64,000 bases of DNA from an uncultured Acidobacteriota bacterium (GTDB lineage Bacteria; Acidobacteriota; Thermoanaerobaculia; Gp7-AA8), in NCBI GenBank assembly GCA_963822445.1, contig CAWGHO010000002.1, positions 2,240,001 to 2,304,000 of the forward strand, given 5' to 3'. The notes beneath the pieces are model-generated. The model saw nothing but the letters and a program-made list of their open reading frames with translations, had not been told where the DNA came from and searched no databases. A program made the position numbers and the translations under genes. Positions 1-64,000 of the stretch are shown here, in pieces (position 1 is the first letter of the stretch; each line of letters opens with the position of its first letter).

Positions 1-1020
1 CGTCGACATGCCGCTCAACTCGATTCCGGCGACGACGACTCTCGCCGCGCTGGAGATCAAGCAGCGCGCGCTCGAAGGCAAGTGCCAGGTCGACGTCGCG
101 TTGTGGGGCGGAGTCGTGCCCGGCAACACGAAAGAGCTGCGGCCGATGCTCGAGGCCGGGCGCGGCCGGCTTCAAGTGCTTTCTCGTGCATTCGGGCGTC
201 GAGGATTTCCCGAACGTAAACGAAGAGGAGTTGCGCGAAGCCGCGAAGGAGCTCGCGTCGACCGGCGCGCCGCTGCTCGTGCACGCGGAGCTTCCCGAGT
301 ACATCGAAAGCACGGCCGGCGAGCGACTACCGCACCTATCTCGCATCGCGGCCGAACGAGGCGGAGGACAAAGCGATCGAGCTGCTGCTGCGCGTCTGCC
401 GCGACACCGGCGCGCGCATTCACATCGTCCATCTCTCCTCGGCCAGCGCGCTGAAGACGCTCGAGCTCGCGCGACGCCAGCGATTGCCGCTCACCGCCGA
501 GACCACCACGCATTACCTGCACTTCGATGCGGAGTCGATCCCGTACGGCCACACCGAATACAAATGCGCGCCGCCGATCCGCGAGCGCGCGAATCGCGAG
601 CGGTTGTGGGGCGCGCTGAAGGATGGGCTGATCGACGTGGTGGTCAGCGATCACTCGCCCTGCACGCCGCATCTGAAGCAGGGCGATTTTCAAACCGCGT
701 GGGGCGGCATCTCGTCGCGTGCAGTTCGTGCTGCCGGTGACGTGGACGAATGCCCGCGCTCGCGGATTCAGCGATCGACGACGTTGCCAGGTGGTGCTGC
801 GCGTCGACGGCGCGGCTCGCGGGGCTGGAGCACAAGGGCGCGATCGAAGTGGGCAAGGATGCCGACTTTGCGGTGTGGTCGCCAGAGGAATCGTTCGTGG
901 TGACGCGAGGAGATCATCGAGCACCGGCACAAGGTCACGCCGTACCTCGGCGCGAAGCTGCAGGGGGTGGTGAAGGAGACGTGGGTTCGAGGTTCCTTGG
1001 TCTATCCTTCGACGCGCTAG
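1..1020 (+). CDS. allB: Allantoinase (5'-partial, several frameshifts)
   Basis: Motifs spread over frames: DMPLNSIP, VHAE, ETTTHYL, EYKCAPPIR, VVSDHSPC, AWGGISS, KGAIEVGKDADF; stop TAG at 1018-1020; purine catabolism context. Confidence 0.85.
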
Positions 1021-1035
1021 CGTCGGAGGATAGAC
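1000..1035. repeat. Palindrome GTCTATCCTTCG...CGGAGGATAGAC (related copy at 53356-53400)
   Basis: gtctatccttcgacgc-gcta-gcgtcggaggatagac forms a 16-bp stem. Confidence 0.6.
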
Positions 1036-1043
1036 TCTCGAGG

Positions 1044-2493
1044 ATGCGGCCAGACTTTCACGAATTAATCGACCTCGCCTCCGAACGCCTCGGCGGCGAG
1101 CGTCGTCTACGCAAACGACGACTTCTTCGCCGAGAAGGAGAACCTCATCAGGCCCGCGCCGGCCGTGTGGAAAGAGCACGAGTACACCGACCGCGGGAAG
1201 TGGATGGACGGGTGGGAATCGCGGCGCAAGCGCGTCCCGGGCCATGACTTCGCGATCATCCGCCTCGGCGCGCGCGGCGTCGTGCGCGGCGTGGTCGTCG
1301 ATACGGCGTTCTTCCGCGGGAACTATCCCGGCGTCATGCTCGATCGACGGCGTTTCGCTGCGACCCGACGCCGACGTCGAGACGCTGCTCGCCGCCGAAT
1401 GGCACGAGCTGCTTCCGCAGTCGGAGCTCCAGGGCGACAGCGAGAACCTCATTCGAAGTCGCGAACGGCGCAGCCGTCTCGCATCTGCGCTTCAACATTT
1501 TCCCCGACGGCGGCGTGGCGCGTCTGCGCGTGCACGGCGAGGTCGTTCCGGACTGGCGCCTCGTCGGCGGCCTCGGCGAACGAGATCGATCTCGCGGCCG
1601 CGGAGAACGGCGGCGAGGTGCTGACGTGCAGCGACATGTTCTTCGGCCCGAAGCACAACCTGATCATGCCCGGCCGCGCGAAGAACATGAGCGACGGCTG
1701 GGAAACGCGTCGCCGCCGCGGGCCGGGACACGATTGGGTGATCGTGCAGCTTGCGACCGCGGGACGCGTGAGGCGGATCGAGCTCGACACGAATCACTTC
1801 AAGGGCAACTACCCCGACACGGCTTCGATCGACGGATCGCGCGACGGTGAGACCTGGACCGAAATCCTGCCGCGCACGAAACTGCAGGCACACACGCGGC
1901 ACTTCTTCATCGACGAGCTCCAGAGCGACGGGCCGTTCACGCATCTGCGGCTCAACGTTTATCCCGATGGGGGCGTTAGCCGGATGCGGGTGTGGGGAGT
2001 GGCGACGGAGGAAGGCAGGCGCGCGGCCGCGGTGCGTCGCGTTAACACTCTGCTCGATCCGCGTGTCCTTCTCACCGTGAACGCATCGACGACGTGGGCG
2101 AACGCGATGGACCGCGCGCGGCCGTTCAAGTCGTGGGACGAGATGATCGCGATGTCCGACAAGATCTGGACGCGCATCGACGCCAGCGACTGGCTCGAGG
2201 CCTTCGCCGCGCATCCGCGCATCGGCGACCGCAAACCGGGATGGTCCTCGCAGGAACAGGCCGGAACGCGGGGCGCGGCCGACGAAACGATGCGCGAGCT
2301 CGCCGAGATCAATCGCGCGTACGAGGATAAATTCGGCTTCGTGTACCTCGTCTGCGCGACGGGCAAGTCGGCCGACGAAATGCTCGCCATCGCGAAGAGC
2401 CGCATCGGCAACGATCGCGATACCGAACTGAAAAACGCCGCCGAGGAGCAGCGGAAGATCACCGCGATCCGGCTGGAGAAACTGGTGCTCTGA
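1044..2493 (+). CDS. alc: Allantoicase fused to C-terminal OHCU decarboxylase (UraD); frameshifted
   Basis: Two allantoicase repeats (KWMDGWESRRKR; DGWETRRRRGPGHDW; HFKGNYP; PDGGVSRMRVWG), then WLEAFAAHPRIG, SSQEQAG, NRAYEDKFGFVYLVCATG, EQRKITAIRL in one frame. Confidence 0.85.
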
Positions 2494-2798
2494 TGGCAGG
2501 AATCACCACTCATGTCCTCGACACGGCCAAGGGCAAGCCCGCGGCCGGCGTAAGCATCACCCTGCTGCGCGATGACGAAGCGCTGTTCGTTGGCGAGACC
2601 GACGCGGACGGCCGCGCACGGTTGTTGGACAAGGCCGAACCGGGCACGTATCAACTGCTCTTCGACACCGGCGCGTACAACTCCGACGGCTTCTTTCCGA
2701 TCGTCACGATCGTGTTCCGCATCGAGAACCCCGATCAGCACTACCACGTGCCGCTGCTTCTGAGCCCGTTCGGGTACGCGACGTATCGCGGTTCGTGA
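2493..2798 (+). CDS. uraH: 5-hydroxyisourate hydrolase (transthyretin-like)
   Basis: ITTHVLD...G.PA, HYHVPLLLSPFGYATYRGS C-terminal signature. Confidence 0.95.
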   Translation: MAGITTHVLDTAKGKPAAGVSITLLRDDEALFVGETDADGRARLLDKAEPGTYQLLFDTGAYNSDGFFPIVTIVFRIENPDQHYHVPLLLSPFGYATYRGS

Positions 2799-2805
2799 TG
2801 AGGAA

Positions 2806-2830
2806 AGGCAGGCCAGAGGCCTGCACCACA
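2806..2830. repeat. Single REP-like palindrome related to the 12773 doublet
   Basis: ggcaggccagaggcctgcaccaca between convergent genes. Confidence 0.45.
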
Positions 2831-2835
2831 CGACG

Positions 2836-4131
2836 CTACACCGCGCGCCGTCCCTGCAGAATCTTCACGAACGACCGCGACCGCAACTCTTCCAACCTCA
2901 GCCCCGTCGCCAGCGCCTCTTCTTCGGTGAGCGCGCCGCTGTTCATGCCGCGAATGAAGTAGTTCAGCAGGCCCTGGCCCGTGGCCGCGTCGTCGAACAC
3001 GTCGCCGACCAGCGTCGCCTGCCCGGCCTTCTCCATGAAGTTGCGCAGGCGATCCGTCGCGGCCTCGAGGCCGTCGAGGAAGAACGAGTAGACCGCGGCG
3101 TAACGCGTCGGCAGCTGCGCGGGATGCAGGTCCCAGCCCTGGTAGTACGCGTGAACCAGCGAGTGGCGTATGTGCTGGACGTGCAGGTGCCAGGCGCGGT
3201 GGATGGTCTCGCGATCGCCGATGGGGAGGATGTTCGTCGCGCCGTCGGAGAGCCAGATGCCCGTGCCGGCGTAGGCGATCTGCATCATGTGCCGCGCGAA
3301 ATCGCACGACGGGTGGTCCATCCGCTGTTCGGCCGCCGTGATGTTGCAACTCGCGGTGTAGTCGTACGTTCCGAAATGCGCGGCGACCGCACGGCCGCGC
3401 GCGGCGTCGAGGAAGCGCGGCAGGTTCGACTCGCCGCGCTCGCTCAGAATCGATTGCGTCGTCTCGATCATGAACTCGAGCCGCAACGTGTCGCGACCCA
3501 GTCCGAGCTTCGCCTCCAGCTCGTCGTAGACATCCGCGAGCAGCGTGACCTGTTCCGGTAGCTGAATCTTCGGCAGCGTGACCACCCAGTTTCCTGGCAG
3601 CTGGCCGTTCGTTTCGTCGAGGAGCGTCGTCAGCAGGATGTCGAGCGTGCGCAGACTGCGGCGCATCAGCTCCTGGGTCAGCGGCTTGATGCGGATGCCG
3701 ATGAACGGCGGCAGCGTGCCTTCGCGCATCCCCTTGGCGATCTCGCGAGCGACGCTCTCCGCGTGACCGTCTTCTTCGGCATCGGGTCGATTGCCGTAGC
3801 CGTCCTCGAAGTCGATGCGGAAGTCTTCGACCGGCTCGCGCGCCAGCTTCTCGACCACGCGCTGCCAGACGACTTCGGCATGCGAGTCAGGAATGCCGAT
3901 CGCACGCGCGAAGGTGAACGGATCGACGCCGTGCGTGTCGAGCGCCTGCGCGGCCTTCTCGCCGAGCTTGCGGGCCGTGTCCGATTTGAACAGATGCGCG
4001 CCGCCGTAGACGGTGTGTACGGGCTGCCGCTCGCCGGCGCTGCCGGGAAAGCGGCGCATGAACGGGACGAGGGCCCGTTCGAGCGGCTGCGTCAGTGATT
4101 GGAGATGTGCGGAGGTGAGTGTCGTCTTCAC
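2836..4131 (-). CDS. HpcH/HpaI aldolase-citrate lyase superfamily protein (DUF6986-like)
   Basis: RQPVHTVYGGAHLF, EDFRIDFEDGYG, EFMIET, HFGTYDYTA, LSDGATN, QGWDLHPAQL; GTG start overlaps puuD stop (GTGA). Confidence 0.75.
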   Translation of the reverse strand: MKTTLTSAHLQSLTQPLERALVPFMRRFPGSAGERQPVHTVYGGAHLFKSDTARKLGEKAAQALDTHGVDPFTFARAIGIPDSHAEVVWQRVVEKLAREPVEDFRIDFEDGYGNRPDAEEDGHAESVAREIAKGMREGTLPPFIGIRIKPLTQELMRRSLRTLDILLTTLLDETNGQLPGNWVVTLPKIQLPEQVTLLADVYDELEAKLGLGRDTLRLEFMIETTQSILSERGESNLPRFLDAARGRAVAAHFGTYDYTASCNITAAEQRMDHPSCDFARHMMQIAYAGTGIWLSDGATNILPIGDRETIHRAWHLHVQHIRHSLVHAYYQGWDLHPAQLPTRYAAVYSFFLDGLEAATDRLRNFMEKAGQATLVGDVFDDAATGQGLLNYFIRGMNSGALTEEEALATGLRLEELRSRSFVKILQGRRAV

Positions 4132-4904
4132 TGCTTGCGAATGATATGCGCGACCGCCCATCCGACGAGCGTGAGCACCGCCAGCACGGTCCACTCATAG
4201 CCGCGCGTGGCCACCGGGTAGTGGTTGCTGATCATGATCAAGACGACGGGGATGACGATGTAGGTGTTGTGCTTCGAGCGGAACTTCGCGCGGTCGACGA
4301 GGACTTTGTCCGGCTCGCGTCCTTCGCGCAACGCCGCGATGTAGCGGCGCTGGCCGGGGAGAATGCGCATCCAGACGTTGGCGGCCATGATCGTGCCGAG
4401 GACGGCGCCGACGTGCATGTAGGCGGCGCGGGGGCTCATGACCTGCGGGAGCCACCAGCCGAGCGCGACGATGAGCACGTAGGAAATGAGGATGGCCAGC
4501 GGCTCGATCTTCGCCAGCGGCGAGATCCACAGCAGGTCGTAAATGATCCAGCCGACGATGATCGCGCCGATGCCGACCATCGCCGCGGTCTGGAAGTTCT
4601 TCCCTTCATCGACCAGCAATCCACCCGCGTAGTAGATGAGGATCAGCAGGGGAATGCCGCTCAGCCAGGTCAGCGCCGCTTCCCACTTGAACCAGTGCAG
4701 GCCGTGCGATGCGGACGGTTTGCTCTGCTTTTCGACGACGTAGAACCCGCCGCTGTGGACCATCCACACCTGTTCCGGGTCGGTGGTGTGGAACCGGCGA
4801 TCGAGCCAGGTGAAGTAGTACGTCGCGCCCACCCACATGATCCCTGCGAAGACGTGCGTCCAGCGCAGCGCGAGGCTCAGCCACTCCTGCATTGTGTAGT
4901 TCAC
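4128..4904 (-). CDS. puuD: Membrane urate hydroxylase PuuD-like (Urate_ox_N/DUF989), no cytochrome c domain
   Basis: LRWTHVFAGIMWVG, WMVHSGGFY, LHWFKWEA, GTIMAANVW, RSKHNTY, MISNHYP; multiple TM helices. Confidence 0.85.
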   Translation of the reverse strand: MNYTMQEWLSLALRWTHVFAGIMWVGATYYFTWLDRRFHTTDPEQVWMVHSGGFYVVEKQSKPSASHGLHWFKWEAALTWLSGIPLLILIYYAGGLLVDEGKNFQTAAMVGIGAIIVGWIIYDLLWISPLAKIEPLAILISYVLIVALGWWLPQVMSPRAAYMHVGAVLGTIMAANVWMRILPGQRRYIAALREGREPDKVLVDRAKFRSKHNTYIVIPVVLIMISNHYPVATRGYEWTVLAVLTLVGWAVAHIIRKQ

Positions 4905-7222
4905 GCGACGGCCGTCCCACGCTTCGTGTACTGCGTCAATCGCATCAAAATCTCCTCGTTCGTCGCCGGCAACTGCAGTTGGGGCACGTCGCCGTTCGAC
5001 ACGAACGTCAGCGCGTGCTTCACCGCCGTCCAGACAGAGATGGCCATGAGCAGCGGCGGCTCGCCGACGGCTTTGCTGCCGCCGACGTTGACCGGGTTGT
5101 CGTGATCGATCCAGTCGACGTTGAACACTTCGGGCAGGTCGTTGATGTTCGGGATCTTGTACGTCGTCGGCGAATGCGACAGCAGCACGCCCTTGTCGTC
5201 GTAGCGCAGCTCCTCGGTCGTGACCCAGCCCATGCCCTGGATGAATCCGCCGACGAGCTGGCCGCGGTCGACGCCGGGATTGATGGGACGGCCGATGTCC
5301 ATGAGCACATCCGAGCGCAGCACCTTCATCTCGCCGGTGAACCGATCGATCAGCACCTCGGAACAAGCCGTGCCCATGGTGAAGTAGAGGAAGGGATTGC
5401 CGCTGCCGCTGGTCCAGCTCCAGTCGATGCGCGGCGTGGCGTAGAAGCCGCGCTCGCCGAGCGGCACGCGCAGCTTGTAGGCCATGCTCACCAGGTTCTC
5501 GAAGCTGATGCGCGTTCCGACGCGGCGGTCGTCCCAGACCCAGCCGTCTTCGAAAAGAATCGATTCCGGCGAAGCCTCGACGTCGCGTTCATGGACGGCG
5601 ATCTCCCGCGCGGCGACGTCGGCCAATCTCGCGCGGATGCGGCGGCACGCGTCCAGCGCCGCGGCGCAGTTCAGATCGGCGCCGCTCGAGGCCGCGGTCG
5701 CGGAGGTGTTGTTGTTCTTCTCGGTCGAGGTGATCATCACCATCACCCGATCGATGGCGATCGCCCAGCTCGTCCGCGACGACCTGGCGGATCTTCGTGT
5801 TCACGCCCTGGCCCATCTCCGTGGCGCCGGTCGAGACCTGCACCGTTCCGTCGAGGTAGACGTTGACCAGGGCGTTGGCCTGGTTGAGGAACTTGGTGTT
5901 GAAGGAGATCCCGAACTTCACCGCGCTCATCGACAGACCTTTGAGATGCGTCTTCGACGTCGCGTTGAAATCGCGGACGGCCTGCATGCGCGCGCGAGTA
6001 GTCGGAGCGATCGGTGAGCTCGAGGAAGAGCCGCGGCAGGGTGTTGTTGCGCACGATCTGCCCGTACGGCGTCACATTGCGCGAATCGACGCCGTAGCAG
6101 TTGGTCTTGCGGATCTCGATCGCGTCCTTCCTCAGAAAGTGAGCGATCTCCTCCATCACGTTCTCGATGGTGGCGACGCCCTGCGGTCCGCCGAATCCGC
6201 GGAAGGCTGTGTTCGGCGGCATGTTGGTGCGGCAGACCGTTCCGCGGATCTCGATGTTCGGGATGAAGTACGCGTTCTCAGCGTGGGTCATCGCGCGAGC
6301 CATGACCGCGAGCGAGAGATCGGCGTACGCGACCACCCTGCGAATAGAGATCGACTTTCAGCGCGACGATCTCGCCGGTGCGGGTGAACCCGACGCGATA
6401 GCGGTTCTGGAACGGGTGGCGTTTTCCCGTCACGTGCATGTCCGTGTCTTTGTCGTAGACGATGCGCGCCGGCCGCCGCGTCTTCTGCGCGACGAGCGCC
6501 GCCATGGCCGCGGGATGCGTGGCCTGCGACTCCTTGCCGCCGAATGCGCCGCCCATCCGCTTCGTCGACACCACGACTTCATGCATTCCCAATCCGAGGA
6601 GGTGGGCGATGACTTCCTGCACCTCGGTCGGATGTTGCGTCGACGACAGCACGTTCAGCGCGCCGTTCTCACCCGGCTGAATCAGCGCGGCCTGGGACTC
6701 GAGGTAGAAGTGGTCCTGCCCTTTGTTGACGAAGACGCCTTCGATGACGTGCTCCGCTCCGGCCATCGCCCCGTCGGCATCACCGCGGCGGATGAAGCGC
6801 GTCTCGCCGATGAAGCTGTTCGCGGCGATGGCCTCGTCGATGGTGAGAATCGGCTGCAATTCTTCGAAGTCGATCCGCACCGCTTTCTTCGCGGCCTCGA
6901 CAGCCTGGCGCGTCTCCGCGGCAATGACCACGATCGGCTGCCCGCGAAACGTGCAGATCTCTTCGACCAGCAGCGGCTCGTCTTTGATGATCGGCCCGAA
7001 CTGGTTGTGATGCAGATCGTGATGCGTGTAGACGCCCGCAACGCCGGGGACCTTCAGCGCCTCGGCGACGTCGATCGAACGAACGCGCGCATGCGAAAAC
7101 GGCGACCAGACGAAGTCGACCAGCAGCTCGCCGTGCAGCGGCGGAATGTCGTCGACATACAGCGACTGGCCGGTCACATGGCCGCGCGCGGAGTCGTGGA
7201 CGACGTTCTTGCCTACGTACAT
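4901..7222 (-). CDS. xdhB: Xanthine dehydrogenase molybdopterin-binding subunit (about 3 frameshifts)
   Basis: HDSARGHVTG, QDHFYLE, RMGGAFGGKESQA, AFRGFGGPQG, TEMGQG, SATAASSGADLN, GGFIQGMG, SKAVGEPPL across four ORF pieces. Confidence 0.92.
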
Positions 7223-8616
7223 GTCTCGTAATAGAAGCGCTGGAGAACATTCTCCGCGAGTTGCAGCCTGAATTCACGCGAGCCGCGCACATCGGCAATC
7301 GGCGCGATCTCGTTCCGGGCAATCTCACCCGCCTCGGCGAAGGTATCGAGGCTGACCGGTTTTCCCGCGAGAAACTCCTCGGTCTTCTGAAGCCGCAACA
7401 CCACCGGCGCGACACCGCCGTACGCGATGCGGATCGAATCGACTCGCCCGTCCGTGCGGCGCATGAGCATCGCCGCGGTGAACGTGGAGATGTCGAGATG
7501 GCTGCGCTTCGAGACTTTGTACAGGCGCAGCGTGTCGCCGTTCGCGGGGAGAGGAATGATGATGCGGGTGATGATCTCGTCGGGACGGAGATCGAGGGTT
7601 TTGTATCCGAGGTAGAAGTCCTTGATGGGGAGGTTCCGGGGGCCGGAGGATCCCATCAGCTCGAGCGTGGCGCCGGTCACGAAGAGGAACGGCAGCGTGT
7701 CGGCGATCGGCGACGCATTGGCGATGTTCCCCGCGACGGTGCCGGCGTTCTTGATCTGCGGCGAGCCGAAGCGGTCCATGATCCCGGCGAGCTCCGGAAC
7801 GAGATCGCGCACCGCAGATTCGAACTGCGCGAGCGAAACGCGGCCGCCGACATGCAGCTCTCCGCCTTCGAGCTTCACATCGCCGAGGCCTTCGATGGCG
7901 TCGAGCGACAGCACGGCTTCCGGTACGAAGCCGCGTTTCGTGCGCCACACGCCGAAGTCCGTCGCGCCCTGGACGATCACGCATTTCGGATGATCGACCT
8001 TGAAGGCGATCGCGCTCTGGAGATCGACAGGTTTGAAGAACGTACCGATTTGAACGGGCTCCGTCGCGATTTTCTCGATCTCCGCGATGATCGGCGCGCT
8101 GGGATAAATCTGTTCCATGCGCGGCGCTTCGGTCGATTCGAGGGCGGCGTTGATGATCGGCTCGTAGCCCGTGCAGCGGCAGAGATTGCCGGTCAGCGCG
8201 GCGCGGACATCCTTCGCGGTCGCATGCTCGACGCACTCGAGCATTCCGGTCATGGCCACGATGAAGCCGGGCGTGCAGTAACCGCACTGCGCGCCGTGGC
8301 AGCGGACCATCGCTTCCTGAATCGCGCTGAGCCGCTCCGGACCGCCGCTCACGCCTTCGACGGTGACGACATGCGCGCCGTCGAGCTGGAAGACGAACTG
8401 GATGCAGGAGTTGATGACCCGGTAGCGGAGTCGGTCGCCGTCGCGCCGTCCCACCATCACCGTGCACGCGCCGCAATCGCCTTCCTCGCAGACGATCTTG
8501 GTTCCCACCGCCCCGCGGCCTTCATCGCGCAGAAATCGGGAGAGCGTCTCGAAGACGCGCTCGCCGGTGACGCGGTGGGGACGGCCGTTGATGTGAAGGA
8601 GGACGTAGTCGCGCAT
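7213..8616 (-). CDS. xdhA: Xanthine dehydrogenase 2Fe-2S/FAD subunit
   Basis: GTKIVCEEGDCGACTV, QCGYCTPG, GNLCRCTGY, QIKNAGTVAGNIANASPIAD. Confidence 0.93.
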   Translation of the reverse strand: MRDYVLLHINGRPHRVTGERVFETLSRFLRDEGRGAVGTKIVCEEGDCGACTVMVGRRDGDRLRYRVINSCIQFVFQLDGAHVVTVEGVSGGPERLSAIQEAMVRCHGAQCGYCTPGFIVAMTGMLECVEHATAKDVRAALTGNLCRCTGYEPIINAALESTEAPRMEQIYPSAPIIAEIEKIATEPVQIGTFFKPVDLQSAIAFKVDHPKCVIVQGATDFGVWRTKRGFVPEAVLSLDAIEGLGDVKLEGGELHVGGRVSLAQFESAVRDLVPELAGIMDRFGSPQIKNAGTVAGNIANASPIADTLPFLFVTGATLELMGSSGPRNLPIKDFYLGYKTLDLRPDEIITRIIIPLPANGDTLRLYKVSKRSHLDISTFTAAMLMRRTDGRVDSIRIAYGGVAPVVLRLQKTEEFLAGKPVSLDTFAEAGEIARNEIAPIADVRGSREFRLQLAENVLQRFYYETCT

Positions 8617-8668
8617 GGGGGCCGGCCGCCGATTGTACGGCAGGAGCCCCGCACGCTAGGATTCGCGG

Positions 8669-9739
8669 ATGGCAGTGCGGACAGTGATCGTGGGTACGGG
8701 CAGCTACATCCCGCCGGTGCGCGTCCCGAATGACGCCTTCCTGGACCGCGACTTCCGGGACAGCGATGGGTCGCCTCTCGCGAAGACCAACCCCGAGATC
8801 CTCCAGCAGTTCGAGTCGATCACCGGGATCGGCGAGCGCCGTTACGTGCCCGAAAACGTCGTGACCTCGGACATCGCCTTCGACGCGGCCAGGGACGCGC
8901 TCGAGTCATCAAAGGTCGATCCGGAATCGCTCGATTACCTGATCGTCGCCCACAACTTCGGCGACGTGCGAAAGGGCGGCCGCTCGGATCTCGTGCCGGC
9001 GCTTGCGGCGCGGGTCAAAGCGCGGCTGCAGATCAGGAACCCGTTCACCGTCGCTTACGACCTGGTGATGGGCTGTCCGGGCTGGCTGCAGGGGATGATC
9101 ACCGCCGACGCGCTGATCCGCGCCGGTGACGCGAAGCGGGCCATGGTCATCGGCGCGGAAACTCTGTCGCGCGTCTCCGATCCGCACGATCGCGACAGCC
9201 TGATTTACGCCGACGGCGCCGGCGCGACGATCGTGGAGGCGCGGGAGACGGCCGAGGATGTGGGGATGCTCGCGCACGCGACGCGGTCGGACACGCTCGA
9301 TCATTCGTCGATGCTCTCCATGGGCCCGTCGTACAAGGAGGAAGTCTTCCTCGAATCGCTCTTCCTGAAGATGGAAGGCCGCAAGCTCTACAAATACGCG
9401 CTGCAGACCGTGGCCGGGGCGATGCAGAAGTGTCTGGACAAGGCCGGCGTGACGATCAGTCAGGTGAAGAAGATCCTCCTGCATCAGGCCAACGGGAAGA
9501 TGGACGAGGCGATCCTGGCCGCGTTCTACGACATCTACGGGACGCCGCCGCCGCCTGATGTGCTCCCGATGACCATTTCGTGGCTCGGGAACAGCTCCGT
9601 GGCCACGGTGCCGACATTGATCGATTTGATCACCAAGGGGCGTCTGGAACCGCACCGCTTCAATTCCGGCGACATCCTCCTTTTTGCCTCGGTCGGCGCG
9701 GGGATGCACATCAACGCCGCGGCTTACCGCTGGGGTTGA
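8669..9739 (+). CDS. fabH: 3-oxoacyl-ACP synthase III family protein
   Basis: GTGSYIP, TGIGERRY, MGCPGW (Cys), LHQAN (His), GNSSVATVP (Asn). Confidence 0.85.
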   Translation: MAVRTVIVGTGSYIPPVRVPNDAFLDRDFRDSDGSPLAKTNPEILQQFESITGIGERRYVPENVVTSDIAFDAARDALESSKVDPESLDYLIVAHNFGDVRKGGRSDLVPALAARVKARLQIRNPFTVAYDLVMGCPGWLQGMITADALIRAGDAKRAMVIGAETLSRVSDPHDRDSLIYADGAGATIVEARETAEDVGMLAHATRSDTLDHSSMLSMGPSYKEEVFLESLFLKMEGRKLYKYALQTVAGAMQKCLDKAGVTISQVKKILLHQANGKMDEAILAAFYDIYGTPPPPDVLPMTISWLGNSSVATVPTLIDLITKGRLEPHRFNSGDILLFASVGAGMHINAAAYRWG

Positions 9740-9960
9740 TCGTCGGGTTCCTCCGGCCCGGGCTCGTACGCCAGCAGATCTCCCGGCTGACATTCGAGCG
9801 CTTCGCACAATTTCGCTAGCGTCGAGAAACGCACGCCGCGGACTTTGCCTGAGCGAAACAGCGAGAGATGGGTCTCGCTCACGCCGATCATCGCGGCGAC
9901 CTCTTTCGCCTTGAGCTTTCGCGCGGCGAGCACGGCGTCGATGGTGATGACGATCGGCAT
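9724..9960 (-). CDS. Cro/C1-type HTH regulator (YozG-like)
   Basis: MPIVITIDAVLA...GKVRGVRFSTLAKLCEALECQPGDLL; typical partner of DUF2975. Confidence 0.88.
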   Translation of the reverse strand: MPIVITIDAVLAARKLKAKEVAAMIGVSETHLSLFRSGKVRGVRFSTLAKLCEALECQPGDLLAYEPGPEEPDDQPQR

Positions 9961-10472
9961 CAGAAGATCTCGTCCAGTTCGGATTGAATCGCCGATGCGT
10001 GGCGCAACACGCCCGCCATCGCTTTGAGAGCGAGACCGATCGCGCCGAGCACGAGGCCCGCGGCATCGAAGGCGATCCAGTGGCCGGCGTGAAATCCGAG
10101 GAGATTGCAGATGCCTGGGACGAGGAAGATGCGCGCCGCTGAGCCGATGGCGAGGACGATGCCGACGCGATCGAGCATGCGCGTCATCGGCAGCGCGAAC
10201 AGCTCGCCGCGCGAGAACGCCGCCAGCGCCTCCCGCACCCACCACAGCCCCAGCAGAAACAGCCCCTCGGGGAGCGCGGCAACGGCCTGACAGGCGAGCT
10301 CGCGGAGGGCGTGTTCGGCGAAGCCGCTCTGGATGGCCTTGATCGTGACGTTGCTGAATCGCTCAAGAACGACGAGGGTCAGGCAGATGGCCCAGAGGAT
10401 GGTCACGAATCGCCGCATTTTCGCGCTAAGTCGCTGGATGGAAACGGTGTTATCGGTCATCACGCCGTTCAT
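9960..10472 (-). CDS. DUF2975 family membrane protein
   Basis: 4 TM segments, C-terminal AIQSELDEIF, coupled to HTH gene. Confidence 0.75.
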   Translation of the reverse strand: MNGVMTDNTVSIQRLSAKMRRFVTILWAICLTLVVLERFSNVTIKAIQSGFAEHALRELACQAVAALPEGLFLLGLWWVREALAAFSRGELFALPMTRMLDRVGIVLAIGSAARIFLVPGICNLLGFHAGHWIAFDAAGLVLGAIGLALKAMAGVLRHASAIQSELDEIF

Positions 10473-10505
10473 GGTAATTTAACTCTTAGTTAAAGTACAT
10501 CGCCG

Positions 10506-11414
10506 ATGAACTGCCTCGAAACCTCCGACCTTTCCCACCGCTTCGCCAACCACGACGTCCTTTCCGGCGTGAGTCTCGAGGTCCCCACCGGCAGTATTTA
10601 CGGCTTTCTCGGACCGAACGGCGCCGGCAAGACGACCACCCTCCGCCTGATCCTCGGCCTGCTGAAAACACAGCGCGGCGAGATCCGGATTTTCGGCCAG
10701 CGCTTCGATACGAACCGCATCGCAATCCTCCGAAACGTCGGCTCGATGATCGAGAGCCCGTCGCTTTACGACCATCTGACCGCCGTCGAGAACCTGCGGC
10801 TGCTGCAGCTCATCCATCGCTGTCCCGACAGCCGCATTCGCGAAGTGCTGGAACTGGTCGGATTGCAGAACACGGGAAAGAAACGCGCGAAGCAGTTCTC
10901 GCTGGGCATGCGGCAACGGCTGTCGATCGCCGCGGCGCTGCTGCACCGGCCCTCGCTGATCATCCTCGATGAGCCGACGAACGGTCTCGACCCGAACGGC
11001 ATCATCGACATCCGCAATCTGCTGATCGAGCTCAATCGCCGCGACGGTTGCACGATCCTCGTCTCGAGCCATCTGCTGGCGGAGATCGAGAGACTGGCCA
11101 CGCACGTGGGGATTCTCGGGAAAGGGAAGCTGCTGTTTCAGGGAACGATCGACGAGCTGCGGCGGCACCGCCAGGAAGTCACGTCGATCCAGATTTCCAC
11201 CAGCGACAACGACGACGCGGTGCGCGCGATCAACGAGCACGGCATCGCCGCGCGACTGGTCAATGGCGAAGTGGTTCTTCCGGCGCTCACCCGCGATCGC
11301 ATCGCGGCGCTGAATCGGCAACTGAACGCGCGCAATCTCGACGTCTACGAGATCCGGACCGTTCGGAATGATCTGGAAACGATCTTTCTGAACCTGGTCG
11401 GGAGCGGCGAATGA
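10506..11414 (+). CDS. ABC transporter ATP-binding protein (BcrA/LanF-like)
   Basis: GPNGAGKTT, FSLGMRQRL, ILDEPTNGLD, SSH. Confidence 0.93.
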   Translation: MNCLETSDLSHRFANHDVLSGVSLEVPTGSIYGFLGPNGAGKTTTLRLILGLLKTQRGEIRIFGQRFDTNRIAILRNVGSMIESPSLYDHLTAVENLRLLQLIHRCPDSRIREVLELVGLQNTGKKRAKQFSLGMRQRLSIAAALLHRPSLIILDEPTNGLDPNGIIDIRNLLIELNRRDGCTILVSSHLLAEIERLATHVGILGKGKLLFQGTIDELRRHRQEVTSIQISTSDNDDAVRAINEHGIAARLVNGEVVLPALTRDRIAALNRQLNARNLDVYEIRTVRNDLETIFLNLVGSGE

Positions 11415-12199
11415 GTGGCGCGACGTTCGTGCACGCGTTTCAAGGCGAGTGGCTGAAACGGAAGCGGAGTTTCGCCTCGGTCATGGTGATCGCGGGAAGT
11501 CTCTTCACGCCGGCGATCGTCGCCGCGGTGCGTCTGATTCACCATCGCGGTCTGCCGAAACTCTATGCGGCGGATGGTTTCTGGCCGGCCATGTGGCGGG
11601 CCTGCTGGGAGTCGATGGCAATCTTTTTTCTACCGCTCGGTGTGATCCTGGCGACGAGTCTGATCACCCAGATCGAGTTCAAGAGCAACGCCTGGAAACA
11701 GGTTCACGCGCTTCCCGTCAGCGCGGCGGTGATCTTCCTGTCCAAGCTCGCGGTGATTCTCGTGATGATGGCTCAGTTCCTGGCGCTGTTTACGGTGGGC
11801 ATCTACGTTTCGGCGATGATTCCCTGGCTGCTCGTGCCCGGCGTGCCGTATCCGAAGGGCAGCTTTCTGGAGCTGCCGTTACTGAGGGAGAACGCGCTCT
11901 ACTTCGTCGGCTGCCTGCCGATCATCGCCGCGCAATATCTGATGGCGTTGCGCTCGAACAACGTCCTGATCCCGATCGGCATCGGCTTCATGGCCTGGAT
12001 CGGCGCGATCGCCTCCGTCTCCTCGCGCTTCGCGGTGTGGTGGCCGTACGGCTACACGATCATCCATTACGTGCGGGACAAACCGAAAGGCGCGCATCTC
12101 GCGGCCTTCACGCAACTGCACTGGCTGGCAGGAGCGTTCTTCGTCGTCCTGACGATCGTCAGTTACGTGCTCTTCATTACGAAGAGTGAGAAGGGATAA
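11411..12199 (+). CDS. ABC-2 type permease (BcrB/LanE-like)
   Basis: EWLKRKR start, IEFKSNAWKQ motif, six TM segments; ATGA overlap with ATPase. Confidence 0.8.
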   Translation: MSGATFVHAFQGEWLKRKRSFASVMVIAGSLFTPAIVAAVRLIHHRGLPKLYAADGFWPAMWRACWESMAIFFLPLGVILATSLITQIEFKSNAWKQVHALPVSAAVIFLSKLAVILVMMAQFLALFTVGIYVSAMIPWLLVPGVPYPKGSFLELPLLRENALYFVGCLPIIAAQYLMALRSNNVLIPIGIGFMAWIGAIASVSSRFAVWWPYGYTIIHYVRDKPKGAHLAAFTQLHWLAGAFFVVLTIVSYVLFITKSEKG

Positions 12200-12216
12200 G
12201 GCGTAAAATCACGGCC

Positions 12217-12768
12217 ATGGCGCTGCAGGCCACGACCAAGCTGACGTACGACGACTACGTGCTCATCCCGGATGACGGTCTGCGTCACGAGATCATCGAT
12301 GGGGAGCATCATGTGAATCCCGCCCCGAACGTTCGTCACCAGCGCATCTCTGGACGCATTTTCCGAGCAGTCGCGGACTTCGTCGACGAGCAGGATCTCG
12401 GCGACGTCTTTTACTCGCCGATCGACGTGGTTTTCTCGAAGCACAACGTCGTTCAGCCCGATCTTCTCTTCGTGCGAAAAGCCAGCGTCGCCGATGTTGA
12501 CGGCGCGTTCGTGAAGGTCGTGCCGGACCTCGTGATCGAGATTCTTTCGATCAGCAATCGCAGGCACGACGAAGTTCGCAAGCTGAAGGTTTACGACACC
12601 TTCAAGGTCCCCGAGTACTGGATCGTCGACCCGGAAGACGATCTCGTGAGCATCTATCGGCGTCGCAGCGAGACTCTAACCCTCGTAGAGAAAGTCGATG
12701 TCGACGGCACGATCACCTCGCCGCTGTTTCCCGGGTTTGCGCTGTCGGCGCACGCCGTGTTCGCGTAG
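12217..12768 (+). CDS. Uma2 family (PD-(D/E)xK) endonuclease
   Basis: RHEIIDG, PAPNVRHQ, VVQPDL, PDLVIEILS, EYWIVDP. Confidence 0.92.
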   Translation: MALQATTKLTYDDYVLIPDDGLRHEIIDGEHHVNPAPNVRHQRISGRIFRAVADFVDEQDLGDVFYSPIDVVFSKHNVVQPDLLFVRKASVADVDGAFVKVVPDLVIEILSISNRRHDEVRKLKVYDTFKVPEYWIVDPEDDLVSIYRRRSETLTLVEKVDVDGTITSPLFPGFALSAHAVFA

Positions 12769-12772
12769 CCCC

Positions 12773-12841
12773 GTGTAGTGTGGGCCTCTGGCCTACTTCC
12801 GGGCGGGGGAACGAAAGGTAGGCCGGAGGCCCACACTACAC
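12773..12841. repeat. REP doublet (REPIN-like) inverted repeat
   Basis: gtgtagtgtgggcctctggcctac ... gtaggccggaggcccacactacac between convergent genes; GTAG at ends. Confidence 0.75.
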
Positions 12842-12843
12842 CG

Positions 12844-14340
12844 TCACAGCCGGCCCGTGATCTCCGCGAGCCGCCGCAACTTCTCCGCGTGCTCGCGCGT
12901 CAACGCCCCGAGTTGCAGACGCCAGCTCCAGTTGCCATGCTCGGCGCCGGGGCGGTTCATGCGGCCTTCGCTACCGAGTCCGAGGATGTCCTGGACGGGG
13001 ACGACCGCGACTTCGGCGACGGAGGTGTAGGCGGTGCGGATCAGGCCCCAGGCGATGTCGGTTTCGTCGCAGCCGAGGTAGTCGCGCGAGCCTTCGCGCT
13101 CGAGCTCGGGGGCCGCGGCGAACCAGCCTCTGGCCGTGTCGTTGTCATGCGTGCCCGTGTAGACCACGGTGCGCGGCTCGAAGCGATGCGGGAGGTGGGG
13201 GCTGTCGATCTGCGCGAACGCGAACTGCAGGATGCGCATGCCCGGCACATCGATCGCCTGCCGCAGCTCATGCACATCCTCGGTGATGAACCCGAGATCC
13301 TCGGCGATGAGGGGCAGATCCCCGAGGGCCGCGCGAATTGCGTCGAACAGCGCCTTGCCCGGACCGGGCATCCAGCGGCCGTGAATCGCGGTCGGCTCGC
13401 TCGCCGGGATTTCCCAGTACGCGGCGAATCCGCGGAAATGATCGAGGCGGACGATGTCCGCGAACCGCAGATTCGCGCGCACGCGCTCGATCCACCATTT
13501 GTAATTCGTCTCGCGGAGCTTCTCCCAGCGATACAGCGGATTGCCCCAGCGCTGGCCGGTCTCGCTGAAGTAATCGGGCGGCACGCCGGCGACGACGGTC
13601 GGACGGCCCTTCGCGTCGAGCTCGAACAGCTCGCGATTGCCCCAGACGTCGGCGCTGTCCCACGCCACGTAAATCGGGATGTCGCCGATGATCTTGATTC
13701 CTCGCGCGTGCGCGGCCTCGCGCACGTCCTGCCATTGTTTGAAGAAGAGGAACTGCGTGAAGCGCCAGAACGCGATGTCGTCCGCGAGCTCCGTCCGCGC
13801 GATGTCGAGAGCCTTGGTGTCGCGACGCGCCAGCTTCGCTTCCCACTCCCACCACGGCGCACCGCCGGCACGTTCTTTCAGGGACATGAACAGCGCGTAG
13901 TCATCGAGCCAATCGCATTGCTCGGGCGCGTCGCAGAACGTGTCGAGCGACACGTGATCCTCGAAACGTTTCCACGCCTTTCGCAGCAATCCGTATTTCA
14001 GCTCGCAGACCTGCTCGAACTCCACGCGATCGTCGGGAAACGTCGGCAGATCCGAAACGTCCGCAGCCTCGAGCAACTCGTCCTGCAGCAATTTCTGGGG
14101 CGAGATCAACAACGGATTGCCGGCGAACGACGACAGGCATCCGTAAGGCGAGTAGCCGTATCCCGGCGGATTGAGCGGCAGCACCTGCCACATGCGCATG
14201 CCCGCGTTCGCGGCCCAGTCGAGGAAGGCCACGAGGTGATTGCCGACGTCGCCGATGCCGTAAACGCCGGGCAACGACGTCGGATGCAGGAGCACGCCCG
14301 CGCTGCGGCCCGTGCTCGGAGGATGAACCGTGGTGTGCAT
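12844..14340 (-). CDS. malQ: 4-alpha-glucanotransferase (amylomaltase, GH77)
   Basis: GVLLHPTSLPG, WQVLPL, GDIPIYV, AGVPPDYFSETGQRWGNP, RLDHFRG, AEDLG, YTGTHDND. Confidence 0.95.
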   Translation of the reverse strand: MHTTVHPPSTGRSAGVLLHPTSLPGVYGIGDVGNHLVAFLDWAANAGMRMWQVLPLNPPGYGYSPYGCLSSFAGNPLLISPQKLLQDELLEAADVSDLPTFPDDRVEFEQVCELKYGLLRKAWKRFEDHVSLDTFCDAPEQCDWLDDYALFMSLKERAGGAPWWEWEAKLARRDTKALDIARTELADDIAFWRFTQFLFFKQWQDVREAAHARGIKIIGDIPIYVAWDSADVWGNRELFELDAKGRPTVVAGVPPDYFSETGQRWGNPLYRWEKLRETNYKWWIERVRANLRFADIVRLDHFRGFAAYWEIPASEPTAIHGRWMPGPGKALFDAIRAALGDLPLIAEDLGFITEDVHELRQAIDVPGMRILQFAFAQIDSPHLPHRFEPRTVVYTGTHDNDTARGWFAAAPELEREGSRDYLGCDETDIAWGLIRTAYTSVAEVAVVPVQDILGLGSEGRMNRPGAEHGNWSWRLQLGALTREHAEKLRRLAEITGRL

Positions 14341-14353
14341 GCGGACGCGGATC

Positions 14354-16749
14354 TTAAACGCGAAGTGTCGCGCGCGCGTCGGTGGTGATGGACAGTTTCT
14401 CGCCGAGCGTATCGAAGAGCTCGATCCAGTGACGCGCCGCTTCGTTCTGCGCAGCGGACGCTTCAATGGCGCCGCGAACCGCTTTGCGCATCCGGTAGTA
14501 ACGGTTCTGCGCCGCTCGGAGATCGACGGCCAGGTTCGCTTCCCGGACGATGCTCACCAGCGACTCCAGCGTCTCGAGCCGATCGGCGTCATCCGGACGC
14601 TCGCGGAAAAGCTCCGATGCCCGCTCGATCGCGCGGCGGAAGGCCATCAGCGTCGTTTCATCGAGGGTGACGCTTTCCTCGCGCGCCTCGCGCAAGCGAA
14701 CCTCGATCTCCGCAAGCGGCAAAGGATCTTCGTCAACCAGCCGGCGGATCTGCAGATTGAGGTCGAACTCGGCCGCGGTGCGCAGGACTTTCGGGACGGG
14801 GATGCCCAGGCGGTTGTGGAAGCGGACCAGCGGGTCGTAGCGCTCGTGCAACTGGCGGAATGTCGACTCCGCCTCGTCGAGCGTCGTGTTCAGCAGATCG
14901 TGCAGGAGGCGCCTCTGTTCGTCGCGGAACAGCGAGCGGATGGAGAGCGGCGTCTCTCCGAAATGCTGGTCGAGCAGGCGGATGACGTGCGGGATCTCGC
15001 CCGGTTCCATCGCCTCGGCCAGCTTCGCGCGAACCTCCTCGAAATCCTGACCGGCAGGTCGGATGCCGCCGGTGAGCTCCGTTTCGCCGAGGTGGAGGAC
15101 GGCCAGGTCGAAGGCGGCGGTTTCGTGGGTGATCGTCGAGCGCACTTCGATCGATCCGAGGCCCATGCGCGCGCGGCCGGCCTTGTGAATCTCGAAATCG
15201 CGGCGGAAGACGTCGTAGCAGTAGACCTGGGTGCGGTCGTCGAAGCGTGTCGAAGAGCGAAAGCACCGCGTAATGCGCGGCGACGCGGCGCAGGTCGAGG
15301 CGGGCCGCAATGACGTCACGCTCGTAGATCTGCCGCGCATTTCCGCGCTCCGGCACATTGCTGCGCGCGGGCTGAGAGCAGGTCGAGGAAATGCGGCTCG
15401 ATCGACGTTCCCGAGATGCGCTCGGCGAGTTGAATCACGCGGCCGGCGTAATGCAACACCTGCACGGTCTCGATCCCGGAGATGTCGCTGAAGAACCAGC
15501 CGCAGCTCGTGTACATGAGCATCGCGTTGCGCTGCATCTCCAGCAGCTCGAGGATCGTGTTCACCTGCGGCGCGTCGCCGACGGCGTGACGCAGCACGAA
15601 GCGGGCGACGCTCTCGTCGGAGCGGTCGAGGATCACGTCGACGTAGTCCTCGCGCGCCGCCCAGGGATCGCGGAGCACGCGCGCGCCATGCTGCTCGAAG
15701 ATGATGGCCACTTCGTCGCGCAACCAGTCGAGTGCGATCCGCAACGGCGTGCGCCATTGCTGGTTCCAGCCGTGCGCGCTGCCGGTGTTGCATCCGCAGT
15801 CGCTGCGCCAGCGCTCGACGCCGTGCGCGCAACTCCAGGACGTGCGCTCGACGATCTGCACCTCGCGCGTGGGCGGATGCTTGGCCAGATGTTCCGCGTA
15901 GTTGGTCAGCTCGGCCAGCTTGTGGTCCTCGATGTACTTCAGCGCGTAGGCGAGGGCCATCTCCCCGAAACGGTGATGGTGGCCGTACGTCTCGCCGTCC
16001 GTGGCAATGCTCACCAGTTGCGGATGCGTGCGCGTGTCGCCGAACGCTCCTGCCAGGCGATGAGCGAGATTCTCGCCCTGCGCGAGCAGCTGTTCGAACG
16101 CGACCGCCCGCGAGATCGGCCCGTCGTAGAAGACGATGGCGATCGACGCACCTGAGGGGAGGCGGCAGATGTAGGGCTGTGTGGGGTCGACCGCGAAGCC
16201 GTCCCACCTGGCCTGATGCGGTTCGAGAATGGTGAAGGCGATCCCTTCCGCGGCGAGCGCTTCCAGCGAGGCGATGTCCACCGCCGTCTCGGCGAGCCAC
16301 ATGCCCTCGGGCTTGCGGCCGAAGCGGCACTCGAAATCGCGCACGCCCCACCGAACCTGCGTGCGCTGATCGCGCGCGTTGGCCAGCGGAAGAATGATGT
16401 GGTTGTAAGCCTGGGCGATGGCGTTCCCGTGACCGGAGAAACGCTCGCGGGAGATGCGATCGGCGTCGATGATCGCCGCATAGCGTTTCCGTCGCGATCG
16501 TGCCAGCCAGCTCAGAAGCGTCGGACCGAAGTTGAAACTGATCGAGGCGTAATTGTTGTCGATGGCCCGGATGCGATCGACGTCATCGAGAATCCGCGCG
16601 GTCGCGTTCGGTTCATAGCACTCGGTCGTAATGCGCTCGTTCCAGTCATGGTAAGGAAACGCCGAGTCCTGCGTCTCCACCGCCTCCAGCCATGGATTCT
16701 CCCGCGGCGGCTGATAGAAATGGCCGTGGATGGTGATGAAGCGGTTCAT
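14354..16749 (-). CDS. GH57 family glycoside hydrolase with DUF3536 (frameshifts near 15370 and 15250)
   Basis: IHGHFYQPPRENPW, QAYNHIILPLA, GMWLAETAVD, ATDGETYGHH, SWSCAHGVERW, MYTSCGWFF. Confidence 0.85.
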
Positions 16750-16768
16750 TGGGGGGATCGTATCGTGC

Positions 16769-16844
16769 GTTACGGGGTTGCGGGGTTACGAGGTTACGAG
16801 GTAGGAAATCCCCCGTAACCTCGCGACCCCGTAACCCCGCAACC
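16769..16844. repeat. Inverted array of 8-bp units (GTTACGRG)x4 / spacer / reverse complement x4
   Basis: gttacggg gttgcggg gttacgag gttacgag ... cccgtaac ctcgcgac cccgtaac cccgcaac. Confidence 0.85.
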
Positions 16845-16888
16845 ATTTGCGTATACAGTCCCTCCACTTCGCAACAAGGAGACAATTC

Positions 16889-17758
16889 ATGGCTGATTCA
16901 CAGTTGCAGGAGCTCGCCGACGTACTGCGAAAGAACGAGGCGGCGATTCTTCAGGAGTGGCTGCGGCTGCAGGAGCAGAACCTCTCCATGCGGAACAACC
17001 TCCTCAAGGCGGGTGAGCTGGAGCAGCAGTGCCGCGAGTTCCTGACCGTTCTCGGACGCGCGTTCGCGTCCGCGCGCGATGCCGACGTCATGACTTCCGA
17101 GGCCTGGGCACCTGTGCGCGAAGTCGTGGCGGGGATCTCGAAGTCGCGCGCGCGGCAGGGGTTCACACCCGTCGAGACCGCGCTTTTCGTTTTCTCGCTC
17201 AAGCAGGCGTTCTTCGAAGCGATCCGCCGCGATGCGACCGGCGACGATCTGGCCGAGCGCATCTGGGTTGCGACGGTGATTCTCGACGCGCTCGGACTCT
17301 TCACCACCGAGACCTACCAGAAGGGCCGCGAAGAGATCATCAATCGCCAGCAGCAGGAACTGCTCGAGCTTTCCACTCCGGTCGTGCAACTCTGGCGCGG
17401 GATCCTGGCCGTTCCGCTGATCGGCACGCTCGACAGCGCGCGCACGCAGGTGGTCATGGAAAGCCTGCTGCAGACCATCGTCGAGACCGAAAGCTCCATC
17501 GCCATCATCGACATCACCGGCGTGCCGGTCGTCGACACGCTCGTCGCGCAGCATCTGCTCAAGACCGTGGCCGCGGCGCGGCTCATGGGCGCGGACTGCA
17601 TCATCAGCGGCATCCGTCCCCAGATCGCCCAGACCATCGTCCACCTCGGCGTGGAAATCTCCGACGTCATCACCAAAGCGACCATCGCCGACGCCTTCGC
17701 CATCGCGCTGGGCCGGCTCGGACTGACCATCTCCAGGCGTCCGGCCGGGGCGGTGTAG
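16889..17758 (+). CDS. rsbR: Stressosome scaffold/sensor RsbR (N-terminal globin-like domain + STAS)
   Basis: ELSTPVVQLW, PLIGTLDSARTQ, IDITGVPVVDTLVAQHL; SD AAGGAG upstream. Confidence 0.92.
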   Translation: MADSQLQELADVLRKNEAAILQEWLRLQEQNLSMRNNLLKAGELEQQCREFLTVLGRAFASARDADVMTSEAWAPVREVVAGISKSRARQGFTPVETALFVFSLKQAFFEAIRRDATGDDLAERIWVATVILDALGLFTTETYQKGREEIINRQQQELLELSTPVVQLWRGILAVPLIGTLDSARTQVVMESLLQTIVETESSIAIIDITGVPVVDTLVAQHLLKTVAAARLMGADCIISGIRPQIAQTIVHLGVEISDVITKATIADAFAIALGRLGLTISRRPAGAV

Positions 17759-17761
17759 GTC

Positions 17762-18157
17762 ATGGAACGGATTCCCATTCTGAAGATGGGGAGATTTCTC
17801 CTCGTCTCCATCCAGGTCGACATGGACGACCGCACGGCGATGAACCTGCAGGACGATCTCACCACGCAGATCGTGAAGCAGCGCGCGCGGGGCGTGCTCA
17901 TCGACATCTCCGGCCTCGACGTCGTCGATTCCTTCATCGGGCGCATGCTCGCCAACACCGCGGCCATGGCTCGCGTGCTCGACGCGGAGACGGTGGTCGT
18001 CGGCATGCAACCCTCGGTCGCCATCACCTTCGTCGAGCTCGGCCTGTCCCTGACCGGCGTGCGCTCCGCTCTGAACGTCGAGCGGGGCATGATCCTCCTT
18101 CAGGAAATCGCCGGTCGTGACGTCACAGGTCTCTCGGATGCCGGCGACGAAGACTGA
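17762..18157 (+). CDS. rsbS: Stressosome STAS protein RsbS
   Basis: MERIPILKMG, LIDISGLDVVDSFIGRML with conserved Ser. Confidence 0.92.
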   Translation: MERIPILKMGRFLLVSIQVDMDDRTAMNLQDDLTTQIVKQRARGVLIDISGLDVVDSFIGRMLANTAAMARVLDAETVVVGMQPSVAITFVELGLSLTGVRSALNVERGMILLQEIAGRDVTGLSDAGDED

Positions 18158-18551
18158 GACGCTGTCGGTCAACGCAGGAGCGGAAGTCGTCAGCGTCCGC
18201 CATCGTGTGCGGAGCTTTGCCGTGGAGCTGGGCTTCAGCCTCGTGGAGCAGACCAAGATCGTCACCGCCGCCAGCGAGCTGGCGCGCAACATGGTCGATT
18301 ACGGCCGCGGCGGCGTCGTGACCATCGAAGCGCTGGACGAGGGGAGCCGCAAAGGCTTGCGGCTGACCTTCAAGGATCACGGGCCGGGCATCCCCAACAT
18401 TCAGGACGCGCTGCGCGACGGTTTCACCACTGGCTCGGGCATGGGCCTCGGCCTCGGCGGCGCGAAACGGCTCTCCAACGAGTTCGACATTCAATCGGCG
18501 CCGGGACAGGGCACGACGGTGACGATCGCGCGCTGGCGAGGTGGTACGTGA
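18138..18551 (+). CDS. rsbT: Anti-sigma-like Ser/Thr kinase RsbT
   Basis: TKIVTAASELARN, DHGPGI, DGFTTGSGMGLGLGGAKRL. Confidence 0.92.
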   Translation: MPATKTETLSVNAGAEVVSVRHRVRSFAVELGFSLVEQTKIVTAASELARNMVDYGRGGVVTIEALDEGSRKGLRLTFKDHGPGIPNIQDALRDGFTTGSGMGLGLGGAKRLSNEFDIQSAPGQGTTVTIARWRGGT

Positions 18552-19516
18552 TCGTCCACGTCTCCGACGGCAGCCAGGTCGCGCAGGCGCGGCGGATGGC
18601 GACGCAGCTCGCGCAGTCGCTGCGTTTCGGCGAGACCGCGGCGGGCAAAGCGGCCCTGGTGGCGACGGAGCTCGCGACGAACCTGCTCAAACACGGCGGC
18701 GGCGGGTCGATCCTTTTCTCGAAAGATGAAGTGCTGACGCTCGTCGCGATCGACAAGGGCCGCGGAATCGCCAACGTCGATGCCGCGCTGCGCGATGGCT
18801 TTTCGACAGCCGGCAGTCCGGGCACCGGTCTCGGCGCGATCTCCCGCGCCGCTGATTCGTTCGACGTGTATTCGCTTCCCGGTCAGGGGACGGCCGTGCT
18901 GTGCAAGGTGATCGAGAAGTCGATCGACGAGACGCCGATCCGCGTCGGTGGCGTGTGCATCGCGAAACCGAGCGAAGAGGTCTCGGGCGACGCCTGGACC
19001 GCGGTCACGTCATCCGAGGGTTTCGTGACCATCGCCGCGGTCGATGGGCTTGGCCACGGACCGTTTGCCGCGACCGCGTCGACCTCTGCCGTACGGATCA
19101 TTGCCGACCGCGCTGAAGCGACGCTCGAGACCATCCTGGCCGATGCGCATGCCGCGCTGCGGCCGACGCGTGGCGCCGCGGTGGGCATCGCCCGCATTCA
19201 TCCGGCGTTGAAGCGGATCGACTTTGCCGGAGTGGGGAACATCGCCGGTGGGGTAGTCTCGGAGGACGTGACCCGGCGCGTGGTCTCGCTGCCGGGCATC
19301 GTCGGCCACGAGATGCGCAAAGTGCAGACGTTTTCGTATCCCTGGACTCCGTCGTCGGTTCTGATCGTCCACTCGGACGGCATCTCCGGCAGCTGGAATC
19401 TGGCGAACTATCCCGGTCTGACGCAGCACGATCCCGCGCTCATCGCCGCGGTCCTCTACCGCGATTTCTGCCGCGGCACCGACGACGCGACGGTGGTGGT
19501 CGCAAAGGGCGCGTAG
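18548..19516 (+). CDS. RsbT-like ATPase fused to SpoIIE/PP2C phosphatase (RsbX-like)
   Basis: ATELATNLLKH, DKGRGI, GTGLGA; then SGD, VDGLGHG, HSDGI, DDATVVV. Confidence 0.85.
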   Translation: MIVHVSDGSQVAQARRMATQLAQSLRFGETAAGKAALVATELATNLLKHGGGGSILFSKDEVLTLVAIDKGRGIANVDAALRDGFSTAGSPGTGLGAISRAADSFDVYSLPGQGTAVLCKVIEKSIDETPIRVGGVCIAKPSEEVSGDAWTAVTSSEGFVTIAAVDGLGHGPFAATASTSAVRIIADRAEATLETILADAHAALRPTRGAAVGIARIHPALKRIDFAGVGNIAGGVVSEDVTRRVVSLPGIVGHEMRKVQTFSYPWTPSSVLIVHSDGISGSWNLANYPGLTQHDPALIAAVLYRDFCRGTDDATVVVAKGA

Positions 19517-21265
19517 ATGTCGATCACTCCGCTCTCGTCGATCTCGCTGGCCTTCGACTACGACGTCGTGGCCGCGCGCCGGCGCGCCCGGCAGATCGCG
19601 GCGCTCCTCCGTTTCGACGATCAGGATCAGACGCGCATCGCCACGGTCGCGTCGGAGCTCGCGCGGAACGCCCTTCGTTACAGCAGCGGGGGACGCATCG
19701 AGTTCGCGGTCGATCATCGCAGCGACGCGCAGTCACTGATGATCACCGTTTCCGATCGCGGGCCGGGCATCGCGAATCTCGACGAAGTGCTGAGCGGCAA
19801 CTATCACTCCGACACCGGAATGGGAATCGGCCTCCTCGGCGCCCGCCGCCTGATGGACGACTTCGACGTGCGCACCGCCGCCGGCAGCGGAACGACGGTC
19901 GTCGTCAAGAAGCGCCTTCCCGCGAGCGCGAAGCCGCTGACTTCGCGGGCACTGGCGGGCCTGGTCGACGAGCTCGCGCAGCAAAAGCCGGAGAGTCCGC
20001 TCGAGGAGATTCAGCAGCAGAACGCCGAGCTTCTCCGCGCGCTCGCTCAGCTCAACGAGCGGCAGGAACAACTGGAGCGGCTGAACCAGGAGCTCGAGGA
20101 CACGAACCGCGGCGTGCTCGCCCTGTACGCCGAGCTCGATGAAAAAGCGGAATCGCTGCGGCGCTCCGACCAGGTCAAGTCGCGGTTCCTCTCCGACATG
20201 AGCCACGAGTTCCGCACGCCGGTGAACTCGATCCTTGCCCTCACGCGCCTGCTCGACGACAACGTCAGCACCGATGACGCGCGCAAACAGGTCTCGCTCA
20301 TCCGCCGCGCCGCGGAAGACCTGGAGAGCCTGGTCAGCGACCTGCTCGATCTCGCCAAAATCGAGGCGGGCAAGATCGACATCCGGCCCGCGGAGTTCGA
20401 GGTGGCCACGCTTTTCAGCGCGGTCCGGGGCATGCTCCGCCCGCTGCTGCTGAATCGGTCGCTGTCGATGGTCTTCGAAGAGCCGGAAGAGCTGGTGATG
20501 TACACCGACGAGGGGAAGGTCTCGCAGATCCTGCGGAACTTCATCTCGAACGCGCTGAAGTACACGGAGTCCGGCGAGATTCGCGTGACCGCGCAGGTGA
20601 AGCCGGATGGAACGAACGTGCGTTTCTGCGTCTCCGATACGGGCATCGGCATCGAGCCGGCGGATCAGGAACGGATCTTCGAGGAGTTCACCCAGATCGA
20701 CAATCCGCTGCAGACGAAATCAAAAGGCACGGGACTCGGACTGCCGCTCACGCGCAAGCTGGCGTCACTCCTCGGCGGCACGGTCGGCGTGAAGAGCACG
20801 CCGCGCGTCGGCTCGACGTTCTGGGCGGAGATTCCGATCCGGTACGCGAAGCTCGACAAGGTTGCGGCGCCCGCGGCGGTGATCGACGAGAACGCAACGC
20901 TGCGCATCCTCGTCGTCGACGACGATGAGACCGCGCGCTACGCCGTGTCGAGCTTCGCTGCGCGGCCGGGCACGAGCATCATCGAGGCGGAGAACGGGCT
21001 GGTCGGGATCTCCCGCGCCCAGAACGACCATCCGGACATCATCCTGCTCGACCTGATGATGCCCGGCGTCGGCGGCCACGAAGTTCTGCAGCGGCTGAAG
21101 AGCGATCCGATGACCGCGTCGATTCCGGTCATCGTCATCACCTCGCGTTTCGTGAACGACGCCGAACGGAAGCAGATCCTGTCGAAGGCCGCGACCGTGA
21201 TCTACAAGGGCGATCTTTCGCGCGAAACGGTGATCACGGCGATCGACGCCGCGCTGTCAGCGTGA
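19517..21265 (+). CDS. Hybrid histidine kinase: RsbT-like ATPase + coiled coil + HisKA + HATPase + receiver
   Basis: ASELARNA..DRGPGI; MSHEFRTP; NFISNALKYT; DTGIGI; GTGLGL; ILVVDDD..LLDLMMP. Confidence 0.9.
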   Translation: MSITPLSSISLAFDYDVVAARRRARQIAALLRFDDQDQTRIATVASELARNALRYSSGGRIEFAVDHRSDAQSLMITVSDRGPGIANLDEVLSGNYHSDTGMGIGLLGARRLMDDFDVRTAAGSGTTVVVKKRLPASAKPLTSRALAGLVDELAQQKPESPLEEIQQQNAELLRALAQLNERQEQLERLNQELEDTNRGVLALYAELDEKAESLRRSDQVKSRFLSDMSHEFRTPVNSILALTRLLDDNVSTDDARKQVSLIRRAAEDLESLVSDLLDLAKIEAGKIDIRPAEFEVATLFSAVRGMLRPLLLNRSLSMVFEEPEELVMYTDEGKVSQILRNFISNALKYTESGEIRVTAQVKPDGTNVRFCVSDTGIGIEPADQERIFEEFTQIDNPLQTKSKGTGLGLPLTRKLASLLGGTVGVKSTPRVGSTFWAEIPIRYAKLDKVAAPAAVIDENATLRILVVDDDETARYAVSSFAARPGTSIIEAENGLVGISRAQNDHPDIILLDLMMPGVGGHEVLQRLKSDPMTASIPVIVITSRFVNDAERKQILSKAATVIYKGDLSRETVITAIDAALSA

Positions 21266-22069
21266 GCGGATCATCTCCAGCTGCCGCACGAACCGCGTCG
21301 CGCCCACACGCTCCAGAAACGCGGCGATGCCTTCATCGCGCTCGTCGACGTTCATGATCCGCAACGGCTTCCCGGCCACGCTCGCCGCCTGATCGAGCAG
21401 CCGCATGCCGATCCCCCGACGCCGCGCCTCCCGCCGAACCGCGAGCTGGGCCAGATCGCCGGTCGCGGGGAAGACGATCGCGTACCCGTCCTCGTCGCCG
21501 AGGAGGACGTAGGGGTCGGCGGCGCGGGCGATGGACGATGTGGTGTTTTGCCAGGAGGGGGAAACGTCCCAGAAAAGGCTCAGAGGCTCAAGGGCGCAAA
21601 GGCTCAAAGGATCATTCGCATTGCTTTGAGCCTCTGCGCCTTTGAGCCCTTGAGCCTCGTACTTCCAGCATTGCAGTCCTCGCGACATTCGAAAGCCGAG
21701 GGCCCGATACAACTCCGCCGCCCGCCCGTTCCCCTCGAGAACTTCCAGCGTGTAGGTCGTGCAGTCACGGAGCAGATCGAAGGACCGTTCCATCATCTGG
21801 CGGGCGAGGCCGCGGCGGCGGTGGGTGGGGATGACGCCGGTGCCGGTGTCGTAGGCGCGATCGCCTTCGATCGCATTGAGCGTGAACGCCACGATGCGCT
21901 CGTCCTCGAACGCTGCGATCGACGCTTCCGGGACCCAGCCGCGGCGGCGCATCATCTCGGCGAGTTGCTCGCGGGTCAGGCTGAGGGGAACGAGGTAGTC
22001 GCTGAAGGCCGCGTTGAAGGCGTCGTGAACGGCGTCGAAATCATCGGCCGTCAGCGGGCGGATCACCAT
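21257..22069 (-). CDS. Tandem GNAT acetyltransferase
   Basis: AFSDYLVP, GTGVIPTHRRRGLA, LEVLEGN, QLAVRREARRRGIG. Confidence 0.85.
   Translation of the reverse strand: MVIRPLTADDFDAVHDAFNAAFSDYLVPLSLTREQLAEMMRRRGWVPEASIAAFEDERIVAFTLNAIEGDRAYDTGTGVIPTHRRRGLARQMMERSFDLLRDCTTYTLEVLEGNGRAAELYRALGFRMSRGLQCWKYEAQGLKGAEAQSNANDPLSLCALEPLSLFWDVSPSWQNTTSSIARAADPYVLLGDEDGYAIVFPATGDLAQLAVRREARRRGIGMRLLDQAASVAGKPLRIMNVDERDEGIAAFLERVGATRFVRQLEMIRSR
21575..21657. repeat. Inverted array of 8-bp units (AGGCTCAA-like) inside the GNAT coding sequence
   Basis: aggctcag aggctcaa gggcgcaa aggctcaa ... ctttgagcc tctgcgcc tttgagcc cttgagcct. Confidence 0.8.
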
Positions 22070-22593
22070 CCCATGCGTTCGCGCAGCGACGTGATGTGGC
22101 CGACGTGATGCTTGCCGTGCCACGCGTACATCGCCACGAGCCAGTCCAGCGTGGGCGTTCCTTCGTGCTCGGGATGGCGCAGGGTGCGGCGGAAGTCTTC
22201 CGGCTTCATCGAGCGGAAGAGCGTCATCCAGCGGGAGTGCAATGATTCGAGGAGAGTCAGCGAGACTTCGATCGGCGTGAGGCGCGAGTCCTCGAGCTTC
22301 GCCCAGGTCGACTCGTCGTACGGCCGGATGGTCGGCACATCCTCGGTCAGCGCGAGCTTGAGCCGGCAGTAGGCGTTGAGATGGCTGTCGGGGACGTGAT
22401 GGACGACCTGGCGCAACGTCCAGCCGCCATCGCGATACGGCGTGTCGAGTTGCTCTTCGCTCAGGCCGGCGACCGCGGCGCGCATTTTCGCGGGCGTCGC
22501 GGCGATGTCGTCCAGCATCGCCCGTCGTTCATCCGCGGAAAGCTCGTCGCGGCGCTGGAAAGGACCGATCGGATAGCGCGGGTCATTGCTCAT
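22063..22593 (-). CDS. YfiT/DinB family thiol S-transferase (BstA-like)
   Basis: DPRYPIG, LDTPYRDGGWTLRQVVHHVPDSH, YAWHGKHHVGHI. Confidence 0.9.
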   Translation of the reverse strand: MSNDPRYPIGPFQRRDELSADERRAMLDDIAATPAKMRAAVAGLSEEQLDTPYRDGGWTLRQVVHHVPDSHLNAYCRLKLALTEDVPTIRPYDESTWAKLEDSRLTPIEVSLTLLESLHSRWMTLFRSMKPEDFRRTLRHPEHEGTPTLDWLVAMYAWHGKHHVGHITSLRERMGW

Positions 22594-22617
22594 GACCCGC
22601 GATTGTAGATCGACGTC

Positions 22618-23121
22618 TTACGAGAGCGCTCGCAGGGCGGTGGCGTAATACTTCTTGATCGTCGCCACGTATTCGACGGCTTCCTCGGTCGCGTTCGGAC
22701 CGGCCTTCGCGACGAGCGTCGAGCCGGCGTTGTACGCGGCGAGGGCCATGGTCAGATCGCCGTTGAAGCGATCGAGCTGCTTCCGCAGGTACTTCGCGCC
22801 GCCGAAGATGTTCTGGCGGGGATCGAAGGAGTCGGTCACGCCCAGCGACCGAGCCGTCTTCGGCTTGAGCTGCATGATGCCCTCGGCGCCGATGCGCGAG
22901 ACCGCGCGCGGGTTGTAACGCGACTCCTTGAACGCCTGCGCGGCGAGGAGATTCGGATCGATGTCGTAGAGCTTGCCGGCATCGATGAAGTACTGGACGT
23001 ACTCCTGCGGAACCGGACGCGGCATTGCGTGGGAAGCGAGCTGGTGATTCGCGTGGTGCGCGAACGCCGGAACGGCCGAGGCAGCCAGGAGCACGATGAA
23101 AGCAAAAACGCGAGTCTTCAC
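22618..23121 (-). CDS. Secreted lytic transglycosylase (SLT domain)
   Basis: Signal peptide; KESRYNPRAVS (catalytic Glu), GAEGIMQL, NIFGGAKYL, ALAAYNAG. Confidence 0.9.
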   Translation of the reverse strand: MKTRVFAFIVLLAASAVPAFAHHANHQLASHAMPRPVPQEYVQYFIDAGKLYDIDPNLLAAQAFKESRYNPRAVSRIGAEGIMQLKPKTARSLGVTDSFDPRQNIFGGAKYLRKQLDRFNGDLTMALAAYNAGSTLVAKAGPNATEEAVEYVATIKKYYATALRALS

Positions 23122-23170
23122 GAGGTGCCTTTCCGGTCAGCGGAACGACCCCCGCGAACGACTCGCGTGG

Positions 23171-23266
23171 GACCACGTTCGGTAGCTCAGCCGTCTGCCA
23201 AATTGCTAACAGACCCGTTCGCTTTGCGCCCTCCCGTCGCCGGGAGTTTGCCTTTGTCGCGTGACC
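23171..23266 (-). ncRNA. Cyclic di-GMP-I (GEMM) riboswitch
   Basis: Minus strand GGTCACG..AAAGGCAAAC-TCCCG-GCGA-CGGGA-GGGCGCAAAGC..GGGTCT..GACGGCTGAGCTACCGAA-CGTGGTC: P1, GNRA-capped P2, GCAAA junction, P3 and UACCGA match the GEMM-I consensus. Confidence 0.88.
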
Positions 23267-23303
23267 TTGTTTCTTTGCGCTTACAACGAATGGCTACAAA
23301 TAA

Positions 23304-23492
23304 CTAATCCCAGTCGCGCCCGGCTTCCTTGCTGCCCAGGTCATCGCGATCTTCAGGCTTCTCCGCGCCGAAGCTCTTCCCGCCCGACTTCCCCGCGCCC
23401 ATGTTTCCGCCGCTGTCGTGTTTGCGCTCAGGCTCAGCCGGAGTGTTGCTCGAAGCCGCGTCGTCGCCACCGCGATTGTTCTGATTGGACAT
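23304..23492 (-). CDS. Small hydrophilic Gly-rich protein (62 aa)
   Basis: ATG preceded by GGAGGA; MSNQNNRGG...GGKSFG...DWD. Confidence 0.6.
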   Translation of the reverse strand: MSNQNNRGGDDAASSNTPAEPERKHDSGGNMGAGKSGGKSFGAEKPEDRDDLGSKEAGRDWD

Positions 23493-23547
23493 GTGTGGTT
23501 CCTCCGGGAGGGAGAAAGGGCAAGGGGTGGGCCAGGACGGTCGCGAT

Positions 23548-23802
23548 TCAGGCGAGATGCTGCCCCAGCTCGATGAAGACGATCTCGTGCGCACACGCGA
23601 CCTTTTCCAGCTCCGCGAGCGACAACGCCGCGGTGGCGATGTCACCAGCCACGTTTCCCAGGCGCACGCCGCGTTGCCGCAATGTCTCCGCGTCGCCGGT
23701 GAATCGAATGAGAACGCGCAGCGAATGCTGCGCGCGCTCCGGCTCCGGGACGCGTTGCCACAGCGCCCGGAGCCGGTGATCGACTTTGTCCTGCCAGCTC
23801 AA
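23548..23802 (-). CDS. Stand-alone subtilase propeptide-like (I9-like) protein
   Basis: 84 aa; aligns by eye to the adjacent protease prodomain; TTG start overlaps the protease stop. Confidence 0.65.
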   Translation of the reverse strand: MSWQDKVDHRLRALWQRVPEPERAQHSLRVLIRFTGDAETLRQRGVRLGNVAGDIATAALSLAELEKVACAHEIVFIELGQHLA

Positions 23803-26800
23803 CGTTTGCGCCGTTTCACTCCCTTGCGCAGCTCGAGACTCACGCCGCCGATGAGCTGTCCGCCCGAGTATTGCGCGATGTGGACGAAGCGGCGATTCTT
23901 CGCCGTCTTCTTCTCACCCGTCACCCGGATCCTGGCCGCCATCCGCACGCCGTCGGCCAGACGAACGGTCGGCACCTGCAGCTGACGCGCGTCGCCCATG
24001 GTGATGGTCGCCACGCCGTCGCGCAGCTCGAGGAATTCGGCACCGGCGATGTCCGTCAAGGTCCGGATGCGCTGCTCTCCTTCGAGCTTCGCTTCGATGC
24101 GCGCAATCGGATCCGTGTCCTTGCAGCCGTACGGCGCGCGACGGCCCTCGTTCTTCTCGATGAACTTGATGTCGCGCCACGGCAGCACCTGCGCCGGCAG
24201 AACCAGCGTCACCCGCGCCGCGCCGAGCTCCGGCGTCACGATCAGGCTGTCCTGATCCGACGAGCCCACGACGTAGAAGCTCATGTCGCTGTCGCCCGGG
24301 TCGTCGGGCTGCACGTGGACATTGTGCAGACCGATGTTGTTCCGCGCGGAGATGGCAGTCCATCCGCCGGCCCCGATGTTCGACGGATCGCCTTCGTTCT
24401 CCAGGCGCACCAGCAGGCAGAAGTGGTCGTCGCCGGCGATGTTCGAGCCGGGAGGCGGCGGCGCCCACGCGAAATCGACGCTCGTGCTCGCGCCGGCATT
24501 CAGTTCCGGGATCACGATCATGTTCGACTGGTTCACGAACGCCGGCGTGTCGTTGTAGATCCCGGTCGTGTTCCACGCCGCGGGATACGGGATGTTGGTC
24601 GAGGGATCGGCCCAGTAGAAATGCACCTCGGTATTTCGCGCTTTGAGCGTCCCGCGATTCCGCACCGTGATCCTGATGATGTTGTTGAACCGCTTGACCG
24701 GATCGAACGTTGGATTCGGCACCGGATTGCCGTCCGTGTCGAGGACCTCGATGTCGGGACTCAGCCAGGCGATGCCGGTGCTCGGCTCGACGCCGAGGTC
24801 TCCCACGTTGTCGCGGAGCCAGACGTCGGGACCGACAGCAGCCGCCGTGCAGCCGTTCGCGATCTGAACGAAGCCGAAGCCGAAGGCGTTGCTCGGGATG
24901 GCCAGACCGGTCGTGCCGGCCGTGTCTTCGAGAATCTGTTTCAGGTTGGCCCACGTGGTAGCCGCGCCGCGGCACTGGAACAGGCACGCGCACGCGCCGG
25001 CAACGATCGGCGAGGACATGCTGGTGCCGCTCATCCCCGTGTACAGCGCGCCCGGCACCGCGGCGTTCATGTTTCGCGAGCGCGGGGCGCTGACGTTGGT
25101 GCCCACCGCCGCGATCTCCGGTTTGATCCGGCGGTCGCGCGTCGGCCCGCGGCCGCTGCTGCCCGAGATCGCAGGCGTCCCCGCCGTCTTGTCGTGATTG
25201 CCGACGGTGATCGCCCGCTTCGCCGTTCCGGGACTGCCGACGGTGAGCGTGTCTTCCTGGAGGAACGGTGCGAGGAACCCCGATTCGCCGCGGTTGTTGC
25301 GATCGACCCAGGCCTGGAACGCCCCGTTGATCACCGTCGTGCCGGTCAGATCGATGGCGTGATTCCCGACCGGAATCTGCTGCCCGCCCGGTACGGTGTA
25401 GATGATGGTGATGAGGTTGTCGCCGTTGCGCGGATCGTTCAGCGTCGACGTCACCTGCACGTTCACGCCGCTCGCCAGCAGGGCGTTCGACGCACCGCCG
25501 GGGTTGACCGGACCGATGACCGTGGCCGGAACGGTCGGAACGGTCACCGTCACGTCGAACCGGTCGTGACCGTCGTACCAGATCTCGACGATGTCGCTCC
25601 GGTCCGGTGTTCCGAAGTAGTTCAGCACCAGGTTCGCCGTGCCGCCGGCCGGCACATTCCCTGCCGCATGGGAAGCTGTGTTGTTCGAGTTGCCGGCGGA
25701 GGTGACGATGGCGCGGCCGGGTGTGAGCAGCAGGTTGTCCATGAACTGCTCGCCGAGGAGGGTGCCGTCGTGCGGACCCTGGTTGTCGCCGACGCTCAGG
25801 TTGATCACGCAGGGCTGACCGAGGGCGGCGGCGCGCGCGAAGATGTACGCGCAGCCGTCCACATTCGACGCGATGTCCGCGGCCGCGGACACGCCGGAAC
25901 CAGTGTTCTTCACGAAGATGATGTCCGCCGCCGGAGCCGCTCCGGTGAACGTACCGGCCTGTCCCAGTCCATTGCCCGCCGCGATTCCGGTCACGTGCGT
26001 CCCGTGCTCGGCCGTTGTGCCGCCATGGCGGACGACGTCGTACGCCGGTGCGGGGTTCGTCAGTTCCGCGTCGATGTTGGCCTGGCTGTACTCGACGCCG
26101 TACGTCACGCCGCCGGCGGGGATGAACCCCAGCAGGACCGGATCGATCGGCGGACCGGCTTCCCCGGCGTTCGCGATGAGGGTCTGGTCCCACAGAAAAA
26201 GAACGCGGGTTGCGTTCGCAGCGGTGCGGAAGTCGGGATGGTAGATGTCGAGAAGACTGTCGACGACGCCGACGATCACGCCCGCGCCGTTGATCGCGGT
26301 CGGCATCGCGTTGTGGAGCGTGTCGACCTGCGCGTACGGGACCGCCTCGTCGAGCGTCGGAAATGCCGGCCGGGTCAGCTCGATGAAGCGCACCGCCGCC
26401 GATGCTTCCAGCTTCGGAATTGCAGACAGCGGCACGAACGCGGTGAAGACGTCGCCGGCCTGGCTGCGCACCTGCGCGCCCAGCTTCTTCAGGTCCGGCG
26501 CGCTGGCGTCCGAGAGGATGAACACGGACGCGAACGGCTCGCGCATCCGGAACGGCCACGGCTTTTTCTGAGTGTCATCGGGGAAGAAGAGACCGGTGGT
26601 GATCGGCGCGAAGATCTCGCGATCGAGCTCACGCAGGCGCTTGATCGCCGCCGGCCGCCCGCGCTCGTCGCCCAGCGCCTCCACCGCGACCCGGATCTCG
26701 CGCGCTACCTTCCCGGCCTGCTCGTCTTCCTCATCCTTCAATTTCCGCCGGGACTTCTCCGGCAGTTCGAGTAGAAACGCCAGCCTCGGATCGAGCTTCG

Positions 26801-26834
26801 GCCGCACCGCACGCACTTTCGTTCTTGTTGCCAT
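23799..26834 (-). CDS. S8 subtilase, CspA/CspB-like with jelly-roll insertion and C-terminal beta domains
   Basis: Triad VGVVDS / HGTHVTGIAAG / SGTSMSSP; oxyanion AGNS; no signal peptide. Confidence 0.9.
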   Translation of the reverse strand: MATRTKVRAVRPKLDPRLAFLLELPEKSRRKLKDEEDEQAGKVAREIRVAVEALGDERGRPAAIKRLRELDREIFAPITTGLFFPDDTQKKPWPFRMREPFASVFILSDASAPDLKKLGAQVRSQAGDVFTAFVPLSAIPKLEASAAVRFIELTRPAFPTLDEAVPYAQVDTLHNAMPTAINGAGVIVGVVDSLLDIYHPDFRTAANATRVLFLWDQTLIANAGEAGPPIDPVLLGFIPAGGVTYGVEYSQANIDAELTNPAPAYDVVRHGGTTAEHGTHVTGIAAGNGLGQAGTFTGAAPAADIIFVKNTGSGVSAAADIASNVDGCAYIFARAAALGQPCVINLSVGDNQGPHDGTLLGEQFMDNLLLTPGRAIVTSAGNSNNTASHAAGNVPAGGTANLVLNYFGTPDRSDIVEIWYDGHDRFDVTVTVPTVPATVIGPVNPGGASNALLASGVNVQVTSTLNDPRNGDNLITIIYTVPGGQQIPVGNHAIDLTGTTVINGAFQAWVDRNNRGESGFLAPFLQEDTLTVGSPGTAKRAITVGNHDKTAGTPAISGSSGRGPTRDRRIKPEIAAVGTNVSAPRSRNMNAAVPGALYTGMSGTSMSSPIVAGACACLFQCRGAATTWANLKQILEDTAGTTGLAIPSNAFGFGFVQIANGCTAAAVGPDVWLRDNVGDLGVEPSTGIAWLSPDIEVLDTDGNPVPNPTFDPVKRFNNIIRITVRNRGTLKARNTEVHFYWADPSTNIPYPAAWNTTGIYNDTPAFVNQSNMIVIPELNAGASTSVDFAWAPPPPGSNIAGDDHFCLLVRLENEGDPSNIGAGGWTAISARNNIGLHNVHVQPDDPGDSDMSFYVVGSSDQDSLIVTPELGAARVTLVLPAQVLPWRDIKFIEKNEGRRAPYGCKDTDPIARIEAKLEGEQRIRTLTDIAGAEFLELRDGVATITMGDARQLQVPTVRLADGVRMAARIRVTGEKKTAKNRRFVHIAQYSGGQLIGGVSLELRKGVKRRKR

Positions 26835-26906
26835 GTTGGGCCCCCCAGAACTCGATAGTGACGAATGCTCCTCCAGCGTTTCACCGGGAGCGACGGCCTC
26901 TCGCGC

Positions 26907-27776
26907 CTACAACCTGACGATCCCGTTGTACGTCTCCGGCCGGCGATCTCTGAAGAACTGCCAGGTGTTGCGGACCTCGCGGATCTTGTCGAGGTCGAGC
27001 TCGGCGGTGACGAGGGCGTCCTGGTCCCGCGCGCCGATGCTCACGATCTGGCCGCGGGGGTCGCAGAAGTAGCTCTGGCCGTAGAACTCGCCGATGTTCC
27101 AGGGCGCTTCGACGCCGACGCGGTTGATGGCGCCGACGAAGTAGCCGTTGGCGACGGCGTGCGCGGGCTGCTCGAGCTTCCACAGATATTCGGAGAGGCC
27201 GGCCACGGTTGCCGAGGGATTGAAGACGATCTCCGCGCCGGCGAGGCCGAGCTCGCGGGCGCCTTCCGGGAAGTGGCGGTCGTAGCAGATGTAGACGCCG
27301 ACCTTGCCGTACTTCGTGTCGAAGACCGGGTATCCGAGGTTGCCCGGGCGGAAGTAGAACTTCTCCCAGAAGCCGGGGGCCACGTGGGGGATGTGGTTCT
27401 TGCGGTACTTGCCGAGGTAGGTGCCGTCGGCGTCGATGACCGCGGCGGTGTTGTAGTAGATGCCGGTCTCTTCTTCCTCGTAGATCGGCACGACGATGAC
27501 CATGTTGTAGCGCTTGGCGTACTCCTGCATCAGCTTGGTGGTCGGGCCGTCCGGAATCTTCTCGACGGAGTCGTACCAGCGCGTGTTCTGCTCGGCGCAA
27601 AAGTACGGGCCGGTGAAGATCTCCTGCATGCAGAGCATCTGCACGCCTTCCTGCCCGGCCTGATCGATGTACTTGAGGGTGCGCTCGATCTGCGCATTGC
27701 GGATGGTTTCCAGCGACTCGCTGACGTCGCAGGCGAGGGCAGTCTGAATGAGACCGGCTTTCACGATTCGGGACAT
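26907..27776 (-). CDS. Nitrilase-family beta-ureidopropionase (N-carbamoyl-beta-alanine amidohydrolase)
   Basis: MQEIF (Glu), YRKNHIP (Lys), ICYDRHFPE (Cys), FFRDRRPE; next to hydA. Confidence 0.88.
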   Translation of the reverse strand: MSRIVKAGLIQTALACDVSESLETIRNAQIERTLKYIDQAGQEGVQMLCMQEIFTGPYFCAEQNTRWYDSVEKIPDGPTTKLMQEYAKRYNMVIVVPIYEEEETGIYYNTAAVIDADGTYLGKYRKNHIPHVAPGFWEKFYFRPGNLGYPVFDTKYGKVGVYICYDRHFPEGARELGLAGAEIVFNPSATVAGLSEYLWKLEQPAHAVANGYFVGAINRVGVEAPWNIGEFYGQSYFCDPRGQIVSIGARDQDALVTAELDLDKIREVRNTWQFFRDRRPETYNGIVRL

Positions 27777-27826
27777 GGGTTTTCTCCTGTCGGGGGATTG
27801 GGGCGGTTAGCGTACAGCAAAGATTC

Positions 27827-27902
27827 GTTTCGGGGTTACGGGGTTACGAGGTTTCGGGGTCGAAACTCTTCCTCGTAACCCCGTGACCCCGTAACCTCGT
27901 AA

Positions 27903-27903
<1 letters not shown>
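27827..27903. repeat. Inverted array of 8-bp GTTACGRG units
   Basis: Four units per arm, same family as 16769. Confidence 0.85.
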
Positions 27904-29288
<1,385 letters not shown>

Positions 29289-29313
29289 ATGAGCGCGCAT
29301 TCTAAACCCGCGT

Positions 29314-32310
29314 TCAGCGCTGGACTTTGCCGAGTTGCCGGTCGAGATACGCGGTGATCAGCTGCCGGACGACGTCGAGCGGTGGGATGTGTCCGGAATC
29401 GACGATCACGATCTCCTTCGGCTCCGGCATCAGCTCGTACAGCGGCAGGGCCTCGGTCTGCAGCGGATGGACCTCGTCCCAGCGGCCGTGAAGCATGAGC
29501 TTCGGCGCGTTCATGCGCGGTGCGAAATTCTTCCGGTTCGCTTTGGGATTCGTGTCTCTCGCCTCATCGGGAGGCATGCCCACGCCCATGAAGGTGACAC
29601 AGCGGTATCGATTCTCCAGCGCGGCCATGACGATGCCGAGATGGGCGCCCGCGCTGGGACCGAAGTAGGCGATGCGCTGCCTGTCGATCTCCGGCCGGGT
29701 CACGAGGTAGTCGACGCCGCGGCGGAAGTCGATCGTCTGCTCTTGCATGAAATCCGCGTACTCCTCGGACGCACCTGCAGGAAAGCCGACCCGGCCCGAC
29801 GGGCGGCCGATGTAGCCGCGCAACACCACGCCGAAGACGGCCCGTCCGCCGCGCAGGAAGGGCGTGAGCATCGCTTCCATCGCCGCGTCCAGCGATCGCC
29901 GTCCAACGGCAACGTCGGTTGCCGGAACGAAGTGGATCACCTGATACGGAGGCTTCGCATTTTTCGGCAGGTAGAGATGGGCGAAGGCGCGGCCTTGCGC
30001 GCCGTCAAACTCGATCTTCTGCATCGTCCACGACTCGCCCTCGCGCTTTTCGACGATGCGCGCGTTCAGCGGAGCGGGGGAGTAGTCGTAAAAGCGGCGG
30101 ATCTTCGTGAACTCCGCGTCGCTGACGGGATCGAGCTTGACCACGCTGTCGCTGCGCGAGATCGCGTAGCCGCCCTGATCGCCTTTTCCGCCGGCCGGCC
30201 GCGAGCAGCGGAAGCCGATCTGCGAGCTGCTGTGCATCGGCGGATACGAGCCGAAGTTGCCGAAGCTGTAGGTCGGCGAGTTGAAGTCGCCGCCGGTCAG
30301 CATCATGCCGTCGCCGTACTGATTGAGACACCACTCCGCAACGTTGCCGGCCATGTGATGCGCGCCGTACGCGCTCATGCCCGATGGCAGCGACTGCACG
30401 GGCATCGTGCCGCTGCCGCGGAAGTTCGCGCGGCTGGCGATGTCCGCGCCCGGCGGCGCGACGCCCCAGGGATACATCAGCCCGAACGCCGAGAAGGAGC
30501 CATCGCGCGCGGCCTTGTCCCATTCGAAGATCGTCGGCAGACGCTTGCCTCGAAACTCGGCGTACGCCGCCGCTTCGTACCAGCTCACGTCGGTGACCGG
30601 GTATTCGTCCCGACCCTCGGGATAGTTCTGATCCATCCACCGCCGCGGCGCCGGCATCCCGGATGCGTCCTTCAACTCGAGCATGGCCTCGTCGAAGGTC
30701 AGCGTCTTGCCGTCCTCGAGGAACGGATGCTTCCAGAGCTCGCGGCGTTCATAGCCGCCGGCGCGGATGAATTCGGCGAACTCGCGATTCGTGACCTCGA
30801 ACTGGTCGATGTAGAAATCGTCCAGCGTAACGGCTGCGTTCGTCGGACGGCTCCAAGCAGCGATGCGATAGCGGCCGCCTGCGACACGGACCATGCCTTT
30901 CGGCACGTCTTTCATGGGCGTCAGCTTCAGATCGAGCGGCACGGGACGCGGCGGGAGCCACGTCCATTCGAGCGGGATCGGTGAGAGCGCGATCGTGCGC
31001 GCGAGCGGCGCGAACCCTTCTTTTTCGACGCGAATGACGTAGTCGCCGAGGGCAATCGGGTGTTTGGCGAGCGGTGTCGTTCCGGCGAGTGTCCGCGCGG
31101 TCGTCGTGCCATTCGCACTGACCCGTTCGAGAAAGACCTGTGCTCCCGCGGGCTCGCTTTTCACATCGAGCGGCACGCTGATCGAGCCGCGAACTCGGGC
31201 GATGACGGGATCGTCGCCGAGGTCTTCATGCAGCGCATCGGCGAGATCCCACGCGGCGAAGTAGTTCCGTTCTTCAGCGAGCTTCTCGAGTTGCGGCAGC
31301 TTCGCGCGCGCCTCACGCACGGCACGCGCGCGATTCGCGTAAACGGATCCGATGGCGATCGCGGCGAGGATCGCCACGGCCACGGCGATCCACTTCCACG
31401 GCAGGCGCCGCGACCCGGACACCTTCTGCGTTACGACCTCGGTCGGCAGGTCGCCGGAACGAATCCGCTTCGTCTCATCGCGGGCCTGCTTGAGCGCCTC
31501 GGCCATCTCCCGCGCCGTGGGGTAACGCTCGTCGCGCTTTTTGGACAGCGCTTTCACGATGATCGCGCGAACACTCGGAGGCAGCGCCGCATCGAGCGCC
31601 GGCGGGTCCTCGGTGAGGATCGACGCGATCACTCCGCTCGGCGACGACGCTTCGAACGGCCGTCTGCCCGTGACCATCTCGTAAAGCACGACGCCGAGGC
31701 TGAAGACGTCGCTGCGCGCGTCGATGTCGTCCGTGCGCAGCTGCTCGGGCGACATGTATTGCATCGTTCCCATGACCAGGCCCGGCGCGGTGTGCACGAC
31801 CATCGTCGGCGTCTCGCTGCCTGCCGGTGGCGCGGTGAGCTTGGCCAGCCCGAAGTCGAGCACCTTCACGTAGCCATCGGGCCGGATCATCACGTTCTCC
31901 GGCTTGATGTCGCGGTGGATGATGCCGTGGGCATGCGCGCTGCCGAGTGCCGCGGCGATCTGGACGCCGAGCTCCAATGACTCGGCCAGCGTCAGAGGCT
32001 CGCCGCTCATCCGCGCGCGCAACGTTTCGCCCTCGACGTACTCCATGGCGATGAAGCGCACGCCGTTTTCCTCACCGACGTCGTACACATGCGCGACGTT
32101 CGGGTGATTGAGAGCGATGGCCGCGCGCGCTTCCTGGATGAAGCGGCGGATGCGATCGCCGTCATCATCGGGCGCGTCGGACAGAACTTTCAGCGCCACG
32201 GTGCGATCGAGCTCGACGTCGCGCGCGAGGTACACCTCGCCCATGCCACCCGCGCCGAGGGGAGCGGTGACCTCGTACCGCCGAACGCGCGTGCCGGAGG
32301 AGATCAGCAT
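29314..32310 (-). CDS. Ser/Thr kinase - TM - FGE/sulfatase-modifying domain - alpha/beta hydrolase
   Basis: GAGGMGEV, VALK, HRDIKPEN, DFG, MSPE; TM; EVTNREF, RLPTIFEW, MAGNVAEW, IGFRC; GPSAG..WDE..SGHI. Confidence 0.88.
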   Translation of the reverse strand: MLISSGTRVRRYEVTAPLGAGGMGEVYLARDVELDRTVALKVLSDAPDDDGDRIRRFIQEARAAIALNHPNVAHVYDVGEENGVRFIAMEYVEGETLRARMSGEPLTLAESLELGVQIAAALGSAHAHGIIHRDIKPENVMIRPDGYVKVLDFGLAKLTAPPAGSETPTMVVHTAPGLVMGTMQYMSPEQLRTDDIDARSDVFSLGVVLYEMVTGRRPFEASSPSGVIASILTEDPPALDAALPPSVRAIIVKALSKKRDERYPTAREMAEALKQARDETKRIRSGDLPTEVVTQKVSGSRRLPWKWIAVAVAILAAIAIGSVYANRARAVREARAKLPQLEKLAEERNYFAAWDLADALHEDLGDDPVIARVRGSISVPLDVKSEPAGAQVFLERVSANGTTTARTLAGTTPLAKHPIALGDYVIRVEKEGFAPLARTIALSPIPLEWTWLPPRPVPLDLKLTPMKDVPKGMVRVAGGRYRIAAWSRPTNAAVTLDDFYIDQFEVTNREFAEFIRAGGYERRELWKHPFLEDGKTLTFDEAMLELKDASGMPAPRRWMDQNYPEGRDEYPVTDVSWYEAAAYAEFRGKRLPTIFEWDKAARDGSFSAFGLMYPWGVAPPGADIASRANFRGSGTMPVQSLPSGMSAYGAHHMAGNVAEWCLNQYGDGMMLTGGDFNSPTYSFGNFGSYPPMHSSSQIGFRCSRPAGGKGDQGGYAISRSDSVVKLDPVSDAEFTKIRRFYDYSPAPLNARIVEKREGESWTMQKIEFDGAQGRAFAHLYLPKNAKPPYQVIHFVPATDVAVGRRSLDAAMEAMLTPFLRGGRAVFGVVLRGYIGRPSGRVGFPAGASEEYADFMQEQTIDFRRGVDYLVTRPEIDRQRIAYFGPSAGAHLGIVMAALENRYRCVTFMGVGMPPDEARDTNPKANRKNFAPRMNAPKLMLHGRWDEVHPLQTEALPLYELMPEPKEIVIVDSGHIPPLDVVRQLITAYLDRQLGKVQR

Positions 32311-32401
32311 TTGTGGCTGAAAGACGAATTCTACCGCGACGCAATCAACGAAAAAGCGGTATCGTTCCGCGTCCTTGATCCCGTCCACATCCGTTCCAGT
32401 G

Positions 32402-33229
32402 ATGCTCAGCCGCGACAACGGCGAGGGATTTCCGGCGGTCTCGTTCGGCACGCGCGTTCCCGGCGCGCTCTACGTTCCGCTGCGCCAGCTCGGCCCTGAT
32501 TCGCTGATGGAGTTGTGGCCGCAGGCCGCCGGCGAGTTGCTTTTCGGTGCGGTGAGTCTCGAGGAAAGCGATTCGATCGAGTCGCTGACGCGCGCCGCGT
32601 ACGCGCGAATCATCGAGGAAGTGCGCGCCGCCGGGTATCCGTACTTCTTGCGGATGTGGAATCACGTCGGCGGCATCAACGAGCTCGAGGAAGGCGGCGA
32701 GCGCTATCAGCTCTTCTGCGCCGGCCGTCACGACGCGTTCGTCTCCGCCGGCTATCACCACGGCGCGGACCTTCCCGCGGCGAGCGCCGTCGGGTCGCTG
32801 GGCCGCGGGCTGGTGATCTACTTTCTCGCCGCGCGCGAGCCCGGCGTGCAGGTCGAGAATCCGCGGCAGATCAGCGCTTACGACTATCCGCCGCAGTACG
32901 GACCGAAGAGCCCTTCATTCTCGCGGCTCACGGTGTGGGGGGACACGGTGTTCGTCTCCGGCACGTCGAGCGTCATCGGCCACGCGACCGTTCATCACGG
33001 CGACGTGGCCGCGCAACTCGAAGAAACGCTGCGCAACATGGACACCGTCCTGGCGCGCTGCGGGAAGACGTTGAACGACGTCGTCGCCGCGAAGACGTAC
33101 ATTCGCCACGCCGCCGACTACGACCTCGTGGCCCGCCATCTGCAGCGGGTTTTCCCCGCGAATCTCTATCTCGAGGCGGACATATGCCGCAGGGACCTGC
33201 TGATCGAAATCGAAGCCGTGGCGCGCTGA
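32402..33229 (+). CDS. FkbO/Hyg5/XanB2-family chorismatase
   Basis: LRMWNHVGGIN, ERYQLFCAGR, PAASAVG, ENPRQISAY.YP..YGPKSPSFSR, VSGTSS, DICRRDLLIEIE. Confidence 0.82.
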   Translation: MLSRDNGEGFPAVSFGTRVPGALYVPLRQLGPDSLMELWPQAAGELLFGAVSLEESDSIESLTRAAYARIIEEVRAAGYPYFLRMWNHVGGINELEEGGERYQLFCAGRHDAFVSAGYHHGADLPAASAVGSLGRGLVIYFLAAREPGVQVENPRQISAYDYPPQYGPKSPSFSRLTVWGDTVFVSGTSSVIGHATVHHGDVAAQLEETLRNMDTVLARCGKTLNDVVAAKTYIRHAADYDLVARHLQRVFPANLYLEADICRRDLLIEIEAVAR

Positions 33230-33232
33230 TAC

Positions 33233-33354
33233 ACCCCTCATCCGCCTTCGGCACCTTCTCCCCTCGTGGAGGGGAGAAGGGTCTCGACGCACGCTCCTCT
33301 CGAGCGTCCTTCTCCCCGCTTGCGGGGAGAAGGTGCCGAAGGCGGATGAGGGGT
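33233..33354. repeat. ~120-bp palindromic interspersed element (CCCCTCATCCGCCTTCGGCACCTTCTCCCC family)
   Basis: 31-bp terminal inverted repeats with internal hairpins; second copy at 51236. Confidence 0.85.
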
Positions 33355-34890
33355 CCCTCGGCGATCCTGCTCGTCTTCTGCTTTCTGGCCCTGCCGCTCT
33401 TCGCGCAGGACGCGGCGTCAGTCGCGTTGCTCGTGTCCGACCCGAACCTCGACGGACTCGGCGCCGCACTGAAATCGACCGACGCGCTGACCCGCGCCGC
33501 GGCAGCTCGCGTGGCTCTCGTTCGGAACGTCGACGCGCTCCTTCCGCAATTACGCGAGGCGTTGGCCGCGGAGAAGGACGCTGCCGCCGCGCGTGAAGCG
33601 ATGCGCGCGCTGGTGATTCTCGGCACCGACGAAGACGTCGCATTCGCCGCCTCCCATCGGTCGCGGTTCCCGGCGTCAATCGACGGCGATTTTGCGGAAG
33701 CAGTCGGCCGCATCGGCGCACCGCGCGCGGTCTCGCTCTATCTGCAGCACGTCGCTGGCTCGCGCGACCCGGCGCCGGCCATCGACCTCACGCTCTGGGG
33801 CCGCACGTCGATGGCGAGCGGTACCGCATCACGCTTGATGGGCGCAGGCGAGTCACATGCGTTCGGTGCGCTGATGCGCAACGCCGCCGAGGCGAAGGTC
33901 ATCCTCGAGCCGGGAATCCTGATCGCCGCCCTCGGATCGAAGATTCCCGAGATTGCCGACGATGCGATCTGGTATCTGGTCGACGTTTACGCGGCCGATC
34001 CGACGCAGCTGCCCGAGGTGTTGCGCGAACCTGCCACGGCGACGCGGGAAGGTGCCTCGCCGAGCGAGGCCTTCGGGCGCGAGATCTTGCGGCGGATGCT
34101 GGGCGCGAAGTTCGTCGAGCAGAAGGAGCATGTGGCGTGGCTTCGTGAGTCGCAAGCCGTTCCGCGCTCGAAGGACGTTCAGCGCTTCCTGACGCTCGGC
34201 GAACTGGCCGCGCTCGATATCGATCTCCCGCGGAATCCCGACAGCTCCCATCAGGTGATGGCGGTCCGCAAGCCGGAGTTCATGCTTCCGATCGCGCTCC
34301 CCGTGGGATTGGCCGAGGCGATTTTGAAGAAGACGAAGTGCAGCGACGCCTGGATCGGCGTGGTCAAGACATCGGTCGACCGCGCCGGCCGCGTGCAGAC
34401 CCTCAGCCTCGGCGGCGTCGGCGCGCGCGGCGGCTGCAGGAAGGCACTCGAGGCGATGCTTCGGCTTTCACTCGCCGATCCGGTGACGATCACGTCGCCG
34501 CTCGAGACGACGAATCTCCTGGTGGTGAAGCCACGGGGCCGGTCGGTTTGCTTCGATGATGATCCGATCGCCGATGAGGTGTCGCCGCGCCCCCTGATGC
34601 GAGTCGGGAACGAGGTCAAGGCGCCGAAGGTCGTGCACCGCCAGGAGCCTGTTTTCCCGAAGAATGCGCGGGAGGCCATGATGGGCGGCAACGTGGTGAT
34701 CATCGCCGAGTCGATCATCACCAAGCGCGGGTGCGTTCGCGATGTCTATCTCGTGCAGCAGTCGCCATTCCCGGACCTGAATACCGCGGCGGTTTTCGCG
34801 CTGTCGCAGTGGAAGTTCAAACCGGGCACGCTCAACGGCAAGCCGGTCGACGTGATCTTCTACCTCTCGGTGAACTTCAAGACGAACTGA
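33346..34890 (+). CDS. Secreted protein with HEAT-like N-terminus and TonB C-terminal domain
   Basis: Signal peptide ..LALPLFA; C-terminal RVGNEVKAP..EPVFP..AVFALSQWKFKPG.LNGKPVDV. Confidence 0.75.
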   Translation: MRGPSAILLVFCFLALPLFAQDAASVALLVSDPNLDGLGAALKSTDALTRAAAARVALVRNVDALLPQLREALAAEKDAAAAREAMRALVILGTDEDVAFAASHRSRFPASIDGDFAEAVGRIGAPRAVSLYLQHVAGSRDPAPAIDLTLWGRTSMASGTASRLMGAGESHAFGALMRNAAEAKVILEPGILIAALGSKIPEIADDAIWYLVDVYAADPTQLPEVLREPATATREGASPSEAFGREILRRMLGAKFVEQKEHVAWLRESQAVPRSKDVQRFLTLGELAALDIDLPRNPDSSHQVMAVRKPEFMLPIALPVGLAEAILKKTKCSDAWIGVVKTSVDRAGRVQTLSLGGVGARGGCRKALEAMLRLSLADPVTITSPLETTNLLVVKPRGRSVCFDDDPIADEVSPRPLMRVGNEVKAPKVVHRQEPVFPKNAREAMMGGNVVIIAESIITKRGCVRDVYLVQQSPFPDLNTAAVFALSQWKFKPGTLNGKPVDVIFYLSVNFKTN

Positions 34891-36239
34891 CGGCGGCGTC
34901 GGTGATCTCCAGCGCCTGATCGATCACCGCGAACGCCTCGTTGAGCTGCTCCTCGGTGATGCACAGCGGCGGATTCGTGAAGAGGTTGTTCCAGTTCACG
35001 AAGGCGTAGATGCCGTTCTGCTTGAGGAAGGCGCCGAGCTTCTGCATCTCCGGGCTGGTTCCGTTGAACGGGGCCATCGGCTCTTTCGTCTCGCGGTTGC
35101 GCACGAGCTCGAGGACGCCGAAGAGGCCGATCGAGCGGACGTCGCCGACGGAAGGGTGCTTCTCTTTCATCTCCGCGTGAAGCCGCGCGAGCACGCGTCC
35201 CATGCGCTGGGTGTGGCCCATCGTGTCGTCGTCGATCATCACCTGCACGCACGCTTCCGCGGCGGCGAGGCTCATCGGATGCGCGTTGTAGGTGAGGCCC
35301 CCGTAGATAGACGTTGCGGTCGAAGTAGGAGGCGATGCTCTGACTCACTGCGACCGCGCCGAGGGGCAGGTACGCGGAGGTGAGGCCCTTGGCCATGGTG
35401 ATGATGTCCGGGACGACGTTCCAGTGGTCGGCGGCGAACCAGCGGCCGGTTCTGCCGAGACCGCACATGACTTCGTCGCAGACGAGAAGGATTCCGTGGC
35501 GGCTGCAGATCTCGCGGAGACCCTGCAGATAGCCATCCGGCGGCACGATCAGGCCGTTCGTGCCGGTAACGGTCTCGATGAACATCGCCGCGATGGTGTG
35601 TCCTCCCTCGTAGGCGATGATCTCTTCGACCTGCTCGAGACAACGCTGGGTGAACGTCTCGTCGCTGTCGCCTTCGCGATAGAGATGGCTCCGGTATTTG
35701 TACGGATCGAAGAAGCGCACGACGCCGGGGATGCCGGGCTCGTTCGCCCAGCGCCGCGGATCGCCGGTCAGGGAGATGCCGCCCGCGGTGGCGCCGTGGT
35801 ACGAGCGATAGCGGGCCATGATCTTGTGACGGCCCGTGACCATCCGCGCCATCCGGATCGCGTTCTCATTCGCCTCGGCACCGCCGAGGGTGAAGAAGAA
35901 ATGATTGAGATCGCCCGGCGTGAATTGCGCGAGCATCTTTCCGAAGCGCGCGCGAACCGGCGTGGCCATGCCCGGGCCCGCGTAAACCAGCTCGTCGGCC
36001 TGCCGCTTGATGGCCTCGATGACCCGCTTGTCGCCATGGCCGATGTTCACGCACATGAGCTGCGAGTTCATGTCGACGTACCGCTTGCCGTCGGCATCCC
36101 AGAAGTAGATGCCCTCGCCGCGAACCATGGGGATGGGATTGACTGCGCCCTGCGCCGACCAGGAAAAGAGCGTGTGCTGCTTCGTCAGCGCGACGATCTC
36201 TTCCGCGGTCATGGGGGCGGTGGTGTCGGTGGTGGTCAT
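34877..36239 (-). CDS. Class III aminotransferase (beta-alanine/taurine:pyruvate type); frameshift near 35305
   Basis: GEGIYFWD, SQLMCVNIGH, GGAEANENA, RSYHG, DEVMCG, MAKGLTS (PLP Lys), VGDVRSIGLF. Confidence 0.9.
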
Positions 36240-36251
36240 TTCGTTTCTCCT

Positions 36252-36343
36252 GGGTTACGGGGTTACGAGGTTACGGGGTTACGAGGAGGATCCGTCATGG
36301 AGCGCGACACCCCGTAACCCCGTAACCTCGTAACCCCGTAACC
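36252..36343. repeat. Inverted array of 8-bp GTTACGRG units
   Basis: Four units per arm, same family as 16769 and 27827. Confidence 0.85.
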
Positions 36344-36349
36344 GAGAGC

Positions 36350-37480
36350 TCAGGATGACACTGGCTGCGGCGCCGCGTAGCCCTCGACGTCCTCCGTGTA
36401 CCCGCCGTGATATTCGAGCTGTTCCGGTCGCTTGATCTGCGAGTGCGGGACGATGCGCTCGCGGCGGAGGCCGCGGAAGTCGTCGAGCTTCGTCCAGCCG
36501 CGATGGGCGTTTTTGTCGAGGAAGTCGCTCATGCCCTGCTTGAGGGTCTTGATGACGTTCGGGCCGATGGCGCTGTCGAGCATCGCCGCGGTGCAGACCT
36601 GGACGGTTCCGCAGCCGAGGAGGAAGTAGTTGAGGGCGTGGTCGAAGTTCGAGACGCCGCCGATGCCGGAGAACGACTTGTCCGGGAAAGCGCGGGTCAT
36701 CTGGGCCATCTTGGCCATCGACAGCGGAAGGATGGCCGGTCCGCCGAGTCCACCGGAGGAGCAGAGTCCTTCGACGTTCATCTCGAACTCGAGCGTTTCC
36801 GGATCGATCACCGGAAGCGACGGCCAGGTATTCGAGGAGGCAATCGCGTCCGCGCCGCCGCGGAACGTCGCCTCGGCCTCTTCGGCGATGTTCGACGTGG
36901 CCGGGGTGAGCTTCACCCACACCGGAATCTTCGCCACTTCCTTCACGGCCATGGTCGTGACCGAGCAGAGGACCTTGTCCTTGCCCACGTTCGAGCCCAT
37001 GTCGATGCGGTCCATGTGCGGGCAGGAGAAGTTCAGTTCCAGCCCGTCAGCGCCGGCGTCCTGAACGGCTTTGGCGAGCTGCTGCCAGTTGCGCATCTCC
37101 TGGTCATTTCCCGAGCCGGCCATGATCGAGGCGATGAAGATCTTGTCCGGGTAGGCCTTCTTGATCTTCTCGATGCGGGGCAGCCACCAGTCGATGGCTT
37201 TCTCGGAGATCAGCTCCCAGTTCCACGACGCGACCAGGGTCGTGTCGTTGCGGCGATTCATGGACAGGCGCGTGCCGCTGTTGTCGGCGCGAAGGAACTT
37301 CGTCTTCGGTCCCTTCACGTTGACGACCGGGTGCAGGCCGATGGTCTTGCAGACCACGCCACCCCAGCCGGCGTCGAAGGCACGCATGATGTTCGAATCG
37401 GATTCCGTCGGTGGCGCCGACGCCAGAAGGAACGGATTCTCGAAGCGAAGACCGGTGAATGTGGTCGATAAATCGGCCAT
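36350..37480 (-). CDS. preA: Dihydropyrimidine dehydrogenase FMN subunit PreA-like, lacking the C-terminal ferredoxin domain
   Basis: ENPFLLASAPPT, GWGGVVCKT, NWELIS, ELNFSCPH, WVKLTP, SGIGG, VQVCT. Confidence 0.88.
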   Translation of the reverse strand: MADLSTTFTGLRFENPFLLASAPPTESDSNIMRAFDAGWGGVVCKTIGLHPVVNVKGPKTKFLRADNSGTRLSMNRRNDTTLVASWNWELISEKAIDWWLPRIEKIKKAYPDKIFIASIMAGSGNDQEMRNWQQLAKAVQDAGADGLELNFSCPHMDRIDMGSNVGKDKVLCSVTTMAVKEVAKIPVWVKLTPATSNIAEEAEATFRGGADAIASSNTWPSLPVIDPETLEFEMNVEGLCSSGGLGGPAILPLSMAKMAQMTRAFPDKSFSGIGGVSNFDHALNYFLLGCGTVQVCTAAMLDSAIGPNVIKTLKQGMSDFLDKNAHRGWTKLDDFRGLRRERIVPHSQIKRPEQLEYHGGYTEDVEGYAAPQPVSS

Positions 37481-37545
37481 TGTTGGAGCCCCCCTTTCGC
37501 GGGAAGCGCCGATTATGCGCCCAAAACCGTGTGCTCTGCCACCGG

Positions 37546-39111
37546 TCAGAGGTCGCGTTTCACCTGAAGCTCGATCGCGTCGATGACCAGCCCGGCTTCG
37601 AGGTCGAAATCGCCGAAATCCTCGTCGACGGCCTCGATGACCACATTCAGCTGATGCGTGCCCGTGCCTTCGAATGCGAGGGCCCGGAGCGCGCTGGTGG
37701 CGTCGAACACCCGGTGATCTTCGAACGTCGGGTGATGCTCCTCCCCCGTCGCCTCCTCGGAGAAGAAGCTCATCGTGCCGACGAACGCCCTCCGCGCGGG
37801 GTCGTCGACGCGCTCGAGGTAGATCCGGAAGCGGGCCCCGGGATGGGAGTCGAAGCGGACGCCGCGCAGGATCAGCTCGGTCGCGACGGGCAGGTCCTGC
37901 TGCTCGCGCATGGCGAACTGGCGCGGATGGGACAGCGCGGCCGTGGCCGGCAGCGTGACGCGGACCTTCTCCACCATCGTGTCGACGGCGACGTCGTCCT
38001 GCTGCTCGCCGATCATCACCGGCTGGGCCAGCGCGGCGCGGGCGGTGCGCACAGCGGCCGGTGAGACCGCGGCTGCGCGCGGCGCGGCCGCTTGAGTTCG
38101 CGCGCACTTCGAAGCGCGCTCGTAGACGTAGTCGATGAACGTGCCGTTGAAGAGCACCCGAACGCTGTTCGTCACCTTCGCGCCCTTCGCGTCGACGAAC
38201 GAGAATCGCTTGCCCAGCCACGCATTCGTGTCCGGGTTCTTGTGACCGGTGATGCTGGTCCAGCAATCCCACATCCGGTCGATGTTCGCGTGATGGATGT
38301 AGAAGATCGGATCGTTCGCGGAGTAGGGGACGGCTCCCATTACCGTGGCCCGGCAGCCGATCACCGAGCAGTGCACGTCGCCGTGCGGCTTCACTTCGAT
38401 GCGCCGCTGGTAGCCGGGGATCGTTTTGCCGAGGGAGTTCGGACGGTTGAGGTAGACCGGGTAGTCGAGCGTGAGGTCGATGTTGGTGTCGTTGCCGTCC
38501 AGCATCATCGTGCCTGGTGCTTCCCATCCCGGCGCGCGTCGGGCCTCGAACAATGGGTTGTCGACGGTCTGTCCCTGGGCGTTGGTGTAGGTCGGCGAGG
38601 TGAACTCCGCGGGCATGGCCAGTTGCGCGGGATCGGTGTAGTCCCAATACGGCAGGCGGAGTGAGGGATCGTTGGCCGCGTCCTGCAGGACGAGCTCGAA
38701 GTAGTGGAGGTAGAGGCGGTGCCAGGGGAAGAACCAGTCCGTTCCATGCTGGCACTGTCCCCAGACCGCTTTGGCGATGTCGTCGGGCGGCCTCATATCG
38801 ACCACGCCTGCGAAGTAGGGGTCGTACTTTGCCGCGGTGAGCTTATTGTCCTTGCGCCATTGCGCAACCGTGCCGCGCGGCGACTCCGTGCCGAAGTAGC
38901 CGTGCATGTTCGCCCAGTACTCCCAGCTCGTTCGATACGCGGCCGACGATTTGTCCGCGGTGTTGCGCGACCTCATCGTCGCCACGGCGTTGCGGAAGCT
39001 CTGCACGCGCTGCGGATCCTTCGCGAACTCCTGCCAGCTCAGGCGAGCCGGTTTCTGGGCGAAGGCGGTGAAGGCGAGGAAGAAGATGGCGACTTTGAGG
39101 ACGTGTTTCAT
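37546..39111 (-). CDS. Secreted tyrosinase/polyphenol oxidase with C-terminal shielding domain
   Basis: Signal peptide; WANMHG, CQHGTDWFFPWHR, LPYWDY, PHGDVH, DPIFYIHHANIDRMW. Confidence 0.92.
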   Translation of the reverse strand: MKHVLKVAIFFLAFTAFAQKPARLSWQEFAKDPQRVQSFRNAVATMRSRNTADKSSAAYRTSWEYWANMHGYFGTESPRGTVAQWRKDNKLTAAKYDPYFAGVVDMRPPDDIAKAVWGQCQHGTDWFFPWHRLYLHYFELVLQDAANDPSLRLPYWDYTDPAQLAMPAEFTSPTYTNAQGQTVDNPLFEARRAPGWEAPGTMMLDGNDTNIDLTLDYPVYLNRPNSLGKTIPGYQRRIEVKPHGDVHCSVIGCRATVMGAVPYSANDPIFYIHHANIDRMWDCWTSITGHKNPDTNAWLGKRFSFVDAKGAKVTNSVRVLFNGTFIDYVYERASKCARTQAAAPRAAAVSPAAVRTARAALAQPVMIGEQQDDVAVDTMVEKVRVTLPATAALSHPRQFAMREQQDLPVATELILRGVRFDSHPGARFRIYLERVDDPARRAFVGTMSFFSEEATGEEHHPTFEDHRVFDATSALRALAFEGTGTHQLNVVIEAVDEDFGDFDLEAGLVIDAIELQVKRDL

Positions 39112-40550
39112 CGGTTTCTCCGCATCACGATCAAATAGAAGACGAAACTCAGGATGAACGTCACGAACCACGCGTACGTGTACAGGTGATCGAACAGCCC
39201 GGGATTGGCCACCTGTCCGCCGGGAGTCATCGCCGCGCGGATGAAACCGGGAACGACCGGCGCGATCGACAGCACGAGCGCGCCGACGGCCTTCCAGTTG
39301 ATGCCGTTCGAGTAGGTGTACTCCCCCTGCAACTCGAAGAGATCGCGCAGATTGAGCTTCTGCTTCCGCACGACCCAGTAGTCGGCGATGAGAATCCCGC
39401 CGAGGCCGCCCATCAATCCGGAGTAGCCGATCAGCCAGGTGAAGATGTAGGCCGCGGCGTCGGAGTAGAGCTTCCACGGCATCATGGCGATGCCGATGAC
39501 GGCCGTGATCAGGCCGCCGGTGACATACGAGATCTTGCGCGGGTTGAGATTCGAGAAGTCATTCGCCGGCGAGACGACGTTCGCGGCCATGTTGGTGGTG
39601 ATCTGCGCCGCGAGCACGATCAGTGCGCCGAAGATGATCACTGCCGGGCTGCCGATGCGCGCGATGAGCTCGATCGGATCCCAGATCGCTTTGCCGAAGA
39701 TGACGATGGTCGCGCTGGTCACGGCCACGCCGATGAAGGCGAAGAGGGTCATCGTCGTCGGCAGGCCGAGGGCCTGACCGGTGGCCTGCGATTTCTGGCT
39801 CTTCGCGTAGCGGGTGAAGTCGGGGATGTTCAGCGAGAGCGTCGCCCAGTAGCCGACATTGGCCGTCAGCGCGGCAGGGAAAAGAGTCCAGAACGGCGTG
39901 TTGCCGGTCTGCAACTTGCGCGATTCGGAGAGGATCGTTCCGAGACCGCCGCCCGCGCGAATCGCCCAGATCAGCAGCGCGATTCCGCCTCCCAGCAGCA
40001 GAGGCGCGGACCAGCTCTCCAAAATCTTGATCCCCTCGGTGCCCTTGATGATGATCGCCACCTGCATCAGCCAGAAGATGAGGAAGGCGATCGCTTTTCC
40101 GGCTCCGATGTTTCCCCACGCCGGCCACGCCGCGGTGAGCAGAGCGTTCAAGGCCAGGCCGCCGATCCAGGTCTGAATGCCGAACCAGCCGCAGGCCACG
40201 ATGGCCCGCAGCATCGCCGGGATGTTCGCCCCTTTGACGCCGAAGCTCGCCCGGCAAAGCACGGGGAAGGACACGCCGTACTTCGTGCCGGCGTGGGCGT
40301 TGAGGATCATGGGGATGAGCACGACCACGTTGCCGAGGAGGATGGTGAAGAGGGCCTGGTACCAGTTCATGCCCTGGGACATCAATCCTGAAGCGAGCGT
40401 GTAGGTGGTGATGACCACGGCCATGCCGATCCAGAGCGCGGCGATGTTGTAGGTCGACCAGGTCCGCCGCGACAGCGGTGTGGGGGCGAGGTCTTCGTTC
40501 CAGAGCGGGCTGTGCGAAAAGTCGCCCTCGAGCTGCTCGAAGTCGGCCAT
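39108..40550 (-). CDS. NCS1 nucleobase:cation symporter (uracil/allantoin type)
   Basis: LWNEDLAP, GTKYGVSFPV..RASFG, ACGWFGIQTWIGG, WATLSLNIPDFTRY. Confidence 0.93.
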   Translation of the reverse strand: MADFEQLEGDFSHSPLWNEDLAPTPLSRRTWSTYNIAALWIGMAVVITTYTLASGLMSQGMNWYQALFTILLGNVVVLIPMILNAHAGTKYGVSFPVLCRASFGVKGANIPAMLRAIVACGWFGIQTWIGGLALNALLTAAWPAWGNIGAGKAIAFLIFWLMQVAIIIKGTEGIKILESWSAPLLLGGGIALLIWAIRAGGGLGTILSESRKLQTGNTPFWTLFPAALTANVGYWATLSLNIPDFTRYAKSQKSQATGQALGLPTTMTLFAFIGVAVTSATIVIFGKAIWDPIELIARIGSPAVIIFGALIVLAAQITTNMAANVVSPANDFSNLNPRKISYVTGGLITAVIGIAMMPWKLYSDAAAYIFTWLIGYSGLMGGLGGILIADYWVVRKQKLNLRDLFELQGEYTYSNGINWKAVGALVLSIAPVVPGFIRAAMTPGGQVANPGLFDHLYTYAWFVTFILSFVFYLIVMRRNR

Positions 40551-40648
40551 TGAAGCTCCTCCAATTCTTGTGCGGGGAATCGCGGCGATTGTACGACGTG
40601 AATCCGTTGTCGCGCGGCGCGCGTAGACCGGCGCGAAGGAGGAATCCC

Positions 40649-41095
40649 ATGGAATCGATCATCGCCAATCCCGCCGACGGCGCGCGGCTGCACGTCGTCG
40701 GAGACGTCGTCCGCGTCCTGGCCACGAGCAATCAGACCGGAGGCTCGTACGAGATCTTCGAGCTGGAAGGTTTGCAGGGAAGCGGACCGCCGCCGCACGC
40801 CCATCCCTGGTCCGAGGCTTACGTGGTCATCGAAGGGGAGGCCGACGTGTTCATCGAAGGCACGCGTCTCGACGCGACGCCGGGATCGTTCTTTCACATC
40901 CCCGCCGGAACGATTCATGGTTATCGCATTCGATCGGCGTCGGCGAAGTTCGTGGTGATCACCAGCCCGTCCGGCGCGAGCCATTTCTTCACTGAGCTCG
41001 ATGCCGAGACCGGCGGCTCGTGCGAGGACATGGCGAAGGTCATGAGCGTGGCCATGAAGCATGGGTTTACCGTTCCGGCACCCGGCGGGCCGTAG
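40649..41095 (+). CDS. Cupin domain protein
   Basis: GPPPHAHPWSEAYVVIEG..IPAGTIHGY; SD AGGAGG. Confidence 0.85.
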   Translation: MESIIANPADGARLHVVGDVVRVLATSNQTGGSYEIFELEGLQGSGPPPHAHPWSEAYVVIEGEADVFIEGTRLDATPGSFFHIPAGTIHGYRIRSASAKFVVITSPSGASHFFTELDAETGGSCEDMAKVMSVAMKHGFTVPAPGGP

Positions 41096-41117
41096 TCCGT
41101 TTGTACCCTCTTCGCCC

Positions 41118-42410
41118 ATGCGCATCCTTCGAGCTCTCCTCGCCCTCGCAGTCGCTCTGCCCGCACTCGCCGAGACGGTCGTCTTCAGGAACGTCAACGT
41201 GATCTCCATGACCTCGCCGAAGGTGGAGAAAAACCAGAGCGTGATCGTGCGGGATGGACGGATCGTCTCGGTCTCGGCGAAGCCAAAGTACGCGGCGGAT
41301 GCGAAGGTGATCGATGCGAAAGGCAAGTACCTGCTGCCCGGGCTCGCGGAGATGCATGGACACGTGCCGCCGATGAACGCGCCGAACAATCAGACCGAGG
41401 ACGTGCTCTTTCTGTACGTCGCCAACGGCATCACCACGGTGCGGGGGATGCTCGGCCATCCGGGGCAGCTCGAACTGCGGCAGAAGGCGAACACCTCGCA
41501 GATCGTGTCGCCGACGCTCTACCTCGCCGGCCCGTCGTTCAACGGCAACAGCGTGAGCTCGACGCAGGAAGCCATCGACAAAGTCCGCGCGCAGAAGAAG
41601 GAAGGCTGGGATCTGCTGAAGGTGCACCCGGGTCTCACGCGCGACGAATACGACGCGATGGCCAAAACCGCGGCCGAGGAGAAGATCCGTTTCGGTGGGC
41701 ACGTGCCCGCTGAAGTCGGACTGCTGCATGCCATCGAGATGGGGCAGGAGACCTTCGATCACATCGACGGCTACGTGGAAGCGCTGGATGGGGACAAGAG
41801 TCCGGTCGATGAGAAGAAACTCGCCGAGCTGGTGAAGAAGTCGAAGGACGCCGGCGTCTGGATCGTTCCCACGTCCGCGCTGTGGGAAGTGCTCTTCAAT
41901 ACCATTCCCCTGGCGACGCTCACCGCCTACCCGGAGCTGAAGTACGCACCGCCGGGAGCGGTCACCGCCTGGACCAACGCCTACAACAACCGTCTCGCGC
42001 AAACGCCGCGCGAAGCAGCGAAGAACGTCATCGACAACCGGGTGACCATCCTCCGCGCGTTGAACAAAGGCGGTGTGAAGATCCTGATGGGCACCGACGC
42101 CCCGCAGCAGTTCAGCATCCCCGGCTTCTCCCTCCACCGCGAGCTCCTGCGCATGCGCGACGCGGGCATGACGAACTACGAGATCCTCAAGAGCGGCACG
42201 GTGAACGTCGGTGAGTACTTCAAGGCCACCGATTCATTCGGCACGATCGAGCCCGGCAAACGCGCCGACCTGATTTTGCTCGAAGCCAACCCCCTCGGCG
42301 ACATTGGCAACGTGTCGAAGATCGCCGGAGTGATGGTCCGGGGGAAGTGGTTGTCGCGCGGGGAGATTGACGCGGGGTTGAAGAGGATCGAAGCGAAGTA
42401 CGGACGTTGA
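41118..42410 (+). CDS. Secreted amidohydrolase family protein
   Basis: Signal peptide; PGLAEMHGH, NGITTVRGM, MGTDAP, GTIEPGKRADLILL. Confidence 0.88.
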   Translation: MRILRALLALAVALPALAETVVFRNVNVISMTSPKVEKNQSVIVRDGRIVSVSAKPKYAADAKVIDAKGKYLLPGLAEMHGHVPPMNAPNNQTEDVLFLYVANGITTVRGMLGHPGQLELRQKANTSQIVSPTLYLAGPSFNGNSVSSTQEAIDKVRAQKKEGWDLLKVHPGLTRDEYDAMAKTAAEEKIRFGGHVPAEVGLLHAIEMGQETFDHIDGYVEALDGDKSPVDEKKLAELVKKSKDAGVWIVPTSALWEVLFNTIPLATLTAYPELKYAPPGAVTAWTNAYNNRLAQTPREAAKNVIDNRVTILRALNKGGVKILMGTDAPQQFSIPGFSLHRELLRMRDAGMTNYEILKSGTVNVGEYFKATDSFGTIEPGKRADLILLEANPLGDIGNVSKIAGVMVRGKWLSRGEIDAGLKRIEAKYGR

Positions 42411-42516
42411 GTTTATCCCGCGCGTAGACGCGGGATCTCTTCGTGCACTGGCAGCGCACGCGCCATGATCCGCGTTCGTGAACGGGGAGATCCCGCGTCT
42501 ACGCGCGGGATAAACT
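42410..42516. repeat. REP doublet: AGTTTATCCCGCGCGTAGACGCGGGATCTC and its inverse
   Basis: 30-bp perfect inverted repeat between convergent genes. Confidence 0.8.
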
Positions 42517-42521
42517 TTGGA

Positions 42522-43856
42522 TCAAGGCCAGATCCCTCTCTCCATCGCCACCTTCGCCACCCGCTTGATCGCCAGCGCGAACGCCGACGTCCGCAGATCC
42601 ACGCTGGCATCCCGGCGGTCGCGGATCTCGAGCTGCATGTCCAGGACGCCGTCCGTGGCCGCTTCCATCTTCACGCGCAGCTTCTCGTTCACTTCCTGCT
42701 CGCTCCAGTGCTCGTTCTCGATGTTCTGCACCCACTCGAAGTAGCTCACCGTCACGCCGCCGCCGTTGGTGAGGATGTCCGGGAGCACGGGGATGCCGCG
42801 CTCGAACAGCACCTTATCCGCGGCCGGCGTCGTCGGCCCGTTCGCCGCCTCGGCCACGACTTTCGTCTGAACGCCATCCACGTTATCGGCGCGGATCTGG
42901 TTCTCGAACGCGGCCGGGATGAGCACGTCGCAGGGGATGTGCAGCAACTCCGCGTTGGTGATGTTCTTCGACCCGGGCATGCCCACGACGGATCCGGTCG
43001 TCTGCTTGTGCAGAAGCATCGCCGCGGGATCGAGTCCTTCGTCCGCGTGAATCGCGCCGTTCGAGTCGCTGACCGCGATCACAATCGCCCCCGCCTCGGT
43101 GAACAGCGTCGCGGCGATCGATCCCGCATTTCCATAACCCTGGATGACGACTCGCGCGCCTGCCAGCGTGGTGAGGCCCGGGACCGCGCCCTGTTCGATC
43201 GCGCGGCGCGTCACGAACAGGCATCCGCGCGCCGTCGCTTCGTTTCGGCCGAGAGAGCCGCCGAGGTAGACCGGTTTGCCGGTGACCACGGGAAGGTTGT
43301 TCTTGCCGGGATGCATCATGTCGTACGTGTCGTAGATCCAGGCCATGGTCTCGGCGGTCGTGTTCACGTCGGGCGCGGGGATGTCCGTATGCGGTCCGAT
43401 CGAGTCGCCGAGCTCCACGACGAAGCGGCGGGTGATGCGCCGCAGCTCGTTGCGGGTCAGCTTCTTCGGATCGCAGATGATCCCGCCCTTCGCGCCGCCG
43501 AACGGGATGTCCGCCACGGCGCACTTCCAGGTCATCCACGATGCGAGCGCGCGGACCTCGTCGGCGTTGACATCGGGGTGATAGCGGATGCCGCCCTTGC
43601 CCGGCCCGCGAACGCGCGAGTGCAGCGCGCGATACCCGGCAAACGTCCGCACCGTTCCGTCATCACACTCGACCGGGAACTCGACTTTGAGCAATCGCGA
43701 CGTGCCGCGCATGAGCGTGCGCATGCCGTCGGGGAGGTCGACGACGTAACCGGCGGCCTGGTCGAACTGCGCCTGAGCGATGTTGTACGGGTTCAGGTCC
43801 TCGACCGTGTCGAGGCCGGGCGAGGAGTTGCCGGTAGCGCGCGGGTGCACGTCCAT
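42522..43856 (-). CDS. gdhA: Glu/Leu/Phe/Val dehydrogenase
   Basis: GPGKGGIRYHP, MTWKCA, PFGGAKGG, DIPAPDV, VTGKP, QGYGNAG, EAANGP, VSYFEWVQN. Confidence 0.88.
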   Translation of the reverse strand: MDVHPRATGNSSPGLDTVEDLNPYNIAQAQFDQAAGYVVDLPDGMRTLMRGTSRLLKVEFPVECDDGTVRTFAGYRALHSRVRGPGKGGIRYHPDVNADEVRALASWMTWKCAVADIPFGGAKGGIICDPKKLTRNELRRITRRFVVELGDSIGPHTDIPAPDVNTTAETMAWIYDTYDMMHPGKNNLPVVTGKPVYLGGSLGRNEATARGCLFVTRRAIEQGAVPGLTTLAGARVVIQGYGNAGSIAATLFTEAGAIVIAVSDSNGAIHADEGLDPAAMLLHKQTTGSVVGMPGSKNITNAELLHIPCDVLIPAAFENQIRADNVDGVQTKVVAEAANGPTTPAADKVLFERGIPVLPDILTNGGGVTVSYFEWVQNIENEHWSEQEVNEKLRVKMEAATDGVLDMQLEIRDRRDASVDLRTSAFALAIKRVAKVAMERGIWP

Positions 43857-43903
43857 GAGTGACGCTCCTTCTTTTCCGGGTGTCGCACGATCATACTTTC
43901 GTC

Positions 43904-44491
43904 ATGCTGGACCGCAAGACATATGTCGTGAAGGAACGTCCCGGAGTTCTGAAGCTCGTCGACACGTACGACATCCTCGATCCCGACACCGGCGCATCGA
44001 TCGGCATCGCCAGAGAGGAGCCGCCGGGAATCATCAAGTACCTCCGCCTCCTCGGCAACAACAAGTTCCTGCCGACGGTGGTGAACGTGTACGAGCGCGA
44101 AGGACAGCCGCCGATCCTCTCCATCCATCGCGGCGTCGCGTTCTTCCGTCCGAAGGTGCGCGTGACCACGCGCGAGCGCGAGATCGGCTACTTCAAGGCC
44201 AAGTTCATCTCCTGGGGGCCGTCGTTCAACATCTTCGACATGCAGGACAACCTGATCGGCAGCGTGAAGGGCGACTGGAAGGGCTGGAACTTCCAGCTCC
44301 TCGGCCCATCCGGCGAAGAGCTCGGCCGGGTCACGAAGAAGTGGGCCGGCCTGGCGCGGGAGTTGTTTACGACCGCTGACACGTACGTGATTGCCATCGC
44401 TGATGCAGCCGCCGGACGCCGCGACGTCGCTTCATTGCTCCTGGCCGCGGGCCTGGCCATCGATACCGTGTTCAAAGAAAAGGATGAGTGA
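43904..44491 (+). CDS. LURP-one/scramblase-like protein
   Basis: YVVKER..YDILD, VKGDWKGWNF, VTKKWAGLARELFTTADTY. Confidence 0.8.
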   Translation: MLDRKTYVVKERPGVLKLVDTYDILDPDTGASIGIAREEPPGIIKYLRLLGNNKFLPTVVNVYEREGQPPILSIHRGVAFFRPKVRVTTREREIGYFKAKFISWGPSFNIFDMQDNLIGSVKGDWKGWNFQLLGPSGEELGRVTKKWAGLARELFTTADTYVIAIADAAAGRRDVASLLLAAGLAIDTVFKEKDE

Positions 44492-44846
44492 GGACTTCGG
44501 CGCACTCTGGAAGACGTCGGTGCGGTTTCGCCGCGCATCCCGCGAGCTCGAGCCGCTGCTGCGCGAGTTGCACGCGGCATATGGCGATCCTGCCGCGACG
44601 CGCCGCGCGCTCGAAGATCTCCTGACCTTTCTCTCCGGCACCGGCCGCACCGACGCGAACTGCGAGACGACGCACTACTTCACGAACGCCACGGAGTCGA
44701 TGTGGAGCGGGCTTCCAGAAGAGTTGCGCGGCATCCTCGACGACATGAGCGGCACGCTCCACGACTCCATTCACGCCGAGTCGATCGCGCGGACGTTCGA
44801 GGCGACGCCGGAGCAGTTGCTGGAGCGGTTGCGAAGAATCCGGTGA
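44484..44846 (+). CDS. Hypothetical protein
   Basis: ATG overlaps upstream gene end; host-like codon usage. Confidence 0.6.
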   Translation: MSEDFGALWKTSVRFRRASRELEPLLRELHAAYGDPAATRRALEDLLTFLSGTGRTDANCETTHYFTNATESMWSGLPEELRGILDDMSGTLHDSIHAESIARTFEATPEQLLERLRRIR

Positions 44847-44870
44847 CGCGTCAGTCGTCGTCGCGCGCCG

Positions 44871-46393
44871 TCATGGGGCCGGCGTTTTGGCCCAGCACAT
44901 GATGACCTGCCGTGTCGCAGTCACGCCGCCGCCTCCGCGGCTCCCATGGACGAGCGCCGGCTCGTAGCCATTCGGACAGAGCAGCCGATCGGTGATCGGA
45001 TTCTTCTTGTCCCCGTTGTCGCTGTACATCCCTCCGAAGAGATACGGCGGCTGCTTTCCCGCCTCGCGCGGCCGCCAGCAGTAGTACAGATCGTGTGCGT
45101 TTTTCACCTGCGCCGCTCTGAATCCGAGCGGGCAACCCGCGCCGCCGATCGAGTTGTAAATCCAGCGGTCGCCGGAGGGCTCGGCGTCGTTGGTCTTGCC
45201 GTACATGCCGCCGAAATCGGCGACGCCGAAGTCAGCGTCCTTCTCGGATCCGCCGCCGATGCGGCCGCAGTAGTAAACCGGCCAGTCGACGTTGTGGGTC
45301 CCTTTGATCTCGTACGCTGTGTAGCCGGCCGGGCAGCCCTGGCCGCCGGTGACGGCGTTGTTGAAGGATCCGCCTTCGCCGATGCCGAACATCCCGCCGA
45401 AGTCCATGCGGCCCTCGCGCGCGGTCAAAGGCGGCTGATTGTTCTTGAGGATGTCGAGCGTTTTCGCCCAGGTGTCGGCGATGGCCAGAGTCCCGACCCA
45501 GTCTTTGTCGACTTCCGGCGCGCGCGACTTGCGGACGCCATCGACGTACGGCTGACGATTCCCTTCGCATCGGGCCAGCGCTTTTCCTTCGTCGTCATCA
45601 GCCTGGGAGCCGGGCATGCGCTTCTGCACCGCGGAATCGCTGAATCCGGTCTCGTAAGTGGTGATCAGCGCCCAGGGCGCTCCGTGCACCCGTTTTTGAT
45701 TGACGTGGCAGTCGGAGATCTGGCCGAGGCGCGCATACATCGCGGAGTCGCGGCGGCGGTGCATGGTCTTGCGCACGTGGTCGAGCGACGACTCGAGGTG
45801 GGCGATCAGATCGGGCCGGATCGATTTGTCATGCTCGGGGTGCACTTTCCGGCGCAACTCGAGCGTGTTCGCTTTGAGCTGAGCCGACGCCAGGAACAGG
45901 GGGAGTCCGGGATCGACGTATTCCGCTTTACCGGCAGCGCCGGTGCGGCGATCACTTCATAGACTTTCTGGAGTGTGGAGTTCCGCTCGATGCGGTCCTC
46001 GAGCGTGACCGGATCGGACCCATTCTGCCACTGGCGCTCATACTCCTGGAGCGCGGTCGCGGCCGCGGTCAGAGTCGTTTCGTCGTTCTCCATGACGTTC
46101 TTCACCAACTCTTTGCGCACGTTCGCGCTGATGTCGGCGAGGAGCTTCTCGATGTCGATGGTCTTGGACGGAAAGAGGCCAGCTCTTTTGAGCACGATGC
46201 CGGCGACGGACTTGAGCAGCCCTCCGGCCATGTCCCCGACGACGCTCGTTTCGCCGCGTAACGGCTTGCGCGGTGCCGGCTTTTTCTTCTTCGACGTCGA
46301 TTGGGATGGCGGTTTCGTGTCGGCCGAGAGAGGCAGGGTCGTGAACGAGAGAGAAAACACCAGACCGAGGGCAATCGCTGCGCGAGCTCGCAT
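44871..46393 (-). CDS. Secreted protein: helical Cry-domain-I-like N-half + three FGGM..CP.G repeats (frameshift near 45948)
   Basis: Signal peptide MRARAAIALGLVFSLSFTTLPLSA; a one-base shift joins ORF 45806..46558 to the frame of 44871..45857; SD GAAGGA. Confidence 0.7.
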
Positions 46394-46482
46394 CGTTGTT
46401 CCTTCCTTCGATTGTGTTTTGTGGTGGGACCGGAACGAAGTATCGCCGTCCGTGCGGCCGAATGCAACGGTCGCTGACAATC

Positions 46483-46824
46483 TTAGGGGGTCAGACCCAG
46501 GATGCCGAGATCGAACGCGATCCCGATAAGACCGATTGCCGAAACCAGAACCCACCACTTCGCCTTCGGCGACGCATCATCCCCACCGATTGTCCGGACG
46601 AGAACCGCGACGAACACGAGTCCTGCAATGATCGTGAGGCCCCTGCCAACGACCCATTGCGTTCGCAGGCGGCCCGCCGCGGATCCCCATGCCGAACCGT
46701 GCGAAGTCAGATAAGCCAGATGAACACCGAAGCACAGGACGAAGCCGATCGCCGCGGCAATTAGACTGGCGACAATCACCGCGCCCGGAAATAGCGAACC
46801 GCGGAGACGCGGCGCATCAATCAT
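46483..46824 (-). CDS. Small membrane protein
   Basis: Three hydrophobic segments. Confidence 0.5.
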   Translation of the reverse strand: MIDAPRLRGSLFPGAVIVASLIAAAIGFVLCFGVHLAYLTSHGSAWGSAAGRLRTQWVVGRGLTIIAGLVFVAVLVRTIGGDDASPKAKWWVLVSAIGLIGIAFDLGILGLTP

Positions 46825-46845
46825 CTGTGGATGGTACTCGTGCTG

Positions 46846-47328
46846 CTACGCGTTGGACGGCGCCGCACGCACCGCTGCAGGCAATGCAGGCCGTCTGGTG
46901 AGGATCGGTTGCCATTCGCGGAAGTCTGCTGATGCGTTCCAAGGCCAGATGCCACTCGTCGTCGGGTAGACCATCTGTAGGACGCGGAAGGACGGACCGT
47001 CGTACAGCCACAGGTTCCATCCGAAGTATTCGGGATAGAACGACTCCTCGACCTGCTCGAAGCCCACCAGGAATCCTTCCAGAAAGTCACCGTAGGTGTG
47101 ACCTGCCGTGAAGACCTCGCCCTCCTGAATTCTGCGGTTGTATTCGTTCACCACGAAGTGAGCAATGGGCTGTTCGAGACCGACGACTACCACCTCGGGC
47201 GCGCCAGACGACCGCTCAATGCCGACGGAGTACGAAAACGGAGGCAACTCGTCCTCCGCCGCCACGTGGATTACGTGACAGCCATACTTGTCGATGTCGG
47301 CGAGGGCTTTTTGTTCTCCGCGGTTCAT
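46846..47328 (-). CDS. DUF4262 family protein
   Basis: IDKYGCHVIHV, PFSYSVG, PEVVVVGL, LQMVYP..G.WPW. Confidence 0.8.
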   Translation of the reverse strand: MNRGEQKALADIDKYGCHVIHVAAEDELPPFSYSVGIERSSGAPEVVVVGLEQPIAHFVVNEYNRRIQEGEVFTAGHTYGDFLEGFLVGFEQVEESFYPEYFGWNLWLYDGPSFRVLQMVYPTTSGIWPWNASADFREWQPILTRRPALPAAVRAAPSNA

Positions 47329-47459
47329 CGTAGGTCCATCCAACTGGCGAATATGGGGTAGTAGTTCCAGAGGGAGTCCTGTACGAGCTCGGGGTCGACT
47401 AGCTCACCGCACGTGCTGCCTGGACGCAGCCCAGGCGATAAGCCGTAGTGCCGCGACCC

Positions 47460-47843
47460 TCAATCGACACGCGCCCGATTCGCCGCGCGAATCGTGGAAA
47501 TCAGCGCAACAATGCAAACGATCCACCCCACGCCCAGCACCGCTGCAATCCACAGATGAGGCAGCCCGCTCGGGTCGGACATTTCAATGTTGCGGATGTG
47601 CCCGAAAACGCTCGCGTAGCCTAGTCCGCAGGTAAACGCCCAGGCCGCGGCAAGAACGATTGGGCCCGTGGCCCGGTCCTTCGAACATCGCCACGCGCCG
47701 TAAAGCAGAAACGCGCCGATCAAATAGTCGTCGAGAAACGCAGGCGGATATTCGTGCCACAGTGGCCACCGTCTGGCTGTTTCGGCTAGAGGAAGCAATA
47801 CACCGATGACGATCGCCAGCCGGCGGCTGCGCGATAAGGTCAC
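47460..47843 (-). CDS. Hypothetical 4-TM membrane protein
   Basis: GTG overlaps mmsA stop; ETARRW..DDY motif, hydrophobic helices. Confidence 0.6.
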   Translation of the reverse strand: MTLSRSRRLAIVIGVLLPLAETARRWPLWHEYPPAFLDDYLIGAFLLYGAWRCSKDRATGPIVLAAAWAFTCGLGYASVFGHIRNIEMSDPSGLPHLWIAAVLGVGWIVCIVALISTIRAANRARVD

Positions 47844-49324
47844 GACATCCAGTTCACGCCCGCCTCTTTGTTCCACTTCGTGGTCATCTTCTTCGACTTC
47901 GTCCAGAGCTCGATCGAGCCGCGGCCGGTGATGTCGCCGACGCCGAACTTCGAATCGTTCCAGCCGCCGAAGCCGAACGGCTCGCGCGGCACGGGCACGC
48001 CGACGTTCACACCGACCATCCCCGCGCTGGCCTTCTCCATCACGTACCGGGCAACGCCGCCGCTCTCCGTGAACACCGACGCGGCATTGCCGTACGGCGA
48101 TTTCTGCTGGACCTGCAGCGCCTCTTCGACGTCGTTCGCGCGCACGATGACCATCACCGGCCCGAAGATCTCTTCCTGGGCGATGCGCATGTCCGGCGTG
48201 ACGTGATCGATCAGCGTCGGGCCGACGAAATAGCCGTTCTCGCGGCCGGGCACTGAATATCCACGCCCGTCGACGAGCACCTTCGCCCCCGCTTCCTCGG
48301 CTTCAGTGATGTATTTCTCGATGCGCTCCTTGGCCTGCTTCGAGATGACCGGTCCGATGTGAGTTCCGGGGACCATCGAGCGGACGATGTTCACCATGCG
48401 CTCGATGATGTGGTCGGACTTGCCGACGGCCATCATCACCGACGCGGCCATGCAGCGCTGTCCCGCGCAACCGGACATCGACGCGACGACATTGTTCGAA
48501 GTCATGTCCGGCTCGGCGTCCGGCATCACGATGAGGTGGTTCTTCGCGCCGCCGAGGGCCAGGACGCGCTTGAGATTGTGCGTGCCGCGGCGGTAGACGA
48601 TTTTCGCGACGGTTGTCGAGCCGACGAAGCTGATCGTGTCGATGAAGGGGTTGTCGCAGATGGCTTCGACGGTCTGCTGCCCGCCGTGCACGACGTTGAG
48701 CACGCCGTCGGGCAGGCCGGCTTCCTTCAGCAACTCGGCGATGCGGCCGGCACTGAGCGGCACCTGCTCGGAGGGCTTGAGGATCATGCAGTTGCCGAGT
48801 CCGATGGCATTGGGGATGGTCCAGTTGGCGACCATATTCGGGAAGTTGAAGGGCGTGATCGACGCGACGACGCCGACCGGATAGCGCTCCACGCGGCATT
48901 CCACGCCGCGCGACACTTCCAGCACTTCGCCAGGCACGATCTGCGGCAAGGAGCAGGCGAACTCGCAGAGCTCCGCGGATTTCAGGACCTCCGCCGCGGC
49001 CTCGTTGCGGATCTTGCCGTTCTCCTCGCTGACCAGCGCCGCCAGCTCATCGATGTTTTTCTCGAGCAGCGTCTTGTATCGATAGAAGACCTGCACCCGC
49101 TCCTTGATCGGCGTGGCCGCCCATCCCGGCGCGGCTTTGCGGGCGGCGTCGACGGCCTGGTCCACTTCGCTCGGACCGCACAGCGGAACGCGCGAGATGA
49201 CGCTGCCGTCGGCGGGATTGGTGACGTCGAGATACTCGCGGGCCTGCGAGTCGACATACGTGCCGCCGATGTAGTTGCGGACGTCGGGATATTTCGTGGA
49301 AACAGCGGCTTCAGCGATGCTCAT
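47840..49324 (-). CDS. mmsA: CoA-acylating (methyl)malonate-semialdehyde dehydrogenase
   Basis: ITPFNFP, LKPSE, SFVGST, LGGAKNH, GCAGQRCMA, EEIFGPV, GVPVPREPFGFGGW. Confidence 0.92.
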   Translation of the reverse strand: MSIAEAAVSTKYPDVRNYIGGTYVDSQAREYLDVTNPADGSVISRVPLCGPSEVDQAVDAARKAAPGWAATPIKERVQVFYRYKTLLEKNIDELAALVSEENGKIRNEAAAEVLKSAELCEFACSLPQIVPGEVLEVSRGVECRVERYPVGVVASITPFNFPNMVANWTIPNAIGLGNCMILKPSEQVPLSAGRIAELLKEAGLPDGVLNVVHGGQQTVEAICDNPFIDTISFVGSTTVAKIVYRRGTHNLKRVLALGGAKNHLIVMPDAEPDMTSNNVVASMSGCAGQRCMAASVMMAVGKSDHIIERMVNIVRSMVPGTHIGPVISKQAKERIEKYITEAEEAGAKVLVDGRGYSVPGRENGYFVGPTLIDHVTPDMRIAQEEIFGPVMVIVRANDVEEALQVQQKSPYGNAASVFTESGGVARYVMEKASAGMVGVNVGVPVPREPFGFGGWNDSKFGVGDITGRGSIELWTKSKKMTTKWNKEAGVNWMS

Positions 49325-49383
49325 GGGCGGGCTCCTTCGCGCTCGTCTAGGGCGCTTCAACGACGGTTCCGTATTATCACGCA

Positions 49384-51225
49384 ATGTCCACGCCCCATCC
49401 GCCCGGCTGCCCCCATCCGACCAGTGCCTCGCCGGCGCAGATCGAGTTCGTGCCGCAGAGGCCCATGGTGGACTGGCTGCATCCGGCCCAGCTCGCCCGC
49501 ACCGGTCTAAAGGCCGCCATCGCCTCGACTTTCGGCTCGTACGCGGACAAACGCGAGCTGCAGGCGGCGCTGGCGCACGTCGAAGGGGCGGACGACACGT
49601 ACGAGCTGAAGGATGGCGAGCTCTGGTTCGACTACACCGCCGACCTCGGCGACGGATTCGACGCGACCTACGCGATCGCCCGGCTGCTCGCGACCGATCT
49701 CACAATCGACGGCGAGGAAACGAAGCGAGGCACATTCGTCATCCTCGGCGGCGACCAGGTCTATCCGACCGCGGCCCGCGACGAATATCAGAACCGCTTC
49801 ATCGGCCCGTATCGCGCGGCGCATCCCTTCGAGCCGCACCGCGTCGACGGCCACTTCGCGCCGGCGATGTACGCGTTGCCAGGCAATCACGACTGGTACG
49901 ACGGCCTGACCAGCTTCCTGCGCATCTTCTGTCAGCGCAAAGGCAATCGCACCGGCCGCTGGATCGGCGGATGGCGCACGCGCCAGCGTCGCAGTTACTT
50001 CGCCATCGAGCTGCCGGGCAACTGGTGGATCTGGGCCGTCGACAGCCAGCTCGAGTCGGACATGGATCATCCGCAGCTCATGTACTTCGACAGCCTCGCC
50101 GAGCAGATGCTGAAGAAGGAGAGCGATCCGTCGAAGCACAAGATCATCCTCGTCACTGCGGAGCCGAGCTGGGTGAATTGCCGCGGCGATGAGGCCGCGG
50201 GGACGTGTCGCAATCATCCCGAGGCGTTCAATACGCTGGCTCATTTCGAGAAGACCTACGTGCGGACGAAAGGATTCGAGCTGCGGCTCGTCCTGTCCGG
50301 CGACCTCCATCACTACGTCCGCTACGCGTCGACCGAGCGGGACACGCACACGATGCGCATCACCGCGGGTGGCGGAGGCGCGTTTCTCCTCGGCACGGAG
50401 CAGATGCCTTCGGTCATCAGCGTGCGCGAAGACGGCGGGAACCATCCGTACGTGAAGAAAGCCGCGTTTCCCGACACGACGGAATCGCGCAAGTACGAAT
50501 CGGGGATCTGGCGCGTTCCTTTCGAGCGTCCGGCGTTCGGCATGATGCTCGGCGGCATCTACCTGCTGATCGCGTGGCTGCTGCAGACCGGCAGCCGGGC
50601 CACGGACCTTCTGCCCGCGGGATCGCTCCTCGACCACATCTATCTTCGCGGCGCGAACGTGAGCGCGTTCGCGATTGCGTTCATGCTCAGCCCTCTGAGC
50701 ACGACGCTGGGGCTGGGGATCGTGGCCGCGTTGTGGGGATTCACGTTTACGCAGGCCAAAGGTCATCCTTGGCCGGCGAAGATCTCCGGCGCCGTGCACG
50801 GCCTCGCTCACGTGGTGTTGTGCTGCGCGCTCTTCGCAACGATCACGACCGCGCTCAAAACCACGGCGCTGCCGCGAGGCGGTGTCTGGTTCAGTCTCGC
50901 CCTGATGACCCTCCTCTTCATCCTCGGCTGGGTCCTCGGCTCATGGCTCTTCGCGGCGTATCTCTGGTTGTCCTGCCGCTGGACGGGCGTGCACGCCGGC
51001 GATCTCTTTTCATCGATGGCCATCACCGACTGCAAGCACTTCCTGCGCATGCGCATGGACGCATCGGGGCGGCTGACGCTATTCGTGATCGGGCTCAAGA
51101 AAGTGCCGCACGATTGGGTCTTCGAAGCACCAGGCGACCGTTGCGGACGGCCGTGGTTTCACTCGAAGAAGTTCATGGTGGAGAAGGAGTACACGCCGTT
51201 CGTCGTGGAAAAGGTGACGTTGTGA
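49384..51225 (+). CDS. Calcineurin-like metallophosphoesterase with C-terminal TM helices
   Basis: ADLGDG, GGDQVYP, PGNHDW, SGDLHHY; 4-5 TM segments. Confidence 0.82.
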   Translation: MSTPHPPGCPHPTSASPAQIEFVPQRPMVDWLHPAQLARTGLKAAIASTFGSYADKRELQAALAHVEGADDTYELKDGELWFDYTADLGDGFDATYAIARLLATDLTIDGEETKRGTFVILGGDQVYPTAARDEYQNRFIGPYRAAHPFEPHRVDGHFAPAMYALPGNHDWYDGLTSFLRIFCQRKGNRTGRWIGGWRTRQRRSYFAIELPGNWWIWAVDSQLESDMDHPQLMYFDSLAEQMLKKESDPSKHKIILVTAEPSWVNCRGDEAAGTCRNHPEAFNTLAHFEKTYVRTKGFELRLVLSGDLHHYVRYASTERDTHTMRITAGGGGAFLLGTEQMPSVISVREDGGNHPYVKKAAFPDTTESRKYESGIWRVPFERPAFGMMLGGIYLLIAWLLQTGSRATDLLPAGSLLDHIYLRGANVSAFAIAFMLSPLSTTLGLGIVAALWGFTFTQAKGHPWPAKISGAVHGLAHVVLCCALFATITTALKTTALPRGGVWFSLALMTLLFILGWVLGSWLFAAYLWLSCRWTGVHAGDLFSSMAITDCKHFLRMRMDASGRLTLFVIGLKKVPHDWVFEAPGDRCGRPWFHSKKFMVEKEYTPFVVEKVTL

Positions 51226-51235
51226 GGTGATAACA

Positions 51236-51359
51236 ACCCCTCATCCGCCTTCGGCACCTTCTCCCCTCATGAGGGGAGAAGGCTCTCGCGACGAACGTCC
51301 CCTTCGAGATCCCTCGCCCCGCCTTGCGGGGAGAGGGTGGCCGAAGGCCGGGTGAGGGG
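51236..51359. repeat. ~120-bp palindromic interspersed element (second copy)
   Basis: acccctcatccgccttcggcaccttctcccc ... ggggagagggtggccgaaggccgggtgagggg. Confidence 0.85.
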
Positions 51360-51414
51360 CGATCTCGCGATGATCTTGACCGGCCTCACGCGCGCCCCGC
51401 ATGATGCGCCACAC

Positions 51415-52953
51415 ATGAGCTTCCGTCAGTTGTTCCGCACGAAATCGCTCGACGCGCTGGTCGCCGACACGCAGGAAGAAGGCTCGCAACTCAAGCGCGC
51501 TCTCGGACCGTGGAACCTGGTTGCACTCGGAATCGGAGCGGTGATCGGCGCAGGCATCTTCGCCACGATCGGCACTGCCGCCGCCGGTGACGCCCACCGC
51601 CCGGGCGCCGGGCCCGGGCTGATGCTTTCGTTCGTGATCACCGCGATCGTCTGCGGATTCACGGCGCTCTGCTATGCCGAGTTCGCGTCGATGGTGCCGG
51701 TCTCCGGCTCCGCGTACACCTACTCGTACGGAACGCTCGGCGAGCTCGTGGCCTGGATCATCGGCTGGGATCTCATCATCGAATACGCGATCGGCAACGT
51801 CGCCGTGGCGATCTCCTGGGCGAATTACTTCAACACGTTGCTCGAAGGCTCGGGGTTCCGTCTGCCTCGATGGCTCGCGGTGGATTGGCAGACCGCGCAC
51901 GCGAAGATGCCCGAGGTCGTGGCCGAGGCGCCGAGGATCTTCGGATTCCCGATCGTGGTGAACATCATGGCCCTGGCCATCGTCGCGTTCATCACCATCG
52001 TCCTGGTGTGGGGCATCAAGGAATCGGCCAAATTCAACTTCTACATGGTCGCCCTGAAGCTGATCGTCCTCGGCTTCTTCGTGTTCGTCAGCTTCAGGTA
52101 CGTGAGCTCCGACAACTGGGTGCCGTTCGCGCCCAACGGCATGCATGGCATTCTCTCCGGCGCGGCGGTGGTGTTCTTCGCCTACATCGGCTTCGACGCG
52201 GTGTCGACGACGGCCGAGGAAGCGAAGAATCCGAAACGGGACATGCCCATCGGCATCATCGGCTCGCTGATCGTCTGCACGATCATCTACATCATCGTCG
52301 CGGCCGTCTTCACGGGGATGATCTCGTACCCGACGCTGACCGGCGCGCTGGCGACGGAACAGGCCGAGCCGCTCACGCTGGCGATGAAGCACGTGATGAT
52401 GCCGACCTGGATGGTCAAGGTGGTGGCCCTGGGATCGGTCATCGCCCACACCGCGGTGCTCTTCGTCTTTCAGCTCGGCCAGCCGCGCATCTTTTTCGCC
52501 ATGTCGCGCGACGGACTGCTGCCGAAGTTCTTCTCGAAGGTGCATCCGAAGTACCGCACCCCGCACATCGCCACGATCATCACCGGCCTCGTTGTCGGTG
52601 TGGCCGCGTTGTTCACGACGCTCGAGGAGATGGTCGACCTGACCAACATCGGAACGCTCTTCGCGTTCTTCCTGGTCTGCGTCGGCATCATCATCCTGCG
52701 CATCAAGGAACCGAATCGCGAACGGCCGTTCAAGGTGCCGTTCGGACTCGTGATCCCGATCCTCGGCGCGGTCTCCGCTGTCGGCCTGGCCATCTACCTC
52801 CCGCCGAAATCATGGGAGCGGTTCTTCATCTGGCTGGCCATCGGCGCGGTGGTGTACTTCCTGTACGGATACCGCCACAGCCGCCTGCGGCACCCGGGGC
52901 ACATCCATAAGGTCGATCCGCCGCCGCCGTTGTCGACGCACGACACGAAGTAG
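51415..52953 (+). CDS. APC family amino acid permease
   Basis: GIGAVIGAGIF, LCYAEFAS, GSAYTY, FFAYIGFDAVST, QPRIFFAMSRDGLLP. Confidence 0.93.
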   Translation: MSFRQLFRTKSLDALVADTQEEGSQLKRALGPWNLVALGIGAVIGAGIFATIGTAAAGDAHRPGAGPGLMLSFVITAIVCGFTALCYAEFASMVPVSGSAYTYSYGTLGELVAWIIGWDLIIEYAIGNVAVAISWANYFNTLLEGSGFRLPRWLAVDWQTAHAKMPEVVAEAPRIFGFPIVVNIMALAIVAFITIVLVWGIKESAKFNFYMVALKLIVLGFFVFVSFRYVSSDNWVPFAPNGMHGILSGAAVVFFAYIGFDAVSTTAEEAKNPKRDMPIGIIGSLIVCTIIYIIVAAVFTGMISYPTLTGALATEQAEPLTLAMKHVMMPTWMVKVVALGSVIAHTAVLFVFQLGQPRIFFAMSRDGLLPKFFSKVHPKYRTPHIATIITGLVVGVAALFTTLEEMVDLTNIGTLFAFFLVCVGIIILRIKEPNRERPFKVPFGLVIPILGAVSAVGLAIYLPPKSWERFFIWLAIGAVVYFLYGYRHSRLRHPGHIHKVDPPPPLSTHDTK

Positions 52954-53348
52954 TGCATCCGCGAGCGAAGGAACTGATCGAGTCGCTGGCGCTCGTCCCC
53001 CATCCAGAGGGGGGGTGGTACCGGCAGGTGTTCAAGTCGAGCGAGCGCGTGACGCGCGCGGCGGACGGCGCCGATCGAAGCGCGCTGACGACGATCTACT
53101 TCCTGCTGGTCGAAGGAACGCACAGCCGCTGGCATCGCGTGCAGTCGGACGAGGTCTGGCATTTCTACGAGGGCGATCCGCTGGCGCTGACGATCCGCGA
53201 TCGCGAGACGGTGATCCTCGACGCGACGAATCGCGTTCATGTCGTGTCCGCGCGAGCGTGGCAGACGGCGCACCCGCGCGGCGCGTACGTGCTGGTGGGA
53301 TGCACGGTCGGGCCGGGGTTTGAGTTTGTGGATTTCGAGATGGAGTAG
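52953..53348 (+). CDS. Cupin_5 (DUF985) family protein
   Basis: LVPHPEGGWYR, TTIYFLL, WHRVQSDEVWHFYEG, GCTVGPGFEF. Confidence 0.9.
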   Translation: MHPRAKELIESLALVPHPEGGWYRQVFKSSERVTRAADGADRSALTTIYFLLVEGTHSRWHRVQSDEVWHFYEGDPLALTIRDRETVILDATNRVHVVSARAWQTAHPRGAYVLVGCTVGPGFEFVDFEME

Positions 53349-53355
53349 TTGTGAA

Positions 53356-53400
53356 GTCTATCCTTCGCGCGGGCGGCGGGTGGCGGGCGCGGAGGATAGA
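53356..53400. repeat. Palindrome TCTATCCTTCG...CGGAGGATAGA between convergent genes
   Basis: Same termini as the 1000-1035 hairpin. Confidence 0.6.
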
Positions 53401-53405
53401 GTCAA

Positions 53406-55673
53406 TCAGAACCGCCAGGTCACGCCGAACGACGGCAGCACCGCCAGCACGGACTCGTATTGCGGCACCGCGGTCACATCGCCGTTTTGCGCGACGTTGA
53501 ACGAGAAACCCTCGATCCGGGTGACGTTCGTGTGGTTCAACAAATTCAGCACTTCCACGAACATCGTCAGCGGCCCGGAAGAGCGGCTCACCCGCAGGTC
53601 GGCGCGGCGGTAGGAGGGGAGGCGGGTCGTGCCGCGCGCGCCGGTCGAGCTCACGAGCCGGCCGTCGACGAAACGCGCGCTGACGGGGGTGCTCGGCCAG
53701 CCGCTGTGAAACGTTCCGGCCAGATTGAAGTTCCAGTTCGCGCCGTGGCGAAGGTTCACGCTGAACGTCAGGCCGTGGCGTTGATCCCACGACCGCGGCA
53801 CGTCCTCACCGTCGATCACGTCGGAGACCGACGCCAGCGTGTAACTGAGCCAGCCGCTGAGCCGTCTTGCTGAATCAGTGCGCAGCAGCAGCTCCGCGCC
53901 GCGTGCGGTTGCACGATCCGGCGCGATGCGAACGCGGTCGGCGCGCAGCTCGGGAAACATCAGCAGGCTGTCGAACGCGTTCTCGAACCGCGGCCTGAGC
54001 TTGGTCATCGACTTGTCGTACAGCTCCAGGCGCGCGTGGACCTGTTCGCGAAAGAGATGCTCGATGCCGACCACACGATGTTCGGAGCGCTGCGCCTCGC
54101 CGAGCTCGGTCAGACCATCCTCGATCTGCAGATCCTCGATGCGCGCCGGTTGATGGACGATGCCCCAGGCCGCGCGAACAGACGTGCGCGCGGTCGGGGT
54201 CCACGATGCGTTGAGACGGGGATCGAGGTCCGAGCCGGCAGCGCGCAGGCCCGCTTCGACGACCACGTTCTCCGAGACCCGGACACGGTCGGCAACGTAA
54301 GCGGACAGCTCGCTGTCCGATGGCCGCACGTGGATCGACCGGTCGACGGTAAACGGCGGCGCGCCGAGGGTGTAGCTGGTGAGCTGCACGCGCGCGGTGC
54401 CGTCGTAGTCGTAACGGGCGCTGGTCTGCCGCGCGGTCACGCCGAACTTCACGAGGTTGCGGGCCGACAGATCGAACGAGCCGTCGTTCTTGAGCGACAA
54501 CAGGCGGATTTTGCGGCGGTCATCGAGCCGGCCGGTCTGGTTGCCTCCCTCATCGACGAAATGGCCGTTGCGATTGCGGGAGAGACTTCCGTACGACAGC
54601 ACGCTCTGCGCGTACAACCGCGGCGTGAGCGACCCGCGGACATTGAGCCACGCGTAACCGTCGGTGTAGCGGGCGGTCGCGTCGGTGTCGGGTTCCTCGT
54701 GCAGTTCGAGGTCGTCGTGCGCGATCAGGACATGGGCCGACGCGACCGCGGCATCGCCGAGCGTCCACTGCACCTTGCCGATGAAGTCCTCGTATTTCGG
54801 ATCGAAGTTGTCCTCGTCGTCGAGCATGCGCAGGACCTCGCGCAGATACCCGTGACGCAGCGAGACCAGCCACGATCCGCGCGACGCGCCGAACGTTCCC
54901 TGCGAGAGCAGCCGCGCGTTCAGCAGGCTGATCCCGACTTCGTGCCGCATCTCGTCCGCCGTGCTCGTGTCGATGTCGACGACGCCGCTCATCCGCCCGC
55001 CGTACTCCGCCGGATACCCGCCGCTGAGCACATCCACGCTCCCCACAGCCTCGGCGTCGATGGTGCTGAACGCACGCGACAGGTCCTTCACGTGAAAGGG
55101 ATCGTGGATCTCCGCTCCGTCGACGAGCACGAGCACCTCGTCTTCGGCGCCTCCGCGGAGATTGAACCGCGCGCTGACGTCGGACGCCGCCACACCCGGG
55201 ATTCGACCAATGGCGCGATACAGGTCATCGGAAAAGTGGGGTACGCGGCGGACTTCTTCGCGGCTCAGGAACTGATGGCTGGCGACCTCGTCGCCGAGGA
55301 TGGTGAAGCGGCTCGGTGTGACGACGATCTCCGCGAGTGTCACCGGCATCTGAGGAGGCGGGACCGAGGGTTCGCGATGCGTTTCCTCCCGTCGCCGCGT
55401 TTCATCAGGAACGATCAGCAGCGAGTTGCCGGGGCCGTTCTTCGCGCGCAGCCGATGCTCGCGCAGCAGCTCGTCGAGGATCTGCCGCGGCTTCGTTGCG
55501 CGCGGCTCCTTCTTCACGATCATGTCCGCGCGGACTACGTCATCGCTGTAGATCAACTTCAATCCGCGCCTCTCGAGGTCGCGTAGCGCGTGGCTGAGCG
55601 GCTGTCCCACGTAGCGCGTTTGCTGCGCGGCGAGAGTCACCGCGCAGGCGAGGAGAACGATGAGCTTGCGCAT
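53406..55673 (-). CDS. TonB-dependent receptor with N-terminal signalling (STN) domain
   Basis: Signal peptide MRKLIVLL; EIVVT TonB box; plug motifs PGV, NLRGG, LVDG, GGYPAEYG; C-terminal GVTWRF. Confidence 0.88.
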   Translation of the reverse strand: MRKLIVLLACAVTLAAQQTRYVGQPLSHALRDLERRGLKLIYSDDVVRADMIVKKEPRATKPRQILDELLREHRLRAKNGPGNSLLIVPDETRRREETHREPSVPPPQMPVTLAEIVVTPSRFTILGDEVASHQFLSREEVRRVPHFSDDLYRAIGRIPGVAASDVSARFNLRGGAEDEVLVLVDGAEIHDPFHVKDLSRAFSTIDAEAVGSVDVLSGGYPAEYGGRMSGVVDIDTSTADEMRHEVGISLLNARLLSQGTFGASRGSWLVSLRHGYLREVLRMLDDEDNFDPKYEDFIGKVQWTLGDAAVASAHVLIAHDDLELHEEPDTDATARYTDGYAWLNVRGSLTPRLYAQSVLSYGSLSRNRNGHFVDEGGNQTGRLDDRRKIRLLSLKNDGSFDLSARNLVKFGVTARQTSARYDYDGTARVQLTSYTLGAPPFTVDRSIHVRPSDSELSAYVADRVRVSENVVVEAGLRAAGSDLDPRLNASWTPTARTSVRAAWGIVHQPARIEDLQIEDGLTELGEAQRSEHRVVGIEHLFREQVHARLELYDKSMTKLRPRFENAFDSLLMFPELRADRVRIAPDRATARGAELLLRTDSARRLSGWLSYTLASVSDVIDGEDVPRSWDQRHGLTFSVNLRHGANWNFNLAGTFHSGWPSTPVSARFVDGRLVSSTGARGTTRLPSYRRADLRVSRSSGPLTMFVEVLNLLNHTNVTRIEGFSFNVAQNGDVTAVPQYESVLAVLPSFGVTWRF

Positions 55674-56422
55674 CACTTCCGCCTGCTCACGATGAGGGTG
55701 TCGCCTTCGATGCTGTACTCGACGCCCGACGCCGCGGTGGCCGCGTCGATCGCTTCCTGCGGCGTGAGGGGAACGCTGCCGTGGAGCACGGCGTCGCGGC
55801 CGGTTTCCCACTTCACCTGCAGGCCTTTCGTTCGCGCGGCCTGCTCCACGACGTCGCCGAGGGTCCGGCCTTCGAGCGTGATCCGCTGGTTGACTGTGTC
55901 GCGCGTTGCAACGACCTCCGCTCCGGCGTCTGCACGCGTTCCGCGCACCTCGACCGCTCCCTCGTCGACGCGAACCCGCATCTCGGAGGCGCTGACGCGG
56001 ATCTCGAACTTCGTGCCGATGTCGCGCACCGCGCCGAACGGCGTGTTCACGGTGACGCCGCTGTGCCCGTTGGACGTGAAGTAGATCGTGCCTCGCTCGA
56101 GCGACGCTTCGGTGGAAGAGACGATCGTGAAGCGCGTGCCTGCGTCGAGACGGACCGTTGCGCCGCTCCAGTCGATCGATGAAGCGATGCCCTGAGGGAC
56201 GTCGATGGTGCGTGGTTGCGGTCGCAGCAGAAGCACCGCTGCCAGCGTCGCGGCGATGGCGGCGCCGATGCCGTATTGCACGAACCGTCTGCGTTGCGTG
56301 GTGCGGCGCCATTCCTCGTAAACCGCGGTTTGCACTCGCGCGGTGCGCTCGGGGTCAGGTCGCGGACGTGCGCCGGCCAATCGCACCAGGCTCGCCACCG
56401 CGTCTTCGCTTTCGTCGTTCAT
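55673..56422 (-). CDS. FecR-like anti-sigma factor
   Basis: Single TM; VRLDAGT, LERG, TPFG.VRDIGTKFE, VDEGAV. Confidence 0.82.
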   Translation of the reverse strand: MNDESEDAVASLVRLAGARPRPDPERTARVQTAVYEEWRRTTQRRRFVQYGIGAAIAATLAAVLLLRPQPRTIDVPQGIASSIDWSGATVRLDAGTRFTIVSSTEASLERGTIYFTSNGHSGVTVNTPFGAVRDIGTKFEIRVSASEMRVRVDEGAVEVRGTRADAGAEVVATRDTVNQRITLEGRTLGDVVEQAARTKGLQVKWETGRDAVLHGSVPLTPQEAIDAATAASGVEYSIEGDTLIVSRRK

Positions 56423-57021
56423 GGTTGCACTCCGTATGCGGTGGTGAAGGCGTCGCGAAAGGCATCGCGAGCGCGGGTGAGAGTCGATTCAGCGGCTTTC
56501 GCGGTCAGGCCGAGGCGGCCGGCGATCTCGGCGACGGTCAGGCCTTCGATGTACTTCCACTCCAGCGCGTCGCCGTATCGCGAGGGCAGTCCGTCGAGCA
56601 CGGCCTGGACGAGACGAGCCGTCTCGCGCCGCTGCACTTCGCTCTCCGGTCCCGCAAGCGACTCCAGCGCGGCCCGGACCTCGGGGATGTCTTCGCTGAG
56701 ATCGATCATCGGCGGCGTTTTCTTTCGCTCGATGAACCAGGTCGCGAGCTCGCGGCGGCAGATCGCGGTCATCCACGTCAGCAGTGCCGCCTCGCCGCGA
56801 TACGTCGACAGTTTTCGCACCGCCCGGCACAGCGCGAGCTGCACGACTTCCTCGGCAACCCCGGCATCGCCGCCGGCCCGCGGCAGCGCGAACCGGAACA
56901 ACGGCGCGAAGCTCATCTCGAAAAATTCGGCGAACGCTTCCTCGTCGCCGCGCAGGAGTCGCGCGACGAGGAAGCGATCGGGATGGTCGGCGCTCATCGT
57001 CAGATTCTCCTCTTCTGCCAC
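56419..57021 (-). CDS. ECF sigma-70 factor
   Basis: GDEEAF, AEEVVQ, YRGEAALLTW, GLTVAEIA..LTRAR. Confidence 0.9.
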   Translation of the reverse strand: MAEEENLTMSADHPDRFLVARLLRGDEEAFAEFFEMSFAPLFRFALPRAGGDAGVAEEVVQLALCRAVRKLSTYRGEAALLTWMTAICRRELATWFIERKKTPPMIDLSEDIPEVRAALESLAGPESEVQRRETARLVQAVLDGLPSRYGDALEWKYIEGLTVAEIAGRLGLTAKAAESTLTRARDAFRDAFTTAYGVQP

Positions 57022-57056
57022 GTTGGACAGGGGCGGAGAGGAAAATCCTTCGCGGT

Positions 57057-57115
57057 GGAGGACGAGCGCCCCGCTCGCCCTCTACCGGCAAGGGCGGCCG
57101 AGGCGGCCGCCCTCC
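57057..57115. repeat. REP-like doublet hairpin
   Basis: ggaggacgagcgccccgctcgccct ... agggcggccgaggcggccgccctcc. Confidence 0.55.
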
Positions 57116-58336
57116 TCAGAACTTCTTCGGGAAGCGGATGCTGCTGTCGTTGGTGCGGTTGTCGGTCGTCGACGCGTAGACGTACGCGCTGCCGGCCTGG
57201 ATCTGCACGATGATGAAGCCGCCCGGCGCGGTCGCGCCGCCATCCAGGAACTGCGAGAGCGTGACCTGCTCGAAGTAATTCGCCGGATACGAGCGGGTCA
57301 CGTTCAGGTTCGAGACCTGGATGCCGTTCGCGTCGTACTCGATGACGCCGACGGTCACCCCTTCGTCGAGCGTCCGGAGCCCGATGTTCATGCGGAAGTT
57401 GGTGAGGTCCGACGGAATCGTGAACGAGCCGCGGTCGAAGCGGTGCATGGCGTTGACCGGCGTCATCACCTCTTCTGTGAATCCGGACGTGCCGCCCGCG
57501 CCTTCATCGTTGTAAATCCGCGCGGTCACATCGGGCGGATAGCTGGTGAAGGGGACGATGTCCATGCTCCCGATGCCGCTGGTGCTCATCGAGGCGATGA
57601 CGTCATCGAGTGAGGTGGTCTGCGCCGGCTGCAGGCTGTACGTGTATTTCGGATCGGTCGAGGCCGCGCTGGCGCCGGCCGGATGAAAGACCAGCTGTCC
57701 GGTGATCGTGGAAGTGCCGCGATTGGTGAGCTGCACCGCCGTGCGGAACAACGATCCGAAACTGCCCTGCGTCGAGCCGACGACCGGCAGAGTGCCATGC
57801 ACCGGATTCGCTTCCGAGGAGGCGCGGACGCTCATCACCAGGCCGTTCACGAACTCGACGTTCGAGACCGTGCCGCTGTCCGGATCGGAAGGCACGGCGC
57901 CGACGAGGTTGGAGCGGTCCGTCCGCGCATTCGCTACGCCGCCGCAGGTAAGCGGCTCCAGCTGGGTGATGCCGATGTAATCGCCAGGCTGCACGTTGAC
58001 CGCGGGCGAGAGCGGGATATCGATGATCCCCGCAGTCGAATCGAACGGTCCGCGCGTCGCGATGACCTCCAGACCGGTGTCGGCCGGCCGGAAGAATTTC
58101 ACCTCGAAGGAGTCCTCACATCCAGCGGGGGGGCCAGCCGTCCAGACCAGCGTGGCCCGGGTGAGGTTGCCGATGCCGAAGGCGGGACGGGAGAAGTCGA
58201 TCAGGGTGAGCGGCGCCAGCGTCCCTCCGCGATTGGCGACGGTTGCGGCGCCGGGTTGGAGCTCTCCGACGGTGACGGCGAAAAGAGGGGCGGCGAACAG
58301 GGCGACGAGGGATATGTAAATAAGTTTGCGGAGCAT
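57116..58336 (-). CDS. Secreted beta-rich hypothetical protein
   Basis: Signal peptide; LPVVGSTQGSFGSLFRTAVQL..FRMNIG..YASTTDNRTNDS. Confidence 0.7.
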   Translation of the reverse strand: MLRKLIYISLVALFAAPLFAVTVGELQPGAATVANRGGTLAPLTLIDFSRPAFGIGNLTRATLVWTAGPPAGCEDSFEVKFFRPADTGLEVIATRGPFDSTAGIIDIPLSPAVNVQPGDYIGITQLEPLTCGGVANARTDRSNLVGAVPSDPDSGTVSNVEFVNGLVMSVRASSEANPVHGTLPVVGSTQGSFGSLFRTAVQLTNRGTSTITGQLVFHPAGASAASTDPKYTYSLQPAQTTSLDDVIASMSTSGIGSMDIVPFTSYPPDVTARIYNDEGAGGTSGFTEEVMTPVNAMHRFDRGSFTIPSDLTNFRMNIGLRTLDEGVTVGVIEYDANGIQVSNLNVTRSYPANYFEQVTLSQFLDGGATAPGGFIIVQIQAGSAYVYASTTDNRTNDSSIRFPKKF

Positions 58337-58457
58337 GCCCTCCGCGCGGTGCATCAGCCGTACCCGGGCTCCTGCCAGGCTGAGCAGCGAAGATCACAAG
58401 CGCGGGATAATTGCCGCCCTTACGCTCTGCGGCCAAATAAACGTACGGAGGCGGCTG

Positions 58458-60659
58458 ATGTCGAAAACGGACACGACGGTCGACAAACTGGTCACGATGA
58501 TCAAGGACGGCGAGCTGCGCCTTCCGGAAATGCAGCGGCGGTACGTGTGGCCTGCGACCCGCGTGCGCGACCTCCTTGATTCGCTTTATCGCGGATACCC
58601 GTCCGGAACCATTCTGGTTTGGGAGACCGAGCAGGAGATGCCGAGCCGCGACCTTGCCATCGAACAGGGCACGAGCCCGTTCAAAGGTCACAAGCTCCTG
58701 CTCGACGGCCAGCAGCGTCTCACGTCGTTATCGGCCATCCTCAGGGGGAAACCGGTGGTCGTGCGCGGTCGCCGGAAGCCGATCGAGATTCTCTTCAATC
58801 TCGATCACCCGGAGAAGCCGGCGGAATGGACCGAGGTCAATGACGAGGCGGAAGACGCGGATGACACGGACGTCGATCTCGAGGAGGAGGAAGGTCCCAA
58901 CATTCAGGAGCGGTTGCGTCAGCGCACATTCGTCGTCGCGAGCAAGCAGATGCAGGCCAATCCGGTGTGGGTGCCGGTGACCAGCCTGTTTCGCGACGAG
59001 GTGACCGACGGGCAGATTCTCAAGCCGCTCGTTGGCTCGTTCGACGACCCGAACTACGAGAAATACACGAAGCGCCTTCAACGCGTGAGAAGGATCCGTG
59101 ACTACCAATACGTCATGCACGTTCTGGATAAGAGCCTTTCGTATGAGGAGGTCGCCGAAATTTTCGTTCGTGTGAATTCGCTCGGCGTGAAGTTGCGCGG
59201 ATCGGACCTCGCACTCGCTCAGATCACGTCGCGTTGGAGAGACTCGCTGAAGCTCTTCGAGGAGTTCCAAGAGGAATGTGAGGAGAGCTGGTTCACCCTC
59301 GACCTCGGACTGCTCGTGCGCGCGCTCGTGGTATTCGCCACCAATCAGAGCCGGTTCAATTCCGTATCGACGATCCCCGTCGAGCAGCTGAAGAAGGGGT
59401 GGGAGAAGGCCAAATCGGGCATTCGATTCGCGGTCAACTTCCTGCGGGCCAACGCCGGTGTCGAAGATGAGAGTCTTCTTTCCTCCCCGCTGTTCATCAT
59501 CACGATCGGGTACTACGCGCTTCAAACCGAAATGCGGCTGGCGCCGGGCGATGTCTCGGCTCTCAAACGCTGGCTATATCTCGGCAACGTATTCGGGCAT
59601 TACAGCGGGTCGTCGGAGACGACGCTCGACGGCGACCTGAATCTGATCAGCCGCGGCGGTGGCCCGATGGCGTTGCTCGACACGCTGAAACAACAGGTCG
59701 GCCGCTTCGAGGTTCACCCAGGTGATCTGGCCGGTCGTGGTCAGAGAAGCGCGCTGTTCTCACTCGCGTACCTCGCCCTGAAAGCAAGAGGCGCAAGAGA
59801 CTGGCACACGCATCTCGGGCTCTCTCTTACCCACCAGGGCCGGTTTCACTTCATCGAGCACCATCACATCTTTCCCAAGGCCATTCTCAAGAAGCACGGA
59901 GCATCGAAGTCGGACACGAACGAAATTGCGAACATGGCCTTCGTCTCCGGCGGCACGAACCGGAACCTCTGGACCCGGCCGCCCGAGCACACTCTCGCCG
60001 AACTACAGCGAACACAGGGTGCGGAGGCCTTCGCCGCTCACTGTCTGCCCTTGGACGAATCGCTGTGGAAGGTCGAAAACTACTCGTCCTTCCTCGAGTA
60101 CCGCCGAGCGCAGCTGGCGAAAGCCATCAACGAGTTCATCGCCAGCGATGGTGGCGGCACCAGCACGGTCGATCTCGAGTCGCTCATCGCCGGCGGCGAG
60201 AATGATCGCGTCGAGTTCAAGGCGTCGCTACGATGGGATTTTCGCGAAGGCCAGGTGAACAAGGGTCGCGAGCTCGACGTCGCAAAGGCGATTGCGGCGT
60301 TTCTCAATTCGGAAGGTGGAACGCTTCTGATCGGCGTTCAGGACGACGGGGAGATCGTCGGCCTGGAGCGCGATTACAAAACTCTCGGCAAGAGGCCCGA
60401 TCGCGACGGATATCAACAGGCTCTCGTCAATGTGATCTCCACAGCCTTGGGGAAGGCCGCGTGTGCAACATTGCGCATCTCCGTGCAGCCAATCGGCGGT
60501 AGAGAGATTTGTGTCGTCCATGCGGCGCCGTCGACGAGCCCGGTCTACCTAACCGAAGGCGGGCAGTCGAAGTTTTTCGTGCGGACAGGCAATACCAGTC
60601 AGGACCTCGGGACTCGCGACGCTGTTGCGTACATCGCTCAGCATTGGCGAGCCTGGTGA
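58458..60659 (+). CDS. GmrSD-like DUF262 + HNH (DUF1524-like) fused to Schlafen AlbA_2 domain
   Basis: LPEMQRRYVW, DSLYRGYPSG, LLDGQQRLTSL, IFVRVNS; EHHHIFPK..IANMAFVS..TN; GENDRVEFK..AAFLNSEGGTLLIGVQDDG. Confidence 0.88.
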   Translation: MSKTDTTVDKLVTMIKDGELRLPEMQRRYVWPATRVRDLLDSLYRGYPSGTILVWETEQEMPSRDLAIEQGTSPFKGHKLLLDGQQRLTSLSAILRGKPVVVRGRRKPIEILFNLDHPEKPAEWTEVNDEAEDADDTDVDLEEEEGPNIQERLRQRTFVVASKQMQANPVWVPVTSLFRDEVTDGQILKPLVGSFDDPNYEKYTKRLQRVRRIRDYQYVMHVLDKSLSYEEVAEIFVRVNSLGVKLRGSDLALAQITSRWRDSLKLFEEFQEECEESWFTLDLGLLVRALVVFATNQSRFNSVSTIPVEQLKKGWEKAKSGIRFAVNFLRANAGVEDESLLSSPLFIITIGYYALQTEMRLAPGDVSALKRWLYLGNVFGHYSGSSETTLDGDLNLISRGGGPMALLDTLKQQVGRFEVHPGDLAGRGQRSALFSLAYLALKARGARDWHTHLGLSLTHQGRFHFIEHHHIFPKAILKKHGASKSDTNEIANMAFVSGGTNRNLWTRPPEHTLAELQRTQGAEAFAAHCLPLDESLWKVENYSSFLEYRRAQLAKAINEFIASDGGGTSTVDLESLIAGGENDRVEFKASLRWDFREGQVNKGRELDVAKAIAAFLNSEGGTLLIGVQDDGEIVGLERDYKTLGKRPDRDGYQQALVNVISTALGKAACATLRISVQPIGGREICVVHAAPSTSPVYLTEGGQSKFFVRTGNTSQDLGTRDAVAYIAQHWRAW

Positions 60660-60688
60660 ATGCCGCCCCGAGTGGCAGAATCACGGGC

Positions 60689-62062
60689 ATGACCACCGGC
60701 CGCAACGACCCGTGCCCGTGCGGCAGCGGACGGAAATACAAGAAGTGCCATCTGGCCGCGGACAGCGCGCCGCGCGAAGCCGCACGGCTCGACACTCCCT
60801 CCTCCCTGCACGCGCTCGACAACCGGATCGTCCAGGACATCGTCGATTTCATGGCCCGCCGATTCCCGAACGAGCTCGACGACGAAACGGAGATTCTCGA
60901 ATCGCACCCGTTGATGGACATACAGTTCGCCGGGCACTGGCTCGCCTGGATCGCGCACTTCGAGGGGCGACCGGCGGTGGAGTGGTATCTGGAGAATGCC
61001 GGCTGGTCGCTTTCGCGTGGTGCCACGGAATGGATCGCCGCGCAACGCGAGGCATGGCTCTCGATCTGGCAGGTCGTGGAGGTCGAGCGAGGGCAGTCGC
61101 TGGTTCTACGCGATCTCCTCACCGGCGAGCAGCGCACGGTGCACGAGATCGAGGGGTCACGAGCCATCGACGTGAACCTCCTGCTGCTTTGTCGCATCGT
61201 CGACCACGCCGGCGTGTCGACGATGTGCGGCGTCCATCCGCAACCTCTCCGACCGGGGCAGGGACTCATGGTCATCGAACGAATGAAAAAGGCGCTGCGA
61301 AGAAAAACGGCCGTTCCACCGGAGCGGCTTCGCGAGCTCCGGATCGCTCGAAGGCTGCTGGAGGAATGGTCGACGGCGATCGATTCGCTGAGCATCCCGC
61401 CCACGCTCGTCAACAACGACGGCGATCCGATTCTGCAGACCAGCGATCGATGGAGGATCGATGCCGGTTCGCGCGATGCGATCGCCACCGTCATCGAGTC
61501 GATGGAAGGAAGCGTCGCCGAGGGAAAAGGCGAGTTCGCCATCGTTCGCGAGAGCGATAGCACGATGATCGGCTTCATCCGCCTCGCCGGGTCGGCGATG
61601 GTCCTCGAAACGAACTCGATCGCCCGAGCGGATCTGTTGAGAGATCGTGTCGAGACAGCCTGCGCGGGTCTGCTCGGCCCACATGTCCGATCGCATTCCG
61701 ATCCGACGGCGCGGTTCCAGGAAGCCGACTCCACGGAAACCGACGACTCCATGTTGCCACCCGAGCCGGCGGCCACGGCTGAGGAAAACGCGGTCATCCG
61801 CGCGATGAAGGAGCGTCACTACGCCGCCTGGCTCGATGAACCCCTTCCGGCGCTCGACGGGAAGACGCCGCGAGAGACGGCTCGCACTGCAACCGGCCGC
61901 GAACGGGTGAAGTTGCTTCTTCAGGGGATCGAGGACATCGAGCGCGACGTCGAAGAGGAGGCGCGGTTCGACGTGAGCCGGCTCTGGCGTGAACTGGAGC
62001 TGAAGCGAAAGGTGTCCGAAAGCGAACACACCGTTCGAAAGCGAACACCTGGCGACTCGTAA
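60689..62062 (+). CDS. SEC-C motif protein with C-terminal Xre/MbcA/ParS-like domain
   Basis: GRNDPCPCGSGRKYKKCH; C-terminal WLDEPLPALDGKTPRE. Confidence 0.8.
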   Translation: MTTGRNDPCPCGSGRKYKKCHLAADSAPREAARLDTPSSLHALDNRIVQDIVDFMARRFPNELDDETEILESHPLMDIQFAGHWLAWIAHFEGRPAVEWYLENAGWSLSRGATEWIAAQREAWLSIWQVVEVERGQSLVLRDLLTGEQRTVHEIEGSRAIDVNLLLLCRIVDHAGVSTMCGVHPQPLRPGQGLMVIERMKKALRRKTAVPPERLRELRIARRLLEEWSTAIDSLSIPPTLVNNDGDPILQTSDRWRIDAGSRDAIATVIESMEGSVAEGKGEFAIVRESDSTMIGFIRLAGSAMVLETNSIARADLLRDRVETACAGLLGPHVRSHSDPTARFQEADSTETDDSMLPPEPAATAEENAVIRAMKERHYAAWLDEPLPALDGKTPRETARTATGRERVKLLLQGIEDIERDVEEEARFDVSRLWRELELKRKVSESEHTVRKRTPGDS

Positions 62063-62103
62063 GTCATTGATTTCATTAGCGCTATAGGTGGTACGCCGTT
62101 CGC
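62013..62103 (+). promoter_or_regulatory. Sigma54-type promoter: tandem activator sites, IHF site, -24/-12 box
   Basis: TGTCCGAAAGCGAACA (62013) and CGTTCGAAAGCGAACA (62032); AATCAATGACTTA on minus strand (62060-62072) fits WATCAAN4TTR; TGGTACG-N4-TCGC (62089-62103) has GG-N10-GC spacing. Confidence 0.7.
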
Positions 62104-62118
62104 GATAGGGGACGGCGT

Positions 62119-63360
62119 ATGGACCGAGAAATCGCACCGGAAGTCAGAAAGCGGCGGGTCACGAAGCGCATCGTGGCCGCGATCGTGGGAGTGGCCGCGC
62201 TCGCATTTTTCTTCGCCGCGTCGATGCACTGGTTGCGACCGTCGATCGATCGCCGCGACGTGCGCATCGCCAAAGTGGAGCGCGGGCCGGTCGAGGCCAG
62301 CATCCAGGCCAACGGCACGATCATCCCCCTCGTCGAGCGCGTCGTATCCAGCCCTGTCGAAGCGCGCGTGCTGCGCGTCGGCCGCCGGGCCGGCGATCGC
62401 GTGAAAGCAGGCGACGAGCTGATCGCGCTCGACACCGCCGCGTCGCGCCTCGATGCCGCGCGCCTCTCCGAGCGCGTCGCGCAGAAGCAGAACGAATCGG
62501 CGCAGCTCCGGCTGAAGCTCGAGGAATCGCTGGCGTCGCTGCGCGCGCAGATCGAAGCGAAGAAGCTCGACTCGGAGATCCTCCACTTCACTGCCGAACA
62601 GAAAGCGACGCTCCGCAAGGAAGGCTTGCTCAACGAGCAGGAATCGCGTGTCGCCGCCACCGCCGCGAAGAAAAGCGACATCGAAGTCCGCCAGCTGCAG
62701 GAAGCGCTGCTTCGTCAACAGCGCTCGAACGCGGCGCAGATCGCGGCCGCCGATCGCGATCTCAGCATCGCCCGCCGCGAAGAGGAAGAGTCGAAGCGTC
62801 AGCTCGAGCTGGCCATGATGCGTGCGGACGGCGACGGCATCCTGACCTGGATGGTGTCCGAGGCCGGGGCGACTGTGCGGCGGGGCGACGTCCTTGCGCG
62901 CATCGCCGATCTCTCGTCCTACCGCGTCGTCGCGACCATCTCCGACATTCACGCCGCGCGGCTCGCCGCGGGGATGCGCGCGCGGGTAAAGCTCGACGAC
63001 GTCGTCATCAACGGCACGATCGAGAGCGTCGATCCGCGCATCGAGAGCGGCGTCGTTCGCTTCTACGTCACGCTCGACGAGCCGGCCCATGCGCGGCTGC
63101 GCAACAACCTGCGCGCTGACGTCTTCGTCATCAGCGGCAGCAAGCGCGACGCGCTGGTCGTGCGCCGAGGCACGCTGGGCCGCATCGATCCGAATCACGC
63201 CTTCGTCGTTCGCGGCGAGACGGCCGTCCGCCTGCCGATCCGCTTCGGCCTGGCCGGCGACGAGACCATCGAGATCCTCGATGGCGCGAACGAAGGCGAC
63301 GAGATGGTCATCTCCGACATGAGTGAGTACCGGGACATCAAAGAACTTCGATTGAAGTGA
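62119..63360 (+). CDS. Efflux periplasmic adaptor (HlyD/MacA-like)
   Basis: N-terminal TM, VERGPVEASIQANG, lipoyl half-motifs, long coiled coil. Confidence 0.88.
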   Translation: MDREIAPEVRKRRVTKRIVAAIVGVAALAFFFAASMHWLRPSIDRRDVRIAKVERGPVEASIQANGTIIPLVERVVSSPVEARVLRVGRRAGDRVKAGDELIALDTAASRLDAARLSERVAQKQNESAQLRLKLEESLASLRAQIEAKKLDSEILHFTAEQKATLRKEGLLNEQESRVAATAAKKSDIEVRQLQEALLRQQRSNAAQIAAADRDLSIARREEEESKRQLELAMMRADGDGILTWMVSEAGATVRRGDVLARIADLSSYRVVATISDIHAARLAAGMRARVKLDDVVINGTIESVDPRIESGVVRFYVTLDEPAHARLRNNLRADVFVISGSKRDALVVRRGTLGRIDPNHAFVVRGETAVRLPIRFGLAGDETIEILDGANEGDEMVISDMSEYRDIKELRLK

Positions 63361-63377
63361 ATCAAGGGAGGAAGCAA

Positions 63378-64000
63378 ATGATCCGCATTCAGAACGTAGA
63401 CAAGGTTTACCGCACCGATCGCGTGGAGACGCTCGCGCTTCAGAACATCAATCTCGACGTCGCGCCGGGAGAGTTCGTCTCGATGATGGGACCGTCCGGC
63501 TGCGGCAAGAGCACGCTGCTGAACCTGATCGGCCTGCTCGACGCGCCGACCGGCGGCGACCTCGCGCTCGACGGCAAGAAGGTCGAGAAGTGGGGCGACA
63601 AGAAGACCGCGGCCTTCCGCAACGAGACCCTCGGCTTCGTCTTCCAGAGCTTCCATCTCGTCCCCGATCTCAAGGTGATCGACAACGTCGAGATCCCGCT
63701 GCTGTACCGCAAGATGTCGAGCGCCGAGCGCCGCAAGCTGGCCAAGGACGCGCTCGATCGCGTCGGCCTCTCGTCGCGCATGAATCACTTCCCGACGCAG
63801 CTCTCCGGCGGCCAGCAGCAGCGCGTCGCGATAGCCCGCGCGATCGTCGGCAAGCCGCGCATTCTGCTCGCCGACGAACCGACCGGAAATCTCGACTCGA
63901 CCACCGGCGACGAGATCATGGACATCCTCCACGACCTGAACAAGAAGGACGGCACCACGATCGTGATGGTCACGCACGACGACCGCTTCGCGCGGCGCAC
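63378..64000 (+). CDS. ABC transporter ATP-binding protein (MacB/LolD type), 3'-partial
   Basis: Own translation (absent from ORF track): MIRIQNVDKVY, GPSGCGKST, LSGGQQQRVAIARA, LADEPTGNLD, MVTHD. Confidence 0.93.
   Translation, partial: MIRIQNVDKVYRTDRVETLALQNINLDVAPGEFVSMMGPSGCGKSTLLNLIGLLDAPTGGDLALDGKKVEKWGDKKTAAFRNETLGFVFQSFHLVPDLKVIDNVEIPLLYRKMSSAERRKLAKDALDRVGLSSRMNHFPTQLSGGQQQRVAIARAIVGKPRILLADEPTGNLDSTTGDEIMDILHDLNKKDGTTIVMVTHDDRFARR

Follow-up and report, generated by a model that had tools for sequence, protein, structure and literature searches.

Picton et al. (2021, PMC8565348) describe BrxU (PDB 7P9K), a type IV restriction enzyme of the GmrSD family, as cleaving modified DNA and as passing from dimer to monomer with ATP, with S42, the DGQQR motif and D474/H475 all required; cleavage depends on NTP and acts on DNA carrying 5mC, 5hmC or glc-hmC. 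The defence category HEC-05 denotes BrxU. GmrSD-like genes are described as embedded in other defence loci, of RM or DISARM-like type (Payne et al., preprint). Proteins in which DUF262 is joined to a Schlafen (Slfn) nuclease domain were recently grouped as the pSlfn7 class, comprising 109 proteins assigned by domain composition (Nat Microbiol 2026, PMC13056530). In that study, EcoSlfn7 from E. coli UC4224 was protective in E. coli, lowering the plating efficiency of T7 538-fold, while a second tested member, EluSlfn7, fell outside the two systems reported as protective; domains fused to Slfn were interpreted by the authors as sensors. All 13 Enterobacterales entries of the class seen in this source measure 588–600 aa, and the long, HNH-bearing form is not singled out in its main text.

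Other systems also place a single Schlafen effector lobe behind a sensor domain, among them RorSlfn5, Cash and SLFN-pAgo, as far as the available sources describe them. Cleavage of tRNA has been published for RorSlfn5, which carries an Ig-like sensor (PMC13056530). In Cash (Csx15 sensor, cA4), tRNA is reported to be cut only once the sensor has driven the Schlafen dimers to rearrange, and the catalytic residues E17/D22/K24 fit the pattern E-x4-(E/D)-x-K. HEPN domains have likewise been found with this type of core: a HEPN fused to ParB(DUF262) and HNH (VNG7073 type) appears as a table entry, function not given (Anantharaman et al., 2013, PMC3710099), and PD-T4-2 comprises a DUF262 gene plus HEPN.

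The gene investigated here lies in a window of 64,000 nucleotides, the whole stretch of DNA analysed, from an uncultured Acidobacteriota bacterium. As the initial annotation had stated, positions 58458–60659 of the plus strand form one uninterrupted frame, which encodes a protein of 733 aa followed by a stop (P0001). On its 5' side the frame extends at most to TTG 58326, and ATG 58458 was preferred as start; in alignment, homologues share a Met start with this ATG. No family in NCBIfam matched P0001, and no sigma-70-like site was seen near the gene. Features of the locus are as follows.

58447–58451, plus strand: Shine-Dalgarno-like GGAGG, 6 nt 5' of the ATG, read in the sequence.
58458–60659, plus strand: whole gene of P0001, a BrxU-type GmrSD core joined to a Schlafen lobe (Pfam, PADLOC, AF2 model, superposition).
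58485–59222, plus strand: DUF262/GmrSD_N (ParB-like NTPase) domain, aa 10–255 (Pfam PF03235, alignment to BrxU residues 6–61).
58533–58538, plus strand: QR, Q26-R27, within DUF262, read in the translation.
58704–58718, plus strand: DGQQR, D83-R87, within DUF262, read in the translation.
58824–58898, plus strand: acidic insert of variable length inside DUF262, aa 123–147, predicted disordered (pLDDT < 50; gapped in the alignment).
59223–59777, plus strand: helical middle (linker) domain, aa 256–440 (model helices; aligned to BrxU 209–432; within the Z 21.7 superposition).
59778–60143, plus strand: DUF1524-like HNH (His-Me finger) nuclease domain, aa 441–562 (HEC-05, BrxU fold, PF07510 in relatives, conservation).
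59862–59876, plus strand: HHIFP, H469-P473, followed by N492 and N501, read in the translation.
60144–60170, plus strand: flexible linker including GGGTS, G565-S569 (pLDDT < 50 at 565–569).
60171–60656, plus strand: single Schlafen/AlbA_2 lobe, aa 572–733 (Pfam PF04326, SLFN11 profile match, VIA, conservation).
60198–60221, plus strand: E581-x4-E586-x-K588 (E581-NDRV-E586-F-K588), complemented by D629, read in the translation.
60689–62062, plus strand: neighbouring gene, product of 457 aa; a SEC-C motif lies at the N terminus and an Xre/MbcA/ParS toxin-binding domain at the C terminus (Pfam).

Matches of P0001 to PF03235 (aa 10–255, E 1.2e-29, 104 bits against a cut-off of 33.2) and to SLFN_AlbA_2, PF04326 (aa 581–716, E 1.7e-17, 64.5 bits against a cut-off of 25.3), were far beyond chance. 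The DUF262 motifs initially read by eye, QR, DGQQR and FxxxN (F236..N240), were all present in the translation, and S42 occupies the dimer-switch position within this domain. Of the Pfam families that the initial annotation had suggested scanning for, DUF262 and AlbA_2 were recovered and DUF1524 was not: PF07510 (DUF1524/GmrSD_C) gave no match to P0001 at E ≤ 0.1, and the HNH motif starts with HH (HH-I-F-P) where the usual form is D/E-H. The HNH-type motif that had been noted (HHIFP with N492 and N501) was accepted because the PADLOC scan, also suggested at the outset, matched the HEC-05 profile over its full length (aa 3–561 on profile positions 23–593 of 600, E 3.5e-46), because the fold corresponds to that of whole BrxU, because PF07510 matched at the aligned HNH position in four relatives (P0170, P0205, P0232 and P0270), and because the motif is conserved. 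In Foldseek, the best match of the AF2 model of P0001 (pLDDT 81.8) was BrxU (7p9k, E 5.8e-15), and VIA superposed residues 1–566 of the model on residues 1–582 of a BrxU chain over 492 residues with Z 21.7, at only 17–18% identity in the fold alignments. The first ~562 residues of P0001 are predicted to make up an entire type IV restriction enzyme of the GmrSD family, BrxU clade.

This core shares with BrxU a DUF262 domain with DGQQR and S42, a helical middle domain and a DUF1524 HNH, and relatives of P0001, too, are embedded in RM/DISARM-like loci. It differs by DLLDS and HHIFP in place of the RLFDS and DHIYP of BrxU, by the acidic disordered DUF262 insert of ~25 aa and, chiefly, by the addition of a 162-aa Schlafen lobe, which BrxU lacks. 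By analogy with BrxU, the conserved S42 is suggestive of an NTP-driven dimer-to-monomer cycle.

Unfused relatives end within ~5–25 aa of the linker of P0001. The initially described order of a GGGTS linker (G565-S569) followed by an AlbA_2 domain with ExxxxExK (E581/E586/K588) was borne out, and the protein ends directly after the Schlafen lobe, with no ATPase or HTH tail, again as first described. A profile search matched the tail to the C-lobe of SLFN11 (residues 176–276), with ExxxxExK and D629 of P0001 aligned to ESQSIEFK and GVDD of SLFN11. VIA superposition of the tail gave Z scores of 14.4 with 3lmm, 12.5 with hSAMD9 (7ksp), 11.8 with the rSAMD9 tRNase (9o0d) and about 9–10 with the C-lobes of SLFN14, SLFN11 and SLFN13. 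A homodimer prediction for two copies of the lobe (aa 566–733; score 0.02, mark 0.42) counts neither way. By analogy with RorSlfn5 and Cash, the lobe would act as a tRNA/RNA endonuclease. The architecture first proposed, GmrSD-like DUF262, HNH and a Schlafen lobe in one polypeptide, was thus correct.

With a Pfam DUF262 and a Schlafen nuclease domain in one protein, P0001 belongs to the pSlfn7 class as this is defined by composition. The initial remark that the fusion was not known as a characterised system is not supported, the class being named in print with one protective member. EcoSlfn7 resembles P0001 in its N-terminal DUF262 and in its C-terminal Schlafen lobe with E-x4-E-x-K, and is a single-gene defence located within a P2-like prophage, which is a mobile hotspot. 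However, it is 589 aa long, shows in sequence scans neither a [DEH]H..P motif nor a match to GmrSD_C or HEC-05, and has DGLQR where P0001 has DGQQR. The best PADLOC match of its DUF262 domain is NsnA/PD-T4-2_A, as opposed to HEC-05 for P0001, and the two proteins are 28% identical over 90 aa only, short of a close relationship or orthology. The DNA of phage T7 is unmodified. Since EcoSlfn7 is distant and HNH-less, has an NsnA/PD-T4-2-type DUF262 and performs best on T7, it says little on modification sensing in P0001. The possibility, raised in the initial annotation, that the fusion was already catalogued applied in part: P0001 falls within the pSlfn7 class, and its N-terminal 561 aa match the HEC-05 model. 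The DUF262-Slfn fusion type is known in print (2025–26) and P0001 is only moderately new; within the literature searched, the three-domain form (BrxU + HNH + Slfn) has been neither tested nor singled out. At the level of sequence comparison, what is new here is the HEPN or absent tail in sister lineages, the retention of the Slfn residues and DGQQR in 38/38 sequences, and the skew in loss of the HNH histidine.

Residue conservation was analysed in two sets. In the close set, 34 fused homologues with 56–75% identity to P0001, residues Q26, R27, S42, D83-R87 (DGQQR), H469, N492, E581, E586 and K588 were invariant (34/34), and H470, F472, P473 and N501 were at least 90% conserved. The diverse set consisted of 38 fused rows, P0001 itself and 37 others that each represent a cluster at 50% identity. 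DGQQR and E581, E586 and K588 were present in 38/38 and D629 in 36/38 of these rows. The HNH histidine (position 470), in contrast, was kept in 29/38 rows, replaced in 8 and gapped in one fragment, whose omission leaves 37 scorable fused representatives. It was kept in 46/47 unfused, 5/5 HEPN-like and 8/8 other-tail relatives. Loss in 8 fused rows against 1/60 non-Slfn relatives corresponds to a naive Fisher p of 0.0017, relatedness uncorrected. On these alignments, fused relatives keep the RNase residues invariant across their diversity, and the part that decays is the HNH histidine. Because of this pattern, the Schlafen RNase would be a principal effector in the DUF262-HNH-Slfn family, and its earlier portrayal as a mere backup was not upheld.

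Relatives with the same core carry different tails. A HEPN_Swt1 tail was detected in P0148 (E 5.3e-10) and P0205 (E 1.3e-4), and an RNxxxH motif was present in the tail of five relatives; in others the tail was absent or consisted of 130–235 unannotated aa. In a FastTree core tree, in which deep branches are weak and 37/95 inner branches unresolved, Slfn and HEPN-like rows were sisters with support of 99–100 (P0125/P0131, P0133/P0170 and P0124/P0132/P0148), and ~11 changes were required for the Slfn label. On this tree, the tail of the BrxU-type core is interchangeable, Slfn versus HEPN, between sister lineages. The VNG7073-type proteins likewise combine a GmrSD-type DNase chassis with a conflict-system RNase, differing from P0001 in that the RNase is HEPN and not Schlafen, and PD-T4-2 also joins a GmrSD-type chassis to an RNase. 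P0001 differs from RorSlfn5, Cash and SLFN-pAgo, as these are described in the available sources, in that its sensor is a ParB-like NTPase that brings along a DNase.

The GmrSD-HNH-Slfn fusion was found to be a large conserved family, mainly metagenomic. In the survey of architecture and neighbourhoods that had been proposed initially, defence genes flanked 8/14 fused homologues examined (type I RM, DISARM-like, XhoI, D12 methylases, TIR-TPR, AbiEii and Abi_C), and the relatives L002, L004, L025 and L029 were embedded in RM/DISARM-type loci. This family context gave good support to the anti-phage role first assigned to P0001. Relative L030 adjoins terminase genes. The window does not form a defence island of its own: apart from generic kinase/ABC matches, PADLOC gave no defence match within ~25 kb, and its RM methyltransferase models matched 0/47 window ORFs at E ≤ 1e-6, consistent with the reported absence of a nearby methyltransferase. 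P0001 has the HEC-05 HMM match, while embedding in an Hma, BREX, DISARM or type I RM locus was not seen in the window.

The gene is accessory, with an orthologue in 0/24 same-genus genomes, and its GC3 is 0.76 versus 0.81–0.92 for flanking genes. A search for flanking repeats or att sites yielded short, imperfect repeats only, and five terminator-like sites were counted around the locus against 2.9 expected. Among plasmids, 90 records had a match and 4 covered at least 80% of P0001; matches covering 98–99% came from haloarchaea and Sinorhizobium at 29–32% identity. Viral contigs contained a single relative, unfused and 45% identical, with no sign of a phage-borne long form. A search of public sequencing runs for expression of the locus returned no RNA run; the single run listed was of DNA and had a word share of 0.06.

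Taken as a whole, the best explanation, and one that we regard as probable, is that the gene is a putative stand-alone, horizontally acquired, accessory anti-phage defence gene whose product is predicted to be an NTPase-switched protein combining a BrxU-type restriction core with a catalytic Schlafen RNase. The DUF262 NTPase would sense a phage cue, which by analogy with BrxU may be modified phage DNA plus NTP, and would run a cycle between dimer and monomer or a higher oligomer. This cycle would license the HNH for DNA cutting, and the same cycle may pair or unmask Schlafen lobes, leading to cleavage of tRNA or other RNA, arrest of translation and abortive infection. Trigger, RNA target and coupling through oligomeric state are here modelled on the analogous systems.

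A less likely alternative, although the strongest of those considered, is that P0001 works as EcoSlfn7 may do, with the GmrSD core as NTPase sensor and scaffold, the HNH idle in vivo and the Schlafen RNase as sole effector of a pure abortive infection. Protection by EcoSlfn7 without any HNH, the replacement of the HNH histidine in 8/37 scorable fused representatives and the published view of fused domains as sensors are consistent with it. However, the HNH is constrained in the close family of P0001, with H469 and N492 invariant and at least 90% conservation of H470, F472, P473 and N501, and unfused relatives (56–62% identity, 565–590 aa) are complete, presumably DNA-cutting enzymes. An unlikely second alternative is a plain type IV enzyme in which the AlbA_2/Schlafen lobe has no catalytic role and binds nucleic acid, helping the HNH to locate or retain (modified) DNA, and RNA is not cut. 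The core is indeed complete, its HNH is conserved among close relatives, and the fold matches of the lobe include the hSAMD9 DNA-binding domain with DNA (7ksp) as well as SLFN5 entries titled 'DNA/RNA binding protein'; yet the SAMD9 domain has also been deposited as a tRNase (9o0d), sister lineages carry a HEPN RNase with RNxxxH at the same position, and eight fused lineages lose the HNH histidine yet keep the lobe residues. The conservation of E-x4-E-x-K and D629 across the diverse fused set is hard to explain without catalysis.

The SEC-C gene was rejected as a conserved partner of P0001, its homologues being found at 0/63 related GmrSD loci and the gene itself occurring patchily and alone within the genus, in 3/24 genomes (one of them, G002, flagged as unpublished). 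That P0001 might be the toxin of a toxin-antitoxin-like or addiction module restrained by the SEC-C/Xre-MbcA-ParS protein is very improbable: the SEC-C gene starts 30 nt downstream with no terminator-like site in between, shares the GC3 of 0.76 and encodes a domain (E 2.8e-7) that is named in Pfam as 'antitoxin ... toxin-binding domain', but the co-occurrence expected of type II toxin-antitoxin pairs is absent from those 63 loci, the same-genus genomes with the SEC-C gene alone lack the nuclease gene, and relatives of P0001 are otherwise single-gene or lie inside RM-type islands.

From bacteria to humans, Schlafen tRNases serve as antiviral effectors. The P0001 family offers a tractable single-gene case, with an NTPase/dimer switch well understood from BrxU, a DNase and a Schlafen lobe on one chain, a layout that lets both the path from phage-DNA recognition to RNA cleavage and the identity of the protective nuclease be asked directly. 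The comparative data predict which effector matters, the RNase being invariant, the HNH decaying and Slfn and HEPN swapped. PADLOC-type HMMs would call such genes HEC-05 or GmrSD only and miss the RNase. A broader reading, which we offer tentatively, is that DUF262 NTPase cores of BrxU type may serve generally as a sensing chassis gating interchangeable C-terminal RNases (Schlafen, HEPN and several unannotated tails). Members of the Schlafen branch, although filed as type IV 'restriction enzymes', would then defend by cutting RNA once foreign and possibly modified DNA is sensed, and the HNH would be secondary and repeatedly lost. If true, this would be the first link of DNA-modification sensing to a Schlafen tRNase, and would parallel in bacteria the activation of SLFN11 and SAMD9 by nucleic acids.

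The gene at 58458-60659 (+) was translated as one uninterrupted frame of 733 codons. A longer enclosing frame opens at TTG 58326; since GGAGG lies 6 nt 5' of ATG 58458 and 33 aligned homologues begin at the equivalent Met, ATG 58458 is the likely start. The initial annotation described a GmrSD-like nuclease fused to a Schlafen RNase domain, and its motifs were all read in the translation: Q26-R27, DGQQR (83-87), F236..N240, HHIFP (469-473) with N492 and N501, a GGGTS linker (565-569), and ENDRVEFK (581-588). Pfam scans placed GmrSD_N at aa 10-255 (E 1.2e-29) and SLFN_AlbA_2 at aa 581-716 (E 1.7e-17), each scoring well over its curated cut-off. The protein stops after the Schlafen lobe, without the ATPase or HTH tail whose absence had been noted, and an NCBIfam search returned no family. 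Taken over the whole analysis, the feature is real and was correctly described.

The expected DUF1524/GmrSD_C domain was not matched by Pfam, and the HNH assignment, which held, was therefore checked by other routes. PF07510 matched four relatives with the same core (P0170, P0205, P0232, and P0270), in which the matched segments aligned with HHIFP of the window protein and read EHDHIFPR, EFHHIFPK, EYHHIFPK, and ELHHIFPK at that point. In a PADLOC scan, residues 3-561 matched positions 23-593 of the 600-position HEC-05 model (PDLC04151, E 3.5e-46); the HEC-05 representative shares 99.2% identity with BrxU (Payne et al. preprint, 10.1101/2024.01.29.577857). An AlphaFold2 model based on a 34-sequence alignment (mean pLDDT 81.8, pTM 0.70) was of low confidence in an acidic insert (123-147), in the linker (565-569), and at 242-246 and 460-462. 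With this model as query, the top Foldseek match in the PDB was BrxU (7p9k, E 5.8e-15), ahead of SspE and DndI. VIA-align superposed model residues 1-566 on BrxU 1-582 (Z 21.7, 492 residues aligned), with an rmsd of 16.9 that reflects differing domain orientation, and weakly matched Cas9 HNH domains to residues 432-549 (Z about 4). The functional residues of BrxU, S42 in RLFDS, DGQQR, and D474/H475 in DHIYP (PMC8565348), correspond to S42 in DLLDS, an identical DGQQR, and H469/H470; the residue before the catalytic His is usually D/E, whereas it is H here. On the strength of the HEC-05 and fold matches, PF07510 in relatives, and these residue counterparts, the first 562 residues constitute a complete BrxU-clade GmrSD enzyme.

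For the tail, a family profile matched the catalytic C-lobe of pig SLFN11 (E 4.3e-6), with ESxxxEFK aligned to ESQSIEFK and GVDD to GVDD; SLFN14, 13, 12, and 5 and the CRISPR-associated Schlafen CbCash were also matched. Residues 567-733 of the model matched the folds of DIP2311 (Z 14.4), the hSAMD9 'DBD' (Z 12.5), the rSAMD9 tRNase domain (Z 11.8), and SLFN C-lobes (Z 9-10). Mammalian SLFNs form a two-lobe horseshoe, whereas the tail studied here is a single lobe.

A word-indexed search (E ≤ 1e-3, 8000 candidates scored) gave 7330 matches; among those listed, all 119 relatives with 56-75% identity bore both Pfam domains, most with full query coverage, and source names, where given, were only 'hypothetical', 'DUF262' or 'GmrSD ... 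domain-containing'. An exhaustive HMMER search of 1.84 billion proteins, each representing a 50%-identity cluster, yielded 14495 proteins at E ≤ 1e-3 (917 at E ≤ 1e-30), the best 150 of which were classed by tail with HMMs made from our own alignment.

Tail classes among the best 150 of 14495 proteins
Full core: Schlafen tail, 37; no tail, 47; other tail of at least 60 aa, 13
Partial core: Schlafen tail, 17; no tail, 31; other tail of at least 60 aa, 5

The unfused relatives are real: in fetched DNA, 8 of 13 loci from genomes and 21 of 49 from metagenomes reached a stop codon after 564-588 aa; these genes are 50-62% identical to the window protein across residues 1-561. Complete fused genes numbered 3 and 14 in the same two sets, while L003 was truncated and the frame of L032 was broken. 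HEPN_Swt1 was matched by Pfam in the tails of P0148 (E 5.3e-10) and P0205 (E 1.3e-4), and an RNxxxH motif occurred in five tails. Eight other tails had no Pfam match: P0227, P0236, P0246, P0256, P0263, P0223, P0242, and P0270 carry C-terminal extensions of 130-235 aa on a BrxU-like core. The first five form one clade (support 100), and such extensions may be further effector tails. A separate fusion, P0258 (1194 aa), adds RAMA (restriction-enzyme adenine-methylase-associated) and DUF4268 to GmrSD-Slfn. Plasmid relatives from halophilic archaeon DL31, Haloquadratum walsbyi, and Sinorhizobium meliloti showed 98-99% coverage at 29-32% identity, one being annotated 'DUF2081', the name given to the HNH part in the 2013 HEPN paper.

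In a FastTree of the core region (98 rows; of 95 inner branches, 42 with support of at least 95 and 37 unresolved), the Schlafen label required 11 changes, at least 10 forced by well-supported branches. Schlafen-tailed and HEPN-like proteins were sisters with support of 99-100 in P0125/P0131, P0133/P0170, and P0124/P0132/P0148; the tail is interchangeable with HEPN in the same core family. Conservation of the AlbA_2 catalytic residues, on which the RNase reading depended, was complete or nearly so: E581, E586, and K588 were each present in 38 of 38 diverse fused rows, as was DGQQR, and D629 in 36. The HNH histidine (position 470) was kept in 29 of 38 fused rows, with eight substitutions and one fragment gapped there, and in 46/47 unfused, 5/5 HEPN-like, and 8/8 other-tail proteins. 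Loss in 8/37 fused vs 1/60 other proteins gave a naive Fisher p of 0.0017, which ignores relatedness; judged by eye, losses fell in at least five places on the core tree. The close family of the window protein has kept its HNH (H469 and N492 invariant, H470 at least 90% conserved), and a single polypeptide retains three conserved predicted catalytic centres.

The initial annotation knew of no characterised system with this fusion; its architecture class is published. Taboada et al. (bioRxiv 2025; Nat Microbiol 2026, PMC13056530) recognised 55 architectures among 5,930 prokaryotic Schlafens, including DUF262.pSlfn (pSlfn7; 109 members, 1.8%), whose rows bear a value of 0.76, probably the defence-associated fraction. 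The class member EcoSlfn7 from E. coli UC4224 lowered T7 plating efficiency 538-fold (PMC13056530). Its gene (NZ_CP104472.1 4519514-4521283) is part of a P2-like prophage, with the replication genes on one side and the portal gene on the other. In contrast to the 733-aa window protein, EcoSlfn7 has 589 aa, with GmrSD_N and SLFN_AlbA_2 as its only domain matches; it has DGLQR and ELANYELK instead of DGQQR and ENDRVEFK, and no [DEH]H..P in place of HHIFP. It matched PADLOC NsnA/PD-T4-2_A (aa 6-184 only) rather than HEC-05, and the two proteins aligned across only 90 aa at 28% identity. All 13 Enterobacterales pSlfn7 rows in the supplement (PMC13056530) have 588-600 aa; since one further row has 712 aa, long forms are probably included in the class. 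HNH, GmrSD, and ParB go unmentioned in the main text of Taboada et al., with 0 occurrences in the preprint. The window protein is a member of a published architecture class, and its core is of a family that PADLOC covers; it is an HNH-bearing long variant of pSlfn7. Related combinations include Swt1-like HEPN fused to ParB(DUF262)+HNH (Anantharaman et al., 2013; PMC3710099) and DUF262 without DUF1524 in PD-T4-2, Menshen, and Dazbog (Mariano and Blower, 2023). In a 2026 BREX survey, GmrSD is noted within BREX loci, and Schlafen RNases are termed 'backup suicidal effectors'.

Defence-type genes neighbour the fused homologue at 8 of 14 loci; the scan took in 20 of the 44 ORFs listed for five loci and, at the other nine, all 64.

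Neighbours of fused homologues
L002: SF1 helicase, HsdM, HsdS, Abi_C
L004: Eco57I/MmeI methylase, helicases, MZB/DUF1998 (DISARM-like)
L025: helicase, Eco57I-type methylase ending in its own Schlafen lobe
L027: HsdR, integrase, Toprim
L028: XhoI, D12 methylase, ParB_N, PRTase-CE, TIR-TPR
L029: MmeI-like methylase, SMC-like ATPase, DUF4062
L030: D12 methylase, terminase
L031: AbiEii
L024: integrases only

At L001, L003, L007, L033, and L043 the scan found no defence-type or integrase neighbours. The family is tied to defence islands. The L025 methylase, of Eco57I/MmeI type (1530-5444 (+), 1305 aa), lies in a DISARM-like cluster; with its C-terminal Schlafen/AlbA_2 lobe (E 1.1e-16) and the adjoining GmrSD-Slfn homologue, that island thus holds two Schlafen-tailed proteins.

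The window gene itself is flanked on one side by an ECF sigma/FecR/TonB-receptor cluster and a secreted 412-aa protein, and on the other by an HlyD/ABC pair. Across 47 window ORFs, PADLOC defence models gave only generic matches at E ≤ 1e-6, to kinases, ABC proteins, subtilases, and transporters. Many PD-T4-6 kinase models (lowest E 3.3e-95) were matched by the 1051-aa product of 29317-32469 (-), a Ser/Thr protein kinase that also has PEGA and FGE-sulfatase domains; its generic kinase domain is probably the reason. The GC content is 58-62% at the window gene vs 65-68% in its flanks, and GC3 is 0.76 vs 0.81-0.92. None of the 24 same-genus genomes searched (71-100% complete) yielded an orthologue, only distant DUF262 or Slfn fragments, and the closest relatives belong to other phyla, their MAGs being labelled Gaiellales, Rokuibacteriota, Limisphaerales, and Chloroflexota; all these are signs of recent acquisition. 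A further insert of foreign origin may lie at about 45800-47900, a second stretch of lower GC (0.60-0.62) and low GC3 (0.53-0.74) whose small ORFs include one for a DUF4262 protein (46849-47343 (-)). Elsewhere in the genome (C3:341680-345090), a second Schlafen gene encodes a 293-aa Response_reg (receiver-domain)-Schlafen fusion, its lobe 38% identical to that of the window protein, with Response_reg-TIR proteins (338 and 365 aa) on either side; the arrangement suggests immune effectors clustered under phospho-relay control.

One candidate partner gene begins 30 nt past the stop, with no terminator-like site between.

Downstream gene
60689-62062 (+): 457 aa, N-terminal SEC-C zinc motif, C-terminal Xre/MbcA/ParS 'antitoxin toxin-binding' domain

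Neither a RES nor an ART toxin gene adjoins it. Homologues were found at 0 of 63 related loci, and full-length homologues stand without the nuclease gene in 3 of 24 same-genus genomes (G017, G021, and G002, the last flagged as unpublished), all other matches covering only the 20-residue SEC-C motif. It was therefore rejected as a system member and is accessory.

By these data the window gene is very probably a defence gene. By analogy with BrxU and SspE, the DUF262 NTPase would act both as the sensor and as the switch, with foreign and possibly modified DNA as the cue; modified DNA as the specific trigger is a tentative proposal. The HNH would cut the cued DNA, and a change in oligomeric state may pair or expose Schlafen lobes, which would then cut tRNA and arrest translation. 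Cash (PMC13462974), a single-lobe Schlafen, cuts tRNA T-loops and anticodon loops via E17/D22/K24 only once cA4 has rearranged the closed dodecamer into filaments in which the Schlafen domains are paired. That the lobe here is a catalytic RNase effector appears reasonably likely. The comparative evidence on tail and HNH is modest in scope and based on a quick tree; as far as the literature found shows, the Slfn/HEPN swaps, invariant RNase residues, and decaying HNH are new. From these sequence comparisons, the NTPase switch and RNase would form the indispensable pair, and the HNH may become dispensable once an RNase is attached.
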